Source of the DNA: Lepidodermella squamata
Lineage: Eukaryota > Animalia > Gastrotricha
Assembly: GCA_047495785.1 (NCBI GenBank)
Contig: JBLDXI010000003.1
Span: 496,001-560,000 of the forward strand
Reading direction: 5' to 3'
Length of the DNA stretch: 64,000 nt
The translations under genes and the position numbers were made by a program. How positions within the stretch are numbered: the first letter of the stretch is position 1; each line of letters opens with the position of its first letter. Of this stretch, positions 1 through 64,000 are shown piece by piece. The notes under the pieces were generated by a model that was not told the DNA's origin, ran no database searches, and saw only the letters and a program-made list of their open reading frames with translations.

Positions 1-230
1 GTTCTATCGCATCACAACCAGAAAGAAATACTCTATATTCAGCCGGTATGAAAAATCGCGCCATTAGAGATTAGAGCCTCTCAACTAACAAGAAACTAGA
101 AAAAAAAATGATTAGAATTAGAATAAACCTGAAAGTCCTCCTAGTTTCGTTAAAGCTTATTGATTATGTCCACCTAGGTGATGTAGTTGAAATGAAAGTG
201 AAAGCATTTTAGGATAACCTGATATGCACA

Positions 231-408
231 TGTCGTATTTAAAGTCGTATTTAAAATCATATATTCTTGATAAAAGACAAGGCCAAAATGCCTAATTTTA
301 TTTTTCATGGGTTTTCGAAATCTGGGTTAAAATCCGCAGGACATGAGTCATTTTGGCCAAGAATATATGATTATCAAGAATATATGATTATCGACTTTAC
401 ATACGACA
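231..408. repeat. Small imperfect inverted repeat / MITE-like remnant
   Basis: TGTCGTATTTAAAGTCG...ATCATATATTCTTGA on the left pairs with TCAAGAATATATGAT...CGACTTTACATACGACA on the right. Confidence 0.5.
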
Positions 409-632
409 CATAGAACCAATTAGAGCCCGAAAATTGCAACAATCTCAGTGAATTAAATGGTAAACCGGCATTTTCAGTATTCAGCATTCATTTGAATTTG
501 AGCCCATTTTGGGCATAGATTTTGAGTAATTCTGTTTGCTGTCGGCGCGCCGGTCTCCACTGATCTGAAATCTTACTTTTACCTTTCATTCATTATTCAA
601 TTTACACTAGGCTTTAACATTCTTCAAATTTC

Positions 633-3600
633 ATGGCTCGCATAAAAAATACAAGAAATGCAGATAAACAGCTTCCGTCTTATATCAATCCGAATCAGCG
701 CTGCGTAAGTTTTTCACAAAATGTTTAGCAAACATTTTTGCTGAACAATATCCATAACATTTTACAGTCGAAACGCCAAATGATGGAATCTGCAAAGAGA
801 AACACTGGTAAAGCCTACTTAAGGCAACAGTTGGTTCGAGATGGGAAGATCATCCGCAAAGCAAAAATGGTCGAAGCAAAAGTCGGCCGGAGAATTATTT
901 GCAAATGTGACCGCAAGTGCCATTTAAAATTTACTGAAAATCAATGCGCTGCCATTTGCCGGGCCGTGTGGAGATCTGGCAAAATTAAGGATCGGCGCAC
1001 TTTTGTGTGCCGCTTTGTTAGCGTCATTGAAGGGAAACGCAATTTTCGTTACGCGATCCCGGGCGAAGCTAGCAGCGATAATTCAAGACCTCGCAAGCAA
1101 TTTGACGTTGAAGTAAGCTTCTCTGATTTTGTATCTTCTTCTGAAACTAATAAATCCAACTTCAGGTATGCTACCCTTTTTTCTTGGCATGCACCGCTCT
1201 GACTCGCCGTTTTATCGGCTGGACTCTGGACTTCAAACAGGCCCCATTTCGAGCGGCCGTTCTTGAAGATGGGCGGGGCAAGCAGAAGGGCAGGGGCGCA
1301 ATTTCTCGACAGCAGCTTGATGCTGTTATCTCGTTTATCAATGGAATCGAGCGATTGCCGTCTCATTTCAAACGGAAAGAGTGCAACAAACAATTTATCG
1401 ACAGGTTTCTTCTAATTTGATAGCTGCGTGCCGATTTTTCATTACAATTTATCGCATTAGCTATCATTCTATAGCGTCGCTCTATCGCGACTATTGTGAT
1501 AACCTAAGGAAAAGGCGAAGCGAATTCGAAGACGCTGCTGGGACATCTAAACCATCTTCCAGCAAAGATTTCAAGCCTGTTCATTACGAAACATTCAGAA
1601 GAATTTTCAGAAATTGCTTCCCCAATTTATCATTCAGAAGGCCCAAGGTACGTCTAAGATTACTTCGAATCTTTCCTGCATTATTTATTGACTCTGTTTC
1701 AGATTGATGGATGTAAATGTTGTCAGCGGCTCGCTAGCTTGTCAAAAGCAGATGTCGGCCGTGATAATCAGGGCCGAATTAGGAAGTTGCTCGACAAGCA
1801 CCTGGCCAGGCGCGATAACGCCCGAACTGCGCTTCGTCGAGACATTGCATACGGCGCGGCTAACAAACACCGAGTGAATGTGATCAATTTCGATTTTCAG
1901 GTACCAAACAAAAACTGTTTCCTAAAAAATCTGTTTATTATGATGATTTTTCTGTTATTAATATAGCGAAACCTTGAAGTTCCAAGCAGCAATCTCAAGT
2001 AAGTATTTTTTGTACTGGAGGGATAGTAACCCAGATATATAGTTCGCGAGCCCAAGGTGGAAAATCCCAAAAATCCTCAGGGAAACTCTCTGCCCTCTGG
2101 TCAACTGAAAACTAGATGCTTCGAAATAGGAAGTTTCATCGTCTTTGATGAGCTCATAATTCGTTGATTCTTCTTAACTTTGGTGTAATATTGTTTGTTG
2201 TTTAGGTTTCACAGTAAATTGCTGGTTCGTAATGTTACCGTCCATAACCTTACAACGCGGCAAACTCACAATTACGTTTTCGATGAGACAGAAGATAAGT
2301 TGAATTTCTTTCTGATTTTAGTTCAATTTGTTAATCTGTTTCCCTTCCTTTTTTCAAGTGGAAAAGGCGTTACGGAGGTGAGTATCAAATGTTGTGTACT
2401 AAAACTTCGCAAACTTCACTTTTTTTCAGGTTGCAACTGTTGTTTATCGGTACCTTACCGAGGTTCTCGACGAAAACATAGAGCATTGCATAATGTGGTC
2501 TGGTTAGTAAACATTTTTTAATCACTTTCGTTTTTCATGGAGATTTATCGTTGTTTCATTTTTCACTAGATAATTGTCCAGGCCAGCAAAAGAACAAATT
2601 CTTTCCGAATTTGATTCATCACGCGCTGGCTACAGCTGCTGGCACGCGCCGTGAGCTATCGGTTGTTGAGCACAAGTTTCTAGTCTCGGGACATTCGCAG
2701 CAGCCGGTTGACAGGTAAGCACGCGTTATTTCAAGAATGGAAATGACGGGGAACTCCCCGTTGTCACGGGTCGCCTTCGTTCGTTCGTCGTTCGTCGTTC
2801 GTTCGTCGTTCGTCAAGGAGGATATGAGGAGGCAATACAAAATGGATTGCCTCCATCGCCTATGGCCTATGGCGAGGAGGATAGAGGTGTGTCTGTAAAA
2901 AACCACCCGTAAAACACTGGCAATCCCTTCGGGAAGGTACCATACCAGCGTGGGCGTGTGTTAGTGTTGTCAAAAAATGAGTCCTTGTTTCAGGAGGATG
3001 TGTTCGTAGCAGTAAAAAATGCGTTGTCGTGTGACGTCGGTCCGACGGCAAAAAAACAGTAGGGGGGGGGGGGGGGGGTAAAAAATGAATCCCATTCACA
3101 GGAGGATTAGAGCGTGCCAGTAAAAAATGTGCTGTCTGCCGGGATGCCAGTCAATGCCAAGTGCAGTTGTGCGCACGACATCGACGACAACATGGGCTGA
3201 CATGCTGACTCGCGAGACCGTTTTCGCGACGTGATCTGCTCGCCTATTACATGGTGCATACACATTATTCATGCTGCGTGTTTCGCAAACTCAAGTTTAC
3301 TCTGGGTCGGGCAAAATGAGTAGCGCAGACGGGAACCGCCCATACTATTTTTGCATGTGCGACGTGGCAACGCTACATGATTATGCGCAAAGCTGGGCAG
3401 CAAGTCAAAGATGTGCACGAAAACGTTATACTTAGGTCTTAGGTTGTGCATGTTCAAGGTCATACGTGCCACGTGCTTGAAGAAGTGACGGAGTAATACA
3501 AAATGTCCGTGACTGAAAGGGCTGAAAGGGTACTGAAATTCGTCGTCAAGACGCTTGCTGCTGTGACAGCAGCCAGTGCGGGCTCTCTGTGCACGTGCTG

Positions 3601-5135
3601 GAGGAGTGCGCATACCCTATAACAGGGCCGAATAATCCTTCTCTCCAGTTTTCTCCAGTTTTGGGCGGCTAATTTACGGGAGCTTAATGCACTGTTATCA
3701 GTTTTATTGCACACATTAATTGAAGGGAGTAATAAACGTTATTTAACATTCGCGCTTTTAAAATCGAGTACACTTGAAAAACTTGCACCCGAGAATGGAG
3801 GAGAGAGATGCATAGTAGTACAGATGCGGTTCCTGTACAATGGCGAGTACCGGCCGTCTTGAATGATGCAAAATATGTCACTTTCAATTTAGATGTGATC
3901 CCAGATGTTAATGTTGTAAATACACAAACCGTGAAAGCATGCGTCATCGGAACGCAAAGCCGTGTACATCACCTAGTGGCTCTGCTACTGATATTCACGC
4001 TGTTCACGCCAAGGTCAATGAAGGAAGACGTGAGAAATATCAGGAAGCTGTGAAGTCGACACGGCCGACATGATGAGATCGGCCGATAGACTACAATTGT
4101 GTATTATGAATAATTCAACATGTTAATGAGCTGGGAGTTCCCCGTCAACTGTCAAAGGCCGTCTGGCCGACAGTGGTAATGCTAGATGACGGCTTTTCGC
4201 CTATTAGTTGCCATGCCGCAATCGATCGGCAAATGAAACGTATTCGCCTCATAGCCGTTCCAAATGAATTGAGAGGTAAAACTACTTGGACGATCATGTT
4301 TCTTGGCCTTAAACCGTCAGCTTTTACTAGGTATTATTCTTGGTTCGAGTCTTCACCCTGGCGTCAACTTCCACGTTATTGAGTGCCATTTTAACGAATG
4401 GTTGAATCCAAAACAGGAGCCTAGGTGAGTTCGTTTGAAGGCAGAGGTTGCAGAGGTCATGATGATCTTATGAATCAACTCAGCTTCACCAGCCGATTCG
4501 ACTATCCTTCAGCAAACGGTGAACGAAGCATTTGGACCAGATTCTGCTGTTACAAGTGAGTTTTTCGGGTTTTAGCACAGAATCAGCTTTTACGGTGACA
4601 TTGAATGTATAAAAAAATTTATTCGAAATCTGCTGTTGAGACTGGCCAGGCGCATAGAAAAGGCTTTGATAATACCCCTTCTCTTTATTTTAACAATTAT
4701 GAAAACTTCTGGTGCATTTTTCATTACAGGTATTCTCGAGACCCTTCGTTTTTCGAAGCTAGCTCCGACTGGGAGGGGAATTACATTCGTTTTGAAGCTA
4801 CAAAACAAACGCCGTTTGCTTTCAAAGCAACTAACCGATATCCCAACGATCGGCCTCCAGAGTTCCAGTTGAGTGAGAAGAAAATGAGCGACATGTTCAC
4901 ATGGTATATTTATTGCTGATCATTACTATTGCTTAATAACTTTTCATTCAGGGTTGCTGAAGGTGTGATACCCTTGGCCTACCTTGACGTTGTAGCGAAA
5001 ATCCCCTCGAAACTCACGCCGGCGGAAATCGCCCAGAAAAAGGAGGCCGTGCGGCAAAAATACGCCAAATTTACGAATCCCGACAGCGGCTCAGATGATG
5101 ATACGGACGATCGCGAGAGTGACGATGAAAGTTAA
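633..5135 (+). CDS. Sola1-like DDD transposase, 15 exons, reading frame apparently intact
   Basis: Manual splicing gives MARIK...KRNTGKAY...CKCDRKC...VCYPFFLACT...RRPKIDGCKCC...INFDFQ...HSKLLVRNVTVHNL...GKGVTEVA...WSDNCPGQQKN...HKFLVSGHSQQPVDSCHAAID...LSEKKMSD...acidic tail, stop at 5135. The DFQ, SDNC and PVD motifs supply three catalytic-type Asp residues typical of Sola1/DUF7869-type transposases. TIRs were not identified. Confidence 0.75.
2731..4178 (+). mobile_element. Non-autonomous Helentron/DINE-1-like element inside transposase intron 10 (2715-4207)
   Basis: Perfect 15-bp subterminal inverted repeats TGACGGGGAACTCCC (2744-2758) and GGGAGTTCCCCGTCA (4133-4147), a 5' palindrome ACGGGG-AACT-CCCCGT, a TCGT/TCG microsatellite at about 2777-2813, a 3' stem-loop ACTGTC...GACAGT at 4148-4174, and no TSD. 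Confidence 0.65.
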
Positions 5136-5958
5136 CGAATTATGACGCTATTTTATTGTCGTCATCTGTCACGTCACAAGGCCAACTTGTGGTCGGATTT
5201 ATTAATTATGTTGGAAATAAATTATTCATTTTTATTACTTGTCGTGATGTGTGGGTGTGTTATCTTTTATCGCTCTAATGCCAGGTTCTTTCTCTTTTTC
5301 CGAAGCGCATTGAGAACGTATTAAATTTTAACAAATTTTCATGTTGGGTAACTTTATGCGTAGATTCCAAATTTGCAATCCATAACTTTATGAAACCGAT
5401 ACTTCTCGATGATCCATGATAATGATGATTGAATCTCGATGTTGAGACTGCCGTAGCTCTATCGGCTATTCTCACCACTTTTGTGACGCTTCAATCCGGA
5501 ATACCGCTAGACGATTTGTTCTCGAATACAGAATTTCTGAGGCCATCTAACGATTTCAAGAAATCGGAAAACCCCATAGCGGATAGAATAAACTGGGTCT
5601 CCCAATTTCACCCGATTAGTATGCACAAAAGACTCATTGAGGTAAATTGTTATCCCTTGTGGTCGCTTGCGATCGCATTATTCGATACCAATAAATCTAA
5701 AATCCGCCCAGAATTTCACCCCGTGGTAGGTAGAATATAGAATATCAATATAACAAAATGTATTAAAAAATGACAGATATTGATTGTCGCGAAAATGATT
5801 GTTTACATTACTCACGTCTCATGACTTGAAAACAACAGTCAATACTTATAATAGGGCATCAGAAAAAGATGCATCTGAAAGCGTCTTAACATTCCTTCAC
5901 GGTAAAACGATAATAACAGGGAGATTTTAATGAGAGATATCTTGAAGTCAAGCTGCCA

Positions 5959-8900
5959 TCAAATCGCCATGAACAGGTATATATTAATTCCAAGCAGAGC
6001 TGCGAAAGCCAGCAAAAACGCGACCATATCAACAAGTCGGATGAAAGAGATCTTCCGGCCTTTCACTATTGTCAGCTTCGACGAGATGAGCTTGTTTTTC
6101 TTATCAGCAGTTAGATTCGTCACAATAATCTCATAGACCGTGATGGCTGATACAAGGGCGGATAACATGAGAACGTAATTCGTGTACAACAGCTGTTTAG
6201 AATTCTGGGCGACACTGCTCAGAACATCAGACTGAGCTACAACCAACGCTAGCATGACAGTCGAGGAAAGAACCGGCCGGTCTGCAACATCAGGCTCCAT
6301 AAGGAAGGAACCGAAAGCAACAAAAATGAGTAGATAGCAAGGAATCATCAAGTTGACAATGAAATAAGTTGGATCGCGTTTGTATGTCAGGGCGATTTTG
6401 CCATACGAAACAGGGGCTCCAATTCGACACGGAGATGCGCAAGTTCCACGCATCGTTCGAGCATTCATCAGGGTCCACATGCCATTTGAAAGTGAATCAT
6501 AGGACCTGACGTAGACGCCAGCTATAGCTACAAATGCCGCCGGCTCGTCCAGCAAGAAAGTGAACTCGCAGGTCTGAGAATCAAACGGGAATTTCGATAA
6601 ATCCATCTTGCAGGCTGAGGAGAAGGTTCCAACCCGGTCCCAGTGGAAAAACAGTGTTCGATTCGGTCGTGTTGCGTAATACATGATTTGAGCTTTCTCC
6701 CCGAAGTTGCTCAGGTAAACATCGGTCGTAGAATTCGGCAAGGTAATTTTTGGTCGCCAAAAGTTAGAGCTGCCCACCGGAATCACTCGCTCAGTGACTT
6801 CAGCACTAGGAGCTGTGTAGTCAGCGGAGCATGAAAGAATAGGCCATTGAACTAGCAGAGAGCCCCATAGAGAAATCTCACTCTCAACTTGGTCGAGTGA
6901 CACCAACCTCTCTGCGGAGAATGTTAGGTATATGGACGTGTTCACCTGAGGCGATCTCCGTTCACTGTCAAGGTATGGACACGTCTCTAGGTCCTTATAT
7001 TTGACAGCTGGTTCGTAATTTCCATCCAGAGGGTCAGGAATCGGAGCCTTGTCTGTGTCAGTTACACCGAGATCATCTTGAAATAACATTGCCATTGTTG
7101 ACAGCTTCGTGTTTGCAAAGTTCGAGGAAGATATTTCAGACAATGCAGTAGTTTGCAGATCGGGGGGTTTTGTAGAGGCAGCGGTTATCGAATTCCAGGA
7201 TGTTGACGATGACCAATCGGAAGCGTATTGAGGTGTTGTTGAGCCTGGAGAGGGGTTTGTCGACAGCCCTTCAGTCAACCGCCAAACCATTCTGGAAAAT
7301 AATTTGATCTAATCACAACTCATTTTCTATACACGCGACCAAAAATACGCTTTTCGATAGGCGACATAATTAGGGCTGCCCAATCCTTGAATCGAGTAAA
7401 GCATGGACTTTTGGTAGACAGCGTCTCGAAATCCTGGTACGGGGAAGTTCTTAAAGCAGTCGTAAGAAGCCATGGCTCCATTCGCTGGTAGTTTAGCCAC
7501 AGATGCGTTCACAGAATCGTTGAAATGCTGCACAACGATGCGGAAACTTGCATTCCCAGATGCATCGAAAAATGCGGTATCCCCACAGCCCGGTGATGAA
7601 GACATAGTTCCAGGGGGCGGGATCGTGACGTTGTCAGTTTTGTTAGGGTAATAGCCGATGTAAAACTCGCCTCTGTTCGGCATCAGATTCTGCCAGATTC
7701 CGAGCCCAATAAGATCAGTGATGCCATTGAAATCAGACGAATTGCCGATTTTTACTAAAATTAGATATCATTAAAAACATAATTTTTCTTGATAAATTCT
7801 CACATCTTTTCGGGTAAGTCTTAGTCAGGCCAAAAGCCAAGCCAAGCCAACCTTGGGATCCATTGGTGCTGCATGACACATCAATATCGAATTCGATGCG
7901 CCAGTCGGTGAAGAAATGATAATAATACTGCAATCATATACTCAGAATTTTAAGGTGGTAGGAGAAAGCAGAAATACACTTACCGATGATTCAAACTGTC
8001 TTGGTGAGCGAGTGCTGCTGATCAGCTCATAATTTTTCGAAGCGGTCAACGTCACAGGCTTGGTTGTAAAATTGTATTCACCCGTGTAGTCGTAGCTTGT
8101 ATACCCACTGAAAGTAGTCCCAGTGTTAGCTGGTAGGGCTAACGTGTACAAATCTGCAGGGGCCGGAGAGTCTTCAGTAAGGCCCCATAAGTACCTTAAC
8201 GAAAGGTTACAAAGCTTACGGAAATATTTCAAAATTGCTGTCACAGCAAATGATTGACGACTATTTGCACACGATACACAACAACAACGTAATTTCTATA
8301 TGCAACCTAAATTTCTGCATTGCTCAGCGCCCTTTTTCTTACCATCATTATTGCGTCAACTTACATTCGTTTTACAAGAGCATCTCCATCGGCTCCATTT
8401 ATAGCATAGAAACAGGGCATGATCCCGCCGTATAGCATTTGGTATCCGATGTATCCCACGTAGCCTGTAAACTGTATCACAGTTGAACAGACCGCTGCAC
8501 CAGAGCTAGAAACTGCTGTAACCTTGAAATAAAATTGAGAAAATCATCGCAATCTGGCAATCAATGAAGTCAACACAAACTGTTAAAACATCTAAGACGT
8601 TTTGGTAGATCATGCGAAATTGAGCGACGCCTGTAGATGAAATGACACAGCTTGAGTCAAACGTGAACGTATTTGTTGAGGCGTTGAAGGGCGGCGCAAC
8701 AGGAGGGCCAGTGTCCATAGAAGTCCTCCAAGTGATCACTACTTTACCATTCGGTTCCAACTTGAGGAAAGCCAATAAACCGAATCCATAGTTTGTGAAA
8801 ACATCGTAGTACGTTGACGAAAGAGACGAGACATCTAAGAGCCGAGAAAACAGCTTGAGATGTTGTGTTTAATGTGTAGGAAGCTTACTTGGGCTCATGC

Positions 8901-9422
8901 GACTATATGTTAACGAAAACCCAAACCAGGCATTTGATGATCCACTGGTTTTGTATCGCAGCTCAACTTCGTACTCCAAGCGCCAATTTGCCAAGTAATA
9001 TCCCACGTCCTATTCATGAATGGACAGATGTACAGATTACGCCTTGTTTTTCCGCTCAAGAAGAAATCACAACGATCGACTCAATATAAGGCATTGTGAT
9101 TTCTTCAGGGAAATTTAGTATCAAGATAACTCACGGGGCCTTGCAGAATCGCGAGAGATTCATTCGGTGAAGAGTTTGCCGCTGACATGGAGTTGAGTTG
9201 GTAGCCATTCGCAACTTTTCGACCCGAGTAGTATGTCGTGAACGAGGCATTGCTGTTGACCTGAGCATTTTCACCGTCGAATGAACAATACGGGCGGTAC
9301 GCTGGCGGCCCTTTGAAGCCGATCGGAAGCTGCAACGAGTTAGTATCCGGCGTGGGATCATAACCAGCACAAACTAACGCGGCCATTGCTGCTGGCAAGA
9401 TTAGAGAGCTTGCTGGAGGCAT
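5959..9422 (-). CDS. Cys-loop (pentameric ligand-gated) ion channel subunit with signal peptide, two tandem beta-rich N-terminal domains and a Ser/Thr stalk, about 964 aa
   Basis: Frame-consistent GT-AG model: 9422-9135, 9009-8889, 8834-8581, 8522-8365, 8194-7984, 7927-7804, 7754-7349, 7291-5959 (2895 nt). The last exon has FWRPKI (loop A), the Cys-loop CKMDLSKFPFDSQTC, pre-M1 KRDPTYFIVNLMIPC, M2 DRPVLSSTVMLAL and four hydrophobic helices. Confidence 0.85.
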
Positions 9423-11546
9423 TTCGCGAAATTTCAGAATGAAGCTCAAAATGCCGCGACCGTCAGTTTTATTCCTCAAGCCCCGCCCTCGCTGTTTGAA
9501 TATGATAAATTATAAATTGTCAACTCGTTTATAGGGCAGTCGTTTCGAACTCATGGCGTCTCAGACAGGAACAATCTGAGTTTGGCGTACATTGTTACAG
9601 CAGTTCTACAGCGCCCTTATGTTGGTTTTTGTATGGGGTTTATCATATGAGTTCATGTGTTTAATATTTATGGCGCACTGATATTGAACTCGCACTCACT
9701 CGGTGCGTGAGGTTCGGGAAGAATGACAAAGCCGCTAGGTACCTTATTACCCATTAACCAGAATTTTTCAGCTTGGGGAGGAGAAGTCGCGTACAGTTCT
9801 CTGATATTTTTCTCGAAAACAAAAACACGCAACCTAATTTTACTACTTGTACGAATAATGCCAGATGTACAAAGAAAAACCAGCGATTTCGGGTGTGATT
9901 TTTCGTAAAGCAGGTATATTGTCGCCCTCGAGGTCTACTCCAAGTATCATCCGACGGCTGCTAGTACCGCATACCGCACCTGGCTTGCCAGCCTTACAGG
10001 GTCCATGCGAGCGACGTGCCCGTACCAGCGAAGTTGACGCCTAGCTTTTTTGAAGTTATTTGACAGCGAGTTGCTGATGGGCATACACAGGGTGCGATCT
10101 TGGATCCTGGAGGGGATGGAAAACTGTTTTTGTTTTTGCTGTATTTGTTAAAATGACTAGTGGTATAAAATAAAAGCTCGCAAATCGAGAAAATTGTGAA
10201 GATTTTCCACTAAAACACGCTCCAAAACCTCTCAAAATTGACAAAACAATGGGATAAGGGATAATTACATAGACCGCTATACATCGTCACGCGTGACGGA
10301 AGATCACGGGCGGACCGGCGACATCATCATGTGTGCCAAGTGGGACCCGCTAAACCGCCCTCCGTCCTGCCTGGATCTCTCGAGGCTGGGGGATACAATT
10401 CACACCAATCACCCCCCCCCCCCCTCCCACTTCACGGTACTTCACACAATGCGAAAGAGTATGCTCGTTTGAGACTACTTTGCAAGCGGCAAATGCTTTT
10501 CTGAGGCTCGCTTAGTTCATAAACATGTTGTGGCTATTCTGAGGGGGCTGTTGAATGTTAAAGTGTGGCACTTAAGGAGGCAGCTCTGTATTTGAAATGA
10601 TAAAAAGCTGAGGATTCTATGTTAAATGGTTTCCTGAAATTCGGACTTACAGGTCGGACTGACCCTGTAGCTGTCGGGTAGTTAAAAAAGGCACAGCGCA
10701 TATTTTACTGATAACTGTACTATCAATGTGGTGAATGATCGCTCCAAGGGAATTACAAGCTCCTGAGAAAGAAGGTAGGCACTTGGTTCCCACCCGTCCG
10801 ACAATGTTGAATCACCCTCTTCACAGCGTAGTTTCCGAGAAATTCTTCCTGCTACTCCACCTCGATGTGATAATCGCTTAGAATTTTTGTTCATGAGTTA
10901 CCTTTGTTCTAACGAGCAGCAAGATTCCTTAGCTATGACGTTCTGCAGCGATTGCCCATGGGAGTCTGCTTAAAGCTTACGGCAACCCAGGTGACGTAAG
11001 ATTTTCACATAATTTGCCGTACGCTCGGTCATCAACCCTGTGAGCGAAGCGTCGAAAACAATCGAATCAAGTTTGCTTAGAAAACGTTTAGGTTTACAGA
11101 AGTTCCAAATTAAATTCTTATCACTTTAAAAAGCATAATGAATAATATTAAATCTGATTATGCCGAAGTGATCTGATTCAAAATGCAGTTTCAACTTTGT
11201 TTCGATTTTTCAATAGGAATAAATCACCAGTAATGCTGACCCGCACCCAAAAGGTCTATCGTTAAAGTTGCAGCACTTGACCATCCATGCTTAGTAAACA
11301 ACGCAGATACATTTGTTTTCACTATCGTGCCGTTGAAGGCTAAATGTATAACCCAAAGTTGAAAATTAAACCTGAAACTAGTTTCGGACTGCTTTAAAGT
11401 GGTTGATTGCATCGGCGCCAAAGATGGGTACAAATTGCATGGATACAGTGCCGTAAACAAATTACGTTCAAGTGCATTACTGGGCTATAAAGACTCCGGG
11501 AGATTTCGTCACGCCCGAAATAATCATTTTCTCGAACGAAGTCAAC

Positions 11547-11929
11547 ATGTATTCTCTCATCTTGCGGTTAGCACTTCTTTTGTCTCTTGGCGTTGCGTGC
11601 CATTCGATTGAATGTTACACTAAGGATGAATCCTGCTTCGAAGACGATACATTTTGCCGCGTAAGTTGCTGCTCTTATTCTCTGGTCGTTCGACTGCAAT
11701 GTGTCGCATATATATATAGAAAGTGGTACTGGGAGTTGCTGGATCGCAACTCGAGGTTAGGGACTGTGCAGAACGATGCGCTCCAGGATCAGTTACAGAC
11801 TCTCGAGGCGACACGTTGCAGGTTTACTGTTGTAGGACGGATTGGTGTAACGCGGCCAACTCACGGCATAACAATAGCTTATTGCTCATGACTGTTGCCT
11901 CTGCAATGACGCGTTACCTCATTTTATAA
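11547..11929 (+). CDS. Ly6/uPAR three-finger protein with signal peptide and probable GPI-anchor signal
   Basis: Two exons (11547-11660 and 11720-11929, phase 0 intron): MYSLILRLALLLSLGVACHS-IECY...C...FCR-KVVLG...RDCAERC...VYCCRTDWCN, followed by a hydrophobic tail. There are 8 mature-domain Cys and the diagnostic CCxxDxCN motif. Confidence 0.85.
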
Positions 11930-12171
11930 TGAAGTTCTAGATCGCAACAACTTTGATTTTGAACGCTTTGTTTCCCGTCAGCAATTCTACTATCCTGTCT
12001 CAGGCGATAACGCTTGACGTTTGAGCTGACAAGTTACCACAAGCGGAGCCAGTACAAGTTCCATTTACACGTGCCGTATGTGCGATCATGAACTACGGAA
12101 GAGGCAGTGCGAAGGTGTGATGATGCTCGGGATTGTGGCGGATTGAACTGTTGTGCTGAGCTAAGTAAGCA

Positions 12172-12173
<2 letters not shown>

Positions 12174-12228
<55 letters not shown>
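12174..12228. repeat. (GA)n microsatellite
   Basis: Uninterrupted GA dinucleotide run. Confidence 0.97.
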
Positions 12229-12230
<2 letters not shown>

Positions 12231-12379
12231 GTTGACTGGAAATTGTCAACGAAAAGAAATTCTATGTCTACTCAGGTAACACACGAAATTTGTTTCTTCG
12301 TTGACATTCTTACAATTCCGTCGTCAACACATCACTCTGCATTTTTTTATATGTTTCTTGGGTCGTTATATTCCTACAA

Positions 12380-12628
12380 TATTCAGCATCTAAAACTGTC
12401 TTAGGATCATATCTCGTCTAGTGGCTGAGATAACTTGGCCTCGTCAAATTTGCTGCTAAAATCAGGAGTCTTTCCCTTGTCTTTCCCTACTTCCATAAAG
12501 TTCGATTAAAGGTTCTGGACAGTTTAGGTTTCCTGAGCTTTCCAACCCTAATTTCATGTTTATGCCAGCAAATTTGAAAATGCCAACTAGATGAGATATG
12601 ATCATAACACAGTTTTAAATGCTGAATA
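12380..12628. mobile_element. Degenerate MITE
   Basis: About 45-bp imperfect inverted repeats TATTCAGCATCTAAAACTGTCTTAGGATCATATCTCGTCTAGT and ACTAGATGAGATATGATCATAACACAGTTTTAAATGCTGAATA. Confidence 0.65.
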
Positions 12629-13934
12629 CTATGGTAAAATAATTTCGAATATTACGTAACCGGAAAGCCGTTTAAGTGCGAATATCCGCTCCGATTTTTC
12701 CTTATTATTCGAATATTGAATCATTAGTAGATTTGAATAATTATATTAGTTGGTAAATTAGAAATGCTCGTAAAAAATCAATCAGAATATTGATAAGTAG
12801 AACTTCCTCAACGGTACAATCAATTTCGATTCCAGGTGTAGTACAAGCATTCCCCTCTCTGAGTTCTTGCTCAATTATTGGAAGTGATAACGAGATTCAG
12901 GGAACGTTAATTGCAGCAAATTGTGCGATACTAGTAATAGCTACGCTCGAAAATGCACTTGAAATAATGCTAAAGAATGCCGCTCCATTATAGGGAAAAA
13001 TTTGGGGAAAATTTGAAAACAGTGGAATGAAAACAAAACATCTTTTAGCGGAACCAAATTTGCATTTTGCCCAAGTCAAAATATGCCAATTTGAATAATT
13101 ATATTTTGGATTTTTTGTGATTTTTTGAATAATTCTACAAAGACATGAGTTCTGAATTGAATAATCTGTCTTATAGAGAATTTTACACTGAATTTACCGG
13201 TAATTTCTTCATAATAATTATGGCCAATATTCGAAAAGAGGTTTCTAGCAACTAGAAAATTCCTAACTTTTGCTCCGCGGAACAGTCCAGTACAGCATAT
13301 TAGGTTCCGCTCACCGGTGATTTGGCTCTGGTAAAATGAGGACCCAGATGAAAATTGTTTGAAGTTGAAGTTTGAAAACAACTTTGGGATTTGGGGTCGC
13401 GTGATTCTTTCACTGCACTTTCTGAGTCCTAGATAGTTTCGGTTCAGTAGCCCAGATCAGAAACCAAATTAGTCACAAATTTAAATTTATTAAATAAAAT
13501 CAGGACAGCATTAAAAGCCTGTATTACATAGAAGGAATATTTTAGAGTTGGAGAAATTCCCGGCATGTACTATTAGACTGGGTGAGCCAAGTGCACACCC
13601 GTAATTTATGGTTTCTAAATTTGAGACTCCGGCACTATTATATTACCCCTAAATATGGTTTTTCGAGTTTCTAGAATCTCAATTTTTGTTTATCATGCCT
13701 AACCGATAGACCTTCATGTTACGCACATTTCGCGCTATGAGCGGTCAGTTTACAAATTATACTTCATCTTATAGCGCTTAAATTTACTGCTGGAACCTCA
13801 TTTTTAGGTGTGCAAATATTTGAAGCCTATATAAATTCAATTTCTAATTTCTAACGCATCTCTGAAAATCTAGGTTTCGTTGAGAATTTTTCATTGTCCC
13901 TTACATTTTTTCTCATTTTGCGGCGTTACTACTG

Positions 13935-14095
13935 CAACGAACGCGCGTTTTGCGTACGCACTTGCGATAAGAGTGCGCGCGCGCAATAATAGGCAATTAA
14001 CACGGCGCCGCTAATACGGGGACAACACGCTGAAAAACGCGCGCGCGCTTTTCTTATCGCACTCGCGTTATCGCGCGCAGCTACTGCGTTCGTTG
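13935..14095. repeat. CG-rich fold-back repeat upstream of the ankyrin-SOCS gene
   Basis: Nested inverted pairs CAACGAACGC/GCGTTCGTTG and TGCGATAAGA/TCTTATCGCA, plus (CG)n tracts. Confidence 0.5.
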
Positions 14096-14348
14096 TTTAC
14101 ATTTCTAAAATGTCACAGCAACAACAGCCGCAGAAACGCAATACACTAATAATAATGGCATCAAGGCCGCCGCGGTCAAATTAGATTTATAAGTGTTATT
14201 TACCTGGGCACACAAATAAAAATACTAATAATAATAATAATTTCAGCATTACAGCTGAAAAATTTAGCTTGCGATAAACATTACAACATATTGTATGATG
14301 AAAACGAGCTTTGTTTTATCAGCTTAAATTGTCAAAAAATACGCAGAA

Positions 14349-15386
14349 ATGGCCTTATCAGATAGCGTTGTTGTAGTCACCCTGCGACGACTGGTAGACA
14401 TGGTCAATTTATTACAACTCGGCGTTGAAGAACAAACTATGACTCAAACGCGAGCTATTTACGACGCGATTCGTAGCAAAAATTCGAGAATTTACGAAAT
14501 TCTGAAAAATTTCCGCGATTTTTCTCAACCGCTCAACGACCACGGCTGGACGATTTTACACGCGGCGAGTTGCTATGGAAACGCTGAATTACTGGAATTT
14601 TTGTTTCAATTCGATAATTTCAACGTCGAAATTCGAACGAAAGACGGCAAAACTCCGCTTTTGATCGCTTGTGAAATCGGAAATTTTGATACTACTAAAT
14701 TTCTCGTCGAATCGGGTCACGCTTCACTGGCTGCGCAGGATAATAACGGAAATTCTGCCTTAATGTTGTCGATAACCACCGAAAATAAGTTATTAATCGA
14801 TTTTTTAGTCGGAAAATCAGCAATTTCCGATATCAGTCTCCGCAATCGAGAAAATCAATCAGCCCTGGATTCGATTATCGATTTTATCAACATCGATAGC
14901 TCACGTGAGAGGAACGATTTTTCACGATCGATTGCGTGTTCGATAATCAAAAAAGGAGGTCACGTGACTGCACATAATTTATGCAAATTTCTTCATTACC
15001 TCAGCGCGCCGTTTTTTGCCGATTGTCTCTCACTTTGCGTTCAATCTGGAAATCGGATAATTTTCGATGAAACTGATGAAGATCGGTTATTGGAAATTTT
15101 TCGGAGATTATCGACTTATCGATTTAATCGGAAATTCGATTTGATGAGCTGGCTCGTTTTTTCGCTTGATTTACGCGGAAATAAATTAGTGGCAATGGAT
15201 TCAAAATTTTCGAGCGGGTTTTTCGATCGATTCGCACTGTCAATCGACTCGCTTCAATCGAAATGCCGGCGGGTGATTTTGAACAGCTTAACAGTTGGTT
15301 ATGATAACAGGAAACAGGCATTTCTTGAACTCGGACTCATTTTACCTCCGGTTTTAATTGATTTTTTGAAATTTTCGAAGCAATAA
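14349..15386 (+). CDS. Ankyrin repeat and SOCS-box (ASB-like) protein, intronless
   Basis: Ankyrin motifs GWTILHAASCYGN, GKTPLLIACEIGN and GNSALMLS; C-terminal SOCS box SLQSKCRRVI...LPPVLIDFL. The true start may be a downstream Met. Confidence 0.85.
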   Translation: MALSDSVVVVTLRRLVDMVNLLQLGVEEQTMTQTRAIYDAIRSKNSRIYEILKNFRDFSQPLNDHGWTILHAASCYGNAELLEFLFQFDNFNVEIRTKDGKTPLLIACEIGNFDTTKFLVESGHASLAAQDNNGNSALMLSITTENKLLIDFLVGKSAISDISLRNRENQSALDSIIDFINIDSSRERNDFSRSIACSIIKKGGHVTAHNLCKFLHYLSAPFFADCLSLCVQSGNRIIFDETDEDRLLEIFRRLSTYRFNRKFDLMSWLVFSLDLRGNKLVAMDSKFSSGFFDRFALSIDSLQSKCRRVILNSLTVGYDNRKQAFLELGLILPPVLIDFLKFSKQ

Positions 15387-15497
15387 AATTTCCAATTATT
15401 TCCAAGATTTGTTTTCGTTTTTTTTTAGAAATTTTGCTGATTTTATTTCGAATTTTTCATCTCAACGATAGCTGCAGTAGAAAGAAAAATTAGTACG

Positions 15498-17024
15498 TTA
15501 AAAATTGAAATTGAAACTTTTCCTGCAGCGGCTTACATTGGAGTTGTCCCAAGAGGTTAAAGAATCGACATTGGGCGAAAAAATAGCTACATCATCAGTG
15601 AGCAGTTTATTAAATTGAATGCCGAGCAATTGCACGGAGGCCGGCAGCGCGGTTGCAGCACGGAAATGTGAACGTATGTTCGCTAACCGAACCTGAAAAT
15701 ATTCGAATTTTTATCATTCAAAAATTCGCATATACACCTTTTTTCCTTTGCAATTTCATTATTTTTATTAAAGAAAAACGCGTTTATTTTTTCATGATCA
15801 TCAGCGTATTCATTTAATTCATTTTCTTACTTTTTTCTACCTAAGAATTTACTCGATCTTCGAAGGTTCGCTGTATGCGAATACGAAACCCGAATGGGAT
15901 GAATTATATATCAAATTGAAGCTAGATATATAATCTTTTCAAATATGCGATCAGATCGGCAAAATCATTATTTGTTTCGCAGAAACTAAGCAGTAAGTAG
16001 AATGAACTGCAAAGATGTTTTCCTTGGATAGTTTTTATATTTTATAGGTATAAGGCCCCTCCCTCCTCCCCAAAAATGATTAGAACAATCAGGCGAAGGT
16101 GATATCTCGAGTAGAAGCGATAGAACCTCAAAAAATTTGGCTTTAGTAGCATTTTGGGCAATAGCTTACGCGGGTGCTGAGGTAGTTTTCACAAATGTTG
16201 CTTTGGTTTCTTCATGAAATGATGAAATTAGCGAAGACTAAGTAATAGAATAGTTCCTTAGCAGTTATTTGTTGAAAAATAAACATAATTGTAGGTAAAA
16301 TCAGAAGAAACTTTCCGAACAACCAGTCGGCTAAAACGTTGAATACCTTCAAGAACAAAATAGCATCCAGTATTTTAATATCACAGCTAGATAGATTATA
16401 TATCTAGCTTCAATTTGATATATAGTTCATCCCATTCGGGTTTCGTATTCGCATACAGCGAACCTTCGAAGATCGAGTAAATCCTTAGGTAGAAAAAAGT
16501 AAGAAAATGAATAAAGTGAATACGCTGATAATCATGAAAAAATAAGCGCGTGTTTCTTTAATAAAAATAATGAAATTGCAAAGGAAAAAAGGTGTATCAA
16601 TTTTCCTGAAATTAAATTAAAACAAATAATTTCTAAATAATTTGGAAACAATTTGAAAAATCGAAAATTTGAAAAATCGATTTTGAAATTTGTTGAAAAT
16701 ATAAACAATTCTACGTAAATATTTATTTCATTAATTTTCATAGTTCTTGCGAGAATTTCCCAATGAAATCACCTTGGCGTAGTAAATGGTACCGCCGGCT
16801 TCTTGCGTAGCGTAGCTTTCGACGCAGAATTCACTAATAGTAACCGAGCCGTAAAAAGCAGCAAAAGCTTGTCTCACCTGGGGCGATGCGATAATTTTCA
16901 CGCTCTCATCACCCTGACTGTCCGGTACTTGGACAGAACCAGCGCCGCCGGCGTTTGCAAACTGGCAAAGAGTGGGTGAAAAAGCGAAACTTGCAGCGAT
17001 TAACAAGTTGCAAAACAACAGCAT
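15498..17024 (-). CDS. Stefin-like (type 1 fold) cystatin with signal peptide
   Basis: Exon 1 17024-16773 (signal peptide, GG, ...VESYATQEAGGTIYYAK) joins in phase 0 to exon 2 from 15692 (VRLANIRSHFRA...LP...VQLLGIQFNKLLTDDVAIF). This matches the stefin pattern Y.TQVVAGTNYYIKV...H.KVF..LP...LTGYQ..K...D.L..F. The 3' end may include one more short intron. Confidence 0.75.
15735..16594. mobile_element. Long-TIR non-autonomous DNA transposon (Tc1/mariner-type, TA TSD) in the cystatin intron
   Basis: About 200-bp near-perfect TIRs CACCTTTTTTCC...GGAAAAAAGGTG, flanked by TA on both sides. Confidence 0.85.
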
Positions 17025-18514
17025 GACTCATTGAAATATTGATTTGAAATATCGAAAATATTGAAAAACTGAATGCTTGTGCAAATGATAATAAAAAGGA
17101 GCTGCGAAATTGCCTCAATTTTGAGTTTGAAAAATTCAAGTCAGCAAGCAAAATCATGTTTAACTGATTTTTTTTTGAAACCATAACAAAAGGCACGTTG
17201 ATTTCGAAATTAGAACGCCGGCTGAAATCTTGATGTCATGAATTATTTAGGAAATGAATGAAAAAAATACCAGCTCATTAAAGTTTCAGCGGGCGCGTCT
17301 GTGAAATCGTCACCAGGGACAATTTTTCAAAGGTCGGTACCATTGCACTTTTTCTACTGCGAGTTTATGTTCTTATACTTATATTATACTGTAACGCTTC
17401 GTATGAACACGAAACTCGAATTACCCTAAGCCTAACCTTAACCCTAAACTTAATTCCTCATCACAGTTTGGCTAAAAAACACGATTTTATGAAAATAATA
17501 TGCATGGAAGTGCACTTTGTTTTTTATATTCTTTGAGATTTTGACACTTCAGCTTTTTTGATTGATATACTGATGCCCTTCCTGAACCTAGCATCTTTTG
17601 TTTTAGCAACCTGGCGCCCTAAGCTACGTAGGAAACTTATCGATGTTGGGTTCCACGACGGCTGATATCTGAAGAATCACAGATTTGTAAAATCGATACT
17701 TGCAATCGATATCGGCTCTGCAGGCTGAAGCATAACTCATCCAGAAACTGACCGCTCGTAGCGCAAATAACGCGTAATATGAAGATCTAGTGATTAGGCA
17801 TGATAACAAACAAATTTAGACTCTAGAGAAGACACGAAACTCGAAAAAGAGGCAAATGGAAATTTAGAGCTGAGACCCTGTAATATTAATAGGTTTCGAA
17901 ATAAATATTATAAAATAATCTGAAAATCATTCATTTTTTGGAAATTTGCTAAGAAAATATCACCGATTTTCAGCTTTACAATGGTTAAAAATGAGCTGTT
18001 TCGATAACGTCTTCCGAGCATTTCATTGAAGGTCCAGCCTAGCGACAGGAAGTGTCTGAAAGGTCTCCTGGGACATTTTTTCCAAATATCTTAGCACGAG
18101 GTGGCTTTTGTTTGATGTATGGTTCGAGAGGGAAATTCGATCCCTAGAACGGGGACTTGTAACTTTTTCTCCAATCTCTCATGTCAATCGAAATCCGATT
18201 GTGTAGTGCTGTTTCTTGCGTTATTTTGACCTTACTCGTGTACAGACGATTCCTACGCCTTTCCGCTAGATTATAAATTCTATTCCAATGTAAACATTGA
18301 AAACTGCTCCCAAGTATATTAATTCATCTTAACAAATTTAAGAAAACTGTCTCTGTGGGCAAGTTCAAAACAACCGCATTGTTTCAGCTGGAGGCGTGGG
18401 TGCTAACCTGATGCGAGTACATCCCATGCTAGGTGCATCGGGTAGCTGTATTTCTCACATTTTAATTCCATCATTTTTCTTGTTTTTTACCATTCGAATT
18501 TTCATCTCTTCGCC

Positions 18515-18936
18515 ATGTTCTTGAAGGCAATTGTTCTTGCAATGGCCATTGCATTGGCAGCCTGTCAAAGTAAGTAAGAATGCTTATAGCGGTATCCGCT
18601 AAGCTCAAAACACTGCCTTAAATTTCATTTAATCGAACTGTTCATTCTGCGATAATCTTTCTTGGAATTTCTTGACCATCCATTATGCATCTGTGCTTTA
18701 CAGACCTGCCTGGATACGGCGAGGTGAAGGCTAGCTGCGAGATGTCCAAGGCTGATAACCTACTCGGCGGTGTTATCAGCAATCGCTCGCTGAAAGACTG
18801 CGCCACGGAATGCACGAACCAAGCTCAGTGCCGAGGCTTCACCTCCAACCCGGCCAAGCTGCTGTGCAAGCTTTACACGAGTTGTTCCGGTGTCGGCAAA
18901 TATCTTCAAGGCGAGGTGTATTACATTAAAAAGTGA
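18515..18936 (+). CDS. Small secreted single PAN/apple-domain protein
   Basis: Signal exon MFLKAIVLAMAIALAACQ (18515-18569), phase 1 intron, then exon from 18704 with SLKDCATECTNQAQCRGF...CKLY..C (PAN-type C-x3-C-x5-C-x-GF core). Confidence 0.8.
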
Positions 18937-19436
18937 GGAATGCTCGAGGTTCGAATGGGAATGACAGCTTTGTAAAATCTCTTTGTGAGAGCGCAGCAGA
19001 GCTCAGTGTGTGTTGAGTTGAGGAATAAAATCATCCGGTATCACTGGTTGCTTTTCCATACCGCGGGGTCGAGTGGTGGAAACAGGTCTGGTTGACCGGC
19101 CGGTAAATTGACTGGTTGCCGGTTGGGCCAGGTCGCGGTTTGGGTATGGGTATGGCTAAATTCTGGAAGGGTAGTAATTATCCTTGGTCTGCATCAATCG
19201 CCACAGTGTTTTCAGTGAAATTCAGGATTTAAGAGGTTCACAATTATTGAAAGACTTGTTCAATTAAATAAAGGGACTCTGCTAATTTATGCTGCTTTAC
19301 GCCTGGCAGAATAAATCTTGGGACCGGTTAAAAGCCGGTCAAACCCCGGTCAACCGCGTCGGTACACCGAATGCCGGTGGATGACATGGATGTGGGTTAG
19401 GTCGAGTTTTTCCGACCAGTTTCCACCTCTGGAGTT

Positions 19437-19633
19437 CAACTGAAGGTAACACTATCGACTTTTACCCTTTCAATCTTCGATTGTTGTCAGCATTTGGCGA
19501 ATAAATGTTGCCGGAAGATGAATAATTGCGTACTCCATGTGCCTATGTCGAAGGTTCTGCTATTAGGATATGGCTGACGTCGATGTATCAAATGATGCCA
19601 CGTTTTTAGCTTGATTGCGCTTATAAATGTTAG
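19437..19633 (+). pseudogene. Internally deleted 3' fragment of the SGNH hydrolase gene
   Basis: Matches the end of the last exon of the 36797-38398 gene (QLK.TLS.FT..IFDCCQH...PCA.VEGSAI) with a deletion and stops. Confidence 0.75.
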
Positions 19634-19843
19634 CAAATGGGAAGCAAATAAAATGCATCTCTTTTACCCCGCAGTTTATTAACAGAGCAGACATTTTCAA
19701 TAGGCGTTAACGAGCGCCTGAATATCTATCGAGGGGGCATGCAAAGATTGCCGTTTGAATTTTCCACGTGTTTCAAGCCAAGAAAATATAGACGTATTAT
19801 CGGTTATCCTTTATTAAAGTTTGACAAAGTAATATGCGCAACG

Positions 19844-21218
19844 TCACTTTAAAATATTCGGCAGCGGGCTAACAGTATTTGTTTGCTGAGCTATTTGCGC
19901 TGCAACAGACAGAAACCCTCTCCGGATGTGTAAAGTGAGGTCGTAGCATTTCGAAAACAGCTCTATTTTGCGGCATGTCTCCTCCGCATCGCCTGTTGAC
20001 TCAGAGGACCATAACATGAGCAGCTCCTGGTACATCTGCTTCTGTAAATGAATAATCCGACCAGCTATCGATGCGTCATCAACTGAAAGAAACAATCGTG
20101 AAGCTTATAGAAAACTGGAAGAAATTTGGATGAATTGCCATGAAAGAATAAGATTCCCAGAATGAGCGAAATCTCAATGAAAGACGGATTCAATTGAGCG
20201 AGACACTCAGCCAACCGACTACATGCGACGAAAGTTGACTGAAGGAGAAATATATGAAAATTTCTGTCATTTGAGCAGGAATTCGAAAACCCCATAATTT
20301 TAACATTTTCCTCTGCGTAGAAAATCCACTGCCCAATCGGTCATTTACCTGATACCTGATGTCAAACCTGAGCGATTATCTCAAGAACAGAGCCGAATAA
20401 GGCGAAGCAAAGGTTTTTCAACGTGATTAAATCTACATAGAAATGTATTCTTCGCTTCGAAGAATCCCTTTCATTATTCGAAGTAATACTACTCATGAAA
20501 TCTTAGCGGATGACAAATTTGGCGAAATTGGCGAAAAATCGCCACGGTTGACTAAGCCTGGTCCTGGTGAACCCTATTACTGACAAACGCATCCACTTTC
20601 ATCCATTTTGCTGATTATTGTAATAAGATTTCCTCAAGCCAAGGTAGACATTGACAACATCCTGGGGTTGTAGTAGCAATGACGGACAAGATTTTCGAAC
20701 AGTACAAGCATTGGGATTTAACCCTTTCTCAGTGGGAAGGACGATTTCGGAATTTCGACTTTGAGAATACGCAGTAATTTCAATTTGATGAATTCTTGAT
20801 CGCCCTTTCGTGGAATATTGCTTTTCGATGTTGGCTACAAGGATCTGAGACTAGGACACCTTTATCTTGCATGGACAGGGCATAGTCAACCTGAGATTGA
20901 AATTTCGATTTTTTTCAACTTAAAATTTCATAGGTTTCTGATCGTTTTTTTGATCGAACGAAAAATACCGCCGTGTCAGTGATCGATGGAGACAAACGGA
21001 TTTCAAAATCGTGATCATGGTCTTCGAAAAACCCCAAGAAATGTCGTCAAATATTGTTTCTCCCGCAGATAAAAAATTCCGCTATGGAACAGCTAAAAGC
21101 TTCAGGTTTTCAAGAAAAAGGCAATAACTTACTTTCAGCATCGGGTATGATTGAAGGGTTATTGTCGAAAGCTCGTTAGACAGGCCGAGGGTTGAAGGAG
21201 GGCCCCCGTTAGGCAGGC
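19844..21218 (-). pseudogene. 5'-truncated nuclear receptor paralogue (second half of ligand-binding domain only)
   Basis: Retains LPNGGPPSTLG...YPMLK, STFVACSRLAECL...LFFH and the terminal exon. Homology stops abruptly at 21218. The last intron donor is GC (20138-20137) where the paralogues have GT. Confidence 0.8.
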
Positions 21219-23421
21219 GCTTTTTCTCGTCAATCTCTACTCCGTCGCAATACTCTAAAAACTGGATGAATTCCAGATATCCTTGACACATCCCTTTTTT
21301 GGTTGAAAAACAGTATTTCGAAAATGGAATTCGCAGCTTGTCGATACCCGATGAACTATAAAGAACTGACAAGAACTTGTAACCACGAAGTCGCACACTT
21401 TTCTTAGCCGAGTCGATTAGCTTCCTTATCGTTGAAGGAGCTCGATTGCTGGATCCGAAAATCGGATTAAAAAATGACTCTTCGAATTTTGTCATATAGC
21501 TTTCCACCAATGGCTCCGCAGCTGTTGGTTCACAGCTCGGTTTTCGTTCCGCCGTATTGAGATTGATGTTATTTGTCACATTCACCACGGATGGTGGAGA
21601 TGAAATTGGTTGAATCGTTGGAGTTTTAGGCTCAAGAATCTTCTTTTTTGCGATTAGCTTTGACTGATCAATCAACTCTTCAATTGATTGGGTTTTATCG
21701 ATGAAGGGGCAAGCAGAAGAGCTCATCAGATGATAACGCAAAGCCTTATTTGATTTCAAGGTCTTCGTGCATAAGGGACAAGGCCTCGGTAAACCAGAAC
21801 GACGCTTCGTAGAATGAGGCTTTTCGCGGCAAAACCGACCGAATGTTCTCTTCTGACTCTTCGCCTTCGTTGTCACGCGTGTGTTTGTCATAATTTCGTT
21901 TCCAGCAGCATCAACATCGATTAGGATATCTTTGTCGGAAACAACAGCTAACTTGAGCTGCTCTTCATCTAACTCGATGACGTGATTATCAACCTTCTTG
22001 CGGAAATCGTCAATGATTCAAACAACGCCGAATCGCTCAATTCAGCAAGCTTGACAAGAGATTGATACCTTAATTTGACAATCATTACTTTAACAAATCT
22101 ACATAAAAGCAAAACTTTCATATATGTTCTATTCGCTCAAGTCAGCCAAATTCAAGAGAGAACGAGCTTTTTTCACAACATTTCGCACCTTGCGGCCAAA
22201 CAACTTCGTACAATTTGTTCCCATTCTGGAATTGAGATAAACTGCGAAAGTTTCCGAGTCAAGGACATTATCATGTTCTCTCAAAACATCCTGCCCGATT
22301 TTCTTGATTTTGGCTTCGTCTTCAGAAGAGTACTTATTATCTTTGCGCTTAGAGTCGGGCTCTCCAGTTGACGCTTCGCCGTCAGTACTATCGAATTCCG
22401 CCGAAATCCTCACTCGTGGCTCTCTGGTTAATATCGACTTCGATCCGCTCCCTGACGAGCGCTTGATAATACCAGCCAAGGGCGACTTCGCAGTTGGCAA
22501 TGTACCCTTTTCAATTATCTCCATCGCCAATACAAGGATGTCTTTTAGATCGGATTTGTTCGCGCTAGAAAAGTCGAATTCCTTCTCGGCAACCTCCATT
22601 ACCAAAGGCTCCACGCCGACATTTTGGTCGAACCAAGCTACGATCGCCTGGTAGTTATATGAGAAATTCAACTCAGAACGTGAGAAATCACTTTCGCAGT
22701 CATTATTATATCTCTACTGGCGCATTTAACGGTTATCTTTAGCGCGAGTGGCTTTTTCGCTCCACCATCGGTTGGAAACTCTTCAAGGATTGCCCTGGTA
22801 AAATTAGCATAGCTCAAGTCGACGCCATCCACCTTAAAGGGAAAAATGAGCACGGTTGTGTACTCTTTTCCCCGATAATTTACCACACCTGGCAAGATGG
22901 ATTTACCAGCTGCTTTACCAGATTTACCACACCTGGTCATCAAGTTTTCCTATGGGATAGGCAATATATAATTAATAGAATTTATTAGGGTTATAAGATC
23001 GCGGCTACAGATACATACTCAATACTCACACAGCAAACGAACAGAACTGAACTGAACGGTCGACTCTAGCACGCACCAGGCACGCGTATCCACGGAGGAA
23101 ATTATCAAGGACAAATAAAACTTATCAGCGATAATCAAATTATTAAAAAAATATTTATAATGTTATTTTGGAAACACTAATGATTAATATACATATTATG
23201 GCCGCGGGGTTTTTCATGTATTTTTCACCGCTCGCAGATGTGGTTCTTTCCGTATTTTTTCCGTACATTTTCCTGCAAAAATCGTTCCGTACTTTTTCCG
23301 TAATTTTTCCGTACAAGTGATGAAAAAGTACGGAAAGAATCGCAATAAGTTTTTATCGCGCAAAAAATAGTCGGCATAGTGCAAAAAGATCACGTGTCTT
23401 ATATCAATCTACCATTGCTCA
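21219..23421 (-). mobile_element. Truncated mobile-element-like segment with two coding blocks (about 22940-22129, spliced; 21891-21219, zinc-finger ORF)
   Basis: Interrupts a nuclear receptor exon at its left edge and a cystatin exon at its right edge. Contains CPLC...LRYHL (zinc-finger-like) followed by a helical region, and reiterated TTTTCCGTA motifs at about 23247-23338. Family not determined. Confidence 0.5.
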
Positions 23422-25472
23422 TCAGAGGCTGGCAGTGGTCGCAGCACGGAAATGTGACGTTTGAGCTATTCGCTATCCGAACCTGAAATAAGTCGAATTG
23501 TTCATCATTCGAAAATGCCAACAAATCACTTATATATGAACTAGAGAGGTAAACATTTATTAAAAAATGTGGACTGCCTAATTCAATAATAATTAGGTTG
23601 CCTTGCGACACAGTGAGTATACATTATATTTCAAAATTATTTGTGTTTTTGTGGTTGAAATAGATATGGATTGAATCTTTAAGAATCGATTTTGAAATAT
23701 CAGAAAGTAGTTGTTTTGGTAATTGCCATTCCTTAAAAAGTTTCAATGTTTGTTTAGTTATAGTTCCACGGCTACCCAGATAGAGTCCTTGCACGGTAAC
23801 TTCGTCGAGCTTCCATTGTTCACAGATGTCGTTTGCACAGGGTTCGTAAATTGATTTTTTCTCCTCGTCAACAGTGTCGAATTGATCGTTTCGTCCTTCG
23901 AAACGGATTGTTGGATCGATAACCAGGCCTTGTTTTCCCTTGATGACGAGAATGTCAAAACGATGATTTCGCCCTGGTCCGGCTACGCAATGGCCTTCTT
24001 CATACACCCGGTGTCCTTGATTTCTGAATGCATTAGCAATCATTCTACGGACAGTGTTGTGCCGTTTGTTGATGAGGAAGCTATTGTGCTTACAAGCGCC
24101 TAACACATGAGCGAGGGTTTCTTTCTCGGCATCACCGTAGCGACACCGGGTAGTGTTGAGGGGCTTGTTTCCACCATGAGCTGCTGCAACGTCGGCACAG
24201 TTCGTCGAGAATTTGATGGCCGTTGTCCATTCCGAAGTCGATAATCCAGTTTTGTTTGAGATCCAGTCGTTTCCAGCCGGAAAGTCAGCGAACTGACTTA
24301 CACCTTGCCCTTTTTCAGGCAATTCGCACCAACTCTCGAAAGCACGATCCCGAAGAATAGATCGCGCTTCTTTTGCTGTCAAAGGCTTCTCGGAATCCGG
24401 ATCGGCCTGAACGTCCAGTTTATCCAGGCAGTCCTGCATCTCCGACTCAAGATCGCGGCACAAAGGGATCAGGGGTTCGTCGACGGAGAGCAATTTCATG
24501 CAGATATTGTAATGCTGAAGAAAAGCCTCCCATTCGGCTTTTACGAGTCCGAGACCACGCTTCCGTTTGCTTGCGTAGAAAAATCCGTCTGGCGTTGCTG
24601 CTGGTATTTCCGCTATCTGCTTCACCGCCCTACGAAACTCTATGTCGACGCGATGAAGGAAAGATGCTGTCAGTTTTCGTAAGGGAGCGTTTTGAAGCGG
24701 ATAAATGAGCTTAGGCCATATGAATTGGTTGATAATGTTTAGCTTCTGGTCGGGGTGTAGAACGGAGCAATCAACAAGTCGTTGCAGATCGCCCATGACT
24801 TGAATGGTAACTTCAGACTGATCAAACGTCAACTCGTCAGCAAATGTCACTCCAAGATATTTGATAGTCTCCGTAGGGTGCAGAACAGGAATTGTTTGAT
24901 CTTCGTCTATTATCAATGGATCCGTTGACAATTCGCCATTTTCAACGACGATGGCTTTGTATTTGCGAACATTATTATTATTATAAAGATTATTATTATA
25001 AAGATTTAAAGCTTCTTTCTTTTACCGTAACCAAATTGATGATGCGGAAATTTAAATTAAATAATTCCTGGGGGAAATTTAAATTTAAAACTTAAAAGAA
25101 ACAATTTGAAAAATTTGAAAATTTAAACTAAATAATCATATAATTTAAATTTTAAATTTTTTAAGAACATTTTGAAAATTCAATTTTTTTTAAATGTTGA
25201 TAATAAATGCTCATCACCTTTGCATGGTACCAGCGGCAATTAGCGATGCGTAGCTTTCGACGTACAATTTGCTACCAATTTGAACCGAGCCGCGAGCTGT
25301 AAAAAGCAGCAAAATCTCGTCTGACTTGGCACGATGTGATAATTTTCACGCTCTCATCATCCTGAATGGCCGGTACTTGGGCAGAACCAGCGCCGCCGGC
25401 ATTTGCGAGCGGGCAACGAGCCAGCGAAATAGCGAAACTTGCAGCGATCAATAATTTGCAAAATACCAGCAT
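23422..25472 (-). pseudogene. Second cystatin copy, disrupted
   Basis: Exon 1 (25472 to about 25218) closely resembles the 17024 copy but frameshifts after FAAFY and has lost the Q-x-x-x-G loop. Exon 2 from 23482 (VRIAN...HFRAATT.LP) is cut off at about 23422. Confidence 0.75.
23555..24970 (-). mobile_element. 5'-truncated non-LTR retrotransposon with restriction-like endonuclease (R2/NeSL group)
   Basis: ORF 24931-23624 contains the RT end IKYLGVTF, thumb region GLGL, a degenerate zinc knuckle CRYG...ETLAHVLGAC, RHN, and the endonuclease motifs FDILV...IDPTIRFE...EEKKSIY. The 3' UTR has a hairpin CCTAATT...AATTAGG and AATAAA. It lies in the cystatin pseudogene intron. Confidence 0.9.
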
Positions 25473-25692
25473 GGCTAGATATAATGTAAGGCTTTTTTAA
25501 TTTAATGAAAATATTGAAAAATATAAAAAATTTGAAATTTTTATGCGACCGGTCTGTTTTGGCGTAAAACCATCGTTATCACCAATAAGGACGAGACCGA
25601 CTGTGACCTACTGCAACAAGGAGCTTGCAACAACAAGCCATCACCAACACGCAATAACCAATCAGAAAACCACGCCACTTTTGGGCTAGATA

Positions 25693-26197
25693 CAGTAGAA
25701 GCTGTATAATCCGAACCCCAGCAATGCGGACAGCGGCCTAGTCCGGACGATTTTAGGGCGACGGACAGAGATTACGTTATAACATGCGGCCATCGCGCTC
25801 TTTAAGGCGGACAGCTTCTTAATGCGGACGCGTGCTAATACGGCCAGTTTTCTAGCTGCAGTCGCACTGTCCATATGGTTATTTTAGGCTCTTTAATGCG
25901 AACACCGCGGACACCCCTCAACTCCATGTCTCCGAGTGGGTTATGGATATTGTCACAAATCTTCGCTTACTTGGCCTCAAGTTACAAATTGTGTGTAATA
26001 ACCACTCAAATCTAACTAAAGAGCGCGCTAATTAGAAAAGCAAACAGTACCTGCGCGTAAAAAGGGGGGCTAATCCTGTCCGCTGAGGCCGTTTCAAGGG
26101 GCGCCTCGGAATATTAGGGATCGCCCAATGCAGACAGCGCGCAAATGCGGACAAATTTTCCGCGACCGATGGTGTCCGGATTATACAGCTTCTACTG
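25693..26197. mobile_element. Tc1/mariner (pogo/Tigger-like) MITE
   Basis: Perfect 21-bp TIR CAGTAGAAGCTGTATAATCCG with TA on both sides. Confidence 0.9.
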
Positions 26198-27104
26198 TAC
26201 AACGCGCTTATTCTTGGTTAACTCGGACGTCTTTCCAAAACTCAGCCTTTGTGACGCAGAACTGGCAGACATGCCTCCGATAGCAACAGTTATTCTGCCA
26301 AGCGATCTGTCATTTTTGAGAATGTCTCAAGCGTTCGATCGACCGCGGTGAAAGCCAATTTGTGACTCGACGTGACTCGATGTCAAGCAAAGCACAATTT
26401 TCGGCCTACGCTGCACTAACGGTGCCACTGGTCACGACAGTGTTTGTATTTGTAATTAGAATACTTAATGATAAAGAATTTCTGGCATGGTGGGATTTTC
26501 ATTAAAAGATAGAGCAAGAAATAATCTACGTGACACATATTAAAAGAAAAAACTTTAAAATGACCGATTTCCGATTTCAAGTAAAAATCTGCAAAAAAAT
26601 CAAAATTTGCATGTAAAAGGGCTATCCAAGAAAGTAAAAAAAATCGGGAAAAGAATTAAGGGTTTGTCATTTATTTTTTGTTTCAATTTCGCATCGTGAG
26701 TGCGCACTCTGATCACTACGTTCTCTATGATCAATCCACCATTGCTCATTGGTTTGAGCCATGGATAATAATAGATAATAGTAATTTTCTATTATGGTTT
26801 GAGCACTCAATTATCAATAATCGATAGTTCGATAGTTCAAGTAAGAATCAAGTAACTAGAACTGCTCATTTTAGCCCCGGTTTTGATTGATTTTTTGACA
26901 TTTTCAAATCAATGACACAAGTTCTATCCAAGACTTATGTTTTTCATTTTTTATTGAGCATTTTTGAAACTGTTGACGATATTATCCCGAATTTCTCGCT
27001 TCACTGCTTACCAAAGCAGGGCTGCAAAACTTAACGCAAATTTGCACTCAAAACACAACTTTGTGCGCGGATTCCGAATATCTTGCGGATTCCGAATAAC
27101 AACT

Positions 27105-27242
27105 ATATCTGGAAGCTTTTAAGCGGATAGTGGAAAATATTTGCCTTCAAGCCGCTATTCCAACCTTCGGCTGCGCCTCAGGTCTCCATAGCTGGCCCCC
27201 AGACGAATATTCTCCGCTATCCGCTACAACGCTCCCAGATAT
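27105..27242. repeat. Small fold-back element
   Basis: ATATCTGG..AGCGGATAGTGGAAAATATT pairs with AATATTCTCCGCTATCCGCT..CCAGATAT. Confidence 0.55.
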
Positions 27243-27441
27243 CGTATAATATTCTATTCTCGAAAACAAGCCCAAAATTACTCTGCCCTACAGTATGAAA
27301 AGCAAGCAGCGATAACCGACGACTTTATTTATGCAAATGCAGGCGTAACACGCCATAGCAACAACTCATCTCGTTCTGCTAAGCTCTCACAAAACAATCT
27401 TACACAGCAGTCACACCGATTCTCAACACGTCGAGCAGTCT

Positions 27442-27942
27442 TCAATATTTCTTGTAATAATCCTCGTCAACAGCAAATTCGCTCGAGCCGGTGCAGATCT
27501 TGTACAGTTTGCACAGCTTCTTGGCCGTGATGGCGGTGATCCCCCGGCACTGTGATTGCTTCGAGCATTCGGCGAAGCAATCTGCCAGAGTGCGATTGCT
27601 GATAACACTGCCGAGTAGATTTTCAGCCTTCGACGTCGCGCAGCTGGCCTTCAAAGGGCCGTAATCTGACGGGACTGCAAAGCACAGATGGATGTTCATT
27701 ATGTGGATAGTCACGAAATACCAACAATGGCAATCAGTAAGCATAGGAAATTGCAATCCGCAAGATGTTTCACGCATGAGGCTCATTGTTAAGAGACGGA
27801 AGGTAAAGGGAAAATTCCCGATTCAAATTACACTATCAGAATTCTTACTTTTATTGGGACCGGTCCAATTGACTGGTGGCTTGGATTTGATTGCTACTGA
27901 TCCAATGGCGATCGCAAGAACAATCATTGCCTTCAAGAACAT
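27442..27942 (-). CDS. PAN/apple-domain secreted protein, inverted paralogue
   Basis: Signal exon MFLKAMIVLAIAIG... from 27942; domain exon DYGPLKASC...TLADCFAECSKQSQCRGI...CKLY..C. The upstream region is an inverted homologue of 18210-18510. The exact donor site is uncertain. Confidence 0.7.
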
Positions 27943-28305
27943 GGCGTAGGAATTGAAATGTGAAAAATACAAGAAAATTGATGGATTAAAATGTGAGAAA
28001 TGCAGCTACCCGATGCATCTAACATCCGATGCGCTCGCATTAGGATAGGGACTACGCCTGCAGCTGAAAAAATGCGGTTGTTTTGAACTTGCCTGGGGAA
28101 TTTTCTTAATTTTGCTGAGATGAATTAATATACCTGAGAGAAGTTTTCATTGTTTACATTGCAATATTATTCATAATCTAACAGAAAAGCGTAGGAATTG
28201 TGTTTACCAGTAGGGCCAAAATAACGCGAGAAAACGCACCGCCACTTTGCGAGAAGACATTTTCGCCATGCCTCAGGCAGATTTCATCGGTAAGAGAATT
28301 TCATC

Positions 28306-28635
28306 GGAGAACAACTGAGGGTGACACTATCGAATTTCACCCGTCCTATCTTCGATTGTTGCCAGCATTCGTCAAATAGATGTTGCTACCAACCTAGGTT
28401 CGCTCTTTCCCATCGCTTCATTTGAATCGAATCCATTTGCTCCTTAAGGATCTTCGGTTGTTGAGATTACTGTGAGGATTTCCATAGAAAGCAGATTAGC
28501 TTCCACGATGAATTATGCTATTTTGGCTCACGGCACAAATCGCTGTGTTCTTTCTCCGCCGGAGGATGAGCCCAGGTCGAAGGTATTGCCATTAGGTTGG
28601 CTGATGTCGATGTTTCAAGCTTTAAAAGTGATACC
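28306..28635 (+). pseudogene. SGNH hydrolase last-exon fragment
   Basis: GEQLRVTLSNFTRPIFDCCQHSSNRCCYQPRFALSHR... resembles 38020-38350, with frameshifts. Confidence 0.75.
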
Positions 28636-29356
28636 CAATGTAACTGCAGCTTATTAACAGAGCAGGGAGCAGGCATTTTTAATAGCAGGCGTTAACGAGC
28701 GCCTGTGTATCTATCGAGAGGGGCGTACTTCTACCCTATATACGTAGATCGAATGGTATAATTAGGACCTATAAGCAAAATGGATTCCCCATCTTGCCCC
28801 TTTAGATTTAGAAGAGGGCGAACTATAGGGGGTATTTTCGGGCCGAAATATTATGGCCAAAGATCTTCTTGGCACTTTCCATCTCTGCTGAACTGAAATG
28901 GGAGGGGGAGAACGGTGGGGTCTTTCCCCCGTTCTTTGAGCCCTGGGTTATAAAATGGACGGTTATTTGGACATTTAGATCTAAGCAAGATCTATTGAGA
29001 TTTAGATCTACTGATTTCCGCCTGGGTTTTAGATCTGGGGAAGTTTATTTCTGCATGGAAAGCCACAGAATGATACTCCCCCATGTGCACGACTATTTGG
29101 AGCTATAACTATTTTGAGGAGTTAATGATTCATGCCCCTGCGAAAATAATGTCATCATAGAGAATAAAGTTACCGGAGTTTCGATTCTTCGCCGATTTTT
29201 TTTAAAAATCATTAGGGCGGCTCTTTTTCGAACTCATACATGTTCAGGTATATCGTTAGCGTCATTGAATAACTCGGATTTATATCTGTTTCAAGGTTAG
29301 GGGTGTAAAGTGACAAGCCTTTTGTTTTCGGCCCAAAAATCGAGCTTCGTATAAAC

Positions 29357-30643
29357 CAGTGGTTCTCAAACCCCGTTTTTCCGGCCGCATGCGGCCGGCG
29401 AGGCCCATTTTGGCGGCCGGCAGAGGTCCGCCTATCTCTTGCATTGCGTGCGGCCGGACGGCTCTTTCGAGGGGAATAGTCCATCAGGGTTTCCCATAAT
29501 TTGTGCACATTTCCAGCAAAATTCGACGTATCCAAATGATAAATAGCCATAATTTTATTAAAAGTTTCTCGCTTCGCTCGCTGATTCACTTTCAAATCTT
29601 TTAGTATAAGGAGAAGCCTTAGACGCAATTACCAACTTGTTCACGAAAAAACAGCCTTCAAGGCAATTACGCAGCTCAAGATTTCCCTTCGAAGTGTCCA
29701 CTGCACGAATCGCTGGCGGCCTAGCCCAGCTCGCGGCGAGAAACACTCAAACCCCTTTTTAACGCATTTTTAGCCCATTTTCAGAAGGAATTCTGGAAAA
29801 ATATCGTCAGCTAAAGCTCGCTTCGCTCGCAAAGGTTAATTAATTCACGGGTTTCACAGTTTGGAGTTTTGAGGCCAAATATTAATTGGCCAAAATATTA
29901 CATAAAATATCTTTCACTTTTTGACTTTTTGAGAGTGATGGGGATGGGTAGCGACTTCATTTGAATGACCAATCAGGGGTCGCGTAAACATTCAGTTAAC
30001 AACCACTGCTCAAACCCTAATTTAATAAACAATCCGCTTAAAAGCGCACTCGAAAACTTCAATTCTCGATTATAGAGTATAGAGGCGTGCGACCGGGAAG
30101 GTCCTATTTTACCATTACAAGCGGCCGGTTGAGGGTTCATGAGGCATACTCATACTCATACTCTTTATTTATGCAAGTTGCCTTTCGACATTTAGCATTT
30201 GGTATCAAACATCATCACAAGGCTTATGAGTCATCTATACCCATGGTTGATGGTCGAACCATGGTCCCCAGGCTTTGTGTACTGAGTAGCCATATCTTGA
30301 TTGCCGTTGAATGGCGTCCTACACCGGGAGGGAGGAAACCGCGGTCTCGGGTGGATTTGCTTGGCGGTGTTACCAGCAGGTACGCACTCGAGGATTGTGC
30401 CCTTGGCTCCGTAGTCGGCGACACGTCTTCCTGTCAGCTTGATTAACGGTCCCAGAAACGCCGCATTCAATGCGTAGAAGAATGATTAGTGTTGCGGTTC
30501 TGGGGATTGAACCCGTGCCTTTTCGCCGCCAGTGAGGTGCTTGGACCGCTCGACCACTTGCTCCCCAATGCGGCCGGAAAGCGGAAAGGTCGCCAGCCGG
30601 CCGCCATTTTTGACCGGGAGCGAAAATAGTTTGAGAACCACTG
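29357..30643. mobile_element. Non-autonomous hAT (Buster/Charlie-type) element
   Basis: TIR CAGTGGTTCTCAAAC with a perfect 8-bp TSD GTATAAAC (29349-29356 and 30644-30651). An empty paralogous site GCTTCGTATGAACACGAAACTCG lies at about 17396. Confidence 0.92.
30146..30563 (-). mobile_element. tRNA-derived SINE nested in the hAT element
   Basis: Pol III A box TGGTCGAGCGG and B box GGTTCAATCCC at the 5' end, an unrelated body, then AATAAA and a (GAGTAT)3 tail. Confidence 0.7.
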
Positions 30644-30666
30644 GTATAAACCCGCAACTCGAATTA

Positions 30667-30753
30667 CCCTAACCCTAACCTTAACCCAAAACCCTAACCA
30701 AACCCTAAACCTAAACCTAAACCTAAACCTAACCCTAACCGAACCCGAACCCC
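30667..30753. repeat. Degenerate interstitial (CCCTAA)n telomere-like tract
   Basis: CCCTAA/ACCTAA/CCCGAA hexamers; a shorter homologue lies at about 17423-17450. Confidence 0.8.
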
Positions 30754-31069
30754 AATTCACAGTTTGGCTAAAAAACACGATTTTATGAAAGTTAATTTTG
30801 TATTTTGTCATACATAAATGTATGAAAGTGCATAATATTCAAATGTAAACATTGTAAACTGCTCCCAAGTATATTAATTCATCTTAACAAATTTAAGAAA
30901 ACTGTCTCTGTGGGCAAGTTCAAAACAACCGCATTGTTTCAGCTGGAGGCGTGGGTGCTAACCTGATGCGAGTACATCCCATGCTAGGTGCATCGGGTAG
31001 CTGTATTTCTCACATTTTAATTCCATCATTTTTCTTGTTTTTTACCATTCGAATTTTCATCTCTTCGCC

Positions 31070-31484
31070 ATGTAATGTAAGGCAATTGTTTTTGCAATGG
31101 CCATTGGATTGGCAGCCTGTCAAAGCACGTAAGAATGCTCATAGCGGGATCCGCTGGGCTCAGGGCTCAAAACACTGCCTTAAATTTCATTTAATCGAAC
31201 TGTTCATTCTGCGATAATCTTTCTTGGAATTTCATGATCTGTGCGTTATAGACCTGCCTGGATACGCCGAGGTGAAGGCTAGCTGCGACACGTCGAAGGC
31301 TGACAACCTACTCGGCAGTGTTATCAGCAATCGCTCGCTGAAAGACTGCGCCGCCGAATGCACGAACCAAGCTCAGTGCCGAGGCTTCACGGCCAACCCG
31401 GCCAAGCTGTTGTGCAAGCTGTCCACGAGTTGCTCTGGTGTCGGCAGATATCTTCAAGGCGAGGTATATTACATTAGGAAGTGA
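31070..31484 (+). pseudogene. PAN/apple gene copy with damaged first exon
   Basis: Very similar to 18515-18936, but begins ATG TAA and the donor reads GCAC instead of GTAA. The domain exon is still open. Confidence 0.7.
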
Positions 31485-32115
31485 GGAATACTCGAGGTTC
31501 GAATGGGAATGACAGCTTAGTAAAATCTCTTTGTGCGAGCGCAGCACAGCTCAGTGTGTTGAGTTGAGGAATAAAATCATCAGGTATCACTGGTTGCTTT
31601 TCCATACCGCGGGGTCGAGTGGTGGAAACAGGTCGGGTTGACCGGCCGGTAAATTGACTGGTTGCCGGTTGGGCCAGGTCGCGGTTTGGGTATGGATCGG
31701 CTAAATTCTAGCCAGTAAACGGAAATTTTCGGCGGGAAAGTGGACTCTCTCAAAAAGGATAGAGGTGAGATGGAAGTAAGAAGGAAGGGTAGTAATAATC
31801 CTTCTGCACCAATCGCCGCAGTGTTTTCAGTGAAATTCAGGGTTTAAGAGGTTCGCAATTATTGAAAGACTAGTTAAATTAAATAGAGGAATGAGGGGGG
31901 TATCGTACCCCCAGTTCGGCAGCGCAAAGAGGAAAAACCCCCAAAAAACCACAGGGGGGACCTTTTGGCCGAAAATTGGGGCCCGAAAATACCCCCTAGT
32001 TCTAGGATCCCTTCGCACACTGGCAGGTCAAACCCCGGTCAACCGCGTCGGTACACCAAATGCCGGTGGGTGACGTGGATGTGGATTGGGTCGACCAGTT
32101 GCAACCTCGGGGGCT

Positions 32116-32314
32116 CAACTGAAGGTTACACTATCGACTTTTACCCTTTCAATCTTCGATTGTTGCCAGCCTTCGGCGGAAAGATGTTGCCGGAAGATGA
32201 ATAATTGCGCATTCCATGTGCCCAGGTCGAAGGTTCTGCTATTAGTAATGCTGATGTCGATGTATCAAGGTCAAAAAATGATACCAAGATATTTCACGTT
32301 TTTATAAATGTTAG
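32116..32314 (+). pseudogene. Deleted SGNH 3' fragment (repeated at 48922-49120)
   Basis: Has the same internal deletion junction as the 19437 fragment. Confidence 0.7.
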
Positions 32315-32525
32315 CAAATGGGAAGCAAATAAAATGCATATCTTTTTTACCCTGCAGTTTATTAACAGAGCAGGCATTTTCACGAGGCGTTAACAAGCGC
32401 CTGAGTATCTATAGGGAGGCGTGCAAAGATTGCCGTTTGAATTTTCCACTTGTTTCAAGCCAAGAAAAAATATACATTTTATCGGTTATCCTTTATCAAA
32501 GTTTGAACAAGTAATATGCGCAACG

Positions 32526-34193
32526 TCACTTTAAAATATTCGGCAGCGGGCTAACAGTATTTGTTTGCTGAGCTATTTGCGCTGCAACAGACAGAAACCC
32601 TCTCCGGATGTGTAAAGTGAGGTCGTAGCATTTCGAAAACAACTCCATCTTGCGGCATGTCTCCTCCGCATCGCCTGTTGACTCAGATGACCACAACATG
32701 AGCAGCGCCTGGTACATCTGCTTCTGTAAAGGAACAATCCGACCAGCTATCGATGCGTCATCAACTGAAAGAAACAATCGTGAAGCTTAAAGAAAACTTG
32801 AAGAAAGGTGGATGAATTACCATGAAAGAATAAGATTCCTAGAATGAGCGAACTCTCAATGAAGGAAGGATTCAATTGAGCGAGACAATCAGCCAACCGG
32901 CTACACGCGACGAAAGTTGACTAAAGGAGAAATTTAAGAAAAATCTGTCATTTTCCCTCCTAGAACGCACTGTTTCGAAACCTTGATTCTGATCTGAATG
33001 CTGAGCCTCTAAAACTTGTTTAAAATTTTTGTCGGTGATATATGTGAGGGAGAATCCTAGGGACATTGGACATTCATTTGAGTTTTGAGTAATTCAGAAT
33101 CTAAATTCCAATACTGAAGGCATAGAAAGTGGGGTGCTCGAAATCTGCCTGAAATAAGCTAGGCGAATGGACGATTTGGGCCAGTTTTGGTACAGCCTTA
33201 AAGGTGATAGATACAGACAAACGGATTTCAAAATCGCGATCAGGGCCTTCGTAAACCCCTAGAAATGCCGTCAAATATTTTTCTTACTGCAGATAAAAAA
33301 TTCTTTAAGAAAAAGACAAAAGCTTACTTTCAGCATCGGGTAAGATTGAAGGGTTAGTGTCGAAAGCTCGTTAGACAGGCCGAGGGTTGAAGGAGGGCTC
33401 CCGTTAGGCAGGCTGTTGAAGAGAGCTGTCACGTGTATCACGCTTGTCGATCTAATCGCATCCAATTCTGCTTGCGAGAGACAAAGTCGCTCTATTCCTA
33501 TGCAAAACTAACACTTTGCGGGAAGGGTTTGATGACAGACATGGACATTCCAACCTTTGAAAAAAGTGCCATATTCTTCACATATCTTTGACTCGAATGC
33601 GAGTTGTTCGATGCCAAGTTTGATCACAGTTTCCATGTCATTGATATCAGAAGTAGGTCTTTTCAGCGGTACTGATTCAAGGCCGTGAAGAAGAGTAAAC
33701 GCATTCGCTGTGCACAACATCATAGCTTCAGCGCTAGATCTGTGATTAGTCTGCGGGTTCGAGATAATTTCAGGAGAAGGCAGTCGGACGCTACTACCAT
33801 TGTTAGAATTCATCGCTAGAGAATCTTCATTCGACGTGCTCGGATTTGTTATCTTTTCGCCAGTTGGCTTTGTCATGTATTTACCTAAAATAATGAGAAA
33901 ATGATTGATAGAGGAGGCAGGGATTTATACTCACTTTGTAATCCAGCGGCCAAGCATTTGTCGAAACGGCATCTCTTACACATTTGTCCCTTCAAGTGAC
34001 TGGCTAATTTGCAAGGTGAACGCTTTTCTTGGTGGCCTCCGTCGGCGTCTTGCAAACAGACTAGCACATGAGGTTTTTCGCAGTTGCGCCTGAAGAATTT
34101 CTGACACGCCTCGCATGTTGAAGGCTGGTAGTCTCTACGCCTAGGAACGATAGAGGTACAAACTCTACACAGCGCACCGTCGATAGGAGGCAT
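32526..34193 (-). CDS. Divergent nuclear hormone receptor, paralogue A (5 coding exons)
   Basis: C4 zinc fingers CRVC...CEACQKFFRR...C...C...CKRCRFDKCLAAGL, hinge, then LBD-like helices FFKGIERLCLSQAELDAI (H3-H4 signature region), LNPSFIESSLILGILFF (H8) and LQKQMYQALL (H9). Confidence 0.88.
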
Positions 34194-34400
34194 TTATTCA
34201 CGAGGTAAAAATGTGTTTCTAATGCAAGCATATGAGGCGCGACGCCCTGCAAAAAATCGATGAAACAAGAGTATTGATGAATGACATCTGAGCTGCCTCT
34301 AGTACGATGCCGCTAGGTCAACAGCAGAAAAAGTGGAAATAATCGTTTCGTATTAAGGCTGAAAATAGGAACGTCGTATTTGTTACGAATGTGCGTTATA

Positions 34401-34579
34401 TCGTTAGCGGCGCGCCAAAACAACCACTTTACTATTTATAGATTTTAAATGGATAGTACGATCGAGAGTAGAAAAAAATCAGTGCTCAAATGGCCTATCG
34501 TACTTTATCATTACGTTCGGCGACTTCAAGTACGATCGAATGAATCATCTAAGTGGCTGTTTTGTCGCGCCGCTAACGA
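34401..34579. mobile_element. MITE upstream of receptor A (repeated at 51207-51385)
   Basis: 29-bp TIR TCGTTAGCGGCGCGCCAAAACAACCACTT (2 mismatches), flanked by TATA on both sides. Confidence 0.85.
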
Positions 34580-36796
34580 TATATCATTATGAACAGCCAG
34601 GGCAGCCAATGCATCATCTAATTATGCTTCAACCTGAGCTACCAGCTTAAAAAACTAATTAATTAATTAATTAATCAATTGTTTGAATCCAATTACGATA
34701 TTTCTAGCTAGTTGCATTTTCTCGACACATGTACGCTAATTTCAAATTGAATTCCAAAAACCCTACTTGGAAATCTTGTAAACAATTTGAAGTCGAATTT
34801 GATGAACTTTTCTTTGTTCGGGTAGCTGCTTCGTCGCCTCGCCTTGGAGTTTGACATTGTGGGGATTGTATTTCTTCTATGGGAAGGATATTTCTACGCT
34901 TTCACGCCAGAGCAGCTTCCTTGATTAGTTGAATATTGGATTGGTGTTCAGTCTACTTTCTGAGGGCAATGCAATGTAAAGGCCTTCCAAACCTCTGCTT
35001 GAAACTGGCCGGAATCATCTAGGTGTGACTCCAATGAAAGACAATCGGCTCTTTTGGCTGGTTAGTTAGTCGTCATAAAAATATTCTGTGCAGTCCAAAT
35101 AGTTTGTCAAACATCTACCGTAAAAAGTGGATTAGCAACTGTTGCTGGTGAAAACATCACCGTTTACCTCACGGGCACAGAATTAATCAGATTATCTCGG
35201 TTTCTTAAGTGAAAATGATAGCAATAACCCCATATTATACGAATGCAAAAGGATTCGCTGTTCGCTAACCAAAAAGTCGCTGTTAACAAATTATTCATGA
35301 CTTTCAGAGAAAGCAGTAATCGACATCAAGCACAACCGTGTCTCTTGTGTTCTTTCTCCTTAGAACCACTCACCGGCTTGAAATTCTAATTTGATAAACT
35401 TGTAGGTGACTTGTAGAACTTGTAGAAAACCTGGAATATGGGCTTGTTTACATCCATCCCTCGGGGCTAATAGTAAATGGACTCGAAACTTCCTATCTTC
35501 TTCTTGCAAAATTCTTCGGATTGCAAAAAACTGCTTATTGATCGCGCGATTTCGCGGTGACTGCAAAAAATGGCCGATTAATAATTATTTCAAATAAAAA
35601 AGCAGCATCTAGCCATTACGCGCAGTAATTTTATTCGTGTCCCTTTTGCTCCTCAGTTTTACGAAATTTCTCATGTTTGAAGACATTTTTTCAACATATT
35701 TTGGAAAGCTTGGTTAATAACGACTGAACGACTGTAAACACTTTTAAACACTTGAAGTCATGTTTAAAAACAGGCTTCTCTGCATTTTGAATGGCTTTAA
35801 TTCACCGGTTTATGATTCATCCGCTATCGTCACCCTCCCCTAAACCTTTGTGGTAAAACGGTTCCTCTTGTTGTGCGAATATTACCATCACAAGCCAACA
35901 ATGAACCAGCGGAGGAGGAAAAATAAAACTTTTCATTGTTTCATTGTTTCATCCGCTATACTAGGCTTCACGCTGTCTTTACTACCTATTAGTTTATTTT
36001 AATTTTTTCCATGTAAATCATGGGATTTCTCCTCGTTGAATGCTGTTCACGTTAATTTTTACCAGCCGTGTTTAGTTTTTTTATTCAGCTTTCGAATTGT
36101 TTGCATATATTTTTTGCTTCATAATGGGCGATGGCTACGTTGTGCTTGCTAAAAAATAGAGCAGCTTCATTCATTTTTTTGCGAGCAAAAAATCACTTTG
36201 ATAGCGTAATTTTTTGCAATCCGAACAATTTTTATGAGTGTCGAGTCCCAAGTCCATTTCCAGGTGATAGATGACAAGTAAAAGCAGCTTTTGACGTGAC
36301 TGTAGAGACAGAAGCATAGGACTTGTTACTTGTCACCCGGCACCTTGAAATGTATGCAAACAAGGTCAAATCCGAGCATTTCAACGAGGCCAACGATATG
36401 TCCACCAGACGTTTCAAGAAAATTGGAGGCGTGGTAATTTGGGATAAATTGGGTTAAAATCTCCACCTGGAATGACTTGTCAGTTCCGCTCAGTTTGCTG
36501 TTATTATGAGGGATACAGTGGAATCATTACCGAATTATTGAATTCATTACCAAACATAATTGAGTTCCAAATCTCAAATTTTAAGACGCAGCCTTCAACT
36601 ATAACCATAACCAGTTAAATTACGAATAATTTGGTTAGGTATTGAATTAAATGAAATTGGGTACTGGCGTATTGTACTGTATTCTCATTAATCATTTCAG
36701 GAAACGAAAAAATGCTATGTGTATGTGGTGTGTAAAATCTCTCTTTTTCTCCCATGTGATCTTCAAACTTGTTATTAAATTTTAGATAATGATATA

Positions 36797-38398
36797 ATGA
36801 AAATTCCAAAACAGATATATTCGAATACAGCAGCTATCGCGGCTGTATGCTTATTAATTATGGAGGCCTCCCTGTTATTCACCAGCACAGAAGTATTCCG
36901 GTTATTGCCGTTGTCAAGCAGCCTACCCTCTGCCACAGCCAAATGCCTTGCGAGCATCGTCGAATCGCCTTTCCGCTCGGCTTACAGCCAATTTTATGCC
37001 ACTTCTTCCTCGATTATTCGCTTCAGTGATGTCAGCAACTTGCAACGAGCTTTCGTGCGACTGTTCAACAGCACATCGCATCGGAAATTGCGACTGGTAA
37101 TCGTCGGTGAATCTTCGTCTGTTCCGCATCCCACTTCTATAGTGAGTTGAAACTTGGGTTTTTATTTTGTATCGGATGACAAGTGTGGCTTTTCATGATA
37201 GGAATCTGCTTTTCTCATGCTGTGCGATTGGTTGAACACCACACTATCGAAAAATGGACGCGAAGCTGAGTGTGAAAATTGGGCAGTTGGTGCAACCCCC
37301 AGGTTACTTCTAGTTCGACTCAGCTTATAGGTTCAGTTTTAAGCACATAAATTGCAGCCTCTTCTACGCATACTGCCATGCCGCAATGTTCGACGTTCGA
37401 AATTTTGACATTGTCCTAATTCAAGAATCTTGGAATTGGGAGCAGCACTATACGAATCCGAACGAAAGTCACCTTGGCATTCTAATAGACTCGCTACGCC
37501 GCGCCAACCCAGCGATTCAAGTCATCGTTTTTGATTTCCCAGATACGCGTTTGATTAGTGATCCAATTCCAGAATCTGCAAACTACGTCACGAATGCAGC
37601 TGTTGCCGCAGAGTATGATGTGCCCTTGATCGGTGGAATAGGCTTACTATCGAATGCTGCGAACTGGTCACAAGAAGTTGCCATGCATCAGGCAGATTTC
37701 ATCGGTAATTTAAATCTATAGAATTCCAAGTAAATTGTCTCTTGAATTTCGCAGGTTACTACCTCTCAGCAGATGCTTTCCACCCCGGGAACCGAACTCA
37801 TTCTGTTATGGCAGAGTACTTGGTCAATTTCTTCAAGCAATCTCTCATCCAATTACTCGAATTGAATGAACTTCCGACTTTGAGCCAGCCAATCATTAGG
37901 ACAAACTATCTTTCCGACTGCTTTCTGACTTACGCAAGTCACGAAGGCCGCGACAGCAGGAGCTTGGGGCAGAATGCTTCACTCCGTTATGATTGGCTGT
38001 CCTATCAATCTTTGTCGCCCGGGGAACAACTGAAGATTTCGCTGTCGAATTTCACCCGTCCAATCTTTGATTGTTGCCAGCATTCGGCAAATAAATGTTG
38101 CTATCTACCTAGATTCGCTATTTCACATCGCTCCCATTCGAATCAAGGCTCTTCTGTTGTTGTGATTGCTGCGAGGATTTCCTTGGCAAACGGTTCAGCT
38201 TTCTCGAGGAATTATACTATTTCTGCTCAAGGCACAAATCACTTTGTATCTGCGCCGCCTGAAGATGAATATTTGAGAGTTCCGTGTGCCCAGGTGGAAG
38301 GTTCTGCCATTAGGATGGCTGATGTCGATGTGTCGAGCTCGAAAAATGATACCACGACATTTCAAGTTTTCAGCCTGATTGCGCTTTATAAATGTTGA
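36797..38398 (+). CDS. SGNH/GDSL-family hydrolase with N-terminal hydrophobic anchor (4 exons)
   Basis: Block I VIVGESSS, block II NWAVGATPS, block III DIVLIQESWN and block V DAFHPG, joined by three short GT-AG introns. Confidence 0.8.
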
Positions 38399-38729
38399 CG
38401 AAAGTGACAAATAAAACACAGCTTTTTTAAGCGCCGCCGTTATTGGGAATTGAGGACAAACTAGCACACTAAAAGTTATCCCGCTTCATTTTTGAAAATG
38501 TAGACATTTGATTGAATTTGATTGAATACTTGGCCCTAGGCCATACTTTTTTAGGGTATCGAAACCCTGAATTTCATGCTCCACCTTTAGGAAATTTCTT
38601 TCTCAACTAAATTACCCCGAATGACGAGGTTCAGGTTTCAGGTGGAAACTTTCCGCTCATCTAGCCCAAATGGCAGACAAATAAACCTTTCATTTTTTAA
38701 TAAAGCTTGACCAACTTGGTAGCACAATG

Positions 38730-40484
38730 TCACTTTAAAGGTAAAATATTCGACAACGGGCTGAACGCATTTGTTTGCTGAGATAATTCTGCTGCCACTG
38801 ACAGAAACCCTCTCCGAATTTGTATAGTGAGGTCGTAGCATTTCGAAAACAATTCCATCTTCCGGCAGGTCTCCTCCGCATCGCCTGTCGACCCAGAGGA
38901 CCATAGCATGAGCAGCGCCTGGCACATCTGCTTCTGTAAACGAACAATTCGACCAGCTATCGCTGATTCATCAACTAGAAGAAACAATCTGAAGCTTATA
39001 TAGAGAACTCGAATTAAGTCGAGGAATTACCATGAAAATATAAGATTCCCAGAATGAGCGAGCTCTCAATGAAGGACGGATTCATTTGAGCGAGACAATC
39101 CGCCAACCGGCTACATGCGTCAAAGGTTGACTGAAGGAGAAACATATTTACACAAATCGTCGCTGTTCTTCTCTTCATAGAACGCGCTATTAAAGCTATT
39201 AAAACAAGGAGCAGGAATTGAAAAACCCCATTACTTCAACATTCCCTCATGCGAAGAATATCTACTGCCAAAATGGTTATAATGGCCATAACTGACGTCT
39301 GACGTCACACCTCATCGATACATTTTGTGCAAAATTGGCCCATGCACCATATGATTGACCTAACCATCACAATTCATCCATTTTTGAGAATAATTATAAT
39401 AAAAGTTCGGAGTTCCCAACATTGGGATAAGGCCTTATAGACATCAAGGGGGTAGTAAACTTATACGGGATTTCTTTAACAACACAGGCTACCGTTCTAC
39501 AAGACCGTTCAGGTCTTTAGGAAAACGAAATCGGCTTATACGGGATTTCTTTAACAACACAGGCTACCGGCTACAAGACCGTTCAGGTCTTTAGGAAAAC
39601 GAAATCGGCTTACTTTTAACATCGGTAGAGATTGAAGTGTAAGTGTCGAAAGCTCATTAGACATGCCGAGTGTTGAAGGAGGACTCCCGTTTGGCAGGCT
39701 ATTGAAGAGCGCCTTCACATGAACTACGCTTGTCGATCTGATTGCGTCTAATTCTTCTTGCGTTAGACATAGTGGCTCTATTCCTATATAGAAAACAACA
39801 CTTTGCCGGGAAGATTTTACCATTACAATTTCAACCTTTGAAAAATTTGCCGTATTCTTCACATATCGATGACTCGAATACCATTTGTTCAAGGCCCAGC
39901 TTAATCAAAGTTTCAATGTCATTGATAACCGCAGTGGGTCTTTTCAGCGGTACCGATTCAAGACCGTGAAGAAGCGTGAAAGCATTCGCTGCCAACAACA
40001 TCGTATTTTCAGCTCTAGATCCTCGGTTAGTTTGAGGGTTCGAGGTTATTTCAGGATATGAAAGTCGAACCCCACTACCATCATTCGAATTCGTCGTTAG
40101 AGAATCAGAGGTCGACGTGCTTAACTTCCTTTTCTTTTTGCCATGTTCTTTCGTCATGAATTTACCTAAAACATTGAGAAAATGATCGATTGGGGGAGAA
40201 TAGGATTTCGGCTTACTTTGCATTCCAACAGCCAAGCATTTTTCGTAACGGCATCGTCTACACATTTGGCCTTTTAGATTACTGGCTAATCTGCAAGGCG
40301 AGCGCTTTTGCAGGTTGCATCCATTGGCGTCTCCTTGATTATGTTCACAGACTAGCACATGAGGTTTGTCGCAGTGGCGCCTGAAGAATTTCTGACATGC
40401 CTCGCATGTTGAAGGCTGGTAGTCTCTACGCCTAGGAACGACAGAAGTACAAATTCTACACAGAGCAGCGGTGACAGGGGGCAT
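38730..40484 (-). CDS. Divergent nuclear hormone receptor, paralogue B
   Basis: Same exon layout and CEACQKFFRR...CRRCRYEKCLAVGM motifs. Confidence 0.88.
39460..39608. repeat. Two-copy 75/74-bp tandem duplication next to a receptor B splice donor
   Basis: CTTATACGGGATTTC...CGAAATCGG occurs twice in succession. Confidence 0.9.
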
Positions 40485-41190
40485 TTTTTACTCAAAACAA
40501 AAAAGGTGTTTATAATACAAGCATAAATGCAGCACTGTGGCGTGCGAGACCCTGCAAAAAATCGATTTAGCACGAGTACAATTATTAATGAATTACATAT
40601 AGTAAGTTGTAGGTTGACACTAGGTCATAAACAGAAAAAGGAGTATCATATCATATTACAATTGGAACAACGCGAATGTCATTTTTCAGTTACTTCAACG
40701 ATCAACTTTATAAGAAACGGAAATTTTTATACTAAGCTCACTTTATACTAATCATGACTTCCAAGTCGAGCACTCAACTATGGGATATTGTTGTTGAGTA
40801 CAAGAAAAGTGGGCCTTTAACCTTTAAATTCGGCTTAAATCGCAAGGTAATCAGAGCGATGACCTAATTTAAAAAATGCACGCGTTTCCTTTTGCAATTT
40901 CTATGCCCAAATGAATGCATTGGATTATTAAATTGTAAGTAATTATAACCTGAGCCGTACTCTCCCTTCCTTACTATAAACTCTGTCGAGATAAGGCCGA
41001 CTCAGCCTTCTTCTAAGCTTCGCTGTTCGACGTCTACTTCGGCGGCTAATTCCATCGGTTCTTGGGGTCAAGAATCAACTTCATCTCGAAAATAATGACC
41101 CGGTATGGTGGGATATCTTAATTTGCCTGAGCATAACAGTTGAATGGTATTCTAAGAAAAAGCAGTAGTTTGGCGGTTAAGTTTTATTAG

Positions 41191-42876
41191 TCACTTTAAT
41201 TTTAAAATGTTTGACAGCGAGCTGAACTCTTTTGTTTGTTGAGATACTTCAGCAGACACGGACAGAAACTCTCTTCGGATAAGTAGAGTGAGGTCGTAGC
41301 ATTTCGAAAAAAGTTCCATTTTTCGACACATCTCTTCCGCATCGCCTGCTGACCCAGAGGACCATAACATGAGCAGCGCCTGGCACATTTGCTTCTGCAA
41401 ACGATCCATCCGCCCAGCTATCGATGAATCATCAACTGAAATGAAAAAGTCTGGAAGCTTAAAGAGAACTTGAATGAAATCGGAAGAATTACCATGAAAA
41501 AATAGGATTCCTAGAATGAGCGAGCTCTCGATGAAGGAAGGATTCAATTGAGCGAGACAGTCAGCCAACCGACCACAGGCGAGGAACGTTGGCTGGATAA
41601 CAATACCATATAATGTTGAATCAAGCCCAAGTTGGACAAAATCTTCGTATTGTTATGTTCACTATTGACACACTCTCTAAGACCCTCATATGGGGTAGAA
41701 AATTTGGCAATCGTTTTTCCACACCACGCAATTCATAGTATTTACTGAGCTGATTGAATAAACATCTGCAAAAAACTGTGGGGCTCGGAATTTAGCAGTT
41801 AGTTTCTTGGAGAAAATATCGGGAATTAGGAATTCGAAATTCAAATACCGTTTTGCATCTTATCACCCCATGGAACACTGGATTTTCATTCAATTCGAAG
41901 GCGGGCCTACTAGACTTCCTTTAGGTACTTATTTGCAGGATTTTTGCATAGTGCACAACTGCCGTGAGGTCTTGAAAAGGGCATCGAAGAAAAATGAAAT
42001 AGCTTACTTTGAACATTGGGTAAGCCTGGAGTGCAAACTTCACAAGTTCGTTACACATGCCGAGGGTTGAAGGAGGACTCCCGTTTGGCAGGCTGTGAAA
42101 GAGCGCTTTCACATGGATTACGCTTGTCGATCTGATCGCATCCAGGTCTTCTTGTTTAAGGAAGCATGGATCTATTCCTTGAATGCGAAACCACCTCTTT
42201 GTAAAGAATTTGATCGCAAGCTATGATATAACAACCTTTGAAAAATGTGCCGTATTCTTCACATATCATCAACTCGAATGCCATTTGTTCAAGGCCCAGC
42301 TTGATCATTGCTTCGATGTCATTGATATATGATTCAGTGGGTCTTTTCAGCGGTACTGATTCAAGGCCGTGTAGAAGCGTGAAGGCATTCGCTGTACAGA
42401 ACATCATAGCTTCAGCTCTTGATCCTTGATTAGTTTGCGGGTTTGAGATTATTGCAGGTGACAGTTGAACGTCACTATCATCAACGGACGTCGTCGATAT
42501 GGAATCATCATGCGACGTGCTTAGGTTCCTTTGCTTCTCGCCAGGTTTTTTTGTCATGAATTTACCTTGAAAAAATAGGTAAACAATTGATTTAGGAGAA
42601 GAAGAGATTTAGCTTACTTTGCAATCCAACAGCCAAGCATTTTTCGTAACGGCATCGCTTACACATTAGGCCCTTTAGATCGCTGGCTAATTTGCAAGGC
42701 GAACGCTTGTTTTCGCCCTCCTTGTCTCTATCTTTGGCACATACTAGCTCATTAGGCTTTTCGCAGTTGCGCCTAAAGAACTTTTGGCACGCCTCGCATG
42801 TTGATGGCTGGTAGTCTTTGCGTCTAGGAACTACAGAAGTACAAACTTTACACAGAGCAGTGTTGACAGGAGGCAT
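41191..42876 (-). CDS. Divergent nuclear hormone receptor, paralogue C
   Basis: CKVC...CEACQKFFRR...CKRCRYEKCLAVGL plus the homologous LBD exons. Confidence 0.88.
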
Positions 42877-43082
42877 TTTTTACTCGCTGAAAAATTTGTT
42901 TGTAATACAGAGCTATACAGAGCGACACGCTGCAAAAAATCGATTTAGCATGTGTAAAAATACTAATGAATGGCATCCGAGCTAGTATACTACTATAGGA
43001 TGCGATTGGATTAACAACAGAAAAACAGGAATTATTATTGATGAAAAAATACGACCGTATTTTATTATGAATGTGCGTTATA

Positions 43083-43831
43083 AAGTATGACCAATATTTT
43101 TTTTGCCTCGCATTTTTTCAATAACTTCGTGACCATGAGGAATTTTTTGGAGCGGTTTTCACCATTTGATAAATCAGGTCTTCGGTAAACTTTCCTCAAA
43201 TTTTCGTCAAAATTGGTTCAGAGCGAAGAAATTGGTGACAAAAATGCCGTTTGCGGTTTCAATTAAGAATTCTCATTTTTGAAAAATGGCATTTTTCAGG
43301 TTTTTTGGTTTGGCGGCATCATCCTGTGGAAAAGCTTTATTCGGTCATTTTCTTCGTTGGGAATTAGATCAATAACACGTCTCCAACAGAGAAATTCATC
43401 TTGACACCCACAGAAAAGTTCTTATCCACCAACAGCGATCCGAAATGGCTTTTTGAATTTTTTTGAGTGGTCTGTGCCAACCTGGTGATGCCGCAAGTTT
43501 CGGACAGTCGTATGATTTTTTTTTTGGAATCGGTGACTCCGATTAGTCACAGGCCATCTCTCAAACGGCTCAAATCCTCAGGGAAGAGTGATGATCAGCT
43601 CTTGCCATATTGGACGCAAAAATGCCATTTTTCAAAAATGAGAATTCTTAATTGAAACCGCAAACGGCATTTTTGTCACCAATTTCTTCGCTCTGAACCA
43701 ATTTTGACGAAAATTTGAGGAAAGTTTACCGAAGACCTGATTTATCAAATGGTGAAAACCGCTCCAAAAAATTCCTCATGGTCACGAAGTTATTGAAAAA
43801 ATGCGAGGCAAAAAAAATATTGGTCATACTT
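43083..43831. mobile_element. Young long-TIR non-autonomous transposon upstream of receptor C (repeated at 59891-60639)
   Basis: About 214-bp apparently perfect TIRs AAGTATGACCAATA...TATTGGTCATACTT with a TA duplication. Confidence 0.9.
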
Positions 43832-44787
43832 TAGATAATTATAAATATTCCGTAATTTTTGTACGATATAAATGACTAGTGCTGAAATTAATACGGAAGG
43901 CGCTGCAATAGCCATGTTTTGAAAGAACGAAAGTCAGCTTTTAGCTCAGGAGTAATCCTAATTCGGGTTCGGGTCTTTCCAGCTTTTTTTGTTCCACCCA
44001 TCTTGCTGTGGTTCCGGATTCAACAATCGGCCGTCTATATTCTCGTATTCATCGAAATATTATCATCAAATTCTAGTCCTCACAATTAAAAATTCAAGCT
44101 CTTAGAGGCTGTGCGCAGCTTGGAACCGGCAACCGTCTATCCTCGCGGGTCTAAACAGGTGCTCCATGTCTCCTTCCTGTTCTTTTTTCTTCAGCTTCTG
44201 ATGCCGTACTTTCGCTGGTCACGCCTCGCACTTTTTACCTCAGTTTGCTCCCATACTCAGTTTGGACAGAGAACAAAAAGTACCCAAAGAATGAAGAAAG
44301 CATGCCCGTCATCAAATGTTGCCCGTCGGTGAAATTAACTCAATCGACAGAATTGATTTAATAATTTTACTTCACCGAATGTCCGTGGCAAGCCTTGACA
44401 ATTCGGCCGAGTTTTCGCTTGTGAGCTGACAGCGAATGAGTTGACAGTTCACCGAGTTCTTGTTTCGTTAATATTGCTTTTCTTTCCAAACTACTTGTTC
44501 CTCGCGTATTGTTTGTCTTTTTTAAATTGAGACTAAGTTAATGTATGTTTTTCTATAATTTTGCTTGATTTACGGATGGAAATCTGATCAAATACTTGAT
44601 CATTAATTTTTATAATAGGCGTGAACCGTGAAGCCTTAAAATTCAGGGCTCCGACATTACCTTAGTAATTTTTTCTCCACTAGGCTTTCCTTAAATAACG
44701 CTGTTCAAATAATATCTAAATTGGAAGAAAAATAGACATTTTTTCGGCTAATTTTTATTAAAGCTCGACCAACTTATCAGCAAAATG

Positions 44788-46534
44788 TCACTTTAAATGT
44801 AAAATATTTGACAGCGAGCTTAACGTATCTGTTTGCTGCGATAATTCAGCGGACACTGACAGAAATTCTCTTCGGATAAGTAAAGTGAGGTCATAGCATT
44901 TCGAGAACAATTCCATTTTTCGGCACGTCTTCTCCGCGTCGCCTGCTGACCCAGAGGACCATAACATTAGCAGCGCCTGGTACATTTGCTTCTGCAAACG
45001 ATTCATCCGTCCCGCTATCGATGAGTCATCAACTGAAAGAAAATAATATTGTGAAGGATAGAATACTTGAATGAAATTGGAGGAACTACCATGAAAAAAT
45101 AGGATTCCTAGAATGAGCGAGCTCTCGATGAAGGAAGGATTCAATTGAGCGAGGCAATCAGCCAGCCGACTACATGCGGCAAACGTAGCCTGGGTAGAAA
45201 AAATACGAATTTTCATATCAACAAAAAAATAAAAGCTTTTTATCAAAATTCAATGTTTTGTTGACTTTCATTTCCGTGGGAAAAACTATTGAAACTCCAT
45301 AGAGAAAACATCGAGGATAAAGAATTCGAAATCCAATAATTTTGCGGATGAAATCCAGTTTCAAGTTAGAACCGTGACCCCTCTTGCACCTGATCGATTT
45401 TCTCGGGTGCGAAGCTCTGATACATAGAAAAGGTACCGTGATGCATTCAGTTCCTGATGCAGAAGCGATTTGAATACGCTTTGGTGAATGTCAATGGTCG
45501 GCCCTGGCCATACTGGAGTATAACCCTGCAAGACATTATTTTTCGTCCGCTATCTTATTTTGCTGAAAAGAATACAAAGCGAGGATATAATTTTAAGGAT
45601 TTAGGCACCCTGTTGTTGTAGTTTTCCTATTGGATTTTGTGATCTTCCGCTAATAGGAGGTGGACACAAAATTGCTTACTTTGAACATCGGGTAAGATTG
45701 AAGTGTAAGTTGCGAAAGTTCGTTACACATGCCGAGGGTCGAAGGAGGGCTCCCGTTCGGCAGGCTGTTGAAGAGCGCTTTCACATGAATTACGCTCGTC
45801 GATCTGATCGCATCCAAATCTTCTTGGGTGAGATATATTGGGTCTATTCCTGAGCGAAACCAATATTGTTCAGTGAAGATACGATCATTAAGCGGCAATG
45901 TCTCAACCTTTGAAAAAATTGCCATATTCCTCACATATCATCGACTCGAATGCAGTTTGCTCCAGGCCCAACTTGACCACTGTTTCGATATTATTGATAG
46001 CCGCAGAGGGTCTTTTCAGCGGTACTGATTCCAGGCCGTGAAAAAGCGTGAAAGCATTGGCTGTGCACATCATCATAGCTTCAGCTCTAGGTCCTAGTTT
46101 ATTTTGCGGATTTGGGATTATCACAGGAGGGGATAGTCGAGTATCCTTCCTGGATATGGAATCCGATGATGCATTCGAGTCACTTTCGCCTGATTCTTTT
46201 GTCATGAATTTACCTTTAAAATTGGGGAAATTATAGTTGATTGAAGAATAAGGGGTTTATGCTTACTTTGCAAACCAACCGACAAGCATTTATCGTAACG
46301 GCATCGCTTACACATTTTCCCCTTCAAATGACTGGCTAATTTGCAAGGCGAGTTCTTTAATTGGTGGCCTCCGTTGGTTTCCTGTTGATCTTGTACACAC
46401 ACTAACCCATGAGGTTTTTCGCAGTGGCGCCTGAAGAACTTTTGACACGCCTCGCATGCTGTAGGCTGGTAGTCTTTGCGTCTAGGAACGACAGAAGTGC
46501 AAATTTTACATAAAACAGCGTTGACAGGTGGCAT
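44788..46534 (-). CDS. Divergent nuclear hormone receptor, paralogue D
   Basis: CKIC...CEACQKFFRR...CKRCRYDKCLSVGL plus the homologous LBD exons. Confidence 0.88.
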
Positions 46535-47081
46535 TTTAAAACGATGAAAAATGTGTTTATACTGGAGAGAGGTAAAAGCAGTGCTATAGGGTGCGACACC
46601 CTAAAAAAATCGATGTAGAACGAGATGAATGACATCTGAGCTGCTACTTCTAGTTCAACAACTGAATACAGGAGAATCATCTCTCATTACGGACGAAAAA
46701 ACACGAGCAGATTTAATTATGAATTCGCGCTATAGATCTGCTTCTTCGGTTACCATGTTTAACGATTGAGATTTGAACTAAATGTGATTTGAACTGAAAG
46801 CCTGAACGCCGGAGACGCAGCAAGTTTTCAGCTTTAGCTCGGGGTTGCTCCGGGGAAGTTTGCAACATTTTAATAGATAATTGCATTCATCGCCTCAGCC
46901 TAATCTCAAATAGAACCACGGGATTTGCTGATAAGCGATGTAAGAAAAGATGAACAGCGCGAAAACTCCCCTGATATTTATTTTCGCCTTCTGATGCTCA
47001 ATTTCTCAACATCTGGCGCCTGGCTCACATGGTGTTTGCAGCATAGGCAATAGTATCTTAGAAGCTATCTGACGCTGAATC

Positions 47082-47960
47082 ATGGCTGGAGTTAACTTCC
47101 GATTACTAGAGGCCTGCTACGAAGGGCGAATCGATCAAGTCGAAGCTCTTCTACTCTCTGGCGAGTGCGATGCCAACAACCCCGCTAGTGAATCGGACCT
47201 CGAAAGTTCTGGCGATGGTGTGACGCCTCTTATCATCGCTTGCGAGCAAAATAACTTGGAACTAGCCAAACTCCTCATCACAAAATTCAACGCCGACCCC
47301 AATCGAATTACTTCATCTCACAATGTTGCGTTACATTTCGCGATTGAACACAGTAATTATGAGATGATGAAAGTTTTGTGCGAAGCTGGGGCTAATGTGA
47401 ATCTAGGCGCTGAGCCGCCTTTGATGCTGCTTTGCTGGCAGGGTGGCACCCCGGAAATGATGGAATTGCTGCTGAAACATGGCGCTGATGTTAACAGCTC
47501 CAATTCCGTTGGTTGGTCGCCGATCAAAATCGTTCTATGGCACAATCAAATTCAGGAATTTCCACATTACCCATTCTACGATTTTTTCACACTCCTCAGT
47601 GATTTCGGAGCTACCACTCGGATTTCTACGGCTACAATTCGTGATATCGACATTTTAGAAGGCGCTGTTGTTAGGATCTGGAGTGATAAGGAGCAAATTA
47701 GCGATCGCGATTACAAGGCTTTGCTGGTTAATGCATACCAATTGATGTCTTTCAGCCCTGATTTGTGGGCAGATGAGCCGACGTCAGAAGCTTGCAAGTT
47801 GCTGCGTGAGTTACACCCACTTCGCCTCCAAGATATTGTGAGGATTGTTCTCCTGCGAAATCTGCCTGTGGGATATGAGAAAAGGCCGAGAGCTATCAAG
47901 GATCTGGGTGAAATACTACCGCCTAGTTTGCTCTACTTTCTATGCTTTTTGAAATCGTGA
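47082..47960 (+). CDS. Ankyrin repeat and SOCS-box (ASB-like) protein, intronless
   Basis: GVTPLIIACEQNN, VALHFAI, LLLKHGADVN; C-terminal PLRLQDIVRIV...LPPSLLYFL. Confidence 0.85.
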   Translation: MAGVNFRLLEACYEGRIDQVEALLLSGECDANNPASESDLESSGDGVTPLIIACEQNNLELAKLLITKFNADPNRITSSHNVALHFAIEHSNYEMMKVLCEAGANVNLGAEPPLMLLCWQGGTPEMMELLLKHGADVNSSNSVGWSPIKIVLWHNQIQEFPHYPFYDFFTLLSDFGATTRISTATIRDIDILEGAVVRIWSDKEQISDRDYKALLVNAYQLMSFSPDLWADEPTSEACKLLRELHPLRLQDIVRIVLLRNLPVGYEKRPRAIKDLGEILPPSLLYFLCFLKS

Positions 47961-49331
47961 TTCCAATTGATGAGTAAATAAATTGTGACGTCTCTTTCTC
48001 TGTTTAGTTCGCTTGACGATTTTCAGGGTCTCCTCCTCCGTGAAGAATGACTTTTCCCTTTTTAACAAGGAATCGCAGTACCTCCGAACCCCAGCAACGA
48101 TAGGGCGCTTGCTCGAGATTGGGAAACTCCTGGTTAATTTTGGTCGATAAAGTGTACAGTAAATGTTACAGTTTTTGCGCAGATTTTCTCCAACCCCCTC
48201 GGAAAAGTCATGGGAGTTTAAGAGTGTAGCCATATCCATCGTCGCTCATCGCTACAATTGTTGTCCAAGATTCTATCCTAGCTCCCAGCGTTACTCGTTA
48301 CTCACTCAATTTTCCAAGCGTTTGCAACTCTTTTTCTCAACTCCTACTGAAGTTTATGCTGACCAAGTAAACGGAGAATTGATGAATTGGAACACAGCGC
48401 TTTTATTCCCCGCAATGAATTCTCCACAAAAAGATAAAACATTTTTCCAGCAGTAACAAACAGTCACTGGTCTTCAGCAGGAAACTATTTACGACGATAA
48501 ATAATATTAAAATTCTTTTTTGAGAAGCATCCACATTGTGGGAAAGTGGACTCTCTCAAAAAGGATAGAGGTGAGATGGAAGTAAGAAGGAAGGGTAGTA
48601 ATAATCCTTCTGCACCAATCGCCGCAGTGTTTTCAGTGAAATTCAGGGTTTAAGAGGTTCGCAATTATTGAAAGACTAGTTAAATTAAATAGAGGAATGA
48701 GGGGGGTATCGTACCCCCAGTTCGGCAGCGCAAAGAGGAAAAACCCCCAAAAAACCACAGGGGGGACCTTTTGGCCGAAAATTGGGGCCCGAAAATACCC
48801 CCTAGTTCTAGGATCCCTTCGCACACTGGCAGGTCAAACCCCGGTCAACCGCGTCGGTACACCAAATGCCGGTGGGTGACGTGGATGTGGATTGGGTCGA
48901 CCAGTTGCAACCTCGGGGGCTCAACTGAAGGTTACACTATCGACTTTTACCCTTTCAATCTTCGATTGTTGCCAGCCTTCGGCGGAAAGATGTTGCCGGA
49001 AGATGAATAATTGCGCATTCCATGTGCCCAGGTCGAAGGTTCTGCTATTAGTAATGCTGATGTCGATGTATCAAGGTCAAAAAATGATACCAAGATATTT
49101 CACGTTTTTATAAATGTTAGCAAATGGGAAGCAAATAAAATGCATATCTTTTTTACCCTGCAGTTTATTAACAGAGCAGGCATTTTCACGAGGCGTTAAC
49201 AAGCGCCTGAGTATCTATAGGGAGGCGTGCAAAGATTGCCGTTTGAATTTTCCACTTGTTTCAAGCCAAGAAAAAATATACATTTTATCGGTTATCCTTT
49301 ATCAAAGTTTGAACAAGTAATATGCGCAACG

Positions 49332-50999
49332 TCACTTTAAAATATTCGGCAGCGGGCTAACAGTATTTGTTTGCTGAGCTATTTGCGCTGCAACAGACAG
49401 AAACCCTCTCCGGATGTGTAAAGTGAGGTCGTAGCATTTCGAAAACAACTCCATCTTGCGGCATGTCTCCTCCGCATCGCCTGTTGACTCAGATGACCAC
49501 AACATGAGCAGCGCCTGGTACATCTGCTTCTGTAAAGGAACAATCCGACCAGCTATCGATGCGTCATCAACTGAAAGAAACAATCGTGAAGCTTAAAGAA
49601 AACTTGAAGAAAGGTGGATGAATTACCATGAAAGAATAAGATTCCTAGAATGAGCGAACTCTCAATGAAGGAAGGATTCAATTGAGCGAGACAATCAGCC
49701 AACCGGCTACACGCGACGAAAGTTGACTAAAGGAGAAATTTAAGAAAAATCTGTCATTTTCCCTCCTAGAACGCACTGTTTCGAAACCTTGATTCTGATC
49801 TGAATGCTGAGCCTCTAAAACTTGTTTAAAATTTTTGTCGGTGATATATGTGAGGGAGAATCCTAGGGACATTGGACATTCATTTGAGTTTTGAGTAATT
49901 CAGAATCTAAATTCCAATACTGAAGGCATAGAAAGTGGGGTGCTCGAAATCTGCCTGAAATAAGCTAGGCGAATGGACGATTTGGGCCAGTTTTGGTACA
50001 GCCTTAAAGGTGATAGATACAGACAAACGGATTTCAAAATCGCGATCAGGGCCTTCGTAAACCCCTAGAAATGCCGTCAAATATTTTTCTTACTGCAGAT
50101 AAAAAATTCTTTAAGAAAAAGACAAAAGCTTACTTTCAGCATCGGGTAAGATTGAAGGGTTAGTGTCGAAAGCTCGTTAGACAGGCCGAGGGTTGAAGGA
50201 GGGCTCCCGTTAGGCAGGCTGTTGAAGAGAGCTGTCACGTGTATCACGCTTGTCGATCTAATCGCATCCAATTCTGCTTGCGAGAGACAAAGTCGCTCTA
50301 TTCCTATGCAAAACTAACACTTTGCGGGAAGGGTTTGATGACAGACATGGACATTCCAACCTTTGAAAAAAGTGCCATATTCTTCACATATCTTTGACTC
50401 GAATGCGAGTTGTTCGATGCCAAGTTTGATCACAGTTTCCATGTCATTGATATCAGAAGTAGGTCTTTTCAGCGGTACTGATTCAAGGCCGTGAAGAAGA
50501 GTAAACGCATTCGCTGTGCACAACATCATAGCTTCAGCGCTAGATCTGTGATTAGTCTGCGGGTTCGAGATAATTTCAGGAGAAGGCAGTCGGACGCTAC
50601 TACCATTGTTAGAATTCATCGCTAGAGAATCTTCATTCGACGTGCTCGGATTTGTTATCTTTTCGCCAGTTGGCTTTGTCATGTATTTACCTAAAATAAT
50701 GAGAAAATGATTGATAGAGGAGGCAGGGATTTATACTCACTTTGTAATCCAGCGGCCAAGCATTTGTCGAAACGGCATCTCTTACACATTTGTCCCTTCA
50801 AGTGACTGGCTAATTTGCAAGGTGAACGCTTTTCTTGGTGGCCTCCGTCGGCGTCTTGCAAACAGACTAGCACATGAGGTTTTTCGCAGTTGCGCCTGAA
50901 GAATTTCTGACACGCCTCGCATGTTGAAGGCTGGTAGTCTCTACGCCTAGGAACGATAGAGGTACAAACTCTACACAGCGCACCGTCGATAGGAGGCAT
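49332..50999 (-). CDS. Nuclear receptor A, duplicate
   Basis: ORF translations identical to 32526-34193. Confidence 0.88.
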
Positions 51000-53602
51000 T
51001 TATTCACGAGGTAAAAATGTGTTTCTAATGCAAGCATATGAGGCGCGACGCCCTGCAAAAAATCGATGAAACAAGAGTATTGATGAATGACATCTGAGCT
51101 GCCTCTAGTACGATGCCGCTAGGTCAACAGCAGAAAAAGTGGAAATAATCGTTTCGTATTAAGGCTGAAAATAGGAACGTCGTATTTGTTACGAATGTGC
51201 GTTATATCGTTAGCGGCGCGCCAAAACAACCACTTTACTATTTATAGATTTTAAATGGATAGTACGATCGAGAGTAGAAAAAAATCAGTGCTCAAATGGC
51301 CTATCGTACTTTATCATTACGTTCGGCGACTTCAAGTACGATCGAATGAATCATCTAAGTGGCTGTTTTGTCGCGCCGCTAACGATATATCATTATGAAC
51401 AGCCAGGGCAGCCAATGCATCATCTAATTATGCTTCAACCTGAGCTACCAGCTTAAAAAACTAATTAATTAATTAATTAATCAATTGTTTGAATCCAATT
51501 ACGATATTTCTAGCTAGTTGCATTTTCTCGACACATGTACGCTAATTTCAAATTGAATTCCAAAAACCCTACTTGGAAATCTTGTAAACAATTTGAAGTC
51601 GAATTTGATGAACTTTTCTTTGTTCGGGTAGCTGCTTCGTCGCCTCGCCTTGGAGTTTGACATTGTGGGGATTGTATTTCTTCTATGGGAAGGATATTTC
51701 TACGCTTTCACGCCAGAGCAGCTTCCTTGATTAGTTGAATATTGGATTGGTGTTCAGTCTACTTTCTGAGGGCAATGCAATGTAAAGGCCTTCCAAACCT
51801 CTGCTTGAAACTGGCCGGAATCATCTAGGTGTGACTCCAATGAAAGACAATCGGCTCTTTTGGCTGGTTAGTTAGTCGTCATAAAAATATTCTGTGCAGT
51901 CCAAATAGTTTGTCAAACATCTACCGTAAAAAGTGGATTAGCAACTGTTGCTGGTGAAAACATCACCGTTTACCTCACGGGCACAGAATTAATCAGATTA
52001 TCTCGGTTTCTTAAGTGAAAATGATAGCAATAACCCCATATTATACGAATGCAAAAGGATTCGCTGTTCGCTAACCAAAAAGTCGCTGTTAACAAATTAT
52101 TCATGACTTTCAGAGAAAGCAGTAATCGACATCAAGCACAACCGTGTCTCTTGTGTTCTTTCTCCTTAGAACCACTCACCGGCTTGAAATTCTAATTTGA
52201 TAAACTTGTAGGTGACTTGTAGAACTTGTAGAAAACCTGGAATATGGGCTTGTTTACATCCATCCCTCGGGGCTAATAGTAAATGGACTCGAAACTTCCT
52301 ATCTTCTTCTTGCAAAATTCTTCGGATTGCAAAAAACTGCTTATTGATCGCGCGATTTCGCGGTGACTGCAAAAAATGGCCGATTAATAATTATTTCAAA
52401 TAAAAAAGCAGCATCTAGCCATTACGCGCAGTAATTTTATTCGTGTCCCTTTTGCTCCTCAGTTTTACGAAATTTCTCATGTTTGAAGACATTTTTTCAA
52501 CATATTTTGGAAAGCTTGGTTAATAACGACTGAACGACTGTAAACACTTTTAAACACTTGAAGTCATGTTTAAAAACAGGCTTCTCTGCATTTTGAATGG
52601 CTTTAATTCACCGGTTTATGATTCATCCGCTATCGTCACCCTCCCCTAAACCTTTGTGGTAAAACGGTTCCTCTTGTTGTGCGAATATTACCATCACAAG
52701 CCAACAATGAACCAGCGGAGGAGGAAAAATAAAACTTTTCATTGTTTCATTGTTTCATCCGCTATACTAGGCTTCACGCTGTCTTTACTACCTATTAGTT
52801 TATTTTAATTTTTTCCATGTAAATCATGGGATTTCTCCTCGTTGAATGCTGTTCACGTTAATTTTTACCAGCCGTGTTTAGTTTTTTTATTCAGCTTTCG
52901 AATTGTTTGCATATATTTTTTGCTTCATAATGGGCGATGGCTACGTTGTGCTTGCTAAAAAATAGAGCAGCTTCATTCATTTTTTTGCGAGCAAAAAATC
53001 ACTTTGATAGCGTAATTTTTTGCAATCCGAACAATTTTTATGAGTGTCGAGTCCCAAGTCCATTTCCAGGTGATAGATGACAAGTAAAAGCAGCTTTTGA
53101 CGTGACTGTAGAGACAGAAGCATAGGACTTGTTACTTGTCACCCGGCACCTTGAAATGTATGCAAACAAGGTCAAATCCGAGCATTTCAACGAGGCCAAC
53201 GATATGTCCACCAGACGTTTCAAGAAAATTGGAGGCGTGGTAATTTGGGATAAATTGGGTTAAAATCTCCACCTGGAATGACTTGTCAGTTCCGCTCAGT
53301 TTGCTGTTATTATGAGGGATACAGTGGAATCATTACCGAATTATTGAATTCATTACCAAACATAATTGAGTTCCAAATCTCAAATTTTAAGACGCAGCCT
53401 TCAACTATAACCATAACCAGTTAAATTACGAATAATTTGGTTAGGTATTGAATTAAATGAAATTGGGTACTGGCGTATTGTACTGTATTCTCATTAATCA
53501 TTTCAGGAAACGAAAAAATGCTATGTGTATGTGGTGTGTAAAATCTCTCTTTTTCTCCCATGTGATCTTCAAACTTGTTATTAAATTTTAGATAATGATA
53601 TA

Positions 53603-55204
53603 ATGAAAATTCCAAAACAGATATATTCGAATACAGCAGCTATCGCGGCTGTATGCTTATTAATTATGGAGGCCTCCCTGTTATTCACCAGCACAGAAGT
53701 ATTCCGGTTATTGCCGTTGTCAAGCAGCCTACCCTCTGCCACAGCCAAATGCCTTGCGAGCATCGTCGAATCGCCTTTCCGCTCGGCTTACAGCCAATTT
53801 TATGCCACTTCTTCCTCGATTATTCGCTTCAGTGATGTCAGCAACTTGCAACGAGCTTTCGTGCGACTGTTCAACAGCACATCGCATCGGAAATTGCGAC
53901 TGGTAATCGTCGGTGAATCTTCGTCTGTTCCGCATCCCACTTCTATAGTGAGTTGAAACTTGGGTTTTTATTTTGTATCGGATGACAAGTGTGGCTTTTC
54001 ATGATAGGAATCTGCTTTTCTCATGCTGTGCGATTGGTTGAACACCACACTATCGAAAAATGGACGCGAAGCTGAGTGTGAAAATTGGGCAGTTGGTGCA
54101 ACCCCCAGGTTACTTCTAGTTCGACTCAGCTTATAGGTTCAGTTTTAAGCACATAAATTGCAGCCTCTTCTACGCATACTGCCATGCCGCAATGTTCGAC
54201 GTTCGAAATTTTGACATTGTCCTAATTCAAGAATCTTGGAATTGGGAGCAGCACTATACGAATCCGAACGAAAGTCACCTTGGCATTCTAATAGACTCGC
54301 TACGCCGCGCCAACCCAGCGATTCAAGTCATCGTTTTTGATTTCCCAGATACGCGTTTGATTAGTGATCCAATTCCAGAATCTGCAAACTACGTCACGAA
54401 TGCAGCTGTTGCCGCAGAGTATGATGTGCCCTTGATCGGTGGAATAGGCTTACTATCGAATGCTGCGAACTGGTCACAAGAAGTTGCCATGCATCAGGCA
54501 GATTTCATCGGTAATTTAAATCTATAGAATTCCAAGTAAATTGTCTCTTGAATTTCGCAGGTTACTACCTCTCAGCAGATGCTTTCCACCCCGGGAACCG
54601 AACTCATTCTGTTATGGCAGAGTACTTGGTCAATTTCTTCAAGCAATCTCTCATCCAATTACTCGAATTGAATGAACTTCCGACTTTGAGCCAGCCAATC
54701 ATTAGGACAAACTATCTTTCCGACTGCTTTCTGACTTACGCAAGTCACGAAGGCCGCGACAGCAGGAGCTTGGGGCAGAATGCTTCACTCCGTTATGATT
54801 GGCTGTCCTATCAATCTTTGTCGCCCGGGGAACAACTGAAGATTTCGCTGTCGAATTTCACCCGTCCAATCTTTGATTGTTGCCAGCATTCGGCAAATAA
54901 ATGTTGCTATCTACCTAGATTCGCTATTTCACATCGCTCCCATTCGAATCAAGGCTCTTCTGTTGTTGTGATTGCTGCGAGGATTTCCTTGGCAAACGGT
55001 TCAGCTTTCTCGAGGAATTATACTATTTCTGCTCAAGGCACAAATCACTTTGTATCTGCGCCGCCTGAAGATGAATATTTGAGAGTTCCGTGTGCCCAGG
55101 TGGAAGGTTCTGCCATTAGGATGGCTGATGTCGATGTGTCGAGCTCGAAAAATGATACCACGACATTTCAAGTTTTCAGCCTGATTGCGCTTTATAAATG
55201 TTGA
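53603..55204 (+). CDS. SGNH hydrolase, duplicate
   Basis: ORF translations identical to 36797-38398. Confidence 0.8.
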
Positions 55205-55535
55205 CGAAAGTGACAAATAAAACACAGCTTTTTTAAGCGCCGCCGTTATTGGGAATTGAGGACAAACTAGCACACTAAAAGTTATCCCGCTTCATTTTTG
55301 AAAATGTAGACATTTGATTGAATTTGATTGAATACTTGGCCCTAGGCCATACTTTTTTAGGGTATCGAAACCCTGAATTTCATGCTCCACCTTTAGGAAA
55401 TTTCTTTCTCAACTAAATTACCCCGAATGACGAGGTTCAGGTTTCAGGTGGAAACTTTCCGCTCATCTAGCCCAAATGGCAGACAAATAAACCTTTCATT
55501 TTTTAATAAAGCTTGACCAACTTGGTAGCACAATG

Positions 55536-57292
55536 TCACTTTAAAGGTAAAATATTCGACAACGGGCTGAACGCATTTGTTTGCTGAGATAATTCTGCTG
55601 CCACTGACAGAAACCCTCTCCGAATTTGTATAGTGAGGTCGTAGCATTTCGAAAACAATTCCATCTTCCGGCAGGTCTCCTCCGCATCGCCTGTCGACCC
55701 AGAGGACCATAGCATGAGCAGCGCCTGGCACATCTGCTTCTGTAAACGAACAATTCGACCAGCTATCGCTGATTCATCAACTAGAAGAAACAATCTGAAG
55801 CTTATATAGAGAACTCGAATTAAGTCGAGGAATTACCATGAAAATATAAGATTCCCAGAATGAGCGAGCTCTCAATGAAGGACGGATTCATTTGAGCGAG
55901 ACAATCCGCCAACCGGCTACATGCGTCAAAGGTTGACTGAAGGAGAAACATATTTACACAAATCGTCGCTGTTCTTCTCTTCATAGAACGCGCTATTAAA
56001 GCTATTAAAACAAGGAGCAGGAATTGAAAAACCCCATTACTTCAACATTCCCTCATGCGAAGAATATCTACTGCCAAAATGGTTATAATGGCCATAACTG
56101 ACGTCTGACGTCACACCTCATCGATACATTTTGTGCAAAATTGGCCCATGCAAACCATATGATTGACCTAACCATCACAATTCATCCATTTTTGAGAATA
56201 ATTATAATAAAAGTTCGGAGTTCCCAACATTGGGATAAGGCCTTATAGACATCAAGGGGGTAGTAAACTTATACGGGATTTCTTTAACAACACAGGCTAC
56301 CGTTCTACAAGACCGTTCAGGTCTTTAGGAAAACGAAATCGGCTTATACGGGATTTCTTTAACAACACAGGCTACCGGCTACAAGACCGTTCAGGTCTTT
56401 AGGAAAACGAAATCGGCTTACTTTTAACATCGGTAGAGATTGAAGTGTAAGTGTCGAAAGCTCATTAGACATGCCGAGTGTTGAAGGAGGACTCCCGTTT
56501 GGCAGGCTATTGAAGAGCGCCTTCACATGAACTACGCTTGTCGATCTGATTGCGTCTAATTCTTCTTGCGTTAGACATAGTGGCTCTATTCCTATATAGA
56601 AAACAACACTTTGCCGGGAAGATTTTACCATTACAATTTCAACCTTTGAAAAATTTGCCGTATTCTTCACATATCGATGACTCGAATACCATTTGTTCAA
56701 GGCCCAGCTTAATCAAAGTTTCAATGTCATTGATAACCGCAGTGGGTCTTTTCAGCGGTACCGATTCAAGACCGTGAAGAAGCGTGAAAGCATTCGCTGC
56801 CAACAACATCGTATTTTCAGCTCTAGATCCTCGGTTAGTTTGAGGGTTCGAGGTTATTTCAGGATATGAAAGTCGAACCCCACTACCATCATTCGAATTC
56901 GTCGTTAGAGAATCAGAGGTCGACGTGCTTAACTTCCTTTTCTTTTTGCCATGTTCTTTCGTCATGAATTTACCTAAAACATTGAGAAAATGATCGATTG
57001 GGGGAGAATAGGATTTCGGCTTACTTTGCATTCCAACAGCCAAGCATTTTTCGTAACGGCATCGTCTACACATTTGGCCTTTTAGATTACTGGCTAATCT
57101 GCAAGGCGAGCGCTTTTGCAGGTTGCATCCATTGGCGTCTCCTTGATTATGTTCACAGACTAGCACATGAGGTTTGTCGCAGTGGCGCCTGAAGAATTTC
57201 TGACATGCCTCGCATGTTGAAGGCTGGTAGTCTCTACGCCTAGGAACGACAGAAGTACAAATTCTACACAGAGCAGCGGTGACAGGGGGCAT
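55536..57292 (-). CDS. Nuclear receptor B, duplicate
   Basis: ORF translations identical to 38730-40484. Confidence 0.88.
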
Positions 57293-57998
57293 TTTTTACT
57301 CAAAACAAAAAAGGTGTTTATAATACAAGCATAAATGCAGCACTGTGGCGTGCGAGACCCTGCAAAAAATCGATTTAGCACGAGTACAATTATTAATGAA
57401 TTACATATAGTAAGTTGTAGGTTGACACTAGGTCATAAACAGAAAAAGGAGTATCATATCATATTACAATTGGAACAACGCGAATGTCATTTTTCAGTTA
57501 CTTCAACGATCAACTTTATAAGAAACGGAAATTTTTATACTAAGCTCACTTTATACTAATCATGACTTCCAAGTCGAGCACTCAACTATGGGATATTGTT
57601 GTTGAGTACAAGAAAAGTGGGCCTTTAACCTTTAAATTCGGCTTAAATCGCAAGGTAATCAGAGCGATGACCTAATTTAAAAAATGCACGCGTTTCCTTT
57701 TGCAATTTCTATGCCCAAATGAATGCATTGGATTATTAAATTGTAAGTAATTATAACCTGAGCCGTACTCTCCCTTCCTTACTATAAACTCTGTCGAGAT
57801 AAGGCCGACTCAGCCTTCTTCTAAGCTTCGCTGTTCGACGTCTACTTCGGCGGCTAATTCCATCGGTTCTTGGGGTCAAGAATCAACTTCATCTCGAAAA
57901 TAATGACCCGGTATGGTGGGATATCTTAATTTGCCTGAGCATAACAGTTGAATGGTATTCTAAGAAAAAGCAGTAGTTTGGCGGTTAAGTTTTATTAG

Positions 57999-59684
57999 TC
58001 ACTTTAATTTTAAAATGTTTGACAGCGAGCTGAACTCTTTTGTTTGTTGAGATACTTCAGCAGACACGGACAGAAACTCTCTTCGGATAAGTAGAGTGAG
58101 GTCGTAGCATTTCGAAAAAAGTTCCATTTTTCGACACATCTCTTCCGCATCGCCTGCTGACCCAGAGGACCATAACATGAGCAGCGCCTGGCACATTTGC
58201 TTCTGCAAACGATCCATCCGCCCAGCTATCGATGAATCATCAACTGAAATGAAAAAGTCTGGAAGCTTAAAGAGAACTTGAATGAAATCGGAAGAATTAC
58301 CATGAAAAAATAGGATTCCTAGAATGAGCGAGCTCTCGATGAAGGAAGGATTCAATTGAGCGAGACAGTCAGCCAACCGACCACAGGCGAGGAACGTTGG
58401 CTGGATAACAATACCATATAATGTTGAATCAAGCCCAAGTTGGACAAAATCTTCGTATTGTTATGTTCACTATTGACACACTCTCTAAGACCCTCATATG
58501 GGGTAGAAAATTTGGCAATCGTTTTTCCACACCACGCAATTCATAGTATTTACTGAGCTGATTGAATAAACATCTGCAAAAAACTGTGGGGCTCGGAATT
58601 TAGCAGTTAGTTTCTTGGAGAAAATATCGGGAATTAGGAATTCGAAATTCAAATACCGTTTTGCATCTTATCACCCCATGGAACACTGGATTTTCATTCA
58701 ATTCGAAGGCGGGCCTACTAGACTTCCTTTAGGTACTTATTTGCAGGATTTTTGCATAGTGCACAACTGCCGTGAGGTCTTGAAAAGGGCATCGAAGAAA
58801 AATGAAATAGCTTACTTTGAACATTGGGTAAGCCTGGAGTGCAAACTTCACAAGTTCGTTACACATGCCGAGGGTTGAAGGAGGACTCCCGTTTGGCAGG
58901 CTGTGAAAGAGCGCTTTCACATGGATTACGCTTGTCGATCTGATCGCATCCAGGTCTTCTTGTTTAAGGAAGCATGGATCTATTCCTTGAATGCGAAACC
59001 ACCTCTTTGTAAAGAATTTGATCGCAAGCTATGATATAACAACCTTTGAAAAATGTGCCGTATTCTTCACATATCATCAACTCGAATGCCATTTGTTCAA
59101 GGCCCAGCTTGATCATTGCTTCGATGTCATTGATATATGATTCAGTGGGTCTTTTCAGCGGTACTGATTCAAGGCCGTGTAGAAGCGTGAAGGCATTCGC
59201 TGTACAGAACATCATAGCTTCAGCTCTTGATCCTTGATTAGTTTGCGGGTTTGAGATTATTGCAGGTGACAGTTGAACGTCACTATCATCAACGGACGTC
59301 GTCGATATGGAATCATCATGCGACGTGCTTAGGTTCCTTTGCTTCTCGCCAGGTTTTTTTGTCATGAATTTACCTTGAAAAAATAGGTAAACAATTGATT
59401 TAGGAGAAGAAGAGATTTAGCTTACTTTGCAATCCAACAGCCAAGCATTTTTCGTAACGGCATCGCTTACACATTAGGCCCTTTAGATCGCTGGCTAATT
59501 TGCAAGGCGAACGCTTGTTTTCGCCCTCCTTGTCTCTATCTTTGGCACATACTAGCTCATTAGGCTTTTCGCAGTTGCGCCTAAAGAACTTTTGGCACGC
59601 CTCGCATGTTGATGGCTGGTAGTCTTTGCGTCTAGGAACTACAGAAGTACAAACTTTACACAGAGCAGTGTTGACAGGAGGCAT
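57999..59684 (-). CDS. Nuclear receptor C, duplicate
   Basis: ORF translations identical to 41191-42876. Confidence 0.88.
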
Positions 59685-61595
59685 TTTTTACTCGCTGAAA
59701 AATTTGTTTGTAATACAGAGCTATACAGAGCGACACGCTGCAAAAAATCGATTTAGCATGTGTAAAAATACTAATGAATGGCATCCGAGCTAGTATACTA
59801 CTATAGGATGCGATTGGATTAACAACAGAAAAACAGGAATTATTATTGATGAAAAAATACGACCGTATTTTATTATGAATGTGCGTTATAAAGTATGACC
59901 AATATTTTTTTTGCCTCGCATTTTTTCAATAACTTCGTGACCATGAGGAATTTTTTGGAGCGGTTTTCACCATTTGATAAATCAGGTCTTCGGTAAACTT
60001 TCCTCAAATTTTCGTCAAAATTGGTTCAGAGCGAAGAAATTGGTGACAAAAATGCCGTTTGCGGTTTCAATTAAGAATTCTCATTTTTGAAAAATGGCAT
60101 TTTTCAGGTTTTTTGGTTTGGCGGCATCATCCTGTGGAAAAGCTTTATTCGGTCATTTTCTTCGTTGGGAATTAGATCAATAACACGTCTCCAACAGAGA
60201 AATTCATCTTGACACCCACAGAAAAGTTCTTATCCACCAACAGCGATCCGAAATGGCTTTTTGAATTTTTTTGAGTGGTCTGTGCCAACCTGGTGATGCC
60301 GCAAGTTTCGGACAGTCGTATGATTTTTTTTTTGGAATCGGTGACTCCGATTAGTCACAGGCCATCTCTCAAACGGCTCAAATCCTCAGGGAAGAGTGAT
60401 GATCAGCTCTTGCCATATTGGACGCAAAAATGCCATTTTTCAAAAATGAGAATTCTTAATTGAAACCGCAAACGGCATTTTTGTCACCAATTTCTTCGCT
60501 CTGAACCAATTTTGACGAAAATTTGAGGAAAGTTTACCGAAGACCTGATTTATCAAATGGTGAAAACCGCTCCAAAAAATTCCTCATGGTCACGAAGTTA
60601 TTGAAAAAATGCGAGGCAAAAAAAATATTGGTCATACTTTAGATAATTATAAATATTCCGTAATTTTTGTACGATATAAATGACTAGTGCTGAAATTAAT
60701 ACGGAAGGCGCTGCAATAGCCATGTTTTGAAAGAACGAAAGTCAGCTTTTAGCTCAGGAGTAATCCTAATTCGGGTTCGGGTCTTTCCAGCTTTTTTTGT
60801 TCCACCCATCTTGCTGTGGTTCCGGATTCAACAATCGGCCGTCTATATTCTCGTATTCATCGAAATATTATCATCAAATTCTAGTCCTCACAATTAAAAA
60901 TTCAAGCTCTTAGAGGCTGTGCGCAGCTTGGAACCGGCAACCGTCTATCCTCGCGGGTCTAAACAGGTGCTCCATGTCTCCTTCCTGTTCTTTTTTCTTC
61001 AGCTTCTGATGCCGTACTTTCGCTGGTCACGCCTCGCACTTTTTACCTCAGTTTGCTCCCATACTCAGTTTGGACAGAGAACAAAAAGTACCCAAAGAAT
61101 GAAAAAAGCATGCCCGTCATCAAATGTTGCCCGTCGGTGAAATTAACTCAATCGACAGAATTGATTTAATAATTTTACTTCACCGAATGTCCGTGGCAAG
61201 CCTTGACAATTCGGCCGAGTTTTCGCTTGTGAGCTGACAGCGAATGAGTTGACAGTTCACCGAGTTCTTGTTTCGTTAATATTGCTTTTCTTTCCAAACT
61301 ACTTGTTCCTCGCGTATTGTTTGTCTTTTTTAAATTGAGACTAAGTTAATGTATGTTTTTCTATAATTTTGCTTGATTTACGGATGGAAATCTGATCAAA
61401 TACTTGATCATTAATTTTTATAATAGGCGTGAACCGTGAAGCCTTAAAATTCAGGGCTCCGACATTACCTTAGTAATTTTTTCTCCACTAGGCTTTCCTT
61501 AAATAACGCTGTTCAAATAATATCTAAATTGGAAGAAAAATAGACATTTTTTCGGCTAATTTTTATTAAAGCTCGACCAACTTATCAGCAAAATG

Positions 61596-63342
61596 TCACT
61601 TTAAATGTAAAATATTTGACAGCGAGCTTAACGTATCTGTTTGCTGCGATAATTCAGCGGACACTGACAGAAATTCTCTTCGGATAAGTAAAGTGAGGTC
61701 ATAGCATTTCGAGAACAATTCCATTTTTCGGCACGTCTTCTCCGCGTCGCCTGCTGACCCAGAGGACCATAACATTAGCAGCGCCTGGTACATTTGCTTC
61801 TGCAAACGATTCATCCGTCCCGCTATCGATGAGTCATCAACTGAAAGAAAATAATATTGTGAAGGATAGAATACTTGAATGAAATTGGAGGAACTACCAT
61901 GAAAAAATAGGATTCCTAGAATGAGCGAGCTCTCGATGAAGGAAGGATTCAATTGAGCGAGGCAATCAGCCAGCCGACTACATGCGGCAAACGTAGCCTG
62001 GGTAGAAAAAATACGAATTTTCATATCAACAAAAAAATAAAAGCTTTTTATCAAAATTCAATGTTTTGTTGACTTTCATTTCCGTGGGAAAAACTATTGA
62101 AACTCCATAGAGAAAACATCGAGGATAAAGAATTCGAAATCCAATAATTTTGCGGATGAAATCCAGTTTCAAGTTAGAACCGTGACCCCTCTTGCACCTG
62201 ATCGATTTTCTCGGGTGCGAAGCTCTGATACATAGAAAAGGTACCGTGATGCATTCAGTTCCTGATGCAGAAGCGATTTGAATACGCTTTGGTGAATGTC
62301 AATGGTCGGCCCTGGCCATACTGGAGTATAACCCTGCAAGACATTATTTTTCGTCCGCTATCTTATTTTGCTGAAAAGAATACAAAGCGAGGATATAATT
62401 TTAAGGATTTAGGCACCCTGTTGTTGTAGTTTTCCTATTGGATTTTGTGATCTTCCGCTAATAGGAGGTGGACACAAAATTGCTTACTTTGAACATCGGG
62501 TAAGATTGAAGTGTAAGTTGCGAAAGTTCGTTACACATGCCGAGGGTCGAAGGAGGGCTCCCGTTCGGCAGGCTGTTGAAGAGCGCTTTCACATGAATTA
62601 CGCTCGTCGATCTGATCGCATCCAAATCTTCTTGGGTGAGATATATTGGGTCTATTCCTGAGCGAAACCAATATTGTTCAGTGAAGATACGATCATTAAG
62701 CGGCAATGTCTCAACCTTTGAAAAAATTGCCATATTCCTCACATATCATCGACTCGAATGCAGTTTGCTCCAGGCCCAACTTGACCACTGTTTCGATATT
62801 ATTGATAGCCGCAGAGGGTCTTTTCAGCGGTACTGATTCCAGGCCGTGAAAAAGCGTGAAAGCATTGGCTGTGCACATCATCATAGCTTCAGCTCTAGGT
62901 CCTAGTTTATTTTGCGGATTTGGGATTATCACAGGAGGGGATAGTCGAGTATCCTTCCTGGATATGGAATCCGATGATGCATTCGAGTCACTTTCGCCTG
63001 ATTCTTTTGTCATGAATTTACCTTTAAAATTGGGGAAATTATAGTTGATTGAAGAATAAGGGGTTTATGCTTACTTTGCAAACCAACCGACAAGCATTTA
63101 TCGTAACGGCATCGCTTACACATTTTCCCCTTCAAATGACTGGCTAATTTGCAAGGCGAGTTCTTTAATTGGTGGCCTCCGTTGGTTTCCTGTTGATCTT
63201 GTACACACACTAACCCATGAGGTTTTTCGCAGTGGCGCCTGAAGAACTTTTGACACGCCTCGCATGCTGTAGGCTGGTAGTCTTTGCGTCTAGGAACGAC
63301 AGAAGTGCAAATTTTACATAAAACAGCGTTGACAGGTGGCAT
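61596..63342 (-). CDS. Nuclear receptor D, duplicate
   Basis: ORF translations identical to 44788-46534. Confidence 0.88.
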
Positions 63343-63889
63343 TTTAAAACGATGAAAAATGTGTTTATACTGGAGAGAGGTAAAAGCAGTGCTATAGGGT
63401 GCGACACCCTAAAAAAATCGATGTAGAACGAGATGAATGACATCTGAGCTGCTACTTCTAGTTCAACAACTGAATACAGGAGAATCATCTCTCATTACGG
63501 ACGAAAAAACACGAGCAGATTTAATTATGAATTCGCGCTATAGATCTGCTTCTTCGGTTACCATGTTTAACGATTGAGATTTGAACTAAATGTGATTTGA
63601 ACTGAAAGCCTGAACGCCGGAGACGCAGCAAGTTTTCAGCTTTAGCTCGGGGTTGCTCCGGGGAAGTTTGCAACATTTTAATAGATAATTGCATTCATCG
63701 CCTCAGCCTAATCTCAAATAGAACCACGGGATTTGCTGATAAGCGATGTAAGAAAAGATGAACAGCGCGAAAACTCCCCTGATATTTATTTTCGCCTTCT
63801 GATGCTCAATTTCTCAACATCTGGCGCCTGGCTCACATGGTGTTTGCAGCATAGGCAATAGTATCTTAGAAGCTATCTGACGCTGAATC

Positions 63890-64000
63890 ATGGCTGGAGT
63901 TAACTTCCGATTACTAGAGGCCTGCTACGAAGGGCGAATCGATCAAGTCGAAGCTCTTCTACTCTCTGGCGAGTGCGATGCCAACAACCCCGCTAGTGAA
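63890..64000 (+). CDS. Ankyrin-SOCS gene duplicate, 5' part only (cut by the window edge)
   Basis: MAGVNFRLLEACYEGR... identical to the sequence from 47082. Confidence 0.8.
   Translation, partial: MAGVNFRLLEACYEGRIDQVEALLLSGECDANNPASE

What the first reader, a model, noticed from the sequence alone, without database searches (positions are those of the whole stretch)
5959..9422. Cys-loop receptor with two tandem beta-sandwich-like ectodomains on a mucin-like stalk
Seen: the 443-aa channel ORF has no signal peptide of its own, and seven upstream exons splice to it in frame (964 aa in total). The extension is an internal duplication. YYLANWRLEYEVELRYKTSGSSNAWFGFSLT aligns with YHFFTDWRIEFDIDVSCSTNGSQGWLGLAFGLT, FGLLAFLKLEPNGKVVITW with IGLGIWQNLMPNRGEFYIGY, and MYLWGLTED with AMVWRLTEG, and introns of phase 0, 1 and 2 fall at matching positions in both repeats. 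A Ser/Thr/Pro-rich stalk of about 60 aa follows. Known: animal pLGIC subunits normally have only a signal peptide before the ligand-binding domain, while two extra jelly-roll domains per subunit are described for the bacterial channel DeCLIC. Inference: the repeats look ConA/LamG-like or DOMON-like, so this could be a channel gated or tethered by glycans, surfaces or extracellular matrix, possibly a contact or chemosensory receptor.
Basis: partly seen in the sequence, partly recalled or inferred. Interest (0 to 1): 0.85.

Follow-up and report, generated by a model that had tools for sequence, protein, structure and literature searches.

The report
Twin-headed, stalked nicotinic-type ion channel
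This animal gene is predicted to splice two duplicated, probably lectin-fold domains and a serine/threonine-rich stalk onto a very divergent nicotinic-type ion channel, likely making a surface-capture sensory receptor; channels with lectin-type add-ons are already described in lobster, so this looks like a different version of a known idea.

Summary
Eight GT-AG exons (9422-5959, minus strand) give 964 aa without a stop: signal peptide, two ~245-aa repeats (score 105; best of 1000 shuffles 68), an S/T/P stalk and a Cys-loop channel. Repeat 2's last strand lies in the channel exon. Variant copies in DNA run X2 carry uncompensated frameshifts only in predicted introns. No transcript shows the splicing. 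The channel is nAChR-like, has a cation-type M2 motif, and lacks most acetylcholine-box residues. The repeats have no database relative. A concanavalin-A/L-type-lectin fold is only weakly supported; both AlphaFold runs failed. The premise that animals lack such fusions is wrong: lobster has 66 orphan Cys-loop receptors, a class described as carrying C-type lectin, pentraxin and LDLa domains (PMC8221624). This gene has none of those recognisably. Best reading: a subunit of a multi-copy, non-cholinergic sensory cation channel whose heads capture surfaces or glycans rather than gate it directly (about 0.4). New variant of a known kind; interest 0.55.

The parts
9135..9422 (-). Exon 1: start codon, predicted signal peptide (aa 1-~20) and first part of repeat 1
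   Evidence: hydrophobic aa 1-21
8889..9009 (-). Exon 2: repeat 1, aligns with exon 6
   Evidence: 9 identical columns of 42
8581..8834 (-). Exon 3: repeat 1, aligns with the first part of exon 7
   Evidence: 19 identical columns
8365..8522 (-). Exon 4: repeat 1, corresponds to the end of exon 7
7984..8194 (-). Exon 5: last strand of repeat 1, short linker, start of repeat 2
   Evidence: a 3-base insertion in a variant copy at 8113 keeps the frame
7804..7927 (-). Exon 6: repeat 2
7349..7754 (-). Exon 7: main part of repeat 2
7292..7348 (-). Intron 7, 57 nt, phase 2: the only DNA between the extension and the channel exon; no AATAAA/ATTAAA in it
   Evidence: 6 indel places in variant copies
5959..7291 (-). 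Exon 8: last strand of repeat 2, stalk, ligand-binding domain and four membrane helices, with no intron
   Evidence: (PF02931 E 8.1e-10)
7084..7263 (-). Ser/Thr/Pro-rich stalk (aa ~531-590); two variant copies are shorter by 51 and 42 nt, both in frame
   Evidence: (table 5c)
6568..6612 (-). Cys-loop, C748-X13-C762, with FPFD
6217..6285 (-). Pore helix M2 (-2' to 20'): A-D-R at -2' to 0', Leu at 9'; no Pro at 23'
5926..5931 (-). Candidate polyadenylation signal ATTAAA, 28 nt after the stop

Best explanation
The eight exons are predicted to form one 964-aa subunit of a pentameric, likely cation-selective and probably non-cholinergic Cys-loop channel, whose two duplicated, probably ConA/L-type-lectin-fold heads on a likely flexible glycosylated stalk would capture or tether to surfaces or glycans rather than open the pore directly. 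Shown by sequence: the open spliced frame, the internal duplication, the stalk, the Cys-loop, the nAChR-type fold match, an acidic residue at M2 -1', and the existence of several 85-95% identical variant copies with the same exon layout. Inferred: that it is transcribed as one mRNA (about 0.9); that the repeats are ConA-clan beta-sandwiches (about 0.6); that a pentamer shows up to ten heads and so binds by avidity; that the heads hold a particle, biofilm, mucus or matrix near the remodelled binding pocket, which responds to a small non-acetylcholine cue; and that the family serves contact sensing in epidermal or sensory cells, like cephalopod chemotactile receptors but with a built-in capture module. 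The channel exon has no intron while the heads have seven, which fits (inference) a retrocopied channel inserted into, or recruited by, a secreted lectin-like gene.
For: One gene: 964 aa without a stop and matched intron positions; repeat 2's final strand is encoded in the channel exon; 57 nt separate E7 and E8, with no polyA signal; no signal peptide in E8. Variant copies in run X2: of 12 indel rows shown (of 17), 9 are intronic and the 3 exonic ones keep the frame; in 7150-7960 all 12 rows shown (of 18) are intronic, though introns are 139 of 699 bases. 12 of 25 exonic substitutions in E6-E7 are synonymous against 23% expected (40 of 134 rows shown). Channel type: best PDB hits are nAChR subunits, E 6.8e-14. 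No vicinal loop-C cysteines; by the alignment the loop A, loop B and first loop C aromatics are not kept as such (residue roles recalled). Fold: all 10 best named Atlas hits for E7 share a family or clan (GH43_C2, DUF1349, PelX_N; 0.83); the two-repeat profile aligns end to end with an L-type lectin profile at a low threshold; the summed score for three ConA-clan profiles beat 55 of 55 block shuffles. Loose coupling: the stalk length varies in frame between copies. Precedents: chemotactile receptors derived from nAChRs (PMC11526382, passages); antennule and brain expression of some lobster chimeras (PMC8221624, section 7 part 1).
Against: No RNA junction was seen, and no expression site is known. 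The fold evidence is weak: Atlas scores are under 0.9 and a third of shuffled proteins give the same clan agreement; E3 gave unrelated leads; hhalign probabilities are 6.4% or less; Laminin_G_3 scored below 16 of 20 shuffles; each family alone was matched by 1, 6 and 5 of 55 block shuffles; the three summed families were chosen after seeing the scores. No Pfam match for any extension exon. In the L-type lectin alignment the acidic residue of the conserved ADG motif (sugar-binding, recalled) is not kept, so even a ConA fold need not bind sugar. M2 has an unusual Asp at 17' and lacks the 23' Pro, so gating may be atypical or need partner subunits. Variant copies may be alleles from pooled animals rather than paralogues.
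Confidence: 0.4

Rival explanations
1. The heads are the sensing site: binding of a glycan or microbial pattern opens or strongly modulates the pore, as proposed for the lobster neuro-immune receptors and as the DeCLIC N-terminal domain modulates gating.
For: The acetylcholine box is degenerate, so another input is needed. The lobster authors propose coupling of pattern recognition to channels. The DeCLIC NTD appears to speed activation and deactivation.
Against: About 60 residues of S/T/P stalk, whose length differs by 14-17 codons among copies, are a poor rigid lever. I found no functional test for the lobster receptors in the passages read.
Confidence: 0.2
2. The heads are a built-in localisation module that anchors or clusters an internal transmitter- or metabolite-gated channel on matrix or a partner cell, a job done in trans elsewhere by neuronal pentraxins or CUB/Ig proteins.
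For: ConA/LamG-type domains often bind proteins, not sugars (recalled). The lectin acidic residue is not kept. A Ly6/uPAR gene, a class of nAChR modulators (recalled), lies head to head 2.1 kb away.
Against: Many divergent copies (113 of 143 X2 contigs are under 99% alike) and no close database relative fit a fast-evolving environmental receptor better than a synaptic one.
Confidence: 0.17
3. It is a tethered mechanoreceptor: the heads stick to cuticle, mucus or substrate and pull on the channel through the stalk.
For: Adhesive-type heads on an extended stalk above a cation-type pore.
Against: I know of no force-gated Cys-loop receptor (recalled, not searched). The multi-copy diversity suggests chemical specificity.
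Confidence: 0.08
4. The upstream exons are a separate secreted protein gene and the channel is a separate or decaying gene; the fusion is an artefact of gene modelling.
For: No transcript evidence. The intron-7 donor is weak-consensus. One variant contig spans intron 7 but has only 24 aligned bases in E8, under the tool's 31-base standard for a bridge (record 5).
Against: Repeat 2 is completed only in E8; 57 nt leave no room for a gene end and a promoter; E8 has no signal peptide; 17 of the 32 E8 substitutions shown are synonymous.
Confidence: 0.07

Closest known systems
Lobster chimeric Cys-loop receptors with CLECT, pentraxin (PF00354) and LDLa domains (PMC8221624; passages and section 7 part 1 read, supplement not readable)
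   Same: Animal Cys-loop channel of unknown ligand, in an expanded family, with lectin-type domains added; pentraxin is a ConA-like fold (recalled), the fold suspected here.
   Different: No CLECT, LDLa or pentraxin Pfam match in any exon here; two tandem copies of one unnamed domain and a cysteine-free S/T stalk instead. Shared ancestry was not tested; the authors call their class unique to lobster and related crustaceans.
Cephalopod chemotactile receptors (PMC11526382 and PMC13174522; passages read)
   Same: nAChR-derived, intronless channel region, remodelled ligand pocket, lineage-specific expansion.
   Different: No added ectodomain is mentioned for them in the passages read; here about 570 residues precede the ligand-binding domain.
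DeCLIC (PMC12664993; passages read)
   Same: Two tandem homologous beta-sandwich-type lobes N-terminal to the pLGIC core.
   Different: Bacterial; 8-stranded Ca2+-binding jelly rolls (an NTD2 loop is numbered 291-296, so the lobes are much shorter than 245 aa); no sequence match of E7 or the E7/E3 profile to any PDB chain below E 0.3.
Expanded intronless nAChRs of bivalves and other lophotrochozoans (PMC6896357; passages read)
   Same: Intronless channel region, attributed to retroposition, in multi-copy families; a few gene models carry other domains.
   Different: The other domains named are dynamin and GAIN; 'lectin' does not occur in the main text.

Membership tests
Cys-loop (pLGIC) superfamily | Neur_chan_LBD beta-sandwich domain | tested here: met
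   PF02931 E 8.1e-10, 38.9 bits, cut-off 26
Cys-loop (pLGIC) superfamily | C-X13-C loop with [FY]PxD, and basic residue before M1 | tested here: met
   C748-C762 with FPFD; Arg before M1 aligned to nAChR alpha
Cys-loop (pLGIC) superfamily | Four C-terminal membrane helices | tested here: met
   Hydropathy peaks at aa ~827-857, 860-882, 888-915, 934-964; PDB alignment covers M1-M3. The Pfam membrane model PF02932 did not hit.
Cys-loop (pLGIC) superfamily | Pentameric assembly and ion conduction | not testable with these tools
   Needs expression and electrophysiology
nAChR alpha subunit | Vicinal cysteines in loop C and aromatic acetylcholine box | tested here: not met
   Loop C has C-X3-C; only the last loop-C Tyr aligns with Tyr; the loop-B register is uncertain because of a gap (residue roles recalled)
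Cation-selective Cys-loop clade | Acidic residue at M2 -1', no Pro at -2' | tested here: met
   A-D-R aligned with G-E-K of muscle alpha; selectivity itself not measured
Lobster pentraxin-lectin-LGIC class | CLECT, pentraxin (PF00354) or LDLa domains | tested here: not met
   No such Pfam match in single exons at E up to 1 and 10; exons were scanned separately, which lowers sensitivity
Lobster pentraxin-lectin-LGIC class | Channel region groups with the lobster orphan clade | not tested
   No lobster sequence was obtained; homologue searches returned nothing
ConA-like / L-type lectin clan | ConA-type beta-sandwich fold | tested here: inconclusive
   Atlas leads 0.83; hhalign probability 6.4% or less; AlphaFold pLDDT 31 and 34
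ConA-like / L-type lectin clan | Conserved acidic sugar- and metal-binding residues of L-type lectins | tested here: inconclusive
   Not kept in a low-confidence alignment (residue roles recalled)
DeCLIC-type NTD | 8-stranded jelly-roll lobes homologous to DeCLIC NTD1/2 | tested here: inconclusive
   No sequence match in the PDB for E7 or the E7/E3 profile; no usable model for a fold search

The most novel reading that the evidence does not exclude
An animal lineage has independently built a multi-gene family of ten-headed lectin channels from a retrocopied nicotinic receptor, and binding of glycans or surfaces to the heads itself opens a cation pore: direct electrical taste or touch for polysaccharides, biofilms or prey coats.
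Probability: 0.17. Interest if true: 0.85.

Novelty: new variant of a known kind. Interest (0 to 1): 0.55.

Why it matters
If the lobster chimeras and this gene arose separately, animals have bolted lectin-type heads onto Cys-loop channels more than once, which would suggest a recurring way to sense large or surface-bound cues. I found no functional test of such a receptor in the passages read. This gene is a clean test object: the heads sit on a stalk and can be deleted without touching the channel, and natural copies differ in stalk length. The repeat is also a ~245-aa domain with no relative found among 1.84 billion representative proteins when E7 was the query.

Tried and rejected
No whole genome is held, so paralogues could not be counted. 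Sequencing runs: no RNA holder listed. Run X1 (RNA only by guess) gave 27 short contigs on parts of E1, E2, E3, E7 and E8, no splice joint and several opposite-strand joints; not used as evidence. Summed contig depth is higher over exons (Spearman 0.59 over 15 bins), but the tool warns against reading depth this way; not relied on.

Protein searches with the channel: 0 of 7992, 0 of 8000 and 0 of 52 candidates scored. They missed even ordinary nAChRs that the PDB search found, so they say nothing about absence. The one hit to E7 among representatives, P0001, is an insect VWA-repeat protein whose score sums four repeated copies: rejected. The metagenome locus L001 matches on the strand opposite a long ORF: rejected. 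No related locus for the channel in metagenomes or for the repeat in bacterial genomes.

AlphaFold on E7 alone and on the E7/E3 alignment failed, so no fold search was run. A whole repeat spans four or five exons and was not submitted to a fold or family tool. PDB sequence searches with E7 gave only E 0.3 or worse. HMMs built from 11-29 bacterial members of six families scored the repeats at 5.5 bits or less. The complex predictor was not used: no alignment exists and no whole domain could be given.

Literature: 10 searches; only PMC8221624 described lectin-type fusions in animals; 'nAChR' + 'L-type lectin' + 'fused' found 0 papers. Its supplement (table S9) could not be read and may list architectures closer to this one. 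PMC13286009 (passages) adds only that lobster LGICs are expanded. PMC9874803 and the other listed papers were seen as search listings only.

Full report
Setting. The window is animal DNA: it holds a nuclear-receptor zinc finger (PF00105, E 8.9e-8), ankyrin genes and short introns at about 41% G+C. The phylum was not determined and no whole genome is held.

Observation. Eight exons on the minus strand splice by GT-AG into 964 codons without a stop. Residues 1-21 are hydrophobic. Residues ~44-283 and ~304-535 align with score 105, against a best of 68 in 1000 shuffles. Introns 1/5 (phase 0) and 4/7 (phase 2) fall at the same aligned residue, introns 2/6 (phase 1) about two residues apart, and repeat 1 has one further intron. 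A stalk of about 60 residues, up to 60% S/T/P, follows.

One gene or two. No transcript could be found, so the case is indirect. The last conserved strand of repeat 1 follows a phase-2 intron in E5; its counterpart in repeat 2 follows a phase-2 intron and opens the channel exon, so repeat 2 is complete only if E7 joins E8. Only 57 nt lie between them, without a polyA signal, and E8 has no signal peptide. DNA run X2 holds the exact sequence and many variants: of 143 contigs laid, 30 are 99% or more alike, 15 are 95-99%, 43 are 90-95% and 55 are under 90%. Of 12 indel rows shown (17 in all), 9 lie in predicted introns; the exonic ones are a 3-base insertion and a -1/+1 pair two bases apart. In 7150-7960, all 12 rows shown (18 in all, 10 places, few contigs, so not independent) lie in introns 6 and 7. 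Substitutions lean synonymous: 21 of 39 exonic rows over the gene (40 of 333 shown) and 12 of 25 in E6-E7 (40 of 134 shown), against 23% expected. One change that reads as a stop on its own is part of three adjacent changes of equal depth that give Phe together (read by hand). Two variants have stalks shorter by 51 and 42 nt, both in frame. Up to five variant contigs cover single positions. Paralogues are the likelier source, but pooled divergent alleles are not excluded. The window itself holds only one copy.

The channel. Pfam LBD matches and the best solved relatives are nicotinic receptor subunits (E 6.8e-14). The Cys-loop with FPFD, the basic residue before M1, the M1 proline and Leu 9' are kept; M2 begins A-D-R where muscle alpha has G-E-K, a cation-type signature. 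Loop C has two cysteines four residues apart, not adjacent, and most aromatic-box positions are not kept, so acetylcholine binding is unlikely (inference; residue roles recalled). The M3-M4 loop is short, Asp stands at 17' and the 23' proline is missing. The whole channel region is one exon.

The repeats. No extension exon matches Pfam or the PDB, and the one hit among 1.84 billion representatives was spurious. Both folds failed. The Atlas placed E7 near GH43_C2, DUF1349 and PelX_N clusters at 0.83, a lead only; E3 gave unrelated leads. I built profiles from bacterial members of four ConA-clan families (3keto-disac_hyd, Laminin_G_3, GH43_C2, Lectin_L-type; clan membership recalled) and two control families (CBM9_1, F5_F8) and compared them with the two-repeat alignment. 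Three of the four ConA families beat 20 of 20 column shuffles, Laminin_G_3 did not, and the controls were matched by 1 and 8 of 20; probabilities were 6.4% or less. The test is insensitive: GH43_C2 failed to recognise two of its own clan. With block shuffles the three families were matched by 1, 6 and 5 of 55, CBM9_1 by 15 of 55, and their sum by 0 of 55, a sum chosen after the fact. At a low threshold the repeat aligns over 202 columns, end to end, with the L-type lectin profile, without the acidic residue of its ADG motif. I put a ConA-like fold at about 0.6 and sugar binding lower.

Mechanism. I commit to a capture-and-sense model at 0.4: a pentamer would carry up to ten heads on flexible stalks, hold surface-bound or particulate material by avidity, and let a remodelled pocket respond to a small cue, with cation influx. 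Variable stalk length argues against rigid coupling from heads to gate. Direct gating (0.2), a localisation module (0.17), tethered mechanosensing (0.08) and two genes (0.07) are the rivals. None of these steps has been tested.

Comparison. Tasneem et al. (PMC549065, passages) and the 2025 DeCLIC paper (PMC12664993, passages) treat extra N-terminal domains as prokaryotic; Jaiteh et al. (PMC4795631, passages) discarded terminal regions. The lobster genome paper (PMC8221624, passages and section 7 part 1) reports 66 orphan Cys-loop receptors, a class with CLECT, pentraxin and LDLa domains, some highly expressed in brain and antennules. That removes the claim of a first in animals. This gene fails the domain test for that class as far as single exons can show, and kinship of the channel parts was not tested. 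Intronless, expanded nAChR families are known in molluscs (PMC6896357), and chemotactile receptors show that nAChRs can become contact sensors (PMC11526382). My ten searches found no description of two tandem ConA-like repeats on a stalk before an nAChR-type channel; the lobster supplement, unread, could bear on this.

Verdict. A real, well-supported gene model and an unusual architecture; a new variant of a known kind. Interest 0.55.

Noticed in passing
window 11547-11929 (+): A two-exon Ly6/uPAR (three-finger) gene: signal peptide exon 11547-11660, 59-nt intron, second exon from 11720 with the CCxxDxCN ending and a hydrophobic, GPI-type tail (Toxin_TOLIP E 7.5e-5, UPAR_LY6 E 1.5e-4). It lies head to head with the channel gene, 2.1 kb between start codons. 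Ly6 proteins such as Lynx1 modulate nAChRs (recalled); the adjacency may be chance.
   Followed up: partly
window 31734-47192 and 48540-64000: A near-perfect tandem duplication (15,461 bp at 99.98%, period about 16.8 kb): a very recent segmental duplication or an assembly artefact.
   Followed up: no
window 33300-46600 (-), repeated at 50100-63400: A cluster of divergent nuclear-receptor-like genes, 77-80% alike at DNA level; one has a zf-C4 match with a long insert (E 8.9e-8).
   Followed up: partly
window 14328-15386 (+) and 47079-47960 (+): Single-ORF ankyrin-repeat genes; the first ends in a weak SOCS-box match (E 0.02).
   Followed up: partly
window 23624-25021 (-): A 465-aa ORF that looks like the C-terminal half of a site-specific non-LTR retroelement protein (CCHC motif and endonuclease-like end; recalled resemblance). 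No Pfam match at E 0.01.
   Followed up: partly
window 15732-16597 and 43081-43833: Pairs of long inverted repeats (205 bp at 96.6%; 216 bp at 100%), like non-autonomous DNA transposons.
   Followed up: no
window 37314-38398 (+), repeated at 54120-55204: Two adjacent ORFs with a DAFHP motif suggesting an SGNH-type hydrolase (recalled resemblance); no Pfam match.
   Followed up: partly
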